This document shows, in pieces, positions 1-64,000 of a DNA stretch of 64,000 bases. The translations under genes and the position numbers were made by a program. The DNA lies in contig JAANOX010000047.1 in the NCBI GenBank assembly GCA_020184695.1, positions 1-64,000 of the forward strand, in the 5' to 3' direction. This DNA comes from Histomonas meleagridis 2922-C6/04-290x (lineage: Eukaryota; Protista; Parabasalia). Under the pieces are notes generated by a model, which ran no database searches, had not been told where the DNA came from, and saw nothing but the letters and a program-made list of their open reading frames with translations. The first letter of the stretch is position 1. The number at the start of each line of letters is the position of its first letter.

Positions 1-192
1 TTTGCCATCGGCAAATGTAAATCATGTGAAAATGACTATCATATAACGAGATATATTAATTTTTGTCATTTTCCTTTTGCGTTAAATTATTCAAAAAATG
101 CTCATTTACTCCGTTTCGTAAAGGGTTCACTTTTTGGTTATTTTTTAACCCTTGAAATTTTAATGGTACTTTTTTGATAAAAATAAACATAT

Positions 193-1317
193 TCATAAAG
201 CATCTTCGTCAATTTCATCATAAACTATTTGTTCTTCTAAATTCTTATGATATTTATCAAATCTTTCATAAACTTCTGGTAATAAATTATATACTTTAAA
301 TACTTTTCCATCAATCCTTTTTGCAGAAGCATTTCCAGTGAATTTTTTCATATTTGCAATAAAAGTCCTTGAACTGCAACTGTTGAATTTATTTTTTTCA
401 ACAAAATCACAATATAAATTAAATAAATCAGGACCTGTTATGTTTTTTATTTTTTCGTAATTGTCTCTAGCGAATATCTCATAACTTGACATTGAAGCTT
501 CTTTTATATTTTCTTTTGCTTCACTGTTCGGAATTCTTCTTAAATTTACTTTCGACACATCCATTAACATGAAAAATGTAAATAAATTTTCATAAAATTC
601 AGGTGTAAATGAATCAGCAAGTTTTGAGAAATAATCAAAATCTTGTAAATGCTTATCACTTGTTTTTGTTACAACATATCTTCTATCATAACTTTCAATC
701 TTTATTGGAACATCATTATTCGATACCATTATAAAATTCGCAACATTATTTTTTCCTGTTCCTTGATTTCCTAATATAACTAAAGCAACTCCAGTTTTAA
801 AATTTGGTTTTTGAAGAATGCTTGCGATCCAAATTAGAATATATCTATAAATTTCTTCATTACCATTTGCTATTACTTCTCTGACGTGATCTAAAAATGG
901 TTGTATAATTTCTGTTTTTACTTTATCAAGCTTTTTATAATCATGACCTCTAAAGTAAGAAAAAATTTGAGGGTCTTCGGAATAAAATTTTAATGCTTTT
1001 ACCGTAAATATTTCTGTATTTTCTAAATATAAATTTCAAGCGGAAACGTTTTTTGTTTTATTTCCTTCGGTCCTTCTCCCAATAATTATTTTCTTTAGCT
1101 TTTGTTTTGCAACGTTTTCTGATGTATAACTTACTTTAACATAATCATTCACTGCGTCATAATCTTTAAACATAAATACTTCAGGTGTTGAATCACATAC
1201 TAAAAAACATTTCTTTAAATCATTTATTGCTTCATCTCCGTTTAAATCATAGTTTTTATTTTTTCTAATGTCCATTAAACAGAATTTGTCGTTTATATCG
1301 ATTGTAACTTCTGACAT
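193..1317 (-). pseudogene. Maverick/Polinton-type D5-like (SF3) primase-helicase, disrupted
   Basis: ORFs 1036..1317 and 193..729 are one reading frame broken only by TGA at 1036-1038. Manual translation between them gives ...FLDHVREVIANGNEEIYRYILIWIASILQKPNFKTGVALVILGNQGTGKN-NVANFIMVSNNDVPIKIESYDRRY, i.e. Walker A plus the SNN/DRR motifs of D5-like helicases. Confidence 0.85.
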
Positions 1318-1369
1318 CTTTTTAGTTGCATTAAAAAATCAAATCACTACTTCAAAACTAGACTTAATT

Positions 1370-1477
1370 TATAACCTGTAACGTAACGTAACCTTGGTTT
1401 TTGCATCTCATGTTCTTTATTCTTCTTCTTTTTTCCAAATTGTTAAAATTACAGGTAACGTTACGTTACAAGTTATA
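1370..1477. repeat. 25-bp imperfect inverted repeat with 58-bp spacer, upstream of the helicase
   Basis: tataacctgtaacgtaacgtaacct (1370-1394) is the reverse complement of aggtaacgttacgttacaagttata (1453-1477) with 2 mismatches. Confidence 0.9.
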
Positions 1478-1699
1478 GTTAGATTTTTCGCACATGCTTA
1501 TTTTAAACTTGACCGTTAATCCTAATTTTCAATCATCCTCTATCGTTAATGCTTTTTTTTATGTAGCGCGGGATTGAGCAAGTGCGCAGCACGAAGCTCA
1601 AATAGCGCTCTGTGTGTGTGTGTAATTTAGCCTTTAAAGAATATTATATTAGATATAAATGTTCCTACGACGCTATTTATCAGTATAGAATTTAAAGCA

Positions 1700-2450
1700 A
1701 TACTGATAAAATCCAAGATATTTATAATCCTAGATATGAATGGTTTATGTTATATAATAGTTTATCGTACGAGGCTAATACCGGTAATGATTGCTTTACC
1801 ACATTTTGATATAAATTGGAAATGGCTTAATAAAATCAACAAATGGTTGAAATTGAAATAAAAATATATTTGAGAAAATATTTTTCCAATTGTTTGAGAT
1901 AAATTCCTTCAATTTTTGAGGATTCTTACAAATTTCAATTAAATCGATGTTTTTGATAGCTTTTCATAATCAATTCTTTCAATAATACCATCTTCTTTAA
2001 TTTTGAACTTTGGTCTAAAACGAATTGTATCAATTGTGATTATATCATAAACCCTCGAATTCTCATCGATATTAAATTTTTTAAATGTTTTCGTAATGAT
2101 AATAGGAACGTTGTTAATGTTTCCAAAAGATTGAGTTAACTCATCTATTTCTTTACCGAAATAATTTCTTAAAGTTTTCAGTAAATGTAATGAAAAACTT
2201 TCCGAAATGTTTCATGGCAATTTTCTGATATTGTTTTCAGCTCAAAACTATAAGATAGCGTTTCATGCAAGTAACGTTATGCATTAGGACGATTATTTTG
2301 TTTTCTATGATATTATAATAAATTAAATCTAATTTGGAATAAATATCTGATATTTCAAAATGTAAATTTTTATCATATAATGCAATTTTTTTTTTGAAAT
2401 TTTGTATATTCAATGTCAATGCATTGTTTTGCTTTTTTAATTTCAGGTTT
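1700..2450 (-). mobile_element. Heavily decayed P-element-like transposase remnant
   Basis: Broken minus-strand frames read IITIDTIRFRPKFKIKEDGIIE and IFLFQFQPFVDFIKPFPIYIK. These parallel LSIDAMKVDEDLILDKNG and MFVFTICPHFATPSFPIHV in ORF 30334..31068. Confidence 0.4.
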
Positions 2451-3742
2451 TTGTTTTTTGAACGCGTATATCAAGATTTGCAAGTTTTATTTCGTTTATG
2501 ATAAATATACTCAAAATAAACGGTTTTTGGTAAAAAGCTCCAATAAAGTTCACAATGAATTGTATCGGTAATTCATTTTTATGAACATGTGAACTTTTTT
2601 GAAATTATAAATTCGTAGTTTATTAATGTTAAATTATTTCTAAAACTGCATATTGAAAAAAAATTAAAAAGCATATAAATGCAATTGCTTGTATCTACTA
2701 TATTTGAGTATTATTACTATTGTAGGAATTTTTAGCTCAGTATTTAGTTTTTTTGTTTAAATGTGCTAATAAATTTATGAAAATATCAATTTCTTCACGA
2801 AAAGGAATGATATTCATACATTGCAATATAATACAAAATATATACATAAAATAAGGGATTACAAAAATCATGATGGTAAAAATATTTTTTTGTCTAATTT
2901 TGAATATTCGAATTTTATTGAAATTTTTAGAATACCGGTTATAAATTCTGATATAGATATAACTATTATAAAGAATTTTATATTAATGGATCATATTCAA
3001 TTATTTTAGCTATTCATTGAGATAAAGCAACACAAACAATAAACGGTCTTCGTATTCAATTTGTTTTTACAGCTCTTATTAATGTATCATATTCCAATGG
3101 TTTCAAATCGATTCAAAAAAATAAATTAACAAAATAATAAGGAAGTAATTGTCGGAATTATTAATTTCATTATCTGAATAAATCAAACTATTCTATAAAA
3201 ACAATGAACAAAATAACAAACATTCAAGAATCTCAAGAAACTCAATGACCTGTGATTAATCAGCATCACCAGCAGTGATTACGCAGTTTTATCATCTTTG
3301 GAAAGCGAATAGATGAAAATAAATGATTCTCATATCACTGCGGCTGCTAAAATCGGTGATAAATTTCTTATCGATTATTTTCTTGTATATGATCAATTCC
3401 AAAATATATTATAGTACAAGCTTCATTGTTTATAATGAACATCCAATTAGTGTTTTGAATTTCTCCGATTTATATCATATTATTCACAATTATTTATTTT
3501 TTTGATATATATTATTTCATATATTGATTCAAATTAATATATTATTAAATTATGTTATTTGTTATTTATTTTAATCTCATCTAAATTATTTTGGATATCG
3601 ATAATATTAATATAAAATTGAATAATTCATTAAATTTAATTATCAATAATTCACACATATTTCTTGTTCTAATAAAAAAAAATACATACTTTCATTTGAT
3701 TTTTAGTTTGACTTTATGTTGATGGACATAATATTCAATGGA

Positions 3743-4679
3743 TTATATCATTTTCTCTATGTTCTTCAAGTATATTAATACCTTAATTTCAGAAATCATA
3801 TGAATAATTTCTTTTTCTTCATATATCAAAGCTCGCATTTCATTATTTATGATCAAATTGATGCAGATTTTTTTGCATTCTTCTATATTGCTTTGTAATG
3901 ATCTTGCTAAATAACTGATTTCGACTTCATTGAGAGCACAACAAAAATCAACAACAATTGCACATTGAAGTACAAACTTTCGTATATCTTTCAATATATC
4001 ATTGAAGATTTCATCAACATATATTTTTTTCACTGATCCTAATCTATCAATAATGAACAATACTATATCTCTTTAATCATATGCAGCAGCCGAATTATAT
4101 ATAAGTGCAATTAATCAATGTGAACAAAATTTTTGAATCTCTGGCATTATTTTTCTTTTTTTTGCAATTGACGCATCATTTCCGTTTTTTGATATAATTA
4201 ATATTTACATTCAAAGCTGGTACTGTAACTCTTGCACCACCAAGTTGGGGAATTTGTTGAACTGTATTAAGAAATTTTTCAGTTAGATTGATTATCTTTT
4301 CATCATTTCCAATCCTTGCGGCAATTGGTTCAAAAAGAGACATGGTACTTGTAAATGATCTATTGTTTAACTGCGTGTTTACGACTTTATTTATTATGAT
4401 TTTACTCGGGATATCTTCAAACTTATATTCCATTGTTGAATCATAAATTAATAGACGGTGCGGTATATCTTTTATATGTATTAATATATTATCTTTGCTT
4501 GTTTTTTGCCTCTGTAACAATTTACATATACAAGGGAGTTCATATTCAGTAAAATTATAGTAATCACAATTATTTATCATATCATTGACTTTTGTCATAT
4601 CGTTCGCGACAAATAACATACAAACACTCTTCAATTGATTTAATACTTCATTTAGGTTTTCTATTGCTATAGTTCCCAA
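3743..4679 (-). other. Two unassigned co-oriented ORFs (167 aa and 105 aa), probably element-derived fragments
   Basis: Open frames of 167 and 105 codons in very AT-rich DNA; no motif recognised. Confidence 0.25.
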
Positions 4680-4953
4680 TTAGTCTACATCACATTTTTC
4701 TATTGCAATATTCTTATTTTTTCTAACTTTTTTGTAGTGATTTTCCCTTTGCATTTCAGCCCATATGTCGAAAAATACAAGGTAGTTTTAATATTTTATG
4801 ATACATTATGTTTTTTATATTACCAAAAGCACCTTCTATTTTATTCGTGATTAAAACAATAGCTATTAAAATATCTTCTTAATAATGACAATGAATAACC
4901 CATCTCGATGATAATTCGCTAAGTGTATTCTCAATGGAAACATTTTTTATCTC

Positions 4954-5200
4954 TTATGATATAACTATCCTCCAAATATTATAAAATTGTCTTGCGTTTA
5001 TAGTTAGATTAAGCTTTCGACGAGTCATCCCAGGTGATAATCCAATCTTTCGGAAATTTATAATTTCTTCCCTATATTCATTTGTCAAAAGACGTATCTG
5101 CCCATATGTAGTAACATCAATATTATGATTGTGGTCCAAAAACCTTCGGAAAATTTCCATTGTTAATGTCGCCCTTTAAGATAAAAAAGGCACCACAAGG
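4954..5200 (-). mobile_element. Possible MULE/FAR1-like transposase N-terminal fragment
   Basis: C-G-A ... DHNH followed by LTNEYREEIINFRKIGLSPGMTRRKL resembles the Zn-finger end and following helix of Mutator-type transposases. Confidence 0.35.
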
Positions 5201-5217
5201 CTCTGTAGGCCTATGAA

Positions 5218-5877
5218 ATGGACAAACGAAATGAAATACATAATTTATATTATTTTTTTATAAGTACTGGAGAAAAATCCGGTATTTATGACTCAAAACG
5301 ACCTGGAGCATTTCTTTCAGGTCTCGAGAAACTCGACAAGAAGAAATACGATCCTAAGTTCCAAGCCTTTTTAATATATTATTCAAATACAAATCATTCT
5401 TGTTTTATTATTTCTTATTTCCAAGCGATTCTTGTTGTAGAAGAAATTATTAACTAAATTAAATCACATAGTAATAATAAACATACTAGTTAAAAGAATT
5501 ATTGATCAAATCGAAAGTACTAAATCTTATAATATTATACGACTGAAAAATTTTATTCAAAAATTGGACGGTTGAATGAATTTTTATTTTTAATTCGAAT
5601 TACAGGCCATGTAAATATATGGTAGAAGATTGTGATGGATGTTTTCATTATAAGTTGTGTAGTATTTGCTACCACATGTGGAAACTCTGCTGAAAGTGGG
5701 CATTGGAAAACAATCAGAAACGTTTTAAATCATTGGATTATATGTGATAACAATCGGGTGGATGCCATTGAATCGATTAATTATCTTAATAATGAACTTA
5801 TAAAAACACGAGAAGAGATTACCCGAAATGTAGTATTCTTAATTTATACATCATGTGAATATCAAGAATCAAATTAA
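5218..5877 (+). pseudogene. Decayed compact USP-like (C19-type) cysteine protease
   Basis: Cys-box-like NTNHSCFIISYFQAIL (~5386-5433), His-box-like SCVVFATTCGNSAESGHWKTIRNVLNHWIICDNNRV (~5653-5760) and terminal VVFLIY. Stop codons separate the two boxes. Confidence 0.55.
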
Positions 5878-6602
5878 CATTATTTTTGGATTATTAATAA
5901 AAACATTGATATCATACATCAGTCAGAAGTAATAATGAATCCTAATGGAGCATCAAAATATCAATTAAAGTTGCATGAATTTGCTCAAATGCCATTTTTG
6001 GTTCAAAATTCATCCCCATCATGATTAGCAACTTTATATATTGCTGGGGGAGAAATTCCTAAAACAATCATAGGAAGACCACCAGATCCAGAATGGTCAT
6101 TATTTACTAATTCATTAAAGTTGGTGAAAAAGTTTTGTTGAATGACTCATGGAAAATAAGCGATTCAGGGATAGCAAATAAAGATGCAACATGGGTGAAA
6201 TTAAACAATCCGAGATATTGTCAATTTGATTATAATGCTCAAATTAAAAAAAAAAATAATATCTATATATAATTATATTATTATATGAGTTAACGGTCGT
6301 TCATGACAAATGAAATGGTATAATATTTAAACGAATTCATAGAAATTCGATATCGAAGAAAGTCATGAAGAAGAATTTTATTAATATTATAATGGCTTAT
6401 CAGTCATAATCCTATTTGAAGTATGAAATAATTTTTTATATGTTTATTTATTTAGTAAAATGCCTAACAGTCACTCAATACCAATTTTATTTGGAAAATT
6501 GACGGTAAAAATGTTCTTTGATATAAATATCATTTTATACTGTATTATTATTATTATAAACATATAAAAATATAATTACCAACATGTCATTGATAATATA
6601 TA

Positions 6603-7888
6603 GGGGGGACGGAAATGTTTTATCCTAAATATAATAGAATCGAAATAAAAAATTTTAATTATTTTTTTTAGGTTTACTTATGATAGTAGTCACCTTTGTT
6701 CTTTATCACCCATTGACATCTTTTAACCCATTCTTCAAAAACTTTTGCTAAAGTATTCTTTGAAATTTCACACGAAATTTCAGTTATTTTATCGTGCAAT
6801 TGTTGAAAATCATCGAATTTTTCTCCTTCTAGTCGATTTTTTAAAAAACCGAATAAAAAGAAATCTGAAGGAGCAAGATCTGATGAATATGGTGGCTGTG
6901 GAGCTATTTTAAAACCATTATCAACCAAAAATTTAGTTGAAGCATTAGAGGTATGGAAAGATGCATTATCGAAATGTGAAACATATGGGAAATCATTAAG
7001 CTTTTTTCTTTGTGGGTATACAATTTGCTTCAAGGGTTTAATTATATTATCAATTCAATACTCTGAGTTAAATTCTTCACCATCTTTCATAATATCAACT
7101 ATAAAGAATTGATCAATATTCCAAAAGATAGTTACCATATATTTTATCGTGTCAATTTTCGTATCGATAATATCATGTAAATTATCTCCTGATTGTGACC
7201 ACATATGCTTGTGATCATATGATAAGAAAAACCATGATTCATCCCCAGTTATGATTCTATGGAAACCTTTTCTCTTACTAACTTCTAAGATATCAAGAAG
7301 CTCAGTTGCTTTTCACACTCGTTCTTCTTTCATTTCACATGTCAGTTCATATGAAACCACTTATAAATTATAATAATGGAAGCCTAATTTATTGAGGTGA
7401 TCATTTATGGTGGATCGTGGTATAGATAAGGCTTCACTTAATGTATATGTCGAATGAAATGGTTCCATTTCGAGTGCAGCCTAAATTTTTGAATCAATGA
7501 AATCAAGTACTGGTCTTCCTGAACTTTGAATGTTTGTTATTTCAGATCTCCCTAATTTAAATTGATGCACCCAATATTTTATGGTATTAATATCGAGTGC
7601 ATCTTGGTGATAAAAATCATCTAACTCTTGTTTAATTTGGCTGAGTTTAAAGCCTTTTCTTTTCAGGAAACATATGACTGCTCTTTGTTCGACTTCCATA
7701 AAAATGAAAAATGTCTGAAAAGAATGACAATATGAAAGTTTATTTTTGACATTTTCTTGATATATAAAATATTTCTGATCTCAGAAATTTTGTCATTATT
7801 ATTACGCTCTTTTGTATTTTTATATATACGATTTTTATTAAAAAAAAATAAAAGGATCATATTTAGGATAAAACATTTCCGTCCCCCC
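6603..7888 (-). mobile_element. Full-length mariner (DD34D) element, 1286 bp, transposase inactivated
   Basis: Perfect 30-bp TIRs (ggggggacggaaatgttttatcctaaatat at 6603-6632 and its reverse complement at 7859-7888) with TA on both sides (6601-6602, 7889-7890). Motifs ITGDESWF, HFDNASFH and PPYSSDLAPSDFFLF, with 34 residues between the last two Asp. In-frame stops and frameshifts lie between 7483 and ~7040. Confidence 0.95.
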
Positions 7889-8199
7889 TATATCATCAAA
7901 AATTTAATTGAATATTAATAAAATAAAGGGTAAACGAAATACAGAAAATATGATGATTCAAATCGAATGTTGTAAAGTTCACAATATAAAATTTATAATC
8001 GATAAATTAAAATATTTAAAAGTTAAATTAATTTAATACACACTTTATTATTTTGAACTAATATAACATATTATCATTTAGAAGAATAAAAAATATATTG
8101 AGTATTAGGAGATAAAAGATGAATATAATTATAAAGCATGAATTTTAAAATAAAGTGGAGTAATGATTTTATTAAGATATCTCATTTTTATTACAAATG

Positions 8200-9254
8200 A
8201 GTTCAAAATTTTGTATATGAACTTAATCGTCAATATCGTGAACGATCAGATTTTCGGAAGACGATAGACGGGGATAGGTTTTTATAATTTGAAATTTCAA
8301 TTGAAAATAATCAAACAATTTAAGGTTTTGCATCAGATTTTATGTTACAAAGAGTACCTGAATCAAGTATTATTTAAATAGATGGCACATTCAAAGTTTC
8401 TTTAGAAAATACTTATCAATTAATTATTTTTATTGGAAGAACAATATATATGAGTCTTTCATTATTTTATCTGATACTCCCGGATAAAAAAGAAAGTACG
8501 TATAATTTATCATTTACTTTCTATTTAAATTGTTTACAACAATTTGATTATAATTTTATTGAAAATGTGAAATTTATATGTGATTTTGAACAAGCATTAA
8601 TAAATGCAATTATTAACAATTCAATACAAAATAATTATTATTTACGATTGTGTTATTTTCATTTCACGCAAACATTAAGAAAATATAAAGTTACATTAAA
8701 ATAAGAACAAAATGAAATAGGAATTGGTTTACTTAAAATTATTAATTACATCCACTTATAGATATTAATTCTGCATCACAATTTATGAATTTTCTTCCTC
8801 GACTTAATGGTATTAATGAAAGTTTGAACAATTTTATTTTTCTATTTTTGTGAAACTTATACAAAAACATTCTATATAAACTATTGGAACTGTACTGGTA
8901 AACCATTAAAAGGAAGAGTTATAAATAATGCAAATGAGAGTTTTAATAAAAAATTATATAATTACATTAATACATCAAAACTATCACTACATGAATTTTT
9001 CATTTATTTACAAACATCAGAAAATTCATTAAAAAACAGGTATCTTAATCATCAAAAAGAAAACAATATTGGAAGTAAATATGAGGAAGGACCATTTCAA
9101 TAATCAAAATATAGCATTCATTTCAAATTTGAATAATATAAAGAAAAAATATCAAATTTTTCAGCAAGCATTACAATATGAAAATACATTTGATTTTGGC
9201 ATCAAAGAAAATCAATTAGAATTTAGAGATATAAATAACGATGCAAATGTTTAA
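8200..9254 (+). mobile_element. MULE (Mutator-like) transposase remnant
   Basis: IDGTFKVSLENTYQL (from 8378, in frame with ORF 8450..8704), LILPDKKESTY, CDFEQALINAI, CYFHFTQ and NNANESFN (~8925); frameshifted. Confidence 0.8.
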
Positions 9255-10608
9255 TAAAGAAAAGATATTATCGATGAATGAAAAATCTAAAGAAAATTGT
9301 TAACCAGTAATTCCTGAAGATCTTTTAATAAGATACAAAAATGCGAAAGATGGATAATTCAAAAAACGCATAATGAGAAGAATTTCGAATTGTAGAGGAA
9401 AATGGAAAGATCCTTTTATTTTGAGAATACACATGGAAATAGAAGTAAGATAAATGGAAAGATCTAAAAAACCAGGTAGGGTGGAATAATTAAAAAGTTC
9501 AAGTAAAATTTAAACGATGAAAAAAAATTAATCATTTTAGTATCGAATTAATGAATAATGTATAATGTGAACGATTATACATTACATTATATATTATACA
9601 TTACATTATATATTATACATTACATTTTATAAAGTGTGTTTAATAAACAAAAGTTATTAATATAAAATTAAAATTAAATCATTATTCGCTTACAAAATTC
9701 AAGTATTATTTTTTGCTAATCTGACATTTCATATTTTATCAAAATTATCCTGACAAAAATAGGAAGTATCCAAAAAAAAATTGAATAGGTGATATTTTCC
9801 CACAATTCCTAGTAATTTGAATACTCATTCAAAAATGGCATCATGAAAGAGAAAAATTTTCTAAATAAAATCATATACATAGAATATTTTAATAAAAATA
9901 ATATACCACCATATGTTTTAACATATGGATAATTTGATTATGATATTTATTTTTTAAAATTTTTTTACTTTTTTTAATCTGCATTAATTACATCAAAAAT
10001 TATTTTTTCTTCATTATATGCCATAAAATATTTTCTACTTATATATATTATGTTTTTGATATTATTATTTTAAAATAAATAATTTTATTTTTTCAAGAAT
10101 TTTTTAATTTTAAAATTTTTGATTTTTTTCTTGTTATAATTATACAACAGTTCAAAAAGTCAAAAATTGAGTCAATAACCGTCCGAAAGTGTGTATGTTT
10201 TGGGTATTTTTAAGTCACCCCCTATTTTTAGCTTTTTCAATATATGGCGATCAAAACCTGCGCATTGTACGAAGTGAAATCAATGGTTTACTTCGTTAAG
10301 AGCCCAGCCCAAAAAATGACTTTTTGTATGATTTACTAAAATGATTTTGTGGAGTCTGTTCGGCCAATTATACCACTTTTTGAATGAGTATTCAATGTGT
10401 GACGGTCGTAAAATATACCCTTTAATCAATACATAAACTGTACCAGTCGATGCATAATGTACATTGCTAATTAGCAATCCCTTTAGTTTCATTAAGATGA
10501 ATTTTGGATCGATATTTGGTCCAACGGATTTTGGAGGACATGTTTGGGATATTAATTTTTTCATTTAAATTTTATTGGAGTAATATGACATTTTTTGATT
10601 CCCGACGG

Positions 10609-10733
10609 TTAAAAGTGGACGATTTTTAGTGTCCAACGGACGACATTAATGCTCAAAAGACGAAAATATTTTCGTGTTAAAAAGTGGACAATTTTTAGCT
10701 TCCAATGGTCAAATTTTTAATTCCAGCACTGTA
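10609..10733. mobile_element. Orphan Tc1-like terminus with subterminal direct repeats
   Basis: The reverse strand reads TA-CAGTGCTGGAATTAAAAATT from 10733, a Tc1-type CAGTG end. Two ~28-bp direct repeats aaaagtggac(g/a)atttttag..tccaa lie at 10609-10636 and 10678-10705. No partner TIR was found. Confidence 0.45.
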
Positions 10734-11379
10734 TTATATTATCGTCCTAATGTCATAGATGGGATATGAAAATCATTATATATATTTTTTACGCAAAACA
10801 CCATATATACAATCATTATGTTAGGATATAATATTTTTTCAACAATATATTTTTCAACAATTATTCACAACAATAAATTGTCCGACCACGTCCTTTATAA
10901 ATAGGTATTATTAAAATAATTTACTACGCAACAATATAATATATACAATATTATAACGTTAGAATTTATGCGTGTTGCGAACTTAAGGGTATGAAAAAAA
11001 TTACAGACACGATGTTTTTATGTAATTTTATAAGTGTTGCGAAAATGCGTGTTGCGGGTAAGTTTTATTAGAAGTTGTATGCCCTAGGACGACCGTGGAC
11101 ATCGTGGACATGCCGGACATATTATAATTTTCATCAATTTCTTCGTATTTCTACAATATTCATTTAATCATATATATACTACATCATTATGTTAGGATAT
11201 AATATTTAAAAAAGATTAACTTTTTTATTTTACTGTGCGAACGCAGTGAGTGAAGCTTGAGCCACGATATGGCGATATGACACACGCCGAGCGAAGCGAA
11301 GTGGGGGGTGAAACCAAGTGGAATTCCCCTGTGTGTGTCAAGTCCCCATAGAGCTTCTATCGGATTCATTATAAAATAT

Positions 11380-11622
11380 TTTAATTTACTTGATAAATGG
11401 CCATCAAATTCGCCAGATTTAAATGTAATCGAACATTTATGGGATTTTGAATCAAAAAGTTGAAGAAGTAAATCCCCCAGATCTAGATGCACTTATTGAC
11501 ACAATTATCGAGGCATGTGAATCAATAAGCATCACAACAATCAATAATTTAATAAGGAGTTTCGAAAATAAAATGTGCATTATTTTCAAAGCTCAATGGT
11601 GAATTCATCAACAGTCATTTTA
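11380..11622 (+). mobile_element. Tc1-family transposase C-terminal remnant
   Basis: LLDKWPSNSPDLNVIEHLWD at 11386-11445. Confidence 0.7.
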
Positions 11623-12000
11623 GTGATATCATAGATATGCCAACAAAAGAATATTTAGAAGTTGCAGGTACCCTCGAAGATGAATTCCAAAGTGTCATAC
11701 TTAGTAAATTTACTACTGAAGAAGTAGAAAATGCATACGAAGAAACAATAGTGAAAATTGAAGAAGAACCAAATTGGACAGAAAAACTTGATAAAAGGTA
11801 ATATAAATCAATAAGAATATGATCACTATTGGGCTAACCCAAAAATTTTCTTGTGGGCTTAAGGAGAAGCTATAATTACGATATTTCTATTGAGTTGTAA
11901 AAAATATATTATGATATTATCGAGATATTTTCATTCTCTGCAAAAATACTTTCAACACATATCTGGTCGGACCCCATGAACTCTAGTTTTACTTATTCTC

Positions 12001-12474
12001 ATGAGCACTTCAAGTGAAGAAGATTTCTTGAGTGATACAGATGATAAATATGGATCAGAAAGTATAGAGGAAGTTTCAACTGAAGAGGAAGATGAATTAA
12101 ATGGTCTCACTTATCCATTTATTTACTACGATTATTCTAATAGTTATTCAACTGATGACACAGATGAACGTGAAGAAGAAAGCGAAGGAGAAAATGCTTT
12201 TATTGGAAATGAAATGAATAATAACTTATACGAAAGATTAATACTTAGCAATTTTGAACAGAGACCCGATTTTGCATCATTTAGAGCGCAACCAAAAAAG
12301 CATGCTCCAACTTTAGAGGAAGTTTTGGAGCAATCAAAAGCTGAATATGATTTATCCCAAAAAATCATCACATTTTTTCAAGATACAGAGCTTGTTAAAT
12401 CTACTATTTCTAAGTTGCCAAATGTTAATGTTAATGACCCAAGATTTCAGGAATTTTTTAATGGTCAAGTCTAA
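12001..12474 (+). CDS. Acidic 157-aa hypothetical protein with UIM-like / Rpn10-C-terminus-like tail
   Basis: Intact ATG..TAA with an acidic low-complexity N-half. The C-terminal TLEEVLEQSKAEY and DTELVKSTISKLPNVNVNDPRF resemble a UIM helix and the Rpn10/S5a C-terminal motif. Confidence 0.5.
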   Translation: MSTSSEEDFLSDTDDKYGSESIEEVSTEEEDELNGLTYPFIYYDYSNSYSTDDTDEREEESEGENAFIGNEMNNNLYERLILSNFEQRPDFASFRAQPKKHAPTLEEVLEQSKAEYDLSQKIITFFQDTELVKSTISKLPNVNVNDPRFQEFFNGQV

Positions 12475-12806
12475 TTTGATCAACAGTCATCTATTTTTAT
12501 AAAAGTGTTGTATTTTTTTAACTGCTGACGAACATTTAAGATTTATTATAATCATTTATTGCTCATTAAAAATGTAATTAAAAATGATGATATCGATAAT
12601 GATTATTGTCATAGCAAGTTTACAAACATTAAAATGTTTTTTATTTAGATTTTATGAAAAATTTTTATTTTGATCTCGAAATTAAATAAATGACATGTCA
12701 TGAGATAATCTTTTATTTGAATTACGAAAGCAGTTTTCCATCGGTTGTGATATGAAATCTGTCGAATTTCGGGAAAAATTGAATTCAGAATTGAATTATT
12801 TTTTGT

Positions 12807-15800
12807 ATGGATTCGATTGTCACCCTCAAGACATCAACGTCTATTACTGACTCGAATGGAAAGCCATTCAGATATAGTACTGATTTCACAGGTTTCCAAA
12901 TGCTTATGGTAGGTTGCTACAACTTGAAAATCCCTTATAAACCTAATGAACTCACTATAATAGTAGTTACCCCAAAGCAAACAAGTTACTACATTCAGCT
13001 AAACGTTCCTTTATCAGTTCAAGGTGTAAATGATGGCGATTCGATTTATATTGTCCCTCAAAATACTCCACTTCCATTCACAGAAGAAATCCCAGAACTT
13101 CCACCAGTTGCACTCCCAGAGCTTAAGACAGGTGCTACACCAGAACTTCTTCGTAATGAAGTTAATATTGGCGATGATATCAACCTCAACATTCAAACCA
13201 AATCACTTCTTAATGATAACAATGACATGCGCATGAACAGGAATGAAGGTACGTCAAAGAAGATCAATCTATTTACCGTTTATGGCTTTAAAGATGATAA
13301 AGGAATTGAATGTCAATACGAAGTTTCATTTCCATTTGCTGTTATGGTTCAACGTGCTCTTAGTTATTTACATCAACGTGCCAAAGGTCAATATTCCATT
13401 CTTTTATGCTTCTCTCCAGCTGTGATCAAATGGTTTGATGAAGATCGTAACCTTGAATACTTCAATCCGGTTGATGGTATGCTTATCCGCGTATTTAAGA
13501 AGAACCAATCACTGTCTATCTATTGTCCACATTTTGGGACTAATTCATTTTTGATTGATATTACCAAACCGGTTAATGATGTTGTTCAATATATTGCTAA
13601 TGATGTTTGCTTTGCCGATTATCGTGGGTATACATTAGTTAATGTTAAACGTGATAATGAATTTGAGCCACTTGATGGACAATTATCCATTCCACAACAA
13701 CGAAATAACTTTGAAGAATTACAATTCCGAAGAATGTATTTTGTATTTTCGAAAGAAACATTTTGCTCACTTGAAAATGCATTAATTGCATATCGAGATA
13801 TGTTAGAAGCACTTGTAAACAAGGATAGTTATATTACACCAGATGAAGCAATTGAACTTGCAGCTTTAGCTATACTATGTGATCCATCGAAACAACCTGA
13901 ACAAAAGAAACTTTTCTCACCACGTTTCCAAGGATATATTAATGATTCAATGTTAAAACCTGCATTAACATATTTCGATTCACATCCAAAACCTTCCGAT
14001 CAAATTAATGCTATCCGTATGTTCTTAGGCAAAGCTCGACGTATACCAGATTTAGCATCTATCCAATTTTCATGTACATTTATTCAAAAAACTCATGATC
14101 AAAAAGATAAGATTCAAGTATATGCACATTTTTCACCAATTCGATTAGCTATTATTAATCGTAAGACAAAGATTATTAATGCAAATATCCCATATTTCCG
14201 TATTAGAGGTATTGAAGTTAATGAACCAACAGTTACAATTAATTATTTAAATGAAGGTAGAGTACCAGTATCAGTAGAATTACGATTTGAACGTAAGTTT
14301 AATATATTTTTATCATATATTAATCAATATTCATCAATTACAAAACAAATCTTTGAAGAACGTGTTCTTAAGAAGGTACAAAACAAACAAATTTCGATTG
14401 ATACAATTGATGAAGAAGATAAAATTGGTTTACATACAACTAATGGTCCAAGTAAACCAGGAGAAGGTGAATTATTTGTTTATGATAGGAAGTTTACTGC
14501 TGAACAAGTACTTAAACTTGCGTTACGTTATCTTAATGAAAAAGAATATCCTGATCAAAAGATTTTAATTCATAAATATGGACAAGCAATTTGGCCAAAA
14601 CCAGATCAATTCATTGGCACATTAGGTATTGATGATGGAATGACAATTAATATTATACGTGTACAACAACAAATTCGATTTAAATTAACAGATGGTACTG
14701 TTAAAGCAGTTATATTCAAAAATCCAGATTTATCAGAACCTATTCGAACTATTATTGGTCAAATATTTACAAAACTTCATATGCCAAAAATCATTGGTTA
14801 TTCTATATTTAGAGAAAAAGAAGAATCAGAACAATCACAAAAACAAAGAACTCAACAATATCGAGCAAATTTAGTCGCATTAGATCCACGTTTATCTATT
14901 CCAGAACAATGTACTGATTTTGAAAGTAAAACTGTTGACGATGTAAAACTTTACTTTAAGAGACAATATATGACATTAACACGTGATGATCTTTCATCTG
15001 CTGCTGCAGCTAAATATGCATATATTGAATGTAAAGATTATATTAATAATAATGATTGTGGTATGACAGAAGATCAAGTTATAGAAGTTGCTATATTATC
15101 AGTATTAATTGAAGCTAAAGTACCTGGTGATACATCATACTTTAATCCTGATAAATTTGCAAGTATAGTACCATCAAACTTTAAAGTTAATTCTAAAATT
15201 CTTGCTAAATTTAAACAACGACTTGCTAAATATGAAAAGATGGATAATATTAATGCAATTCGTCGTTATATTCGAATTGTTAGAGATTTACCAAGATTTG
15301 GTGCACATACATTTCATGTTTTATATCGACCTTTACCAGCTAAAAGTCGACCACATGATGGATATTTATTTGTATGTCCGATTTATTTATTTGTTGAAGA
15401 AAACAACAAACGAATATTAACAATTCCTTATAAATTTGTTATTAATCTTAAGACGGATTCTAAAAGAGTTCAAGTTATTTATGGTAAAGAAAACACAACT
15501 GAATTAAGTACAATTGAATTTAAGACTAAACGTGTTGTAGAATTATCAATGCTTATATCAGGATCATTAACAATTTTCCGTGAATTAATTGTCGAAAGAC
15601 AAATTTCTGATAACAAGAGAGTTCTTGAAGATAGTCAGAAATTACAAGGTATATGGATTGATGAGAATGGTGTATCTCATTCACCTATGATTGATTTACA
15701 ACCTACAAACTCATTACAACGTGCAAGTGGTTTAGATCGTGTATGGCTTGAACTTGCTACAAGATTTGATGATATTATTAAGCAATTATCACTTAGATTA

Positions 15801-18800
15801 AACTTAGTCATACCTAAAGAACCAGGAAAAGATGATTATGCAATTATGATTAATATTCATGATAGAATCTTTAGATTTATTCAACCTGATGGTAAACTTG
15901 GAGATGCTAAACCTGTTCGTGGTTCAATTTTATTTGTAATTCCACGATTCCCAATTATTAGTGTTGTAAATTCATTAAATGTTGAAAAGAAAATTAGACT
16001 TGATATATCAATGAAAGTCCGTGATTTAGTACAAGTTATTAGTCATAAATTTAATACTACTTTATGTAAAGGTTATACTTTATATACTATACCAGAAGAT
16101 GGTGGTGATCCTAAACCTCTTGACTTGAATTTATCATTACCAGAACAAACTGTACATTATGAAAACTTATTATTCAAGCGTAGATTCTTTGCTATTTCTC
16201 AAATCGATTTTATTACAGTTGCTTCTAAACTTGCTACATTTAATGATATTAAAGAACATATATTAACAAGTGGAATTCAAATATCTGTTGAAGATGCAAT
16301 TCATTTAGCTTATTATTCATTATTCCCTAATTCTAATGTCCCTGTTACACCTCAAACAGTACCTAATGATATTACACCATTATTACCACGTAATATTAAA
16401 TGTAAATCAGGTTATAATAAACAATTAATTAAATATTTCACAACAGAACCAATTACTGATAAAGATGTAGCATTAGAGAAATATGTACAATTAGCTCGTA
16501 AAATACCTACATTTGGTTGTGAATATTATCCTGCTATTTATGAAGATAATTCTAATCCTAAGAAGACTGTACGTCGTAATATTCAAGTTTTAATTTCACC
16601 AACTTCAATTATCTTTAGTGATCCTAATGGTAAAGAACAATATATTACTATTGATTATAAGAAATTAATTTCACCTGATGTATTAGATCCATTCTTATCA
16701 TTTAGATATACTTCATCACCATTTGAACCTTTGCTTTATGCTGATATAGAATCAGAAGGTATAGTATCTAAGATTAGTTCTACAATTGAAGAATATCAAA
16801 GAATTATTACTGATGTAAGTAAAACTACAAGTGGAGATGGTAAATTACAAAACATTGAAAAAATTAATGTATTATTATATAAAGGTAATGAAGAAGTTAC
16901 TAAAGAAAATGCACAAAGTCATAAATTCTCATTTGATAAACGTCAAACAGGTGATAAAGTTGCTTCACTTGCAGCTAAACATCTTAAACTTAATACTAAA
17001 GGTCAATATTTATGTTTATTACAATATACTACTGATCATAAACGTTGGCTTTATCATGATGAATATTTCGGTAAAATGAATCCTTATGATGATATGGTAT
17101 TACAAGTCTTTAGTGTTAACTTTGAAATTACAGTACAAAATTCTTCAAGAGTTAAAAAGAACTTCTTCATTGATATTACTAATACTGTAGCAGATTTAAT
17201 ACCTAAAATTGCATTACAATTTTCTATTGATGATTATATAGGTTATTCTTTATTCTTTGAAGAAGAAGGTGTTTTACAACCATTAATGTATCAATTATCT
17301 ATTTATGAACAAATTAAAACACGTAAAATGCCAAACTTAATCTTTAAACATCGTTATTTCTTAATTAATCCATTTATTGATGAACTTTCATTTGACGTTT
17401 TAATGAATACTTATTATCAAGATGTTCGTTCTACAGTATTATCTGGTAATCATGACTTAAATGATACTGAAATAGCAGAATTAGCAATCTTCCAAATTTA
17501 TACAGATCCTTCAAATGATGATGAAACTCATAAAATTGAAATTCCTACTAATTTAGCACCTTATTTACCTAAAGGTATGAAACCTAAACAAGCATTAATT
17601 GATACAATTCGTAAAGCTTTAACTGATAAATCTAAAATTACTACAAGGAATGAAGCTTGTCGTGAATTTATTTCTAGAGCTATGAATAATACATTTGCTT
17701 GTGCTGAGAATTATCATGCAGTAATGATTGAAGATGAAGAGAATAAAGATGAAAATACTGAAAACAAAGAAAAGAAAGATAAGAAAGATAAAAATAAGGA
17801 TAAGAATGCACAAAAAGATAAGAATCGTTCAGTTACTATATCAGTATCAGTTAAAGGTATTGATATTAAAGAATTCCCAAGTCAATCTGATATCGAATTT
17901 ATCCCTTATGAAGAACTTCAATCTCGAATGATCTTAAAAGATTTAATTATCTTTACAAAGAAATCTTATGATGGTAAGAACTTTGTTATTAAGAAATTAC
18001 AATTTAGAACTAAATCTGCTTCATTAATATATAATTATATTGAAACATTTATCGAAATTGTTAATCCACAATTCCAAGAAAGAAATGAAAGACTTAAAGC
18101 ATTCCATCAAGCTACAAAAGAAATTGGAGAAACTATTGTTAATGTATTATATTTAGAAACTGCTAATGCATTAGGTCATTGGTATCCTACAGTATTCCCA
18201 TATTTATTAACTGAGAAAGTTAATACAATCATTGATAGACTTGCAGATTATTATAATATTAAGAATGCTATGACTTATCGATTAGTAGCACAATATGAAG
18301 ATGGTAATTTCCAAGTTTTACCAGCAGATCAAATCTTTGGTAAATATAATATTTCAAACTCAACAAAGATTTATCTTTTAGAATTATTGAAAGATGTCCG
18401 TATTATTAATGATTCAGGTTTAGTTACTACTAATGTTATAGATATATCACTTAATGTAGAAGAAGCTTGTCGACAAATTGCAAGTAACTTCAATTATCAA
18501 TTCCATGAATGTTTCACATTATATGCAAATAATGGTAATGGTTTCGATCCATTATATTTCGATCAAAGTGTAATTTCTCAAACAAATAACTTTAATGAAT
18601 TCTTATTCAAACGTCGATTCTTTATTTTCCCACAAGAAGCATTCTTTGATAATGAAACATTATTCTCTGTTTATGAAGATTGTCATCGTATGGTAATTAA
18701 TAATAAGATTCAAATCCCTCAAGAAAATGATATGTTATGTTTAGCAGTTTATACATTATATTATGAATCTTCAAATCCACTTGAAGTTACACAAAGACAA

Positions 18801-21800
18801 ATTACTAATTTAACTGATTTAATTCCAAGTTCAGTTCAAAGTGGTAATGATTTATTAAGAAGATTTGATAATATATTAAAATCAATTCCACCAATGTCTA
18901 GAACAGAAGCAGCTGCTAAATATATTAGTTATGTCTGTGATCGTCAAGGATTTGGTGTTGAGAAATATAATATTCGTTTCACTGATTTAATTGATACATT
19001 AAAACGTCCACGTCGTGAAGCAGTTTTACTTTTAGGTCCATTTGAAGTATCAATTAAAGATGATACCGAAATTAAAGTCATAGCATCATTTGATTATAAA
19101 TGGATTACAAGTTATGAAATTGAAGATACAAATAAAATTATATTGAAGTTTAATGATCATCAATCGAATTATCATCATGTAATTATTGAAGTCGACAAAG
19201 TTCAACCAATTGTTAGTTTTATCTCTACAATGTATTATTATACTACAAGTAGTTCAATTTTCTTAGAATCAGCAGAACAAATTCGTGGACAATTATCTTA
19301 TATTATCTCACGTAAAGGTGGTAATGAAAAAGAATCAGCTGAAGCAATTACAATTCAAGATACAAGTTATGATAACTTTGATGTAGATGTTACTACATTT
19401 GATAATTATAATGCATTTGATGTTAATTTCGATGATCCTATTGAAAGAGTAGAATTTGCTACATTTGATTCTACTAATTATGATGATTCTGTAGATAGTC
19501 ATTATACTTATACTAAAGTTGATCCAGTTGTAGATATTTATGGTGCAGAAGATGGAGTTGATAATTATTCATGGCGTACTACTGATGAAGGTCTTAAATA
19601 TACAAGAGCTTCAAGAGTTTTAGAAAAGATTAAAGATAACTTCGAAGAATTAAATTCACATTTAGATAGTACTTCACTTGATGAATTTACTCGTAGATTA
19701 GACTTTATTTATGATAACTTAAATGATTTGAATCCAGAAGAAACTAATGAATTTAAAGAGAAACTTAAGAATATTACAGGTAAAATTGATGAATTACGTG
19801 AAAAGGCTCAATTAATGGATCCATTAGATACTAAATATACTGGTTATAATGATGAAATTAAGACTACAATGAGAGATATTATGGGTATATTTGGTTCTGC
19901 TAAAGATGCATTAAATAATGAATTACAATTATGTAAGAAACAACAATATTCTTATTCACAAATATCAGATAATGGTCAAATATCTGCAATATCAAAGAAT
20001 TTAATTGATATCTCTGAAGCTACTGAAGCTTTAACAGTATCTATAATTTCGAAATATATGAAATTCCAAGAAATGGGTACTAATCCATCAAATATTATTT
20101 CATCACTTAAAGAAATATCTACAAATCTTACAAAATTAGCACGTAATTATACTGAAAATGAAGATCAAAAATTAATTGATAAATATATTATCCCATTATT
20201 AGGTGATTTAATTATTAAACTTAAACAATTAAAGGATATATGTTTCATTACTGATGGTACTAATGATATTATTGAAATGGAAGGTAAAATTGAAAATATT
20301 GTAAATTCTGTTAAAGAATCATTAAGTAAAGTTAGTGAAAACAGAAATACAATGATGTCACAACATTATAAGATTTATACTGGTTCAACTACAGCAGTTC
20401 TTAAATCAGCTCAAATATTTATCCAAAAATCAAAAGATTTAAAGGAATTAAAAGATGATAAAAGTTTAAGCGAAGCTACAAAAGTTATTGTTGAATCACT
20501 TTATTCAAATCTTACATATAATACAAGTAAAATAGCTAAAGCTTCAAAGATATTAAAGGCAAATCCAAATGATGATAAAGTACGTTCAGATGCATTATAT
20601 TCATCAACTAAAACTTTAATTACATTAAATAATGGTATTGAAGAATTAAACAAACAAAATGATGTTAAAGTTAAATCAATAATTGAATTATTAAGGAAAG
20701 ATCTCGATGTTATTAATAATTGTAACTTAGAAGTTAGTACAATATCAATTACACCACAAAATGTTTCAAGATTACAATCTGATTTATCATTAATCTTAAC
20801 AAGTACTGATAAAATTGATGATTTATCATTATCTAAACTTAAAGCAGATGAAAAGAAATTCATTGATACAACAATTTCTTCAATTAAAACATTCCATTCT
20901 AAATTAGAAGGTTTAATTCCACGATTTGAAGATTTCCCTTCATCAGGTGATTTAGTATATGCAATTCAAACTATAGCTTTAGATGCTTATAAGAAATTAC
21001 CTGATATTAGTAAAACTATTACATTACAACAAAAGGCTTCTAATGATCCACTTCATCAAATATTATATGAACGACTTTATAGTGACTTAAATGCTACACT
21101 TATTGAAACAATACCTACTGAAGAATTTATGAAATGTCAACATATAGTACAATTCCATCAAGCACAAGCAGAATTATTCCAATTAACTAATACAATGCAT
21201 AAGACTGGTGATGAAGATATGGTTAAAAATTATAATGAATTATATACAAAACTTCAACAAAGAACTAAATCTGTTGAAGAAATTTATTTCGATGGTTATG
21301 AATATCGTAAACATCTTCATGCTAAACCATTCTCACAAAATTATATTCAGGATGCCGAAAATTATATTGATAAAGTCCAAAAATCTCTTACACATGTACA
21401 AAACTTAATATTTGAATATCCAGCAATTGGTGATTTAGATTTAATTATTGGTTCTGTAATTAATTATTTCGATTCTGCTAAAAAGGCATTAAAGAATACA
21501 CAAATTTCTTATTATAGACCTAAACCTTCTAAAGAATTTATAACTAAAGCTACAAACATTATTCAAGAATCAATTGAAGTATTAGCAAAAATATTAAATA
21601 GTGATGAAACTTTAACTAATCCAATGTTAGCAGATCAACTTAAAAGTGAAATAGAATTCTTACAAAAACAAAAGAATAAAATACCTAAAATTGCTGATAA
21701 AACAGATCTATTTTATCATACAATTGAAAAGATTGAAGAACATATGAATCAACGTGAAATTGTTAATGCTGCAGATAATCAAAATATTCCATTAAATAAT

Positions 21801-24800
21801 ACAGTTCGTAAATATAAAGAAATTCTTAAAGTTCCACCACCTACAATTGAAGTTACTAAAGGATGTTTGAAAGAATTTATTCCAACATTAGATAAACTTC
21901 AAGAAACTATTAATAATATCTCTAAAAGTGAAAAGGTTAAAGATAATAATGAATCACAAACTATCTTCAATGAATGGGTTAATGCTATTCAACAAGTTAA
22001 ACATTCAGTTTCTTCACATATTAATCAAAAAGATTATAATGATCAATTAGCATTAAATGATAAAGATGCTATATTGAATTTACAAGCTAAGATATCAATG
22101 TTACCACCAAATATTCGTCAATTAATACCTAAAGAATTAAATGAAAAACTTGCACAAGAAATTTCTCAATTTGTACAAAAAGGTAATGATGCTGTTAATT
22201 GTGTTCGTCATTTACCAAATGTTCAAATGCCAGAAATCGATGCTAAACAATTCCATAAAATTGATTCCGAAGCAGAAATTCAAGAATCTATACCTGAAAT
22301 TTCAATACAAATACGTGAATTTAAGAATATCCTTAATGAAATTCATGCATCACCTTTATTATTACCTCATCCACAAACTAAAGAATTAGTTCATCAAATG
22401 ATACAAAACCTTGGAAAAATTGATGAAGAAATTTCAAATAATATTAATAATGAAAAATTATTAACAGAGAAAATGACACGTTTACGTGATTCATTATTAT
22501 TTGTAACATCGACAACAGAATTAATTTCACCTGTATTAGGTATGAACAAACTTCATGATTCAGCTAAAACAATTCAATATAATACTAATAATGTATTACG
22601 TTATTTAATGAAACCTCATATGACACCAGAAAGTTCTAAAGAATTTGAAAAATCATTATTAGATACAATTAAGAAAGTCGAGAAAGATTGGAATACAGCT
22701 AAACAAAATATCGATGGATTACCAGATAATGTTAAAACTATGATTAATGCATTATCAGCATCACTTTCTTATGCGAATTCTTCATTATCTAAAATGAAGC
22801 CACGTCAAAAACAAGCATTTTGTGATGATTTATATTCATCAATTTATACAACATTACCACAATTATTTAAACAATCAGAATGTGATGATTTAATTGATCC
22901 ATTACTTTCATTATTTGAAGTTACTTCTAAATTTACTTCTAAGCCTCATGTTGATATTAGAATTACTGCGCCATTAATTATTAATAAACAAATTTTACCA
23001 GAAGAAACTTTATCAGGTTTAGATGATCAAGTTGTCGATTTAATAGATATTACTAATGAAAATATATCTGGTGAAATTTATGATAATTATTCTGATTCAT
23101 TATCAATGATTTATGATCATCAAGATTTATTACCTATTTATGTAACTTATGCTTCATCTATCTTACAACCAATCTTTATGAAACATAGCTTAAATAAATT
23201 AATTGATGCACAAAAGATTATTTCTTGTACTGATAAATCTGCTAAACAAAGAACTCGACATTTAGAATTATCTACAATTACTACAACTATTAAAGCAGCT
23301 AAATGTATCGAAACTTTACGAAACTTAATGAAATATATTGATGAAATATTTAATGATTCTAATTCATTTACTAATGATTCTGCATGTTATTATTATAAAT
23401 CTACTCAAAAAGCATTACAAAATGTCGATACTAAAATGTTAATTAATTGTCAATCAATTTCTGCAGCAATATTAAATTATTCTACAATGCATGAATTACA
23501 AACTAATGTATCATTATTAATTCAAAGCACAGAAAATGAAAAAGATTTAGATTCAGTAATTCAACCAATTGTAGAATGTTTCAATGAATATTCTCAATTA
23601 GTATATCAAACAGATTTAATATTCTCAGCATTATTCCATAATGAACTTTCTTCATTAATATGTACTATTGATGAATTACGTTTAACTGAAAAGAAAATAC
23701 CTAAAGAAGTATTTAGAAAGATTCATGGATTTATTAATGATTTATCAACTAAAGATTATTTATTATATTTCGATCCAGTACAAATGAATGCACTTTCTAT
23801 CAAATATAAACAATTTATTAAAGAATCAATTCCAATCATATTAAATAATATTACAAATAAGAATGTAATTCTTGAACAACAAAAGATTTTATCTTCAATT
23901 AACCCTGTGATTCAATATTGGGAAAGATATCCTAATTCATTTGATGGTGTCCGACTTGGTAATGAAATTAATTCATCACTTTATATATTAGAGAAACAAT
24001 TAAGTGTTTGTCAATATTCTATGCCTCAACAACAATTTATTTATGACTTTAATTTACCTAAATCTCAAATTAATTATATTGATATCATTTCTTCTATTGA
24101 TAGTTCTATTAATACTGCAGCTAAAGCTTGTTCACAATTGTTTAATTCAATTACACCTGAAACATTTGCACAACAACAACAAGTTATATTAAATTCATTA
24201 GAACATTTAAAGGGATTAATTGGTGAACATTATCCAATGAATTATAGTGATAAATCAATTAATTTAATCGAATCTAATAGAGTAATATCACAAAAAGATA
24301 TTTTACTTAATTTAATTGATGATAAAGTATGTTTAGATATAGCTAAGAATGCATTTAGTCAATTAGAACAATCAATTAAAATTATACAACAAAATCAAGA
24401 ACAACAAAAACAAAAAGAAGTTGATAATACTAAGAAACTTGAACTTGAAAATATTCAATCAATAGGTAAATTATCAATTATTGATATTGATCAAGATAAT
24501 ATTAAGAAGAATATTAGTGAAGCATTAAACATTGAAATTATATCACAAGATCAACAAGAATTATTCATTACTACATTCTTAAAGTCAAGTTTAGAAAATA
24601 TGATTCATTCATTACAACAAGAACAACTTTGTCAATTTCCAAATATCTTAAAGAAGATTAATAACTTAAACACTATTAATATTAAACCAAATCAATTTGA
24701 AGAAAATAAGAATCAAATCCTTCGACAATTTGAAACATTAAACAATTTACAAAAACTTAAAGAAATTCAATCACAAATGACACCAAATCAAATCATTGAA

Positions 24801-27800
24801 AATCAAGCTTTATTATCCAATATAATAATTAATTTATTATCACCAAATTGTAAATTAATATTTGATTCTTATATTAGACAAAATAAAGATATGGAACAAC
24901 ATATATTTGATAGTTTATTCAATTATTATCCTAATGAAACTATTAATTCTAAGCCAATTAATGGTAATCCAATTATTCATGGATTCTCTGATTTAATTCT
25001 TTTGTCACAATCATTAATTTCAATTCTTCATGAAATTTGTGTTGTTAATCAACAAATTTATAAATTCATTTCTACACCAGAAGGTCAAAAAGTTTTAGAA
25101 ACACCAATTTCATCACAATTATTATTAGAAATTCAACAAACAATTCAAACATTAATTGATTTAGAAAAGTCTAAAGATAATTTAGATATGTATATTAAGA
25201 ATCTATCATTAGAACAATGTATTAGAATCCATCGTATAATTTATCATACATTAACATTAATTAATGAGAATTCAATCAATTATAACTTCACAAGTACTTC
25301 ACATAATATTAAACAAATTATTCGTCAAATTAATATTAAACAACAAGAAATTATTAAACAAAATCAAAAAGCATTAGTATTTGAATTCTTAGATCCTTCA
25401 TTAATATTTAGAACATTATATTCTAATGCATTTAAGATTACTTACTTATATTTCATTATTAAATTAATTTCTGTTTATAATAAATTAATTTCTAATAATC
25501 CAAATTCAAAAGAAGATATAATTTCTCAAGACTTAATAAAGAAGAATTTATCAATTATTAAAAAATTAACTTTCTTGAATGAAAAAGAATTATCTAATAA
25601 ATTAAATAGTTTATCAAATGCAACTGAAGTTATTCAATCAATTCAAGCACAATTAATTCATTTAACACAATCTTCATTCATTCAAGAAATATCTAAATAT
25701 GTACCAGATTTTAATGATGCAATTCAACAAGGATTCCAATCATTATTATTACAAGAACATAATAATAAAGCAATTTCTATTTCATCACAAGAATTATTAG
25801 TTTCAATGTCATCAATACAAAGTAATAATATCTTTAATTTCATCTCTAAATTAACATTAAATAATTCTGATTCACAACAAATTCTTAAATTAATTGAAGA
25901 TAATCCAGAAATTAAAGCTAAATTAAATGAATGTGAGAAACGTATGAAAGAAATAACTTCTGATCAATTATTAAGTGCTAAAATTATTGTAAGTAAAATC
26001 CATGATTTATATATTAAATCACCAGAAGAAATATTAAACCAATTCAAACCTGAAGAAATTTTAGATGCTTATGGATTAATGAAATATGAATTATGTGAAT
26101 CTATTAAATCTATTGATGAACATGCATTAACTGTTTATAAGAAGAATGAAATATTTGATCGTGCTGCTTTAATTCAAAGACAAACTAAAGATCATTCATA
26201 TTCATTAATTAAACCAGATGAATCTAAAACAATAATAGAAAATTGTCAAAAATTACAAACTATTTATGATGTTATAACTGATTTAAGAGAAATTCAACAA
26301 TTAATATTACAAGAAAATAATTCATTTGTAGAACTTTCTAAAGAAAACATTAAAAAATTATCTACGAATGATGCAATGAAATTACAAAATAAGATTAATG
26401 ATTTCTATAAATTAAATGAGAATAAAGATGAATTAAAAGCTTTAGTTTCACAAAACTCAATTGAAGATAATTATATGATTTATTCATTAATTGATGATTT
26501 AACTAATGTATTACAAAATAATATTCAACAAGTTTATTCAGATGATAAACTTAATATTATTTCTAATGGTATATCTAAACAAAAAGATGTTGATCTTCTA
26601 AACGTTGAAATTAATTCATCTGATTTAACTAAAAAGATTGAAATTTCTCAAGAATATTCAAATCGTTGTGCACTTTGTAGTCAATTAACATTATTAAGTG
26701 CTAAAATTAATGAATTACCTTCAATGAAGAATGCGAAATTAGTTTCTAATTCAATACCTTTACAAGATGTTCAACAAGCTAATGATATGGCAATTAAATT
26801 ATTACCAATCATGAACTCACCAGAAGCAATTAATACTATGATATCTGGAGTTTCTACACAAGATTTAACTAATCGTTTAGCAGTAATTAATGAACTTTGT
26901 CAAATATTATTACCTAAAGATCAAAATAATAATTCATTATTTGATACAGAATTGAAAGTTTTAAGTATTGATGAAATTACAAATGTTAATTTATATCAAA
27001 AGGCTTCACATATTGAAATTACTAATGCAGTAGTTGATGCTTTAACTTCAATGATTCAAGTATTCCCAACAATGTCACAATTATCAAATGATGAATGTAA
27101 AGAAATATTTGTATCAGAAAACACTACAGCTATTAAATTATTAACCAATTTATTACATTCTTCAACACCATCATATTCACAAGTTAAACAATTAATTGAA
27201 ATTTCACCACAATTAATTACATCAATGACTAAAGTTATCCTACAATTAAACCAACAATTAAAGAATAAGTTTGATGATCCAATGCGTTCATTTGAATTAA
27301 TTAAGAAATTAGCTATTTCATCTGTAGATGCACCTAATAATCCTAAAGATGGTACTGAATATCGTAAATCATTAGCAGAATTATTAAATAATCTTAAAGT
27401 AGCTCAAGCAGTTACCGAAATGAATAACAAAGAAGAAGATTTACATGAGAAAGCAATGCAAACTATTGCTAACTTACATAGAGCTATTCAAAGAAGAGAT
27501 ATTGAAGAAATTAATGGTTGTTTAATTGATATTCAAGCATTAAATGTTCGTACTAATGAAGCAGGTAATAACATTCAATTCATTAAAGAAGTTACATCTA
27601 AAATTATTGGACTTCAACCTAAAGTTTTAGATATTTATTCTACACAAGGTAAACTTGATGATCAACTTATTAAACAATCAGATGATTTATGTAAATTACT
27701 TGAACAAATCATTAATAAAGAAACTAATGATCCATTTAAGACAGTTAATGAAATTAAATCATTCCAAAGTGTTGGTAAACAATTTGTTAATACTAAACAA

Positions 27801-29660
27801 ACATTACAAAAGTATACTAAGTCATTAGCTAAAGGATTCCAAGAGAAAGATGTAATGGCTACTGATAAATCAATTAATAATATCATTAAATTAATTTCAT
27901 TAATGGAATCTTCTGCTATTAAAGGTGCTAATGTTTCTAATTGTAAATCTCAACAAGCTATTAAAGATTTATTAAAGATGACACGTACTACTGCTTTAGC
28001 TATTAAAGGATTATTTGAATTAAAGGAAAATTCAGCAGTATCATTAACTACTGTTAAAAGATCTACTCGATCATTTGTTAGAGTTGTCGATTCAATTAAT
28101 GATATGATTGATGAACAAGAATATTGGGATAAAGATAAACCAGTTGAAGAAATTGATAATAAGAAACTTGAATTCTTACAAAACGTTTCTAAGGCTATTT
28201 CATTCTCTTTATCTACATTAACTGCTAGATCAGAAGCTAAAATCCCAGAAACTTATAAAGCTATAATGGATAAACAACAAAATGAAGTTAAATCAATCAT
28301 TGCTTCATTAAAGAAAGCATCAGAATCATTACTTAAACTTAACAAAGATAAATCAGCAGAATCCGATTTCAATAATTGCTTAAATACATTTATAACACAA
28401 ATAGAATTATGTTCTTCTGCATCTAATACAGAAGTTGAATCAATGGCAGATAACATTTATGTATTAACAGGTTCAATGACTGAATTAGAAACAGCTTTAA
28501 TGAGATTAACTACAATTGCACAATTACATCCAGATACTGTTAATGCAGAGAAACTTCCACGTTCATTCGAAATGCCATCTGTACCAGATACAAAGATCTC
28601 AATCTCTAAAGCTAATGAAGATTTAATTAAATTCATAAAAGAATATCAAACAGAAGAATCTAAATTTGTTTCAATAATAAATACTACAAATAATGATCAA
28701 CTTACTAATAAATTATTAGATTTAATCCCATTAATGGAGAAGATTGTTAAACAAATCCTTATAGTATCTGTTAAAACATTTACTTTAAGACTTCAAACTG
28801 CTTTAACAGGTTGCGCGACTACAATTGTATTAAACTTTGATCAATTAATTAAAGGTTTACATTCTAAACTTTTATTACGTGGTGATTGGTCTCAGACTTC
28901 AACAAATACATTAAAACAAATTAAATTAAATCTCGATTCTGTTTTAGATCATAGTAAAGAAGCAGTCGAAATTTCACTTAAGGAATCTTCTACACGTGAT
29001 TCTTATGTAGTTAAAGTAATGGCTGTAGCTCAACCAATTCAAGACATTACTACAACTATCACTGATTGTCATAAGAAGATCGAATCGAAGCCTTCTTCAA
29101 TGACACGCGAATGGGCTATGCAAACTTTAGCTATAGGTTCTTCATTAACTAATACTATTCTTAAAGTGATAATGCATGCTAAAGATCATCCTCAAACTCA
29201 GAACATTGATAATTTACTTAAACATGGCCAAACTATTTCAACTATAATTCCTCCATTAATTAACGCCGTTAATGAAATCGCTGATGGTAAACATAAAGAA
29301 CCTGAAACAATTGTAATCGAACAAATTAATAAGTTACAAACATTGTGCAAAGATTTCTTGGGTTCAATTAAGAACGACGCTGATAAAACTGAAGAAAAGA
29401 CTTTGAATGACACTCTGAAGATGATATTACAAAACGCTCAACAACTTTCTTCAATGGCTGAAACATCATTAAATAACAGAAGAGCTCAAGCAAAGGCTGC
29501 AGCTGCTGGTGGAAAGAGAACAAAGGCTGGAACAAGACAAATGTCTGCGGCAACAAAGACAACGTTGTTGAAGAGATTGGAATTAGAATCAAGAGTTATT
29601 AAGGCAAGAATTATATTGGCAAAGAACGAGGCAAGACTACAGGCATTGGACCAAAAATAA
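12807..29660 (+). CDS. Giant talin-like protein (5617 aa): extra N-terminal ubiquitin-like domain, five F0-F1-F2-F3 FERM modules, long helical rod, C-terminal I/LWEQ (THATCH)-like domain
   Basis: Uninterrupted 16.85-kb ORF. KWFDEDRNLEYF...KKNQSLSIY...IDITKPVNDVVQYIA...DYRGYTL matches the talin F0/F1 pattern and recurs five times. The C-terminus has REWAMQTL...LLKRLELESRVIKARIILAKNEARLQAL, like the Sla2/HIP1R/talin THATCH core and dimerisation helix. Confidence 0.85.
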   Translation: MDSIVTLKTSTSITDSNGKPFRYSTDFTGFQMLMVGCYNLKIPYKPNELTIIVVTPKQTSYYIQLNVPLSVQGVNDGDSIYIVPQNTPLPFTEEIPELPPVALPELKTGATPELLRNEVNIGDDINLNIQTKSLLNDNNDMRMNRNEGTSKKINLFTVYGFKDDKGIECQYEVSFPFAVMVQRALSYLHQRAKGQYSILLCFSPAVIKWFDEDRNLEYFNPVDGMLIRVFKKNQSLSIYCPHFGTNSFLIDITKPVNDVVQYIANDVCFADYRGYTLVNVKRDNEFEPLDGQLSIPQQRNNFEELQFRRMYFVFSKETFCSLENALIAYRDMLEALVNKDSYITPDEAIELAALAILCDPSKQPEQKKLFSPRFQGYINDSMLKPALTYFDSHPKPSDQINAIRMFLGKARRIPDLASIQFSCTFIQKTHDQKDKIQVYAHFSPIRLAIINRKTKIINANIPYFRIRGIEVNEPTVTINYLNEGRVPVSVELRFERKFNIFLSYINQYSSITKQIFEERVLKKVQNKQISIDTIDEEDKIGLHTTNGPSKPGEGELFVYDRKFTAEQVLKLALRYLNEKEYPDQKILIHKYGQAIWPKPDQFIGTLGIDDGMTINIIRVQQQIRFKLTDGTVKAVIFKNPDLSEPIRTIIGQIFTKLHMPKIIGYSIFREKEESEQSQKQRTQQYRANLVALDPRLSIPEQCTDFESKTVDDVKLYFKRQYMTLTRDDLSSAAAAKYAYIECKDYINNNDCGMTEDQVIEVAILSVLIEAKVPGDTSYFNPDKFASIVPSNFKVNSKILAKFKQRLAKYEKMDNINAIRRYIRIVRDLPRFGAHTFHVLYRPLPAKSRPHDGYLFVCPIYLFVEENNKRILTIPYKFVINLKTDSKRVQVIYGKENTTELSTIEFKTKRVVELSMLISGSLTIFRELIVERQISDNKRVLEDSQKLQGIWIDENGVSHSPMIDLQPTNSLQRASGLDRVWLELATRFDDIIKQLSLRLNLVIPKEPGKDDYAIMINIHDRIFRFIQPDGKLGDAKPVRGSILFVIPRFPIISVVNSLNVEKKIRLDISMKVRDLVQVISHKFNTTLCKGYTLYTIPEDGGDPKPLDLNLSLPEQTVHYENLLFKRRFFAISQIDFITVASKLATFNDIKEHILTSGIQISVEDAIHLAYYSLFPNSNVPVTPQTVPNDITPLLPRNIKCKSGYNKQLIKYFTTEPITDKDVALEKYVQLARKIPTFGCEYYPAIYEDNSNPKKTVRRNIQVLISPTSIIFSDPNGKEQYITIDYKKLISPDVLDPFLSFRYTSSPFEPLLYADIESEGIVSKISSTIEEYQRIITDVSKTTSGDGKLQNIEKINVLLYKGNEEVTKENAQSHKFSFDKRQTGDKVASLAAKHLKLNTKGQYLCLLQYTTDHKRWLYHDEYFGKMNPYDDMVLQVFSVNFEITVQNSSRVKKNFFIDITNTVADLIPKIALQFSIDDYIGYSLFFEEEGVLQPLMYQLSIYEQIKTRKMPNLIFKHRYFLINPFIDELSFDVLMNTYYQDVRSTVLSGNHDLNDTEIAELAIFQIYTDPSNDDETHKIEIPTNLAPYLPKGMKPKQALIDTIRKALTDKSKITTRNEACREFISRAMNNTFACAENYHAVMIEDEENKDENTENKEKKDKKDKNKDKNAQKDKNRSVTISVSVKGIDIKEFPSQSDIEFIPYEELQSRMILKDLIIFTKKSYDGKNFVIKKLQFRTKSASLIYNYIETFIEIVNPQFQERNERLKAFHQATKEIGETIVNVLYLETANALGHWYPTVFPYLLTEKVNTIIDRLADYYNIKNAMTYRLVAQYEDGNFQVLPADQIFGKYNISNSTKIYLLELLKDVRIINDSGLVTTNVIDISLNVEEACRQIASNFNYQFHECFTLYANNGNGFDPLYFDQSVISQTNNFNEFLFKRRFFIFPQEAFFDNETLFSVYEDCHRMVINNKIQIPQENDMLCLAVYTLYYESSNPLEVTQRQITNLTDLIPSSVQSGNDLLRRFDNILKSIPPMSRTEAAAKYISYVCDRQGFGVEKYNIRFTDLIDTLKRPRREAVLLLGPFEVSIKDDTEIKVIASFDYKWITSYEIEDTNKIILKFNDHQSNYHHVIIEVDKVQPIVSFISTMYYYTTSSSIFLESAEQIRGQLSYIISRKGGNEKESAEAITIQDTSYDNFDVDVTTFDNYNAFDVNFDDPIERVEFATFDSTNYDDSVDSHYTYTKVDPVVDIYGAEDGVDNYSWRTTDEGLKYTRASRVLEKIKDNFEELNSHLDSTSLDEFTRRLDFIYDNLNDLNPEETNEFKEKLKNITGKIDELREKAQLMDPLDTKYTGYNDEIKTTMRDIMGIFGSAKDALNNELQLCKKQQYSYSQISDNGQISAISKNLIDISEATEALTVSIISKYMKFQEMGTNPSNIISSLKEISTNLTKLARNYTENEDQKLIDKYIIPLLGDLIIKLKQLKDICFITDGTNDIIEMEGKIENIVNSVKESLSKVSENRNTMMSQHYKIYTGSTTAVLKSAQIFIQKSKDLKELKDDKSLSEATKVIVESLYSNLTYNTSKIAKASKILKANPNDDKVRSDALYSSTKTLITLNNGIEELNKQNDVKVKSIIELLRKDLDVINNCNLEVSTISITPQNVSRLQSDLSLILTSTDKIDDLSLSKLKADEKKFIDTTISSIKTFHSKLEGLIPRFEDFPSSGDLVYAIQTIALDAYKKLPDISKTITLQQKASNDPLHQILYERLYSDLNATLIETIPTEEFMKCQHIVQFHQAQAELFQLTNTMHKTGDEDMVKNYNELYTKLQQRTKSVEEIYFDGYEYRKHLHAKPFSQNYIQDAENYIDKVQKSLTHVQNLIFEYPAIGDLDLIIGSVINYFDSAKKALKNTQISYYRPKPSKEFITKATNIIQESIEVLAKILNSDETLTNPMLADQLKSEIEFLQKQKNKIPKIADKTDLFYHTIEKIEEHMNQREIVNAADNQNIPLNNTVRKYKEILKVPPPTIEVTKGCLKEFIPTLDKLQETINNISKSEKVKDNNESQTIFNEWVNAIQQVKHSVSSHINQKDYNDQLALNDKDAILNLQAKISMLPPNIRQLIPKELNEKLAQEISQFVQKGNDAVNCVRHLPNVQMPEIDAKQFHKIDSEAEIQESIPEISIQIREFKNILNEIHASPLLLPHPQTKELVHQMIQNLGKIDEEISNNINNEKLLTEKMTRLRDSLLFVTSTTELISPVLGMNKLHDSAKTIQYNTNNVLRYLMKPHMTPESSKEFEKSLLDTIKKVEKDWNTAKQNIDGLPDNVKTMINALSASLSYANSSLSKMKPRQKQAFCDDLYSSIYTTLPQLFKQSECDDLIDPLLSLFEVTSKFTSKPHVDIRITAPLIINKQILPEETLSGLDDQVVDLIDITNENISGEIYDNYSDSLSMIYDHQDLLPIYVTYASSILQPIFMKHSLNKLIDAQKIISCTDKSAKQRTRHLELSTITTTIKAAKCIETLRNLMKYIDEIFNDSNSFTNDSACYYYKSTQKALQNVDTKMLINCQSISAAILNYSTMHELQTNVSLLIQSTENEKDLDSVIQPIVECFNEYSQLVYQTDLIFSALFHNELSSLICTIDELRLTEKKIPKEVFRKIHGFINDLSTKDYLLYFDPVQMNALSIKYKQFIKESIPIILNNITNKNVILEQQKILSSINPVIQYWERYPNSFDGVRLGNEINSSLYILEKQLSVCQYSMPQQQFIYDFNLPKSQINYIDIISSIDSSINTAAKACSQLFNSITPETFAQQQQVILNSLEHLKGLIGEHYPMNYSDKSINLIESNRVISQKDILLNLIDDKVCLDIAKNAFSQLEQSIKIIQQNQEQQKQKEVDNTKKLELENIQSIGKLSIIDIDQDNIKKNISEALNIEIISQDQQELFITTFLKSSLENMIHSLQQEQLCQFPNILKKINNLNTINIKPNQFEENKNQILRQFETLNNLQKLKEIQSQMTPNQIIENQALLSNIIINLLSPNCKLIFDSYIRQNKDMEQHIFDSLFNYYPNETINSKPINGNPIIHGFSDLILLSQSLISILHEICVVNQQIYKFISTPEGQKVLETPISSQLLLEIQQTIQTLIDLEKSKDNLDMYIKNLSLEQCIRIHRIIYHTLTLINENSINYNFTSTSHNIKQIIRQINIKQQEIIKQNQKALVFEFLDPSLIFRTLYSNAFKITYLYFIIKLISVYNKLISNNPNSKEDIISQDLIKKNLSIIKKLTFLNEKELSNKLNSLSNATEVIQSIQAQLIHLTQSSFIQEISKYVPDFNDAIQQGFQSLLLQEHNNKAISISSQELLVSMSSIQSNNIFNFISKLTLNNSDSQQILKLIEDNPEIKAKLNECEKRMKEITSDQLLSAKIIVSKIHDLYIKSPEEILNQFKPEEILDAYGLMKYELCESIKSIDEHALTVYKKNEIFDRAALIQRQTKDHSYSLIKPDESKTIIENCQKLQTIYDVITDLREIQQLILQENNSFVELSKENIKKLSTNDAMKLQNKINDFYKLNENKDELKALVSQNSIEDNYMIYSLIDDLTNVLQNNIQQVYSDDKLNIISNGISKQKDVDLLNVEINSSDLTKKIEISQEYSNRCALCSQLTLLSAKINELPSMKNAKLVSNSIPLQDVQQANDMAIKLLPIMNSPEAINTMISGVSTQDLTNRLAVINELCQILLPKDQNNNSLFDTELKVLSIDEITNVNLYQKASHIEITNAVVDALTSMIQVFPTMSQLSNDECKEIFVSENTTAIKLLTNLLHSSTPSYSQVKQLIEISPQLITSMTKVILQLNQQLKNKFDDPMRSFELIKKLAISSVDAPNNPKDGTEYRKSLAELLNNLKVAQAVTEMNNKEEDLHEKAMQTIANLHRAIQRRDIEEINGCLIDIQALNVRTNEAGNNIQFIKEVTSKIIGLQPKVLDIYSTQGKLDDQLIKQSDDLCKLLEQIINKETNDPFKTVNEIKSFQSVGKQFVNTKQTLQKYTKSLAKGFQEKDVMATDKSINNIIKLISLMESSAIKGANVSNCKSQQAIKDLLKMTRTTALAIKGLFELKENSAVSLTTVKRSTRSFVRVVDSINDMIDEQEYWDKDKPVEEIDNKKLEFLQNVSKAISFSLSTLTARSEAKIPETYKAIMDKQQNEVKSIIASLKKASESLLKLNKDKSAESDFNNCLNTFITQIELCSSASNTEVESMADNIYVLTGSMTELETALMRLTTIAQLHPDTVNAEKLPRSFEMPSVPDTKISISKANEDLIKFIKEYQTEESKFVSIINTTNNDQLTNKLLDLIPLMEKIVKQILIVSVKTFTLRLQTALTGCATTIVLNFDQLIKGLHSKLLLRGDWSQTSTNTLKQIKLNLDSVLDHSKEAVEISLKESSTRDSYVVKVMAVAQPIQDITTTITDCHKKIESKPSSMTREWAMQTLAIGSSLTNTILKVIMHAKDHPQTQNIDNLLKHGQTISTIIPPLINAVNEIADGKHKEPETIVIEQINKLQTLCKDFLGSIKNDADKTEEKTLNDTLKMILQNAQQLSSMAETSLNNRRAQAKAAAAGGKRTKAGTRQMSAATKTTLLKRLELESRVIKARIILAKNEARLQALDQK
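13255..19260 (+). repeat. Five diverged ~390-420-aa FERM-head repeats within the giant ORF (approx. 13255-14400, 14420-15600, 15680-16830, 16860-18080, 18130-19260)
   Basis: Recurring [GC]-[YF]-[TS]-[LI] ... PL..qLS[IL]..Q ... L.F[KR].R[YF]F-like F1 motif (~13627, 14793, 16068, 17238, 18507). Recurring F2/F3 junction (ARRIPDLA, VRDLPRFG, ARKIPTFG, AMNNTFAC, CDRQGFG at ~14035, 15280, 16495, 17680, 18935). Confidence 0.85.
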
Positions 29661-29879
29661 GCACTTCAGCAAATTAATAAACTCAAAAATTATTTTTAAT
29701 ATTTTGTTTGTTTTTTCATTATGGAGATCGATCGCCAAACATTGACAGTAATTATTAAAATGTTTTGGTAAAAAGTGATTAGACAATACAGTGTCAACCA
29801 ACTTTCCCTCTTATAGATTTATTTTAAATTTTAAAATTATTTGTAATATGCTTAGTACATTATAGTATATAACATATAA

Positions 29880-31068
29880 TGACAGCAGACAAATTTTTAT
29901 GAAGATAAAATAATTTTTTAAAAATTTCATTTCCTTTGAATTTAGTCACTTTCCATTTAAATTTGTATACAATACAATACACTTTTTAAACCCAAAATGA
30001 TCGTCTAGGTCAAAGATATACAACTGAAGCCCAATGTTTATTATGAATAATAGCATTTTCTGATGTTCTTCCATTAAATATAGCATTCGGATAAAAGTCA
30101 TTTATTGCATCGTGACTACTACTATTTTTAGAAAAACAATCAGTAAGCGTAATATCAAAACTCTTAATTAAATCAATATAAACTACATTAACATTTTGAT
30201 GTTTCTTTTGAAAATTTATTTAATCATTTTTACATACAAATAAATTGTTGTTTTTTACAAGTCTTTTTCTGGCCCATTTTAACAAATGGGCCATATCATT
30301 CGAATATATTTGTGTAGGAATTGGAAATTCATTTCAATATGGATTATTTGTAAATTCTTTTGATATTTCATTGAATTGTTCTCCAAATTTGCTTCTATGA
30401 TGAGTATCAGAGTCAGTTGATATTATCGTAATATTTAAATTAACATCTTCTAATTTTATACATATTTCTTTTATTTTTTTATCAACCTTATCATTTGCTG
30501 CACCATTATTTGAAAGATATACATGAATAGGGAAGGATGGTGTTGCAAAGTGAGGACAAATTGTAAATACAAACATTCCTCCAATAAGATTTTTTTTGTC
30601 TACGTTTTCTTTCCATAATTCTCTATATAGATTAATGTCTCGACGATAATCATCAGGTTTATATTTTAAAACAATTGGTTCTAATATACCTGTAACATTT
30701 CCATTTTTATCCAAAATCAAATCCTCATCGACTTTCATTGCATCAATGGATAGGGTTGCTATTGTAGTGTCGATGTTATAGAGATTTTTCCAAAATAAAT
30801 AGATTATAATTATATTATCAATATTCAAAAATTTTTCAGAAGATGGTATAAATGATTCCTTTATCCATTTTTTAATTGAATTTATTGATGGACCTTGGAA
30901 TAAATTACGGTGGAATTTAAAAGATTTGAAACCTAAAATATATTCATTGATCCAATACGCTTTTGTTCTATCATCATAAACTTTATGATGACCAAGTCCT
31001 AAATTATTTCGACACTGATGAATTACATGTTCGAAATCATCATCATATTTGTATTTCATTTTTATCAC
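29880..31068 (-). mobile_element. P-element-like (THAP9-related) transposase, disrupted
   Basis: PSINSIKKW, LSIDAMKV, ISTDSD in ORF 30334..31068. A frameshifted continuation reads YSNDMAHLLKWARKRL (~30255-30305), matching the D-x-x-H-L-x-K motif of P transposases. Confidence 0.65.
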
Positions 31069-31148
31069 TCATGTCGTTTACAGCTAACTCAATTATTGGA
31101 TTTTGTTTAATATTTTTTGTTTTTTTCTAAGATCTCATAAATTCCATT

Positions 31149-31772
31149 TTATTCTTTAACATTTCTTTTTGAACTTTTTCCCTTATCTTTTTTTTTTTGG
31201 TGTGTTGTGTATATATATTTTATACTTTCGATTTGATATGCATTAACTTGAACTTCATTATTATCAACTCTATCCTCATCATAATTATTTTTAATTTCAT
31301 ATGAAATAGGGTAACATTCGAATAAAGATGTGTTGTTCACTAAATTAATTATCGATAAAATTTTAGTTCTACATGCATTTTCTGATCTAGTCGGTATTTT
31401 AATATTTGATGTGTTACTTGTTAATACGAGTTTGAATAATAAACAATAAATTTCATCATTTGACCAGTTTTTGTTTTGATTTGGACTTCCATTTAATAAT
31501 GAATTATAATGTAACATAAAGTGATGAATTGCAGATAAATTTTGATATAATTGAAGCATATCAAATTTATTGACTATAATGGTGTAGAGCTGAATTGAGC
31601 TAATAATTTTTTCTAAAAATAGTTGGCAAGAGAAAAAAAATTTAATCTTATCATCGAATTGATATTTTTTATATTTTTCGAAAATGTTACTATCGCTTAT
31701 GATTAAGTAACTAATCACTATATTTTCTGATTTTTCTTGTGAGCATTGCTCACCCATCTCGGAACGAAACAT
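31149..31772 (-). CDS. Hypothetical 207-aa ORF directly upstream of, and co-oriented with, the P-like transposase
   Basis: Open frame of 207 codons with a basic C-terminal NLS-like tail (KKKDKGKSSKR); no family recognised. Confidence 0.35.
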   Translation of the reverse strand: MFRSEMGEQCSQEKSENIVISYLIISDSNIFEKYKKYQFDDKIKFFFSCQLFLEKIISSIQLYTIIVNKFDMLQLYQNLSAIHHFMLHYNSLLNGSPNQNKNWSNDEIYCLLFKLVLTSNTSNIKIPTRSENACRTKILSIINLVNNTSLFECYPISYEIKNNYDEDRVDNNEVQVNAYQIESIKYIYTTHQKKKDKGKSSKRNVKE

Positions 31773-32249
31773 TTTCTGCTTATCGAATTTGCTTTCGAAT
31801 TTTTTTCGTAAAGTATTAAAATTTGACTACCCGTAATGAAATCAAAAAGTTATTTTTTCTTCTTTGTACAGAGCCCTTAATAATGAATAAACTGCTTCAA
31901 GAATTTATAATATTCCTATTTACATAACAAATAAATTATAAAAATTTTCAAAGACAGATTTTTGAGTTTTTGATCTTGTCATCATATATAGAAAATCTTG
32001 TATAACTTAAAAACAAGATTAAAATGAAAAAAATTTATATAAATTTATATTGACTATTATTATTTTCATTTATATTTTGAATTTGAACTTTTGTTTTTTA
32101 TTCGAAAGCCCAAAAAAGCATTTTGAAATTTTCGAGATCGATCATAAAAAAATAAGATAACGAAATTTAGTCAGATTAGTTTTAATAAAGAAGATTACAG
32201 GCCATTATATATAGAAAAAGGGGTGTACAATGCAGGGAGGTAGAAGTTC

Positions 32250-32727
32250 ATGAAAAAAAATGTCCTGAAAAAGGACTTTTCGGTGGAATATCAAAATGAT
32301 ACAAGACAAATCTTATAATATTAGAGCGTGGAACTGTTGATTCTTCAACATATATTGATGATCTTATTGATGGATCTGATATGATTCCTGCAATGAACAA
32401 CATTTTTAAAGATGGATTGGTTTTAATGCAAAATGGTGCTTCTGCCAACACTTCATTTGAGACTATAAATTACCTTAAAAATTATGCCAATGTATTGGAA
32501 GGCTGGCCTTCAATGTTTCTTGACTTAGATCCTATAGGAAATCTATGGTCTATAATGAAGCAAATAGGATCCGAAATGCCCCCCAGAACAAAAGAAGACT
32601 TAATTACATCCATAATTTTTTATTGGAAAGTATTACTCAAGAACTAATAAGTAATCTGATAAATTCTATACCCGAACGCCTAATAGAAGTATCTAAAATC
32701 ATTGGTGATCACATAAATTATCAATAA
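32250..32727 (+). mobile_element. Tc1-family transposase remnant
   Basis: LMQNGASANTS ... WPSMFLDLDPIGNLWSIMK, a degenerate QDGA..H / WP..SPDL.PIENLW. Confidence 0.7.
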
Positions 32728-32949
32728 ACAATATTTCAGTCACTTTTGCAGAAATATTTCCAAACTGTTTCGAGTTTTTGAATATGATTTAGATCATTTT
32801 CCCTACATTCGATTATATTGTTGGGAAACTTTTCTGGGACCACTTTATTAGAAGAATGTAATTGTGGAGTATATGATTTTTATTCTAAACGATATCGAAA
32901 TAAATATGTTCGATGTCAACATACAATTGTAGATTTTTATCGATTATTA

Positions 32950-33130
32950 ATATTTGAATTAAGAAATTCTTTTGTATATTGAAAGGTATGAGATGATGCT
33001 CCATCTTATTGCCATATCCAATTACGTTTGCCGAAAATATGATCAAGTGTGGGGAATACTGCATGTGTTTTTAATATTTCAACATACTTTTCGAAATCTT
33101 CAGTCCCATTTATGAAAATCAGATCACTTT
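32950..33130 (-). mobile_element. Second, opposite-strand Tc1-family remnant
   Basis: The minus strand reads FPTLDHIFGKRNWIWQ*DGASSHT. Confidence 0.55.
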
Positions 33131-34329
33131 TATAATTTCACTCCAATGGCAGAGACTGCCATTAAGAATATTGAGAAAGAATTACATATTAATTATATTA
33201 TTTGTTTATTAATAGCCAGGATGAAGCGTCTTTAAAATAAAGTGTTAATTCTCATATATTATAATCCAGCATTTTATAATTTCCCAACTTTATTCCGTAA
33301 TCCGTCATATTAATTAACTGTATATTTTTTATTATGTCTTTTTCTTCCTCATCACATCGTTCTTTAATAGTTTCGTCAGAGCTTCCATTTTTATTTTTAT
33401 ATGGACATGTTTCTTTATGGAGTGTTTTAATTCTGCCTTGTATGTTAAATAATTCCATTACGAGTTTCATCTGATGGACCCATCTAATTATTATAAAAAT
33501 CTCGAGTGGTTGGATGTGTGTGAGAGAAATTACTATTGATTAGTTTAACTATTTTTTTAAACATGATTTTGAATTTGATATCAAAAATATTACTTTTACA
33601 TCTGTATTTCTTCAGAGTACTTTTTGATTTTGCTCTACATCTCCCTCCAGAACGGCATTTATATTCCTAATATTCAACATTTTCATAAGATTTGGTTCGA
33701 TATATGTGATATATGACTTTTCCCCCAATATTTTAGTTAGAATTTCTGGTGTGTTTTCATTTTCTGATTGATATGATATCTCCTAGTTGGGGGCAATGCA
33801 GGGCCATCATCATTGGTTCCATTTTGTTCCATGTTACTTTTTGATTGAAATCATCGAAAATTTTGAAATTTTTACGATATTTCAAACGAATTACAATATT
33901 TTAATCACATTTTCACATCACCTTTTAAAATTTCGTGTTGTGTACGAAAATGTCATGATGACGTGTCATCTACAATTCCTGAAATTATTTTATTAATTTT
34001 TATTTTTTAATTTATTCTTGCATATAAATATGCATTTATTTTTGAATTTGCAGAATCATTGTGATCATTTATATTGACACTCCATACATTTTCCCAAGCT
34101 TTTGATGAAATTCAAAGTTGAATTTTTTATTCAGGAAAAAAAAATTAAATGATTTGAATTATTCCCTATTGATATATTCAAATTTATTAATATTTAATTT
34201 AGATCCACAAGGTTTCGTTATTTTACGCTGCCCATTAATATTATTAATAAAAATTTTTTTTATAATTTTTTTATTATGGATATCAACAAACATTATATTT
34301 TTAATACTGACTTAATCAATTTTTTATAA

Positions 34330-34640
34330 TATTTTTTTTCTTTGTGTAAAAAACGGAACTTTTCACCTTTGAACATTTTTTTCATATATTCGAACAGAAA
34401 AAAGTCAGATGGTGAACCTCCGAAAAAAAAATTCAATTAAATTTTTGACCAACTGGGAGCATCGTTATTGATTTAACATCAGTTATAGACCATATAATGA
34501 ATATAATCATTTTTTGGACCTAATAGTTTGTTCGGATTTCGTAAGTTTTTGCACACCAGATTCAATTCACATCGAGTTTCTTTAATTAACAAAATAAATC
34601 CATGTTTCATCCTGAGTCAAAATGTGCCTTAATCTATGAT
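34330..34640 (-). mobile_element. Diverged mariner transposase fragment
   Basis: The minus strand reads ILTQDETWIYF ... KMIIFIIWSIT..KSITMLPVGQKFN. Confidence 0.55.
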
Positions 34641-34671
34641 AATTTTATCTATAAATTTATATGAACTCTTT

Positions 34672-34880
34672 CTAAGTATTCGTTTTCCACTTGTCGCTAA
34701 TAATTGTTGAAGTTTTGTCAATCATTTGTTCTATAATTGGTGAAAGTGCCCTTTTTGATCTGTATTTAACAGGGAAAAAATATACTGGTCCCCCTGGTAC
34801 TTTGCTACAACCACCAAAAACCCATTGCTTTTTTACAAATCTTTCAACATTATATTTTTGTTTTAAATACAAATCTTCAT
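34672..34880 (-). mobile_element. Merlin/ISXO2 (IS1595-like) transposase fragment
   Basis: KQWVFGGCSK...VYFFPVKYRSKRALSPIIEQMIDKTSTIISDKWKT matches the WVFG...V..R....L.PII...I..GS.I.SD.W pattern. Confidence 0.75.
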
Positions 34881-35334
34881 CTATTTGTACAAATTATGAA
34901 TTTAAAAGATTTCTTAATAATGTTTGTAAATTTTTTTTCATCATTTGTTTTCTATATATATTAAACCAATAAACAACGGTGGATTTTAAAAAATTAACAA
35001 TTTTTCATGTATCTCTAATTGAAAAATCTGCACAGAAACATGCGAAAGTTAATATAATTTCTGAAAGATATGATTTAGAATATTCGGATGGTAATGGTGA
35101 AGAAAACCCTATAATCGTCGTTGAACACCTCAAATACGAATTTCCCAAATTATAAGGTGTCCAATTATGCTTTGTCCTTTCTATTTTAGGATAATTAATT
35201 TAATTATAACGATAGATATAAATATACAACTATATGTGTAGGTCATAAAAATATATGAAATATTTTGTTAATTCTATTCTTCTATTATTTTATATATTTT
35301 TAATTTTTTATTAACATACATTTTCAACGTACAT

Positions 35335-35850
35335 TAAAATGTTAGACATTCAACAACGAAGTGTTATCTGATTTTTTTACCTTAAAGGGGAATCAAACCA
35401 ATTTATTGCAGATAGTTTGAGAGAGGTATATGGGTTTGATGCATATGCATATTTCGATCGAAAAAGTAAAATATTGGACTCGCCAATTTAAACTTGGTAG
35501 GAGGAATGTTGATAACAATAAATCAACAGGTAAACCTCCATTAGATTATATAGATGCCAATATTTTGAAAGTTCTTACAGATTACCCATTTTCATCAGTA
35601 ATGTCAAAGGCATAAGCATATAAAGAACCAAGATCAACAATATATGATCATCAACAGAAGAAAGCTTAGATATAAAAAATTACTCATTAAAGTGGATACC
35701 TCATGAACTGACATGTGCGATGAAACAAAAAAGGAATGATGAAGCAACCGATTCACTTAATGTCCTAATGACCGAATCTTTTAATGATTTTGATTTTGTT
35801 ATTACAAGTGATGAATCTTGGTCCTATCGTAAAAATCCGATACATTCAAT
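35335..35850 (+). mobile_element. Diverged mariner transposase N-terminal fragment
   Basis: KVKYWTRQFKLGRRNV...GKPPLDYID..I, KWIPHELT and VITSDESW; homologous to the 6603-7888 element. Confidence 0.75.
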
Positions 35851-35859
35851 TTTTCTCAA

Positions 35860-36620
35860 ACCTGGGTGCTTATTTACCATTTACCCATTATCTGATATTG
35901 AAATTGAAGACTTGAACTCAATTTGCAATTTAGGATCAAGATCTTCACTAGTGAGGACAATAGAAAAATTATCTCTATTAACTCGGCAAAAAATAAAATC
36001 AATACTGGAAAATGCTACAATCATATCTCTAGCTGAAGACGAAAGGCAGGATAGAATGAAAAGACGATATCTTGGTGTAACAGCAACAGCTACAATAGAT
36101 ATAGAATTTTAAGTTTAGCACACCGACCTATGATACAAGAGCATTGTACATCAGAAGTAATTAGAAAGCATTTAATGGAAATATTAGTTGTATATAGCAT
36201 ATCTGAAACACATAAAATGTGCTGTTACTGATGAAGGTGGTGCAGTCTATGCAGCATTTAACGATGAGCAAAATAACATCAATAATTTAAATTTCACTAG
36301 ATTTCCATGTATTTGCCATCAACTTATATGCAAAAACATTTAATACTGTCATGAAAAATGACTATGATGAATTTTTTTATCTTTTTTATATTCATCCTTG
36401 CTTTTTCATACGTATCATAAATTTATTTGATACTCCTTGTTTTATTGCTTATTTGGAGAATGTTAATAGTAGTATCAAAGAAATTGCAAGTTACACGAAA
36501 ATCTGATGGTCTTCTCTATACGATATGGTCAGTGATATTGGCTTTAAATTTCTTCCTCCTATAAAGCAAACAGAACTCACTCAATTGCAAATTAGCCGTT
36601 AACAATTTGGATATACTCTT
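35860..36620 (+). mobile_element. hAT transposase remnant
   Basis: ISLAEDERQDRMKRRYLGVT, CAVTDEGGAV and RFPCICHQL resemble the hAT catalytic D, the VTD motif and the CxxH motif. Confidence 0.6.
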
Positions 36621-36859
36621 CACAATCATAATATTGATTTTCCTAAAATTTTATTCTCAGATTAATCAAAAATGTCTCTATTTCCTGACAACAAAAATCT
36701 ATGGAGGAAAGAAAATTCAAAAAATCAAAATTTATACCTGAAACAAAAAAAATTTATTCAATCTATTCTGATTTTTTAGGTAATTGGAATGAATTATCAA
36801 TAAAAACTTGTTATTTCGAATATTAGTATTGATTCTGAGTAATATTGTTATAATTTAAT

Positions 36860-37200
36860 CCAAAGTGGTGTTTTTTAAATATTCTGGAACAGATAATAAA
36901 TTAATTTTGCAACAAGATGGAGTTACCTGTCATACATACAAACTTTAATTTGGTTAAAAAAACGAATAAATATTCTTAATCACTGTCCATCTAATTCCCC
37001 AGATTTATCCCCAATTAAAAATGTGTGGGGAATGATGGATAATTACATCAAACAATAGAATTCACAAATAAAAAAACAACTTGAGGATTTTTGCAAAAAA
37101 ATTTTGGGGTAATGGATTAAAAATAGTTATTTATAACAAATTATGTAATGGTTTTATTATTATAATTAATGAGATGCTATATATTGAAGGTCAAAATATC
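36860..37200 (+). mobile_element. Tc1-family transposase remnant
   Basis: LQQDGVTCHT ... CPSNSPDLSPIKNVWGMM at ~36908-37035. Confidence 0.75.
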
Positions 37201-38120
37201 AATGAATTTTTTCGGAATAACATGAAAGATGAAAAGACTGATTTAACTACATACCCGAATAAGCCATAAGAAATTGAGGTATATGATAATATTATTTTAT
37301 GGATAAATATTGATTTGCATGACCAACAAAATTTCATCCAGAACTGAGACGTATCTCAGAGACATCTCAGTCGCCATCAAGAAAAGGTCCTTGGTCCCAA
37401 GAAGAAGACGAAAAACTACACCAGTTTATTTTGCGATATGGAAATAATTAGCAATTAGTACCACTTATGTTTGGTTATGCGAGAACTTCTGGTTGACTAA
37501 GATATCGTTGGAAAGTCTTTATTATGAAGAAATTGAACGGAGATTAATTTGATGATCGGCTAAATATATTCTGTATGTAAGATGTAGTATCGGCTGATGA
37601 ATGTTCGTTTTTTTGTATAGTTTACGTGTTAAATGAACGGCATACATTTGAAAGTATTGAAATAATGAGGTTAAAATTTCAAAGGATATCGTTTCAATCG
37701 CACTACGACTTATTTGATACCAGTTTATTTCATATAATTTGAATGATGAATATCATCATATTTTTCACGACTTTTTGGTAGAAAATCATTCAAAAAGTGG
37801 AAAGTCTCACAACTTTTTGTGTAAAATCGAAAAAATTGAAAGAAGAGAAAAATTCAACAAAAATTTATTGTCACACAACAAGAAATTCAGAGAAAATTCA
37901 TATCCAATTTGTATTTGCTTGATTCGTATTTAAGGATTTTCGAAAAAAAAAAAAATTGTGAAAAAAGTGGTGATTTTTAGGTAATACTCGGTTTACATCG
38001 AAAAACTGTTACGTTTCAAAAAACCGTTAAGTTTCGCAAAAGGTCTTTAATCGAAAAAACTAACTATTTGAGTGATTTACTCGTGAAACAAAAACTCAAA
38101 ATTTTGAATGGAATTTTACA

Positions 38121-38815
38121 TTAATTATACAAAAAATGCATTGAAGATATTACTTTTTTTGTTAACTTTTGGTTTATTAAAACTAGATTTTGTTGATGTG
38201 CCACTTTAAGTGGATGCTCTGAAATATAAAAATTATCAATAATTATACATATTCTACATAATTGATGGAAACGATTTAGATCGATCACCTCTATACTGTT
38301 GTCCCAAGACTTCAAAATTCGATTTTAGTCTACCAAAATAGTTTTCCACTATTACACGATCTCTTTCGATCCGTGTGTTGGTAGCTATTTCTTCTTCCCT
38401 TTGGCTTTTTTATAGTGACGATAGCCTCCTAGTACCCCTGTGAGTTCAAATTAGTATACCCTATATCGAAAAGTACTTGAAAATGACGTACAATTTGTGT
38501 TCTGTTTTGCATTGTCATGTGCACAGACAAGAACCTCTCAAGCCACATGACGATGCTATCCTTGAATGCTTTAAAATCATGAACTGAACCCGGGATCCCG
38601 ACAGAAAAAAGTGTACAGAGACCGTTAGGACGAACGAGAGCTTGTATTTTCACTCCACACATGCCATGTTTAAAGGACCAATTACGTTTTTGGTCTTCTT
38701 TTGACTTAGGCTTGTTAATAATTATGAAGGTGGTGTCAATAGCACCAACAGCATTAGGGAAGTTTTGAAAATGAAGTTCATCTGGGGTTAGTTGGATAAG
38801 CATAAAGGTCGCACG
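38121..38815 (-). mobile_element. PIF/Harbinger-type (DDE_Tnp_4) transposase remnant
   Basis: GAIDTTFIIINKP, WSFKHGMCGVKIQ, GIPGSVHD, LFDIGY; premature stop at 38429. Confidence 0.8.
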
Positions 38816-38904
38816 ATTCTATGTATCGTTAAATGTATCGTCGTATATACTAGCAGCGATTTTTTAATATTGAAAATTTGACCAATTAAATTGAATTTTG
38901 ATCT

Positions 38905-39781
38905 TGATGCAAGAGATATTATATATAGCAATAAAATGTCAAAATAAACCATTCATATTGTCATTTTTTTGAATGTATATCATTTTTATGGAACTCGAAC
39001 AAAGAGCAGTAATCTTTCTTCTCAAAAGAAAAGGCCTTAAACTCAGCCAAATTAAACAGGAATTGGATGATGTTTATCACCAAGATACACTTGACATCAA
39101 TTCAGTGAAATATTGGATACATCAATTTTAGTTAGGGAGATTTGAGATAACACATATAAAAAGTCCTGGAATACCAGTTCTAGATTTTATTGATACAAAA
39201 ATTATGCCTGCACTGGAAATGGAGCCATTTCATTCTACATACACATTAAGTGAAACTTTTTCTTTTCCAAGATCCACTATAAATGATCACCTTAAAAAAC
39301 TAGGCTTCCAAAGCTATAGTTTAAGAGTGGTTCCTTACGAATTGACATGTGAAATGATAGCAGTAAGGGTTCAAAAAGCAATCGAACTTCTTGATATTTC
39401 AAAAACAAATAAGAGGAGGGGTTTTCATAATATCATAACTGGGGATAAATCCTGGTTTTCCTTATCATGATCACAAGCATATGTGGTCTCTATCAAGAGA
39501 GAATTTACCTGAAATAATTGATACAATAATACATGGTAACTATCTTTTGGTATATTGATAAATTCTTCATGATTGATTTAATGAAAGAAAAATTTAACTC
39601 AAAGTATTTTATCGATAATATGATTAAGCCATTAAAAGAAATTGTATACTTATATTAGAAAAACCCCTAAGATAATCCTTATACTTTACATCATGATAAT
39701 GCACTCCCCCACACCTCAAATGCTTCTACCAAATTCTTGGTTGACAATGGTTTTGTAAAAAATTCACAGCCACCATATTCA
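38905..39781 (+). mobile_element. Second copy of the mariner family at 6603-7888, truncated at both ends
   Basis: Clear nucleotide similarity (atggaactcgaacaaagagcagtaat at 38988, ataactggggataaatcctgg, catgataatgca, cagccaccatattc). It breaks off at 39781 and has no TIR. Confidence 0.9.
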
Positions 39782-40603
39782 AGTTTTGATGATATTTATA
39801 ATTTAAAACCGTTATTCATTCAATTTATCTGAAAAAGTTGGATTATTTCGAAAAAACTATTTTGAGTCCATGTTTTTTTGATTTTCATCTGCTTTTCGTA
39901 ATTAAGCGGTTTTTCGATTTTCAGCGTGTTTTAGATAAAAGTGTTCTTTTTTTGATATAAATCATTTTTTTGTAAATCGTCTATTTTTCGTCAAAAATTA
40001 TTTGTATGAAATTGAAAAATGTCAATAAGCACTCATTATTATAAATTAATTTTTAGTGATTTTTAGTGAATTTTAATGATTTTTATTCACACAATATGAT
40101 ATATTTATTCATGCATAACATATTCATGTCTAATGTTGTGTATAACATATGTATTTATAACATATTTTGATCACATGTATAACATATTTCAATCAAATAT
40201 ATAATATCTTGTATTTCACATTAAAGTGTAATGCATATCAAAAAATATTAAAGTGGATAATATATTAAAATGAAGAATATATTATGAATATATAATTTGA
40301 TTTTAATAACCACAAATTATGAAAATGTTATACGTGAATATGTTAAATTTGAATACTATATCTTCATAAAGGTTATGCCTCCTAATTCAATCATTATGGA
40401 GAATTTGAAAGAGGTGTAATTTTTATTCAAAAATTGGCTTTCGATTTGTTTTCTGAGACGTGATTTTAATTTTCTTTCATTTTGAATAATTTACAATTTT
40501 CGTCATGTTTTTTTTGAATAAAAATTAAATTCGGCTGAGATGGTGTGGAATGAATGTTGTAATATTTCATTTTTCGCTTATTGATTTTCATTGTTTTATG
40601 TCA

Positions 40604-40767
40604 ATTCTCATCTATATGTGTCTATTTTCACTAACTGTATTCGTTCTCGCTTATATGTGTTCATTTCATTGTCTTATGTGATTCTCACTTATATGTGCTA
40701 ATTCTTATTAATTTTTTAATATATATGTTTATTCTCACTTATATGTGCTTATTCTCACCCAAATGTG
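40604..40767 (+). repeat. Degenerate ~20-bp-period tandem repeat, consensus attctcacttatatgtg
   Basis: Units at 40604, 40624, 40643, (40663), 40681, (40701), 40731 and 40751; the 40681 and 40731 units are identical 17-mers. Confidence 0.8.
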
Positions 40768-41807
40768 TTTCTTTTCATTATTTTACGTACCAACATTGCT
40801 CAAATCATTCAAATATAATTTGGCAAATATATAATTTGAACGACTTTCATTTGATATAGATAATACATAGTGAACATGGGGTTTAGTTAAAAATGAATTC
40901 AAACTTATTCTAATTACAGAAATGGATCTCATATGATTGATCAGATCCATCAAGTTTACAAATCAATGTTTACATTATTATTTCAATGAGCAATTAATTT
41001 AATTATTTCCATCCAACCTTTACATATAATCGTATATTTTTTTCTTTTTATTTTTATTGCTCTGAGCGTTGTAAAAATTAAATTTTATAAAATTTTAAAC
41101 TAATAAAAAATAATTAATATGTAGAACATGACAATTCATAAAAATTTATATGCGAAGCTATTGATATTATTGGTCAATATATAAAATATTAATTAAGTCA
41201 AAAATGAATTTTAATGTAACATTGATATAAAATTTGTGTTGTAATACAGAGATGATTAAATATTTCACAATATCTTAATTCTTCACATTATTTTTTTCAC
41301 TTCACCAAAATTTCAATTATTCATAAAAATTCATGCAAAAAATATTTTTATTTAACAATCACATTTTTTTAAATAACAAATCATATATTTTCATTCATAA
41401 ATAAATAAAGACCACCGCCACTTCATATAAAACGTTGCACTAGATTTATTATCGACTAAGTTGATTTTTTCATATATTTTCACTTTTTCTCAAAATTTTT
41501 AATGAAAATGATAAAGGATAATAGTTTAGAAAATAAACACATCTAATATGCAACTTTAATATATAGGAAATAATCCAAAATTCCATAAAAAGTATGGTCG
41601 AAATCAGATCGAATTTCGAAAGATTGTACAGTGGAAATTTCGAAAAGAGGGTATTTTTGTAATCTCCTCCCAATGTTATCCTTAACATAAAATTATCGTT
41701 GAAAAAATATTGCAGGATTTTGAGTTTTAGTACCTCTTTTAAAACGTTAAATTGCAATCCCACCCGAATTTGAATTGAATGAAATATGATCGTTATGTCA
41801 TAATTGG

Positions 41808-41812
41808 TCATT
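41808..41812 (+). promoter_or_regulatory. Trichomonad initiator-like element (TCATT)
   Basis: TCATT ends 7 nt before the ATG at 41820. The same motif lies at 50491-50495 before the RasGEF ATG. The motif is short and could occur by chance. Confidence 0.45.
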
Positions 41813-41819
41813 GAAGTAA

Positions 41820-44711
41820 ATGGATAAGGGGCATCAATGCAACAACGCATTTGAACTTATAGAAGAACAAGAGTTTTCAAACCTTAATTTAACTGCTTTA
41901 ATTTACAAACATAAGAAACACAATTCACCTTTTATTTTTCTCAAAACCACAGATGAGCATAGTTTTTTCTCAGTTACATTTAAAACGCCGCCTAAAGATG
42001 ACTCAGGAATGTCGCACATGTTAGAACATTTGACACTAAATGGGAGCCAAAAATATCCAATTAACAATATATTCTTTGAAATGGGAAAAAGATCATTTTC
42101 TACATTTGTAAATGCGTTCACATCAAAAGAATGGACAGGGTACCCATTTTCTACAATTAACAAAACCGATTTTTTCAATCTTTTAGATGTTTATCTTGAT
42201 GCTTGTTTTCATCCTTTACTTGAAGAAAACAACTACTTGAGTGAATGTCATAGAATAGAATTCGAAGATAATGATCCAAACAAACCTTTGACATATAATG
42301 GAGTTGTATATAACGAAATGGTTGGAAGTTTCAGTGAACCTCGTTATTACTTCCAGCAAGTTCTTTCTAGTAATTTATATCCTAACACATGTTGTCGTCA
42401 TTGTTCTGGCGGAAAACCATCAGCAATTGTAAAATCAACACTTGAAGATTTACGTGAACATCACAAAGCTTACTACCATCCATCTAATGCCCTCTTTTAT
42501 TATTACGGTAATATTGATATTGATGAAGTTCTTTCAAAGGTTGATAGTGTCATATCAGAAATAAACGTTCGCGACGTAACTTTTCAGAAGGAAACGTTTG
42601 AACAACCGAAATGGGACACCCCGAAAAAGGTTGTTTTCGAAGGTCCGAAAGATCAACTTGCACAAGATCCTAATAAACAATATCGTGCAGTTGTAGGTTG
42701 GATTGGTCCTGATGTTTCCGATATTGAAAAATGTGATGATTTTGATTTCTTATCTGATCTTCTTACATCATCTGCAAATTCACCACTTTATAAGGCACTC
42801 ATCAAGACTAACATTGGTACTAATTATGCTGGTTCTGGATATTCTGATGCCCAAAAAACAACATCTTTCACAATTGGTGTTCAAGGCGCAACAGAAGAAA
42901 ATGCTGAAAAGGTTTGTGACATTGTTATGGATACACTTAAAACAGTTTATGAGGAAGGCTTTGATAAAGAAAGAGTAGATGCACTTATTCATACAAATGA
43001 AATTGAAAGCCGTGTTATATCTGCAGAAACGGGCCAAACTCTTTGGCTGAACAATCTTAGTCAAACCTTACATGGTAATAGTATTTTAAACTATCTTGAT
43101 CTTGATAAACGTATCAACAGATTCCGTCAAAACATTAAAGATAATCCCAGATATTATGAAGAATTCATGAAACGTGAACTTATCGACAACAATTCTCGTG
43201 TTTTTGTCATCATGAAACCAATTGATAATTTCTTTGATTCCGAAAATGAGCGTGTCAAAACTGAACTCCAAACCATCAAAGAGTCTCTAGATGAAAAACA
43301 AAAGCAAGAACTTGTTGATCAGATCAAACATATGAATGAAGTAATTTCCCAACATCCAAATGTTGATATACTTCCATGTATTACACGTTCTGATCTTGAT
43401 GAACAATGTAAATATAATGAGCTTGATTCATTTGAAGATAATGTTGCGGTGTTAACGGTCCCCCTTAACGGTCTCGTATATTTACAATTTAATTTTGAAA
43501 TACATTTTGGACATGAACTTATTTCATATCTTCCAATACTTGCTCATATTATTGATTTAGTTGGTGCGGCCAATTATAATGAAGAAGAACTTCCATTATT
43601 CCTTAAGAAGTATACATCAGGAATTAATGTTCATTTAAATAGTGATACATCTATTGATGATCCTAATGCATCATTTGGAGTAATCACAATGACGTCATAT
43701 TGTTTAGAGAAAGATTATCTTAAAATGCTTGAAGCATTTAAAATTATTATTGAAAGTCCACATCTTGATAATGTCCCACGAATTAAAACGCTCATTAACA
43801 AATATTATTCATACCTTACACAGTCATCATTACGACGTGGCGATGGATTAATTTCGAAGTTATTATGTTCAAGCCTTAGTAACAAAGCAGCGTTAGATGA
43901 ACTATGGCGTGGATCGACATTTATCAAATTATTATCGAACATAATAAAAGAAGATGATTGGGAAGGACTCAGTAAGAAATTACAACGAATTCATAAGGAA
44001 ATATTCCGAAGGTCATATTGCAAAGCGTTTATTCATGCGACGAAAGTAAATTCCGAAATTTTGGATCCATTAAAAGAAATGGTCAACGAAATGAACAAAA
44101 ATGAAAACGTTGAACGAAGTCAATTAATTGATCGAAATATTTTTTCGAATAATGATAAAATATTTGTACAAGTCCAAACTTCGACAAGTTTCACTGGAAG
44201 CGCGTTTCCAATTGTCTGTTATTCTGATCCAGAATCATCGATATATTCCATTTTATGTTTGATATTGAAGAACGAATTCTTGAATCAAATGATTCGAGTA
44301 GAAATCGGCGCTTATGGACAATATGCTTCTTATTTATCGATGTCCGGAATTATATCATTGACATCGTATAGAGATTCGAATCCTTTGTTAGTTTTAAATG
44401 CGTTTAAGAAGGCTTTGGGTTTAATAGCTGACGGTAAAATTGACGACGAAATGGTCGAAAGAGCTGTGATAAGAAGATTTAGCGTGTTGGATACGCCATT
44501 AGCGCCGAAAGAAAAAGGCTTCACTGCATACGAAGGAAAGACAAAGGAAAAGGTGCAAAAAAGAAGAAGCGCGTGCTTGAATTGTACAAAGGAAATGATA
44601 ATAAGTTTGGCAAAGAAAATAATGGAAAAGAATTGGAAAATTGGCATCTTGTCAAACGATAAAATTTGTAAGCCACCTGAAGGATTTAAGGTGGTGAGGA
44701 TTACGGAGTAA
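41820..44711 (+). CDS. M16C metallopeptidase (presequence protease PreP/Cym1/falcilysin family)
   Basis: Inverted zinc motif HMLEH, NAFT, GVVYNEM, LPCITRSDL, IRVEIGAYG and SYRDSNP; 963 aa. Confidence 0.92.
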   Translation: MDKGHQCNNAFELIEEQEFSNLNLTALIYKHKKHNSPFIFLKTTDEHSFFSVTFKTPPKDDSGMSHMLEHLTLNGSQKYPINNIFFEMGKRSFSTFVNAFTSKEWTGYPFSTINKTDFFNLLDVYLDACFHPLLEENNYLSECHRIEFEDNDPNKPLTYNGVVYNEMVGSFSEPRYYFQQVLSSNLYPNTCCRHCSGGKPSAIVKSTLEDLREHHKAYYHPSNALFYYYGNIDIDEVLSKVDSVISEINVRDVTFQKETFEQPKWDTPKKVVFEGPKDQLAQDPNKQYRAVVGWIGPDVSDIEKCDDFDFLSDLLTSSANSPLYKALIKTNIGTNYAGSGYSDAQKTTSFTIGVQGATEENAEKVCDIVMDTLKTVYEEGFDKERVDALIHTNEIESRVISAETGQTLWLNNLSQTLHGNSILNYLDLDKRINRFRQNIKDNPRYYEEFMKRELIDNNSRVFVIMKPIDNFFDSENERVKTELQTIKESLDEKQKQELVDQIKHMNEVISQHPNVDILPCITRSDLDEQCKYNELDSFEDNVAVLTVPLNGLVYLQFNFEIHFGHELISYLPILAHIIDLVGAANYNEEELPLFLKKYTSGINVHLNSDTSIDDPNASFGVITMTSYCLEKDYLKMLEAFKIIIESPHLDNVPRIKTLINKYYSYLTQSSLRRGDGLISKLLCSSLSNKAALDELWRGSTFIKLLSNIIKEDDWEGLSKKLQRIHKEIFRRSYCKAFIHATKVNSEILDPLKEMVNEMNKNENVERSQLIDRNIFSNNDKIFVQVQTSTSFTGSAFPIVCYSDPESSIYSILCLILKNEFLNQMIRVEIGAYGQYASYLSMSGIISLTSYRDSNPLLVLNAFKKALGLIADGKIDDEMVERAVIRRFSVLDTPLAPKEKGFTAYEGKTKEKVQKRRSACLNCTKEMIISLAKKIMEKNWKIGILSNDKICKPPEGFKVVRITE

Positions 44712-45165
44712 ATAAAGAAAGTTAACTCTGGTTCACGTGTTTTGTTATTATGTTTGATAATATTTAAAAATATGTAAATTTTATATCAAATGTTGCCGCC
44801 AACCAAACCATAAATCCTCAGAATTTCACCTTCTGTTGAATACATATGTATTTAAAATATACTATTTATTGATTAAAATTCCTCGTGGATATATATTTTT
44901 TTCTAAATTCTAAGATAAAAGAAGTAATAAAGAAAACATCACTGATATTTTATTCTCAAAAATCCATAAACAGCCGATAGAAAACCCAAAGCAGTAAACT
45001 ATATTATTGTTAATAGAATTCCCTTGAAAAGTAACGAACTAATTCTAATTCCTTATGAATGAACTATGGTAAACTTACTGTAACTTAAAAATATGAATTT
45101 ATTTCCATTTAAACACATTTGCACTATCATTTTATGACAAAAAATATTTCTTAATATCAATAAAT

Positions 45166-48100
45166 TTATTTAACATCTACATCCACAGTGTAAGTTCCAT
45201 CTTCTTCCTTAATAAATTTGAACTCTTTATACTTTTTCACTACTTTATACAGTTCACTATTGATGTGAACTTTCATAGGTTTACCTATCGCTTCCATTCT
45301 CTCCGCCTCGTTCACCGTTTCGCCCCATAGATCGAACACTGGTTTTGATATACCCATAACGCCACCTCTCACAGGCCCTCCGAACGCGATTCCTATTCTT
45401 ACTCTCATATTCACATCCTTACTATTATTTACATTTAATTTTTCATTGACATCTTTCATTCCTCGAATAGAATCAACGCAAAATCGCGTCATTTGTAAAG
45501 CTGAAGATTCTGGTGTTTCATTATTACTTAAGAATATACCAGCGCCAGCCATATAGCAATCGCCGATACATTTAATTTTAGTCACCATTGGATATTTTGT
45601 TAAAATTTCATCGAATTTCATGAACATTAAATTTAAAGCTTTCACAACGAATTCAGGCGAATGAGATGCGCACCAAGGCGTGAACTCGACGACGTCACAG
45701 AACGAAATTGATATTTTAGGTAATGTCATTGATATATGTTCTTCATTTTGTAATAATCTTGAAGCGATTTCCGGTGGTAAAATTTGTTGTAATATTGATA
45801 TATGTTTACTAGTTTCTTCTTCAATAAGATTTTGTTGGCGAACTTCATCACCAATATCTTGAAATATTAAAACGAAATTACGTGATTCACGAATATTAGT
45901 AAACATATGGCCATCATTTTCATCAAATATTGGTGAAATTGTTAATGATGACCAAACTGTTTTATTTTCGAATTTCCCTTCAAGTTTATATTTAATGACA
46001 TTTACTGTATCGAACATGAAATAATCGGAAATTAAATCATCTAAAGTAATAATTGGTAAATCTTTTTCTTCGATTTTATAAAATTCATATTGTAATGAAT
46101 TAAACAAATTTTGACCAATTGATTCTTCTTTTAAGAATTTATTTGCTGATATGTTATTATAAATAATAGTTTTATTTATATTAATAATAATGATTGAATC
46201 AGGTAAATTAGATAATATTGTATCATAATATAAATCGATTTTATCTTGATCTTTATTTTCGATAATTTGATCTTCCGCAAATAATTTTATTGATTCTTTA
46301 GTAAAGTTATCATCATTAAATTGTAACATAAAATCATGAATATATTGAAATGGTTGATCAGCAAAACGTACAAAGATTATTAATGTTATTAAAAATGCTA
46401 TCAACACAATTATATTTATACACATTATTATGATATCTATAAATAATGTTTCAGAATAAGAATCATCAACTAATTCACTTAATTTATCTAAAAGTCCAAT
46501 AAAATATGGAATAAATTCATAAAAATAAAAATTAAATATTCGTGGTAAATATGATATAACTATATGATTTTGATTAAAATTATGTACAACTATTTGTAAC
46601 ATTGACAAAAATTTTAATATTACATTATTTTGAGTTTCATCACCAAATACATCTTTCGTCATTCCTTGACAAAAATATTGGATATCTTCATCAGCATTAT
46701 TATAAGGTCCATCGTTATACATACAATATTCAGTAATTATCCTTATAACTCTATTCTTTATATATTCATTATCTATATCAGGTAAATAATCATAAAATTC
46801 ATATGTAGTTATTAATTGGAATGCATTAGTTATATTGATGAAATTACTTGAATAAGCTGCATAATATTGTACATTCTTTTCAAGTTGTGTTATTTTAGTT
46901 TCATGTACATAATAATTTGAACATAACGTACCAAATATACAAAATAATAATATTAATAAAACAACAATATAAATTTTACCAAATGTTATAACTTGTGGAT
47001 AAATTTGTTCTTCAGATTTATCATTTTTAACTTGAAGTTTAGATTTTAATTTATCCAAAAAGTCATATACTTCAACTAGTGTAGATTTATTAAAATCTCG
47101 CGTAAGTTTAAAGAATTGTACATTCTTTTTAGCGGATAAATAACCAATCCAAATGAAAAACAAAAATGCTAAAACTAATAATATTACATCTACTGTTAAT
47201 ACGACATAATCTTTAGGTAAAAATCCTTTTAATATATGAACTGATTCAAGTTGTCTACCAAATTTATTAAATGATTCATTTAATATATCATCGATTTCAT
47301 ATAAAATATAACTAAGAGATGTGAAATTAGTATAATTTGCTAAATAAACAGAATCATTAGTCACAAACTCAATTGATACATATATGACTGATATTAAACT
47401 CCAAAAAATCGAATGATCACTATTAGGGAATAATGAAAAATTAACATAAGTATTTTGGAAATAATCTGATAATTGTTTAAATGTTTCTTTATCATGTCCG
47501 ACATCATTACCAAACGCTAAAGCGATATGATTAATTAAGTTTAATATATCGGGATATTTTAATAAAACAAAATCTTTCCAAAGACTTGAATTATAATCTG
47601 AAAAATCTTCAATATGAAAACTTGGAATATTATTCGGTATATCATCAAATGTTTTATTCACATCGAAAAATGCAAAAATATAACTCGAACTTTGCAAAAC
47701 TTCAATTTTCCATGTTAATGACCAAGATAATATTAACTCATGTGATTTATGATATATTTCTTTACAATCAATTATACCTAAAATAGTAAAAGATAAAGGA
47801 AAACATAATAAAATAAAACCAATTAAAAATACATAAGAACGACAAAACTCAAAATGATAAGGGCCATTAGTAGTTAGAGAATTAGTTTTATTTGTCATTA
47901 ATTCATCTACTTTAGTTAAACCATGTTTTAAAGGATTACATAATTTTGGATGTTTAATATTAAATTCTAATTGTGAAGGATAAAAATCATAACAAATAGA
48001 AGTAAAATCAGGTTTTAAATCATGCCAAAATTTAATTTCGGCATAATCATCATTTTTAGGGAACAATTTTTTAAATAATTTTAAATAAGTAGTACTTTCA

Positions 48101-49620
48101 TTTGAACCAGGGAAACGTTGTTCAAAATCTAAAAGTAATATAAATAATTTATAATATTGTCGTTTAGATATTAATGACATAAATGAAATTTGACTAAAAA
48201 ATTCATTAATAAATGTATCACAAATATTTTTATGAGATGTAATTAAATCATTAAATCCTTGATTAATATCTATTATCATTTTTTGGAATATTTTTAGTTC
48301 TTTTCCTTCTGGTGGGAAATATTTAATTAATGAATGATATACATAATTTTGTGTTTCAATATTATATGAAAACTTTTCGGATATTTCTTGTATAGATACA
48401 TTTGATTTATATGCTAAACCAAATCGTATTAAGAATAATTGTAAATCAAAGTTATTTGGATATTTCTCAAGTAATTTAGCATTAAGTTTTGATTTCATTA
48501 CAGCTTTATTTGCATGAGAAAATCCTAAATATAAATCACGTATTATAAATTTTATAAACTTCGAATTTTCTAAATAATCTTCAGAATCAAGTTTTTTAGA
48601 AATTGATTTTACTTTAAAATCAAAATATCGTTTTAATAAATCATATATTATATAAAAAACTATTAACCCAAAAAAAACGGTAATTGACCGAAAATTATAA
48701 TTAATATAATTTTGGATAAAGATTAAAAAGGTACTAATAAACGCAGTAATAAGTGCTGAATATAATAATGCAAAATGCCAATTAATCATTAAACGAATAT
48801 TTACAAAGCCATCAATTATAAATATAAGATAAACTATTAATATTATAAAAATATAATATCGACGATAATCAACACCACCATAATCTCGAATAGAAAATAA
48901 TATAAAACAACAAAATATATAAAGGCTTTTGGGGAATTCGGGCGTCCATGTATGAAATAAGATTTGATTATATGAAATAGAATTTTGTAATATCCGAATT
49001 AAATTATGATTACTTCGAACACATAATATTAAAACAATGGCTAAAACAAGGCTGGCAAATATGTCGCTTCTATTAGATGAATAAAATTTCTCGGAAATAA
49101 AAGAAGAACAATAATAACAATAACATGGATACAACATAATATGCATAAAAATGGGTTGATAAAGTGCAATGGCACGTAAGTATTTGGGCAAGTGATGAGA
49201 ATCATAATATAATAAACGAAATGCAAACTCTAAAATTAATGTTAAGATTTGAAAGGATGTAAATACCCATAGCATGACATTAAAAATAGCATCAGTATAG
49301 AAAGCTGGAACAAATAGGAAAAAAGAACCAATTATTTGAATGATATTATATAACGAGCTATTCACTGACCAAAAAGAAGAAAAATTGGGTAAGAAACCCA
49401 GAATCACAAAGTTTGCTGATAGAATCATGATTATGATATGGGAAACCCATTTTGGAAAAGGATGAATATTTGTAAGATAAATAAAATAATATGGGTCATT
49501 ATCACTATGATAGTTCCACCCAAAAATATCGCTTTTGTTTTTAATCTCTTCTTTACTGGGTGGTTCGTCAGTCTTGGAGGTATCAATGGACGCGCTGCTC
49601 CTTCTCGTTCCACCCTTCAT
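45166..49620 (-). CDS. Multi-pass transmembrane adenylyl cyclase with PAS-like domain and one class III catalytic domain
   Basis: First ATG at 49620. Many hydrophobic segments; PAS-like ILSNLPDSIIIININKTIIYNN. Catalytic FCDVVEFT, KIKCIGDCYM, FDLWGETVNEAERME, where the K and D specificity residues indicate ATP. Confidence 0.92.
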   Translation of the reverse strand: MKGGTRRSSASIDTSKTDEPPSKEEIKNKSDIFGWNYHSDNDPYYFIYLTNIHPFPKWVSHIIIMILSANFVILGFLPNFSSFWSVNSSLYNIIQIIGSFFLFVPAFYTDAIFNVMLWVFTSFQILTLILEFAFRLLYYDSHHLPKYLRAIALYQPIFMHIMLYPCYCYYCSSFISEKFYSSNRSDIFASLVLAIVLILCVRSNHNLIRILQNSISYNQILFHTWTPEFPKSLYIFCCFILFSIRDYGGVDYRRYYIFIILIVYLIFIIDGFVNIRLMINWHFALLYSALITAFISTFLIFIQNYINYNFRSITVFFGLIVFYIIYDLLKRYFDFKVKSISKKLDSEDYLENSKFIKFIIRDLYLGFSHANKAVMKSKLNAKLLEKYPNNFDLQLFLIRFGLAYKSNVSIQEISEKFSYNIETQNYVYHSLIKYFPPEGKELKIFQKMIIDINQGFNDLITSHKNICDTFINEFFSQISFMSLISKRQYYKLFILLLDFEQRFPGSNESTTYLKLFKKLFPKNDDYAEIKFWHDLKPDFTSICYDFYPSQLEFNIKHPKLCNPLKHGLTKVDELMTNKTNSLTTNGPYHFEFCRSYVFLIGFILLCFPLSFTILGIIDCKEIYHKSHELILSWSLTWKIEVLQSSSYIFAFFDVNKTFDDIPNNIPSFHIEDFSDYNSSLWKDFVLLKYPDILNLINHIALAFGNDVGHDKETFKQLSDYFQNTYVNFSLFPNSDHSIFWSLISVIYVSIEFVTNDSVYLANYTNFTSLSYILYEIDDILNESFNKFGRQLESVHILKGFLPKDYVVLTVDVILLVLAFLFFIWIGYLSAKKNVQFFKLTRDFNKSTLVEVYDFLDKLKSKLQVKNDKSEEQIYPQVITFGKIYIVVLLILLFCIFGTLCSNYYVHETKITQLEKNVQYYAAYSSNFINITNAFQLITTYEFYDYLPDIDNEYIKNRVIRIITEYCMYNDGPYNNADEDIQYFCQGMTKDVFGDETQNNVILKFLSMLQIVVHNFNQNHIVISYLPRIFNFYFYEFIPYFIGLLDKLSELVDDSYSETLFIDIIIMCINIIVLIAFLITLIIFVRFADQPFQYIHDFMLQFNDDNFTKESIKLFAEDQIIENKDQDKIDLYYDTILSNLPDSIIIININKTIIYNNISANKFLKEESIGQNLFNSLQYEFYKIEEKDLPIITLDDLISDYFMFDTVNVIKYKLEGKFENKTVWSSLTISPIFDENDGHMFTNIRESRNFVLIFQDIGDEVRQQNLIEEETSKHISILQQILPPEIASRLLQNEEHISMTLPKISISFCDVVEFTPWCASHSPEFVVKALNLMFMKFDEILTKYPMVTKIKCIGDCYMAGAGIFLSNNETPESSALQMTRFCVDSIRGMKDVNEKLNVNNSKDVNMRVRIGIAFGGPVRGGVMGISKPVFDLWGETVNEAERMEAIGKPMKVHINSELYKVVKKYKEFKFIKEEDGTYTVDVDVK

Positions 49621-49745
49621 TGCTATCAAAAAGTTCAAACAACGAATTTGTAAGGATTTTATCCTCAGAAATTGATAATGAGACGGTTTTGAATGATGAA
49701 CGTTAAAAATATTTATAGAATACGTTAATTGTTGTAAATTTCTTC

Positions 49746-50261
49746 ATGCTAAAGTTGTAGCTTTCAATGGAAGTGGGCGCAAAAATGGTAACACAGCCCA
49801 AATGCTCAAAAAATTCCTTGAGGGAGCAAGCTCTCAAGGTGCTCAAACTGAACTTGTTCATCTTTCAGATATTAATTTCCAAGGTTGTTTGGGTTGTCTT
49901 GCTTGTCATAAAGATGAAGGAAATTGCCAACTTAATGATGGCCTTACAAAATATTTGTTAAACGGTGAGAAATATACTGTAATGTGCTTTGGAACACCAC
50001 TTTTCTTCTACTGTGAAAGTGCCCTGATGCGAGGCTGCTTAGAAAGAATGATGTTCCAGTATTCACCACTGAAACTTTCTTGAAGAGGAAATTGTGAAAC
50101 TCTCAATGCTTATGACACACTTCAATGTAATGACTATAAAAAATATCACATTGAATCATTTAACGAAGAGCATAAAAAAAAAGATACATAATGAACAATT
50201 TCCAATTGATTTACAAAAAGCATATGATCTTGGTGTAAAATTAATCAAAGACTCCAAGTAA
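49746..50261 (+). pseudogene. Bacterial-type iron-sulfur flavoprotein / NADPH-dependent FMN reductase family pseudogene
   Basis: KVVAFNGSGRKNGNT, CLGCLACHKDEGNC (Cx2Cx2Cx6C), FGTPLFF, and C-terminal DTLQCNDYKKY...EQFPIDLQKAYDLG. There is a 1-nt frameshift just after the ATG at 49746, a TGA at 50081-50083 and a frameshift near 50180. Confidence 0.85.
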
Positions 50262-50516
50262 AACCTTGTAAAAATTCTAGTAAATCATGAGATATTGGAA
50301 AAATATTTTTGAATTTTGAATATATAAAATATATATATACATTTGATTAATCAAGATTCTATAATATTTAATTTCTCGCCTATTTAATTAAACCGAGTTG
50401 TTGCAATATCTTTTTTAAATCTCTCATGGAAATAATTTTTATAATTAGAACAAGGTTACAAAAGTGCAATATTTTTTAACGTTTTCTGTTTCATTTTTCC
50501 ACTTTTTTGCCAAAAG

Positions 50517-52412
50517 ATGAACCTTTCTGTTTCTCCTGAAGGCTCACCTTTTTTTTCAGGCTCGAATTTTCTAAGCGTATACTCTCAATCTCCTCTACCA
50601 AGTCTAAGTCCAGTGAGTACTTTTGAATCAAGCGAAGAAGATAATCCAATATCGCATCAACAATTACCAATTAGCTCTGAGTATGATATGGCAATGGAAA
50701 ACTTTTTTGAGAAAGATGGTGTTGATAGGAGTGAATGGAATAAGAGGCTCCTTCAAGAAAATCCAGATATCAAAGATTTTATTGATCGTGTAGATCCTGT
50801 TGCGCGTGCCACCAACTTTGCTCGTATGTATCTTCCTTCCAACCGTCTTGTTTCACAAGATCTTTTATTAACTCTTATTTCTCAACATCTTCGTACATTA
50901 GGTCTTATTGAAACTCAATCTTCACTACACGACGAGTGGAGTTCTCTTGTTCAAATACCAACACATCTTCTTCATTCACAACTTGCATTAATAATTCAAA
51001 GAGGCATTACCAAAGCCGAACGATTTTGGGAACTCTCCATGCCTTCTGTCATCCAACCCGAGAACCCAGCCAAGCTTCTCGATGAAGAAATCTCTAACAC
51101 CATTGGGGGCACCCCATATGTCGTTGAGGACGATACTCCGCTATCGTCCGAAGACTTTGGCGATCCAGCCTTTTTCAAGACAGCTAATGGCCATCCTATA
51201 GAAGCCTCGTTGAATCAAATCATTTGGCTTTTAACACTAGAAAGTGAATATAACGGCTCTGCACTGATTCCTGCGATATGCTTAACATATAAATCCTTTA
51301 CGACACCGAAAATATTTTTCACGAAATTACGTGAAAGGTTTCGATTAGCGTTTGAAGAAAACGAAACTAAAAGAGGGCATTCAATAATGTTAACGTTTAA
51401 GTTACTTAAGGCTTGGCTACGCGATGGACAAAACACTATCGATCAACCAGTGCTTGAAGCGGCGCGAAACTTTGTTGAGACGGAACTTAAGCCGCAATTC
51501 CCAAACTATTGTAGTAACTTGTTTGTCCAAAGCAAGCGACATCATTTTATGGATTATTCACGCGCGCCTAAAGTGGTATTAGGAAATTGTCGTAACATAT
51601 GGCAAAAGGACTTTTCCATTTTCGATATTCCGCCGATTGAAATCGCACGACAATTAACAATTCTTACATGCCAATATTATTATGATATCTCACGAATCGA
51701 ATTACTTGATAACGCTTGGAATATCCCAAGATTTAAACATAGAGCCCCAAATGTTTGCGCTTTATATCTACGTACTAACAAAATTAGTTCATGGGTACAA
51801 ACGACAATATTAACTGAGCCAAGTTTGCAAAAGCGATTATGGAAAATGAGGTTTTTGCTTGAAGTAATGTCCGAACTTGAAAGAATTAGAAATTATTTCG
51901 ATTCTTTTGCGATTTTTGGCGGATTTAATGCAAACCCAACTTTTAGATTAGATGTACATAAGGAATTACTTCCAGAGGACTTACGTGGTTTGTTGACTAA
52001 GGCCCAGGAAACGTACGCGCCTGGCGACAACTTCGCATACGCTCGAAAGATGCAGGATGAAGCACTCGCATCAAAGCAACCGTCGCTCCCAATATTTTCA
52101 ATACTTTTGGGCGATATCGCTCTTTACAACGAAAACACGGCGGTTTTCTCTAACGGTCTGATTAACCTCAAAAAGTGCGAAAGAATGCTCAAGCTGATAC
52201 AGGCGGTTGAGGACTTCAAAAAGTGGAAGTACAGCTTTTTGCCGATAGATCAGGTGCTGAATAAGCTAAAAGAATTGGACGGCTTGGACGAGGATTCATT
52301 AATGGAACTTTCATTTGATGTAGAACCTGCTAACGCAACACCTGCTATGTTAAAGGACGTGACACAGCAAAATGATTTGGTGAGATCTACATCGGTTAGA
52401 CATCTTGATTAA
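50517..52412 (+). CDS. RasGEF (LisH + REM + CDC25 domains)
   Basis: LisH-like LLLTLISQHLRTLGLIETQSSL; REM (LTYKSFTTPKIFFTKLRERF, LLKAW); CDC25 (PPIEIARQLT, RNYFDSFAIFGGF, LPIFSILLGDI, GLINLKK). Confidence 0.92.
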   Translation: MNLSVSPEGSPFFSGSNFLSVYSQSPLPSLSPVSTFESSEEDNPISHQQLPISSEYDMAMENFFEKDGVDRSEWNKRLLQENPDIKDFIDRVDPVARATNFARMYLPSNRLVSQDLLLTLISQHLRTLGLIETQSSLHDEWSSLVQIPTHLLHSQLALIIQRGITKAERFWELSMPSVIQPENPAKLLDEEISNTIGGTPYVVEDDTPLSSEDFGDPAFFKTANGHPIEASLNQIIWLLTLESEYNGSALIPAICLTYKSFTTPKIFFTKLRERFRLAFEENETKRGHSIMLTFKLLKAWLRDGQNTIDQPVLEAARNFVETELKPQFPNYCSNLFVQSKRHHFMDYSRAPKVVLGNCRNIWQKDFSIFDIPPIEIARQLTILTCQYYYDISRIELLDNAWNIPRFKHRAPNVCALYLRTNKISSWVQTTILTEPSLQKRLWKMRFLLEVMSELERIRNYFDSFAIFGGFNANPTFRLDVHKELLPEDLRGLLTKAQETYAPGDNFAYARKMQDEALASKQPSLPIFSILLGDIALYNENTAVFSNGLINLKKCERMLKLIQAVEDFKKWKYSFLPIDQVLNKLKELDGLDEDSLMELSFDVEPANATPAMLKDVTQQNDLVRSTSVRHLD

Positions 52413-52870
52413 ATAAGAAGAAGAAAATGAATAAAGGAAACTAAATTGTGAATAAATCAAAAGGTTTCGTATTAATGTTCTTGATAAATTCCATAGTTTG
52501 GTTCTGCTTATAATATCTTTTAACTAATTTCGTATTGTTCAAACATTTTTGCTATTTACAAGTTAGTTACATATGCATATATATGCTTCTTTTATGTAAA
52601 TGATAAAATATTAATTATATTATTAATTGCATTAATCAGGTTAAGAACTGTGAATAATATTGAAATGATGAAATAAATAAAAATCAAACCCACAATTGTG
52701 TAAGAATTTAAAGAAACGAAATTTTAGATTCAAATGAATTCTCATCATCTTTAATTAAAAATAAAAAATATTAATATTTAGGTTATAGAACAGATTTTCC
52801 AAAATTTTCAATAATTTTTTCAAATTAAGAAGATCTCACTTATAAATATATTTAAATAAAATCGTTATTT

Positions 52871-53698
52871 TTATTCACTATAATCCTCTTCTTCTAATTC
52901 ACATAAATGATCAATCAACGCTTGTGGGTCAACAAATTGTTCTTCATACTGAGAAGCATCAGGTATAGGAAATTGATAACTTTTCAATATCGTTTTTCTT
53001 GATGGGATTATGTTTGGATTTACTTCCATCTCTTGCATAAATCGATTCAGTTCTTCATTCTGCAAAACTGAAGATATCTCAATTGGGACCATGGATTGTT
53101 TGTTCTGAATTGTTCGATTAGCACCAAACGCTATTAAAACCCGAGCGATTTCAGGTGTTGATATTGCCATTGAAAGATGGAGTGACGTGTTTCCTTCATT
53201 ATTTGGTTGATTAGGATCTGCACCTTTGTATAATAGAAAAACAGCCATCTCTACATTTCCAGTTGATGCAGCGATATGAAGAGGAGTTGCAAATTAAAAA
53301 AATATACTCCAATAAATATAAAATAACATTATCTGTTTTAACATCAAGTTCTTTTATGTCTTGAGAAAGAATGAAATCTACAATTTTTGTTTCCTGAACT
53401 GCAACTGCGTAATGGATTGGATGCCAGTTGTAAACTGGTTTTTGAATATCAGCACCAAGTTCAACAAGCTTCTTTACAACTTCGAACTGGTGGCACAAAA
53501 TAGCATAAACCAATGGAGTAGGCCTAGATATTTGAGGAAATACGAAGCCTTTTTGAGGTAATTTTGTGGTACAATTAATCTGTTGTTAAAATTTAAAAAT
53601 ACAACTTCGTTAGCAGATTCTTTTTCGATTCCAAGAGAATTAATTCCTTGTAAATTCCCATTGAGAATAAATTGTGCCAAGGAATTATCAAAATCCAT
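52871..53698 (-). CDS. Ankyrin-repeat protein split over three frames
   Basis: Ankyrin motifs TPLVYAI, HPIHYAV, TPLHIAA and TSLHLSM. Likely ATG at 53698. The first frame change is explained by a short GT-AG intron; the second (53291-53327) has no AG. Confidence 0.8.
53580..53605 (-). other. Short spliceosomal intron (26 nt; alternative 23-nt donor at 53602)
   Basis: GTTGTATTTTTAAATTTTAACAACAG has a trichomonad-like TAAC-AACAG 3' end. Removing it joins ESANE to INCTTKLP...TPLVYA in frame. Confidence 0.75.
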
Positions 53699-54094
53699 TG
53701 ATTTTATATAGTGGAATTTTAAATTGAATTGTGTTCGATTCCCAACGTTTATTTTTTTTCTCATTATTTTTGGGGTGCCTTATCCTCAAATTTTTCGACT
53801 ATAGTTTAATCGTTTTTGTTTACCATGCAATTGATGAACTTCTACACTACAAGTAATAAATAACAAGTGTTTAAGGATTTTAAATATTATTTTTTTTAAA
53901 CTTCAAATTAAGGATAGTCAAATAAAAAAAATCATCACATAAATACCCAATGATAAAGTTTTATGTTGTTATCTACATATAATATGAAAGCTAAATTATC
54001 ATTTATTATTGGAACTATGTATTGTATTAAAATTACTTATATACATATGTTATAATTATATGTTAAAATTAAAAACTTATAAAGAAATCATTTT

Positions 54095-55936
54095 TTAGTC
54101 TGTAAATGCTCTGAATCTATCTTCGATTTCGTTGTACAATTGCTTATAGTGGTCGACACATTTCTCTTCTCCATCTTTCGGATCCACGAATTTCATTTGG
54201 ATCAACTTTTGTATCTGTGGTGCCAAGAAGTTCGCTATTGATTCGTATGTCACTCTTTTCTCTCCGGACGCCGCTTCATTCAGTTCATGTTTCGCCAAGT
54301 CATAGAAGTGCAGCATGTTCTTCAGCATCCAAAATGTCTTCCACATCGGCGACACCTTATCGTACGGCGTGTAGCTGTTTTGCTGCAAGAAGTCCTCTCG
54401 AATCATTCTCGCGACTTCCAGTGTCAACTTGTCAGGTTCCGCCAGCGAGTCCTTGCCGACCAATTGCACAATTTCCTGCAGTTCTTGTTCCTCCTGAAGC
54501 AGTTGTCTCACTTCAGTTCTTAACGATGGGAAATCGGGATCAAACGACACGAAGTATGGCCTCAAAACGTCGTCGTACTTCGAATATGATAATGTCCACG
54601 AGACAGAAGGGAAGTGTTTCCTTTGCGCAAGCTTCTTATCGAGTCCCCAGAACACTTGCACGACTTGCAATGTGGCTGTGGTCACTGGATCGCCGGCGAT
54701 ATCACCGCCCGGTGGAGACACAGCGCCGACAACAGTAACTGATCCTTCGCGTCCAGGGTTACCGATTGTGCGCACTTTGCCTGCGCGTTCGTAAAATGAG
54801 TCCAAACGAGCGCCCAAGTACGCAGGGAAGCCCGAGTCTGCTGGCATTTCGGCCAAACGACCGGAAATTTCACGTAACGCTTCTGCCCAACGCGATGAAG
54901 AGTCCGCGAGCATTGTCATGTTGTAGCCCATATCTCTGTAGTACTCGGCTAATGTGATTCCGGTGTAAATTGAGGCTTCACGCGCGGCAACGGGCATGTT
55001 CGACGTGTTCGCAACAAGACACGTGCGGTCCATAATTGGATGCTCGACGCCATTAAGTTCACAGGTAAGTTCGGGGAACTCCATAAGTACTTCGGCCATT
55101 TCGTTTCCGCGTTCACCGCATCCGACATAGATAATGCCATTGGAGTTGGAGTATTTGGATAACGCTTGTGAAATAACAGTTTTACCACATCCAAATGCGC
55201 CGGGAATTGCACATGTACCACCTTGGACAACTGGAAATAGACAGTCGAGAACACGCTGACCAGTGATGAGTGGATATGTGCCATTAAGTTTCGATGCAAA
55301 TGGACGAGGTGTACGTACGGGCCATTCTTGAAGCATTGGATACTCGCGTTCTTTGCCATCGAACTCGATACAGACGATTGGTTCCTTAACTGTGTATGAC
55401 CCAGACTCTGCAAGCCATTTAAGTGTTCCATGTGCTTTGGGTGGTAACATAATTTGATGACGAATTAATGACGTTTCTTGTACATAACCTACGATATCGC
55501 CGCCTGTTAATGGATCTCCGACTTTGAGTTTGTCATTTGGTACAAATGGCCATTGACGATCCATATTTAAAGCAACAGCATCTACACCACGTGGAATGAA
55601 AACGCTTCCGCTCTTTTCACTGATATCTTTGAGTGGGCGTTGAATACCATCATAAATATTTGTCATAAGACCTGGACCTAATAAAACAGAAAGTGGTTTT
55701 CCAGTACCTGTAACTGGATCACCAACTGTAAGACCTGATGTTTCTTCGTATACTTGAATTGTAGCTGTATCGTGTTCTAATTGAATGATTTCACCAACTA
55801 ATTTTTCTTTACCGACACGAACTAATTCATACATTGCAGCACCTGTCATCTTTTCAGCAATAACGACAGGTCCACTAATGGAATAAATTGATCCGCAAAG
55901 CTGTTCTTGGCGATTTGCTTCTACCGTTGTAAACAT
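54095..55936 (-). CDS. VMA1: V-type H+-ATPase catalytic subunit A
   Basis: ISGPVV, Walker [64 protein letters not shown]; 613 aa. Confidence 0.98.
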
Positions 55937-56563
55937 TAAATGTTTAGACTTGACTATCGGCGGAGGTTATAATTATTATAGGACATGTGATGTGAAACGA
56001 TAAAAATCAAACAGAGCTTTTCAATTTAAACAGGAAGAAAAATAAATTTGTTAGCGCCATATATATTTATTCAACAAACAACATATATTTTTATTATGAA
56101 TGCATATAAATATTTCAATAATGTGAAAAATATTTTATATAATTTTGCATTTGGTGAATTAAATTTAAATTTTCATATTCATTTAAAACAATAAATAATT
56201 GCTTCTTATGGGCTTTAAAGAATAAGTATATTCACAATTAAATTTATTACTATTATTTTTTTTTTCCTGAAAAAAGCTGACAAACAATTTTCAAAAGATA
56301 ACGGTCATGAGCCATATTACCTCCCACAACTGTCTACTGCTTCAAGCAATGTTTCTCTTGTACTAAATAGAACCGTTAAATAGAATACATTCAATAATAT
56401 CACAAGGATCTGGTTGCCGTACTTTCTTCGATATTTTTTATGTTTCAAAACCAAAAAAACAGATTTTAATCATTTCATCCAATGCATAGGGACTGCTGTC
56501 ATCTGCCAGTTATTGTGTTTTGCTTTTGACTGATTTATTTAAACCTTATTTTCACCAACTCAA

Positions 56564-58301
56564 ATGTATACCATTTTCCTTATTTGCTTAATATTTCCCA
56601 CCTACTCGTGCCACTTTTGCAACACATGTATTATTCCTAAAATTTTTTCTGATAAATATTCATTTTTCAATGTTCAAGAAAACAAAAACAATGCTTTTTC
56701 AATATCTAAAGAGCACACATACCTCTCTGTTGGAGAACTATTTCATCTTTATGATGATTTTGATGTAATTCCTCCTAATTTTTTAGATTCATCAAATCAT
56801 TTTTATTACTTTAACTTAATTTCTTTTTGCTTTTCATCACTAGCTTGTAAATTGAACTCTTCATTGTATAGCTTTTGTGTTCATTTAATCTCATCTATTT
56901 TTTCAACAGATTCATATTTATTACTTCACCTCAATACATACTTCGAAAATGGATTTGTCACTAAATATCTTTTATTAATATTATATTTGCTACCCATATT
57001 TTTATGTTTTTCTAAAATCTTTTCAGATTATATAAAAATAATTTACAAAACTGAAAACTCAATTTCAACAAATTTTCCTTTTATATTTATAATGACTTCA
57101 TTAGCATCATCAGTTTTCTTTGAAAATGGAACACTTTTAATCTATAACGAAAACGATTTCACTGATCAAAATTTAAGTATCGTCACAGATGTAATAATTG
57201 GCGTCAATGTGACTTCAATTCCATCAGGTGAATTCAGTGAATGGCCGCTCCTTAGAAATGTTTACATTGGTGATTCAGTTATATCTATTGGAGGTTATGC
57301 TTTTTCTAGTTGTTCTAATCTGGAAACTCTCATCATTGGAAATAATGTTAAGGAAATTGGGGGTTCTGCATTTTCATTCTGCATAAAATTAACAAATGTA
57401 ACAATTCCAGACTCAGTTACTTTGATTGGAGGTTCTGCTTTTTCTATTTGTTCAAATTTGGAAACTCTTATCATTGGAAATAATGTCAAGGAAATTGGGG
57501 GTTCTGCATTTGGGCTATGTTCCAAACTAAAATGTATTTATTTTTATGGAATAGCCGAACCATATATTGGCGAGAGCTCTTTTTTTAACGTTTCAACAAC
57601 AGTTATGGTATTAAATGGATATAAAAATACATATTTTGGAATACTGAATGTCACCACTGACGCACCCGGTGATTGTTCGCCAATAATTACATACACATTT
57701 TCACAATCGAATACATACACTAAAACAAACACATTTATACGATCAAATACATATACAAAATCTAATACATTTACAGCATCTGCATCATTGCATCTCTCAG
57801 ACACAATAAGTGATTCAGGTATAATTACGTTTTCTAATTCATTTATTATTACACAAACAGTTTTACATACGCAAACAATAACTATTTACTATTCAACACT
57901 CACAGACTCATGCACAATATCATTCATTGTTTACATATTTTCATTCTTCGTTCATTTACTATGAGTACATTGTGATTTCATATTCGACAATTTATATTTT
58001 TTATTCCGATTTTTATACACTTTTTTATATAAGCGATTCACAGCCAAATGATTCCAAAACAACAATCATTATCATTGCTGTGTGTGCAACAATTGGAGTA
58101 ATCATTGTCATAGCGTTGTTAGTTATATTTTTAATTCGCTTTAGGATAAAGAAAACAAATGAAATGAAGCAAGAATCAAACAGAAGCGAATATAATACAC
58201 CGGAAATAGATACAATTGGCAATTGTTCGACATTGTCAGACATCAAAGAAGATCCTTTTGCGGATGATTTTAAAGAAGAAAAATTTGTAAATCAAATATA
58301 A
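56564..58301 (+). CDS. BspA-like (TpLRR) type I surface protein with Ser/Thr stalk, TM helix and short tail; frame break near 57925-57965
   Basis: Repeats like IGGSAFS.CSNLETLIIGNNVKE; stalk FSQSNTYTKTNTF...; TM segment IIIIAVCATIGVIIVIALLVIFLI and tail EDPFADDFKEE in the overlapping ORF 57927..58301. Confidence 0.8.
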
Positions 58302-58651
58302 TAATAATAAAGCGATTTAGTAAAAATAAATACATAAAATTTCTTTTTCAAAAAAATGTATTAAAGAAATGTAATGTATAACTAAAAACCATTAGAATAT
58401 GTAGAAGAAAGATCAAAGGATTTAAAACAAAAATTTTTAATTGCATATATGATTCCATTTTTTTTTCCTGAATTCACAGATGAAATAATCAAAAGCAAAA
58501 CATTTACATTGGCTACACCACATCAATAATGTAATTAAAATTTTCTTTAAAAATTCTTTGCTCTAAAGTAATTCACTACCACACGAACTCATTGATGTTA
58601 ATAGTTATCGAGTTTATATCAAAAATATAAAAATTTTACTTTAAATACATT

Positions 58652-61600
58652 TTATGTGTAATTTGACCAATTTGATGACGTTTCAATTTTTGACAACGTA
58701 TCCTTTATATCATTGAAACACGTTGGCTTCAGAATGAAGTAACTAATTCCTGATTCCAAACAATTTGTATCCAATCGATTTGTCGATAGGCCCACGATAG
58801 GAATAGAAGCGTAAATTTTTGCTGAATTTCGAATAATTTTTACAGTTGGAATTCCATTAATAAATTGACCGCAATTATCGATGAACAATGCGTCGAAATG
58901 TTCTTGGTTCAAAAGGTTTAAAGCTTCTTCACCACTATTTACGAACATTATTTTACACCCCAAAGATTGGAACAATTTTTCCAATAAGAAGACATTTGAT
59001 TCTTTTTCGACAACGAATAAAATATTTCGTTTAATTGTAGCCTTATGCATCATTGAAGCGAAATATACTTCAGAACTTTGTTTATTGCTTTGAAGTTTCC
59101 TTCGAAGTTGTCCAATAATCAAAGGCTTAATTAAAGGCGTATAGAACATATTATTTTCTTTTTTCTTTGATTTTAATATTGGATCAACAACGACATAAAA
59201 ATATGTACGTGGACTTTGGATAACTATAGTTGATTGTATTTGTTCTATTCGTGGATCACCATTTTCGACAAAGATAAATGTTGGATTTAATGGATCGAAA
59301 ACAATTTCTTCGACTTTATCAAAGTTAACATATTCGATTTTATATCGATTTAATTCTTGAATGATTTGATAATATATTGATTTCTCTTTAATCGAGATGA
59401 AAGCAATTGATTTATCTTTAGTTAAAGGTTTAATTGTTTGTATTTGTTTAGTTGTGAAACATATTGTACATTTATTAGATTCATAATTAAAGACAAACCA
59501 ATGTTTTATATTAATTTTTCCATTATGATTATCATATGAATATATTGAACTTTTCGATGTATTTTCATCATTTGAATTTGAGTTCGAATTATTTGGCATT
59601 TCTTTTAATTTGGAATGATCAACTTTTTGGACATCTAATGAGTGTGTTCGAGGATTTTTATTATCAAAGAAATCACTACCTGATGAAGATTGATCTATAT
59701 GATATTCAGATCGATAAATCATTGAAGCATTTGATAATTTAATTTTTGGATGTGTAAAATGATAACGTTCATATCTTTCATTAGGTTCTTCAATATTAAT
59801 TTGTATTCCACCAAAATGTGGTATAAAGTGAGTGAATTCATTTGTTAATTTATCAGATGATATTATAACTTGTAAATAAGTTATATGCCATTCAAATGTT
59901 ATATTAATTTCTTTAGGATTATTATCAATTAATTTCCCTATGATTAAACATAATAATTTAAATATATCAACTATATTACCATGAATTATATCAGGGAAAT
60001 TACCACGGAAATAAACATTAAATTTAATATTTTTAGTTAAACAATATAAATAAAAACTTTGGAAAACTGGATCAAAATAATTAAAAATATTAAATTCGGA
60101 TTCTTGAAATACTTTTATAGTATTTAATGGATCAGTAAATTCTGTTAATAAATGATTCGATACATATTTAACAATTTCTAATATAGCAAATTGATATTGT
60201 TCAGTAGAATTTAATGATAATAAATCAACACATAATGAAATATCATTAAATAAATTTAACCAATTATGCATATTAGAATTATATCGAATTTCTGCTTCAT
60301 TTTGTTTAATGTTACATTGTTCGATTTTTTCAGATGCATTAATGTTTTCTTGATAAACATCGTTAACATCAAAACATAATCCAATTACTTTAGATGAAGT
60401 AGAACTTAATTTACCTTGAAGTTGTAAATGTAATGGACCTGAATTAGGGATTTCAATTGTAATACATTTATCAAAATCATTAAGTAATCGAATACATGAA
60501 TTCATTTCTTGTGTAAATCGTAATTTATCTTCTCCTTTTAAATATTTAGATACTACATACCAATTCATCTTAAATGTCGACTTAATTCCTGGTTCAAATA
60601 TTGGTTCAATAGGATCTCTATTATCTTCAAATGTCCATATCATTGCTTTAGCTGTTTTAATTGTGGAATCTTTCTTTCGATAACTTTGATATAGTTTTCT
60701 TTCATCTTCTTTTTCTTTTTGTAGATTTACCATTAAACAACATAACCAATTTAAATTTGTATGACCAATAAATATTCGAAACCATTGATAATATCCTCCA
60801 ACTTCTACAATCCTTAATTCCATTGAAAATGATTTAAGTTTTCCATCAAGTAATTTTAAGTAATTAATATAAAATGTATTCTTTTGATCAGAATGAACAA
60901 AATTAACAAACTTAGAAAAGTCTAAATCATTATCAGTACATAAAAATTGCCAAATCGTTGGTAAATTAAATAATGAATGAACTTTCTCATCAACTGGATT
61001 AACAGACCATATACAAAACAATTTTGAAAACACACTTTTTGTATTATGAATATTAAAATTATAATTATTATTACTAATTATATGTGCAGGCTTTGTTAAA
61101 TCATTTTTAATTTTAAATATAAATCCTATAGAACCATTACTGATAGCTCGATACATTTGTGATTCTCCATCACTAGATATTAAATTTAATAATATACCTC
61201 TTTTACCGACTTTAGTAAGATCATTTAATTTAGGTAAATCATTTGATGATATTAAATCTTTTAATGATTGAATATTAGTTTTACCTAATTGTTGTGCTAA
61301 TAAATCATTTTCTAATCGATAATTATCATTAACATTAAATTTATATATTCCAATTTCTTTCATTACTGAGTTAATATCTTCTTGGAAATCATGTAATTCT
61401 TTTTCTTCTTTTTTCATTGACGCTATATCTTCTATAAATAATGTAATAAGATTTTTACCTATCATTGGATCATATGAACAAATGGCTGTAGCTGAATAAT
61501 AACGATCTTCATATTCTTTAGACTTAAATAAGAATTGTTGAAATGATCCATGTGTTTCAATGATTTCTTTAATTTTTTTAATTAATGCTCTTAAGTTATG

Positions 61601-63214
61601 TCGATTATTAAATTCTTCATTAAGGAAATATTTTGGTGTAACTGGATTTAAGTTATATTTTGGTGAAATCTTATTTATAATAAATTGTTCGAAATCAGAA
61701 GTAAAATCTGCAAAGAAACATGAATTTAATGTTTTCATTAATTTCAAAAAATGTTTTAAGACTAAATTATTATGATAACAACAATAAATTCGATATATTA
61801 ATATACAACTTAAAAATGATATCGATGCAGTATTTGTTAATATCGTTGAATATGCTGGTATTGTTTTAACTGATATTATACATGTCATTGTAGAAAATGT
61901 AGCTGTAGCTCTACAAACATAACCATATGACCCATCTGGGAATAATGATTCAAGAAAGTAAAAGTTATTATCTTTTTGTAATCGTGATTTCATCTTTAAT
62001 ATATCTTCGTCATTTAAATCTGATACACCTGGCTTTACATAATGAATAATAATTTCACCTTTTTCATCAAGAAAAAATGCTCGATCTGCACTTAGACATT
62101 CACATAATAATGCAGCAGCTTTTGTAATGTTTTCTTTTAATAAATGTCCATCAAGTAAAATCTTGCCAAATGATATTAAATTATTTATCATAGTCGATGT
62201 AAAATTACCATATGGTTGATATGATAATGTTAATTCTGTTGGTATTTGTAATACTGCTCGAGAATTATCTGAAAATGAAACATGAATTAAATATGGACGA
62301 AGATCTCGAACATCTGTAAATTTAAAATGCGCATCTTTGACTTGAATAGATGGATCATCTGAACTAAAATCAATATCAAATGAAAAACTATCTTGTTCAG
62401 ATTCTTCATTCCAGAAAAACGTAAGAAGTAAATCATCCAAAAGTGGTATCGTTGCACAGCGCACAAACTCGGCTGAATGTGGTTTACGTATAAACTTAAT
62501 AACTGAGGCATATAATACATTGTTGTTAAGACGTGCATGGTATATAGTTTTATACGCATGATATTTCTCAAGTTTGGTTAATTCAGGATGATAAAAATCT
62601 TCTAAAAGTGGACTGTGTTTACGAGAAAATATAAGTGAGTTGAAATCTCCATGCATTAAAAATTTTGGTATGATTGAAATTAGTAAAGCAAAAAAGAATA
62701 AGAAACATAAAAAAATGACAAATGAATTTATACTTTGAGTAAGGGTTGGTGGACAAAAAATATACTTAACTTTATTAGGTATCTTGGAATAGACAAAATA
62801 TTTTATGTAAAGTTCTTCAGAAAAAGAATATGAAAAATTAACATTGTCATTTTCTAATGATAAAATCCGATATTTTGCAATTGGCTGGTCAGACATTACC
62901 AAGCTAACACCATTTTTTGTTAAATAATTAATAAGAGTATTAAATTTTAATGATGGAGAAATTGAATATTGGATGGATGAATTAGAGTTCTCCTTAATAA
63001 GCTTTACCTGGGGGTGTTTAGTTTGGTAGCTACATTGATAATGAAAACCTTTTGGAATCATGAAATTATTAAAGAATGAATCATCTACCAAAATAACATC
63101 AGGAGTTTGTGTGGTTTTCTTGCTGAATTCGGTTGGTGCCATTCCGATTACTGAAACAGATATGGACCTAATCCAAGGAGCGAAAATCAGAAAAAACAAA
63201 CCAAATTTAAACAT
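58652..63214 (-). CDS. Membrane sensor protein of hybrid histidine-kinase architecture with a degenerate kinase core and C-terminal receiver domain
   Basis: Signal-peptide-like MFKFGLFFLIFAPW from ATG 63214; TM segment VIFLCFLFFFALLISII; GAF/PAS-like middle. Receiver ILFVVE...SGEEAL...FDALFID...IPIVGLS...FILKP. Confidence 0.75.
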   Translation of the reverse strand: MFKFGLFFLIFAPWIRSISVSVIGMAPTEFSKKTTQTPDVILVDDSFFNNFMIPKGFHYQCSYQTKHPQVKLIKENSNSSIQYSISPSLKFNTLINYLTKNGVSLVMSDQPIAKYRILSLENDNVNFSYSFSEELYIKYFVYSKIPNKVKYIFCPPTLTQSINSFVIFLCFLFFFALLISIIPKFLMHGDFNSLIFSRKHSPLLEDFYHPELTKLEKYHAYKTIYHARLNNNVLYASVIKFIRKPHSAEFVRCATIPLLDDLLLTFFWNEESEQDSFSFDIDFSSDDPSIQVKDAHFKFTDVRDLRPYLIHVSFSDNSRAVLQIPTELTLSYQPYGNFTSTMINNLISFGKILLDGHLLKENITKAAALLCECLSADRAFFLDEKGEIIIHYVKPGVSDLNDEDILKMKSRLQKDNNFYFLESLFPDGSYGYVCRATATFSTMTCIISVKTIPAYSTILTNTASISFLSCILIYRIYCCYHNNLVLKHFLKLMKTLNSCFFADFTSDFEQFIINKISPKYNLNPVTPKYFLNEEFNNRHNLRALIKKIKEIIETHGSFQQFLFKSKEYEDRYYSATAICSYDPMIGKNLITLFIEDIASMKKEEKELHDFQEDINSVMKEIGIYKFNVNDNYRLENDLLAQQLGKTNIQSLKDLISSNDLPKLNDLTKVGKRGILLNLISSDGESQMYRAISNGSIGFIFKIKNDLTKPAHIISNNNYNFNIHNTKSVFSKLFCIWSVNPVDEKVHSLFNLPTIWQFLCTDNDLDFSKFVNFVHSDQKNTFYINYLKLLDGKLKSFSMELRIVEVGGYYQWFRIFIGHTNLNWLCCLMVNLQKEKEDERKLYQSYRKKDSTIKTAKAMIWTFEDNRDPIEPIFEPGIKSTFKMNWYVVSKYLKGEDKLRFTQEMNSCIRLLNDFDKCITIEIPNSGPLHLQLQGKLSSTSSKVIGLCFDVNDVYQENINASEKIEQCNIKQNEAEIRYNSNMHNWLNLFNDISLCVDLLSLNSTEQYQFAILEIVKYVSNHLLTEFTDPLNTIKVFQESEFNIFNYFDPVFQSFYLYCLTKNIKFNVYFRGNFPDIIHGNIVDIFKLLCLIIGKLIDNNPKEINITFEWHITYLQVIISSDKLTNEFTHFIPHFGGIQINIEEPNERYERYHFTHPKIKLSNASMIYRSEYHIDQSSSGSDFFDNKNPRTHSLDVQKVDHSKLKEMPNNSNSNSNDENTSKSSIYSYDNHNGKINIKHWFVFNYESNKCTICFTTKQIQTIKPLTKDKSIAFISIKEKSIYYQIIQELNRYKIEYVNFDKVEEIVFDPLNPTFIFVENGDPRIEQIQSTIVIQSPRTYFYVVVDPILKSKKKENNMFYTPLIKPLIIGQLRRKLQSNKQSSEVYFASMMHKATIKRNILFVVEKESNVFLLEKLFQSLGCKIMFVNSGEEALNLLNQEHFDALFIDNCGQFINGIPTVKIIRNSAKIYASIPIVGLSTNRLDTNCLESGISYFILKPTCFNDIKDTLSKIETSSNWSNYT

Positions 63215-64000
63215 ACCAGAAAAAGCCAGATAATCTCTTTGTATTGAAAAAGTGGATTGTTGGGTATTTGATTGGAATTGAAAGGATTTCCCGCATAAGT
63301 TCTGTGGGAATAGACGATAAAAGAAACCGTTCAAAACAAAATAAAAATATTTTTTGATATAATTAAAATTAATCTTATATAAAATAAAAGGATTTTGTAA
63401 TAATTTTGTGGAATTAAAATATTATCTTACAAATAACTTGACTAATGATCAAAAAAAACGAATTTATATTGATTATTATGAACGAAAATGTTGTAAAATG
63501 GTTTTAAATAAAAAACCGTGTTTTATTTTATAACAAGAAGTCATTCTTTCTTCATATAATTTGGATACCTTATATTAACTTAAACATACATAAATTTCAA
63601 CGACTTTATATTAATGTTTCATACCCTTTACTCCAATTGCACAAAAATATTAGTAAATAAACAGTAACAAGTTTTTTGGTGCTAACACATTCCTTACAAC
63701 TTTTTGAAATTACATTATTGAAAAAATCATAAAAATGTGATAAAGTTTCAACCGCCCAATCAAATGCAGTTTTACGACGATAAGGAGTTTTGCAAACTTT
63801 CCCAAATTATCTTATTGAAGAAAATGCTTTAGAAAAAGCATCAAAATATGTAGGCATGTTTGATACATTCTCTATTGATAAATGGATTGATAAAATTAGG
63901 AATTGTTCAAATGATATTTCATCTCAAAATTACGAATCTATCAGCAATTTTACAACCTATGTCGTAAAATGGAAAAACAGGGTGACCTTCGAACCATTTT

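What the first reader, a model, noticed from the sequence alone, without database searches (positions are those of the whole stretch)
12807..29660. Giant talin-like protein with five tandem F0-F3 FERM heads
Canonical talin has one F0-F1-F2-F3 head, a helical rod and a C-terminal I/LWEQ actin-binding domain (established). This 5617-aa ORF shows the talin-style F0/F1 signature (W..ed..L..f..dG..i.vf.k.q.l.I ... iDi...V.dlv..Ia......gYtL) five times at ~1.15-1.3-kb spacing, plus an extra F0-like domain at the N-terminus. A ~3400-aa helical region and a THATCH-like end follow (seen in sequence). I know of no described talin with five complete heads; the closest case I recall is Dictyostelium FrmA, with two talin-like FERMs and no rod. 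Parabasalids are not known to have integrins. The protein could therefore be a multivalent membrane-to-actin linker for a different receptor class, such as BspA/Pmp tails, during amoeboid adhesion (inference). This is the best candidate in the window for an undescribed system.
Basis: partly seen in the sequence, partly recalled or inferred. Interest (0 to 1): 0.82.

Follow-up and report, generated by a model that had tools for sequence, protein, structure and literature searches.

The report
Five-headed talin-like giant protein
This Histomonas gene encodes a 5617-residue protein with five complete talin-type membrane-binding heads in a row, a very long rod and a talin/Sla2-like tail fold; the layout is conserved across parabasalid parasites, a group in which talin-like proteins had not been reported in the literature searched.

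Summary
Window 12807-29660 (+) is one uninterrupted 5617-aa ORF of Histomonas meleagridis. It has an N-terminal ubiquitin-like domain, then five ~400-aa modules that are mutually homologous (20-30% identity). A profile of the five matches the talin-1 head at E~1e-20, ahead of kindlin (E 3.5e-9) and ERM proteins (~1e-8). An AlphaFold model of aa 1-542 (pLDDT 86) shows Ubl + F0-F1-F2-F3, and its 12 best PDB matches are all talin heads.

All 24 giant relatives found, including T. vaginalis TVAG_445430 and T. foetus TRFO_05648, have exactly five heads. In the 12 orthologues used for the tree, each head position forms its own clade.

The last ~370 aa fold (pLDDT 85) into a talin-rod-type bundle, a five-helix THATCH-like core and a terminal helix. 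Fold searches put HIP1, HIP1R, Sla2/End4 and talins on top, each aligned at its THATCH region. HMM searches do not reach I_LWEQ, and the ~3000-aa middle rod has no recognisable family.

Parabasalids also have a ~2500-aa single-head paralogue with talin's exact layout.

The ligand, actin binding and the adhesion role are inferred. First-stage notes of this scan flag further five-head giants elsewhere in this genome; these are unverified. Verdict: new variant of a known kind.

The parts
12807..29660 (+). Whole gene: uninterrupted 5617-aa ORF plus stop codon
   Evidence: Identical to NCBI GO595_000580 except that the NCBI model lacks aa 3928-4368.
12807..13076 (+). Extra N-terminal ubiquitin-like (F0-like) domain, aa 1-90
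   Evidence: AF2 beta-grasp fold, pLDDT ~95. Aligns with F0 of TVAG_101030. A partial match to the head profile at the N-terminus of four orthologues.
13077..13253 (+). Disordered linker, aa 91-149
   Evidence: pLDDT < 50 for aa 102-145.
13254..14432 (+). FERM head 1 (aa 150-542): F0 150-231, F1 233-309, F2 316-410, F3 419-526
   Evidence: AF2 model pLDDT 85.7. The 12 best Foldseek PDB matches are all talin heads, E 8e-20 to 4e-17. Head-profile match.
14439..15671 (+). FERM head 2 (aa 545-955)
   Evidence: Pfam FERM_M E 2.4e-7. Full-length match to the head profile. Forms its own clade, support 100/99.
15684..16841 (+). FERM head 3 (aa 960-1345)
   Evidence: Pfam FERM_f0 E 0.009 and FERM_M E 0.01. 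It is the head most similar to the single-head paralogues.
16842..18131 (+). FERM head 4 (aa 1346-1775), with a Lys/Asp/Glu-rich insert before F3
   Evidence: Pfam FERM_M E 6e-4.
18165..19289 (+). FERM head 5 (aa 1787-2161)
   Evidence: Pfam FERM_M E 1.5e-5 and RA_2 E 0.026.
19290..19676 (+). Acidic, aromatic-rich head-rod linker (aa 2162-2290)
   Evidence: Sequence read. Lowest conservation and occupancy among orthologues.
19677..28553 (+). Rod (aa 2291-5249), collinear in all orthologues, no recognised family
   Evidence: Conservation profile. Profile hits only to designed helical bundles. No Pfam family. Atlas: nothing for aa 2600-3600, weak talin-rod neighbours for aa 4700-5260. Giant aa 2581-3578 is homologous to single-head paralogue P0033 (its aa 813-1780).
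28554..28979 (+). Penultimate helical bundle (aa 5250-5391), talin-rod/FAT/vinculin type
   Evidence: AF2 model. VIA Z 15.7 to talin R7, 140 aligned residues, rmsd 2.3.
28995..29495 (+). THATCH-like five-helix core (aa 5397-5563)
   Evidence: VIA: talin R13, Z 13.1, 161 aligned residues. Foldseek: Sla2 REND+THATCH, HIP1R THATCH core and talin R13 at prob 1.0. AFDB Swiss-Prot top hits are HIP1, HIP1R, Sla2, End4 and talins, each at its C-terminus. Atlas I/LWEQ cluster 0.92.
29547..29654 (+). Terminal amphipathic helix (aa 5581-5616), the most conserved stretch of the tail; candidate dimerisation helix
   Evidence: AF2 helix 332-367 after a disordered linker. Consensus LLKRLxLESRVIxARxILE is invariant or nearly so across 40 family members.

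Best explanation
The gene encodes a divergent, parabasalid-specific member of the talin kind of membrane-to-actin linker in which the head has been multiplied. The order is: an N-terminal ubiquitin-like domain; five complete talin-type FERM heads (F0-F1-F2-F3) in tandem; an acidic linker; a ~3000-aa rod that is probably built of helical bundles; a talin-rod-type bundle; a THATCH-like five-helix core; and a terminal amphipathic helix.

Shown: the domain folds, the talin-type affinity of the heads, the strict conservation of five heads, and their ancient, position-specific orthology.

Inferred mechanism: each head docks on the inner face of the plasma membrane and/or on cytoplasmic tails of surface proteins through its PTB-like F3. 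The conserved differences in F3 charge between head positions suggest five different specificities. The rod acts as a long, force-bearing spacer. The C-terminal THATCH-like module with its terminal helix binds F-actin and dimerises, as in talin and Sla2/HIP1. The protein would then gather up to five (ten in a dimer) membrane attachment points onto one actin connection during amoeboid adhesion, crawling or phagocytosis.

It arose from the same stock as the ~2500-aa single-head paralogue that parabasalids also keep.
For: The ORF is intact. RNA-labelled contigs cover it collinearly without joints.

The five modules are mutually homologous. Their profile hits the talin-1 head at E 9e-21 over F0(C-terminal part)-F1-F2-F3, in register, versus kindlin 3.5e-9 and radixin 1.9e-8.

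The AF2 model of aa 1-542 shows Ubl + Ubl-Ubl-helical-PH-like domains. The 12 best Foldseek matches are all talin heads at E 8e-20 to 4e-17 with ~396 aligned columns.

All 24 giants have exactly five heads, and each head position is a clade at 100/98-99 support.

The C-terminal model has pLDDT 84.9. PDB top hits are Sla2 REND+THATCH, HIP1R THATCH and talin R13. Talin R13 aligns over 161 residues at Z 13.1. In Swiss-Prot AFDB, 14 of the top 20 hits are I/LWEQ proteins, each aligned at its C-terminal THATCH region, for example human talin-1 2163-2528.

The language-model neighbours are I/LWEQ and talin clusters, 0.92 with 200/256 shared features.

Single-head paralogues of 2481-2782 aa have the FERM at aa ~5-375 and the same C-terminus, which is talin's layout and size.

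F3 net charge differs by head position and the pattern holds across 12 orthologues.
Against: No HMM-level significance links the tail to I_LWEQ or to any solved THATCH, even with a 40-sequence profile.

An exhaustive HMMER search with the tail profile found only this family, no canonical talin.

Structural Z-scores and TM-scores for helical bundles lie near the generic background (the tool's own note; TM 0.3-0.57).

The middle ~3000 aa of the rod has no detectable similarity to talin rod domains or VBS, and no internal repeats.

The heads lack talin's long F1 loop; only head 2 has a short insert there.

No ligand, actin-binding or localisation data exist. No integrin-like partner is known, and the BspA-like gene in the window lacks an NPxY tail.
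Confidence: 0.6

Rival explanations
1. An endocytic or phagocytic adaptor rather than an adhesion linker. The tail works like that of HIP1/Sla2, coupling actin to internalising membrane. The five PTB-like F3 domains collect NPx[Y/F]-type or other sorting-signal tails of cargo receptors.
For: The best fold matches of the tail are HIP1, HIPR-1, End4, HIP1R and Sla2, as much as talins. T. vaginalis BspA receptors with FDNPx[YF] tails were interpreted as endocytic (PMC2843621). From general knowledge, Dictyostelium talin A also acts in phagocytosis.
Against: There is no ANTH domain or central coiled coil as in HIP1/Sla2. The N-terminus is a talin-type FERM with F0. A size of 5617 aa with a long rod fits a tension-bearing spacer better than a coat adaptor. 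The two roles are not mutually exclusive.
Confidence: 0.2
2. A convergent mosaic, not a talin relative. An array of talin/kindlin-like FERM domains was fused to a lineage-specific helical rod whose end merely shares the common up-down helical-bundle topology. The tail may bind something other than actin, for example parabasalid-specific cytoskeletal fibres or microtubule-associated structures.
For: There is no sequence-level link of the rod or tail to talin or I_LWEQ. Helical-bundle Z-scores are near background. Cyclin-D1-binding protein 1 homologues also appear among the fold hits.
Against: The hits are specific. In Swiss-Prot AFDB the I/LWEQ proteins found (HIP1, HIP1R, HIPR-1, Sla2/End4, talins) crowd the top 20, each aligned exactly at its THATCH region and spanning the whole model, terminal helix included. 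An independent language-model search also gives I/LWEQ first. Sub-threshold Pfam hits recur in Talin_IBS2B, Talin_R4, Talin_middle and I_LWEQ. The single-head paralogue reproduces talin's full layout and length.
Confidence: 0.15
3. An annotation or assembly artefact: several adjacent FERM genes and a rod gene read through as one ORF.
For: The NCBI model of the same gene is 440 aa shorter.
Against: A single ORF of 16.8 kb with no stop in a 27% GC genome cannot arise by chance. 24 independent lineages keep the same collinear 5000-7400-aa protein. RNA-labelled contigs cross the disputed region without joints.
Confidence: 0.02

Closest known systems
Talin (vertebrate talin-1/2; Dictyostelium TalA/TalB)
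   Same: An N-terminal FERM with the atypical F0 ubiquitin-like domain ahead of F1-F2-F3. The head profile and head model match talin best. The order is linker, long rod, then a C-terminal bundle + THATCH-like core + terminal helix, matching talin R12-R13-DD. The parabasalid single-head paralogue also matches talin's length of ~2500 aa.
   Different: Five heads instead of one, plus an extra N-terminal Ubl. The rod is ~3450 aa versus ~2000 aa. There are no significant Pfam hits to Talin_middle, VBS, Talin_IBS2B or I_LWEQ. There is no long F1 loop. The organism belongs to a lineage where neither integrins nor talin have been reported (PMC10846614).
HIP1 / HIP1R / Sla2 / End4 (I/LWEQ-THATCH endocytic adaptors)
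   Same: Their C-terminal regions (REND/THATCH core plus the following helix) are the top structural matches of the tail.
   Different: Those proteins have an N-terminal ANTH domain and a central coiled coil and are ~1000 aa long. This protein has FERM heads and a bundle-type rod.
Dictyostelium FrmA and other multi-FERM proteins (MyTH4-FERM myosins VII/XV)
   Same: More than one FERM domain in one polypeptide. FrmA's two FERMs are talin-like (recalled from memory, not tested here).
   Different: Those have two FERMs, not five, and no rod with a THATCH-like end. The myosin FERMs are paired with MyTH4 and lack F0. In the head-profile search, myosin VII scored far below talin (E 2.6e-7 vs 9e-21).
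Kindlins (fermitin family)
   Same: F0-containing FERM; second-best family for the head profile and model (E 3.5e-9; E ~1e-14).
   Different: Kindlins carry a PH domain inserted in F2 and have no rod or actin-binding tail. No such insert is seen in the head-1 model.

Membership tests
Talin family | N-terminal FERM made of F0 and F1 ubiquitin-like domains, a helical F2 and a PTB/PH-like F3 | tested here: met
   AF2 of aa 1-542 shows all four subdomains. Foldseek top 12 are talin heads over ~396 columns. The five-module profile matches the talin-1 head at E 9e-21. All five modules match the profile end to end.
Talin family | A single head per polypeptide | tested here: not met
   Five heads plus an extra Ubl, conserved in all 24 giants. 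The single-head condition is met only by the paralogues (TVAG_101030, GPJ56_010551, TRFO_11406).
Talin family | Long unstructured insert in F1 (F1 loop) | tested here: not met
   No insert in heads 1, 3, 4 and 5. A ~13-aa insert at the equivalent place in head 2 (placement judged from the talin alignment).
Talin family | Rod of 4- and 5-helix bundles (R1-R13) with vinculin-binding helices, recognisable by Talin_middle, VBS, Talin_R4 and IBS2B profiles | tested here: inconclusive
   Only the last two bundles were modelled, and they are talin-rod-like (Z 15.7 to R7, 13.1 to R13). No significant Pfam hit. Sub-threshold Talin_R4/IBS2B/middle hits recur in relatives. Atlas finds nothing for aa 2600-3600 and weak talin-rod neighbours for aa 4700-5260.
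Talin family | C-terminal I/LWEQ (THATCH) module followed by a dimerisation helix | tested here: inconclusive
   Fold and order are met and the language-model neighbours are I/LWEQ. Pfam I_LWEQ is not matched by the window protein and is matched by only 1 of 40 relatives, at E 0.005. PDB profile searches find no THATCH.
Talin family | F-actin binding and receptor-tail (NPxY) binding | not testable with these tools
   This needs co-sedimentation and pull-down experiments.
HIP1/Sla2 family | N-terminal ANTH domain and central coiled coil before the THATCH | tested here: not met
   Pfam finds no ANTH domain. The N-terminal 2160 aa are FERM heads.
Kindlin family | PH domain inserted into F2 | tested here: not met
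   F2 of head 1 is a compact helical domain of ~95 aa without a beta-rich insert. No PH Pfam hit lies within any F2.

The most novel reading that the evidence does not exclude
Parabasalia carry a genuine, very old talin lineage: a single-head, talin-sized form and a five-head giant derived from it. That would mean the talin-type FERM-rod-THATCH force coupler predates or exists outside Amorphea and evolved independently of integrins. The five heads, each kept as a separate orthologous unit with its own charge signature, would have five distinct tail or lipid specificities. The giant would then be a multivalent receptor-clustering mechanolinker with no counterpart in animals or amoebae, and probably important for tissue invasion by amoeboid trichomonads.
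Probability: 0.4. Interest if true: 0.85.

Novelty: new variant of a known kind. Interest (0 to 1): 0.7.

Why it matters
Two recent papers on talin evolution place talin only in Amoebozoa and Opisthokonta. One says that talin-like molecules may exist in other crawling lineages (PMC10846614). The other calls the timing of talin's origin relative to integrins an open question (PMC12686525).

A talin-type FERM-rod-THATCH-like family in Parabasalia makes that question testable in organisms that crawl and adhere without integrins, such as Trichomonas, Tritrichomonas and Histomonas.

The strictly conserved five-head array is an architecture I found described nowhere. It offers a natural experiment on multivalency in membrane-cytoskeleton coupling.

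These organisms are pathogens of people, cattle, cats and poultry whose virulence depends on adherence and amoeboid transformation. The protein is therefore also a candidate for ordinary localisation and knock-down studies.

Tried and rejected
- Self-BLAST of the whole protein returned nothing useful. Cutting it into modules was needed.
- Pfam on the whole protein and on the tail: no I_LWEQ, Talin_middle or VBS.
- PDB sequence searches found no THATCH, talin-rod, vinculin or catenin hits, only designed helical bundles. The queries were the tail alone, an 11-sequence profile, a 40-sequence profile and two rod profiles.
- The exhaustive HMMER search with the tail profile reached only this family, not canonical talins.
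- A window-by-window HMM search for internal repeats in the rod gave only scores of 11 bits or less.
- Atlas on rod aa 2600-3600 found nothing recognisable.
- The tree with single-head FERMs left the backbone among the six groups unresolved. The single-head group sits beside head 1 at only 82 SH-aLRT, so the order of duplications cannot be stated.
- Locus-tag and keyword literature searches found no paper on these proteins.
- The artefact reading (fused genes) was rejected on ORF integrity, conservation and RNA contigs.
- A profile-profile comparison with an I/LWEQ alignment was not run, because no tool gave me canonical talin, HIP1 or Sla2 tail sequences and I did not type any from memory.
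Full report
**1. The observation**

Window 12807-29660 (+) is a single ORF of 5617 codons with an ATG start and no internal stop. The region averages about 27% GC, so an open frame of 16.8 kb cannot be accidental. A database search shows the organism is Histomonas meleagridis. The NCBI protein GO595_000580 is identical except that it lacks aa 3928-4368 of the window's ORF. Contigs of four RNA-labelled public runs cover nt 23600-27000 collinearly, apart from small gaps between contigs (about 28 nt at 25360-25387 in X1). They have no mismatches and no splice-like joints, and depth rises towards the 3' end. The uninterrupted ORF is therefore the better gene model. The RNA label of those runs is the tool's guess, and contigs cannot exclude rare isoforms.

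**2. The five heads**

Cutting the first 2160 aa at the recurring motif gives five modules: aa 150-542, 545-955, 960-1345, 1346-1775 and 1787-2161. All ten pairs align at E 5e-7 to 2e-22 with only 20-30% identity, so the duplications are old. Pfam finds FERM_M at the same relative place in every module (E from 0.1 to 2.4e-7), with weak FERM_f0 and RA_2 matches ahead of it.

A profile of the five modules (A1) hits the talin-1 head at E 9e-21 (profile positions 64-368 against chain residues 72-378 of the best hit, 8t0d). The alignment covers the end of F0, then F1, F2 and F3. Against the talin head crystal construct 3ivf the numbering is in register (profile 64-367 against residues 61-367). The next families are kindlin-2 (E 3.5e-9), radixin and moesin (~2e-8) and myosin VII (~3e-7).

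An AlphaFold model of aa 1-542, built on 60 aligned modules, has mean pLDDT 85.7. It shows:
- a ubiquitin-like domain at aa 1-90;
- a disordered linker (pLDDT under 50 at aa 102-145);
- two further ubiquitin-like domains, F0 (150-231) and F1 (233-309);
- a helical F2 (316-410);
- a seven-stranded sandwich capped by a long helix, F3 (419-526).

Its twelve best PDB matches are all talin heads (E 8e-20 to 4e-17, ~396 aligned columns). Kindlins follow at ~1e-14 and ERM proteins at ~1e-13. The extra N-terminal domain also aligns with the F0 of the T. vaginalis single-head paralogue (E 6e-4).

**3. Conservation**

Word-based and exhaustive searches found 24 giant relatives of 5000-7437 aa. They include T. 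foetus TRFO_05648 and T. vaginalis TVAG_445430. Every one has exactly five full heads, and some show the partial N-terminal F0-like match as well.

In a maximum-likelihood tree of 60 modules from 12 orthologues, each head position forms a clade with 100% ultrafast bootstrap and 98-99% SH-aLRT. The five-fold duplication therefore predates the divergence of all sampled lineages, and no head has been lost or homogenised since.

The twelve orthologues compared are collinear over the whole length, with mean occupancy 0.73-1.0 per 100-aa bin.

The net charge of F3 differs by position, and the pattern holds across 12 orthologues: head 2 +5.8, head 4 +4.2, head 1 +1.5, head 3 -1.6, head 5 -6.3. This fits five non-equivalent binding surfaces, which is an inference.

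**4. The tail**

By sequence there is no I_LWEQ signal. This holds for Pfam on the tail, phmmer against the PDB, an 11-sequence profile and a 40-sequence profile.

By structure the picture is different. The AF2 model of aa 5250-5617 (pLDDT 84.9) has nine bundle helices, a disordered linker and a lone terminal helix.

- Foldseek on the PDB ranks the Sla2 REND+THATCH region first (E 3e-3). The HIP1R THATCH core and talin R13 also score probability 1.00 among the top seven (TM 0.56-0.57 on the target).
- The second aligner splits the model. Residues 1-142 match talin R7, TLNRD1, FAT and vinculin bundles (Z up to 15.7). Residues 148-314 match talin R13 over 161 residues (Z 13.1, rmsd 3.1). The tool warns that such Z values are near the generic background for helical bundles.
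- The specificity argument is stronger in Swiss-Prot AFDB (550,129 entries). There, 14 of the top 20 matches are HIP1, HIPR-1, talin A, End4, HIP1R, sponge talin, talin B, human, mouse and chicken talin-1, talin-2 and Sla2. Each aligns through its C-terminal THATCH region (human talin-1 2163-2528; Sla2 601-956) and spans model residues ~8-368. The other six are cyclin-D1-binding protein 1 homologues and an uncharacterised S. pombe protein.
- An independent protein-language-model search also puts I/LWEQ clusters first (0.92, 200/256 features), followed only by talin-rod families.
- Sub-threshold Pfam hits in relatives fall repeatedly in Talin_IBS2B, Talin_R4, Talin_middle, VBS-like and I_LWEQ.

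The terminal helix is the most conserved part of the tail (LLKRLxLESRVIxARxILE) and has a 3-4 hydrophobic spacing. From general knowledge, this is the position of talin's dimerisation helix, which is needed for actin binding.

I conclude that the tail has the THATCH fold and order (about 80%). Homology to I/LWEQ is likely but unproven, and actin binding is inferred.

**5. The rod**

Residues ~2290-5250 have no Pfam family. Profiles of two segments hit only designed helical bundles and repeat proteins. That is indirect evidence for a helical, heptad-like composition. The Atlas finds nothing for aa 2600-3600 and only weak talin-rod neighbours for aa 4700-5260 (0.74-0.78). No internal sequence repeats are detectable. 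So "~3400-aa helical region" is plausible but was directly verified only for the last 368 aa.

**6. Sister families**

The tail profile also found eleven proteins of 2481-2782 aa with one FERM at aa ~5-375 and the same tail. They include T. vaginalis TVAG_101030, H. meleagridis GPJ56_010551 and T. foetus TRFO_11406. That is talin's exact layout and length, again without canonical Pfam rod or tail hits.

The Histomonas single-head protein aligns with the giant in three places: the FERM; a ~1000-aa rod block (its aa 813-1780 against giant aa 2581-3578); and the last ~550 aa. T. foetus additionally has headless paralogues that match only rod plus tail (TRFO_20136 against giant aa 3350-5614, E 6e-155).

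In a tree with the single-head FERMs added, the backbone is unresolved, so the order of events cannot be given.

First-stage notes of this scan report further five-head giants on other pieces of the same genome. I could not verify them.

**7. Mechanism**

*Shown:* fold, architecture, conservation.

*Inferred:* the heads attach to the membrane and/or to cytoplasmic tails through F3. The rod is a long spacer that can bear force. The tail binds F-actin and dimerises. The result is a multivalent membrane-to-actin coupler.

A possible ligand class is the FDNPx[YF] tail found in a T. vaginalis BspA subfamily (PMC2843621), but nothing here tests it. The BspA-like ORF in this window has neither the motif nor a tail.

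An endocytic or phagocytic role (HIP1/Sla2-like) is a live alternative and is not exclusive of the adhesion role.

**8. What is known**

The searched literature holds no paper naming these locus tags and none linking talin to parabasalids or metamonads. A 2023 review states that talin has not been identified outside Amoebozoa and Opisthokonta (PMC10846614). A 2025 study of talin evolution does not mention these lineages (PMC12686525). A proteomic study lists a different T. vaginalis FERM protein, TVAG_180570, among proteins enriched in its comparison (PMC7885099). Its relation to this family is unknown.

The sequences themselves have been public as hypothetical or "FERM domain-containing" proteins. 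What is new is the reading, not the gene.

**9. Verdict**

A real, conserved, expressed gene. It is a new variant of the talin kind: five heads, a longer rod, and a lineage where talin-like proteins were not reported. It fails strict talin membership on head number and on sequence-level rod and tail signatures. Interest 0.7.

Noticed in passing
window 24588-25910 (aa 3928-4368): The NCBI model of this gene (GO595_000580, 5177 aa) omits this 441-aa stretch. Contigs from RNA-labelled runs cross it collinearly with no joint, so the omission looks like an annotation or assembly difference rather than an intron.
   Followed up: yes
outside the window: P0033 (H. meleagridis GPJ56_010551), P0038 (TVAG_101030), P0035 (TRFO_11406): A single-head, ~2500-2780-aa paralogue family with one talin-type FERM at the N-terminus and the same C-terminal domain. 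It is the closest parabasalid analogue of canonical talin.
   Followed up: partly
outside the window: P0017 (TRFO_20136), P0025 (TRFO_26694), P0054: Headless relatives that match only the giant's rod and tail (P0017 against giant aa 3350-5614, E 6e-155). They are either true rod-only paralogues or truncated gene models.
   Followed up: partly
other pieces of the same genome (scan notes s1-326164, s1-326200, s1-309806): First-stage notes report further five-head talin-like giants elsewhere in the H. meleagridis assembly, so the species may carry two or three giant paralogues. Not verified here.
   Followed up: no
window ~17733-17825 (aa ~1643-1673, head 4): A Lys/Asp/Glu-rich low-complexity insert between F2 and F3 of head 4. 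Head 2 has a ~13-aa insert at the place of talin's F1 loop.
   Followed up: partly
window 58652-63334 (-): A 1560-aa ORF ending in a bacterial-type response-regulator receiver domain (Pfam Response_reg, E 1e-9). This is unusual for a eukaryote and may be a hybrid signalling protein.
   Followed up: no
window 45166-49638 (-) and 50517-52412 (+): A 1490-aa PAS-domain adenylate/guanylate cyclase and a RasGEF lie downstream. They are signalling genes with no evident link to the giant.
   Followed up: no
window 30334-31068 (-): An ORF with a weak TNP-like RNase H N-terminal domain match (E 7.5e-4), possibly a transposase remnant just downstream of the giant gene.
   Followed up: no
window 54095-55936 (-): V-type ATPase catalytic subunit A. 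It coincides with the only GC-rich stretch of the window (GC 0.44 against ~0.27 elsewhere).
   Followed up: no
window 56564-57964 (+): A BspA-type LRR protein (LRR_5, E 1.7e-27). The mechanical ORF has no NPx[YF] motif and no cytoplasmic tail, and its N-terminal third looks non-coding, so the true start is probably later.
   Followed up: partly
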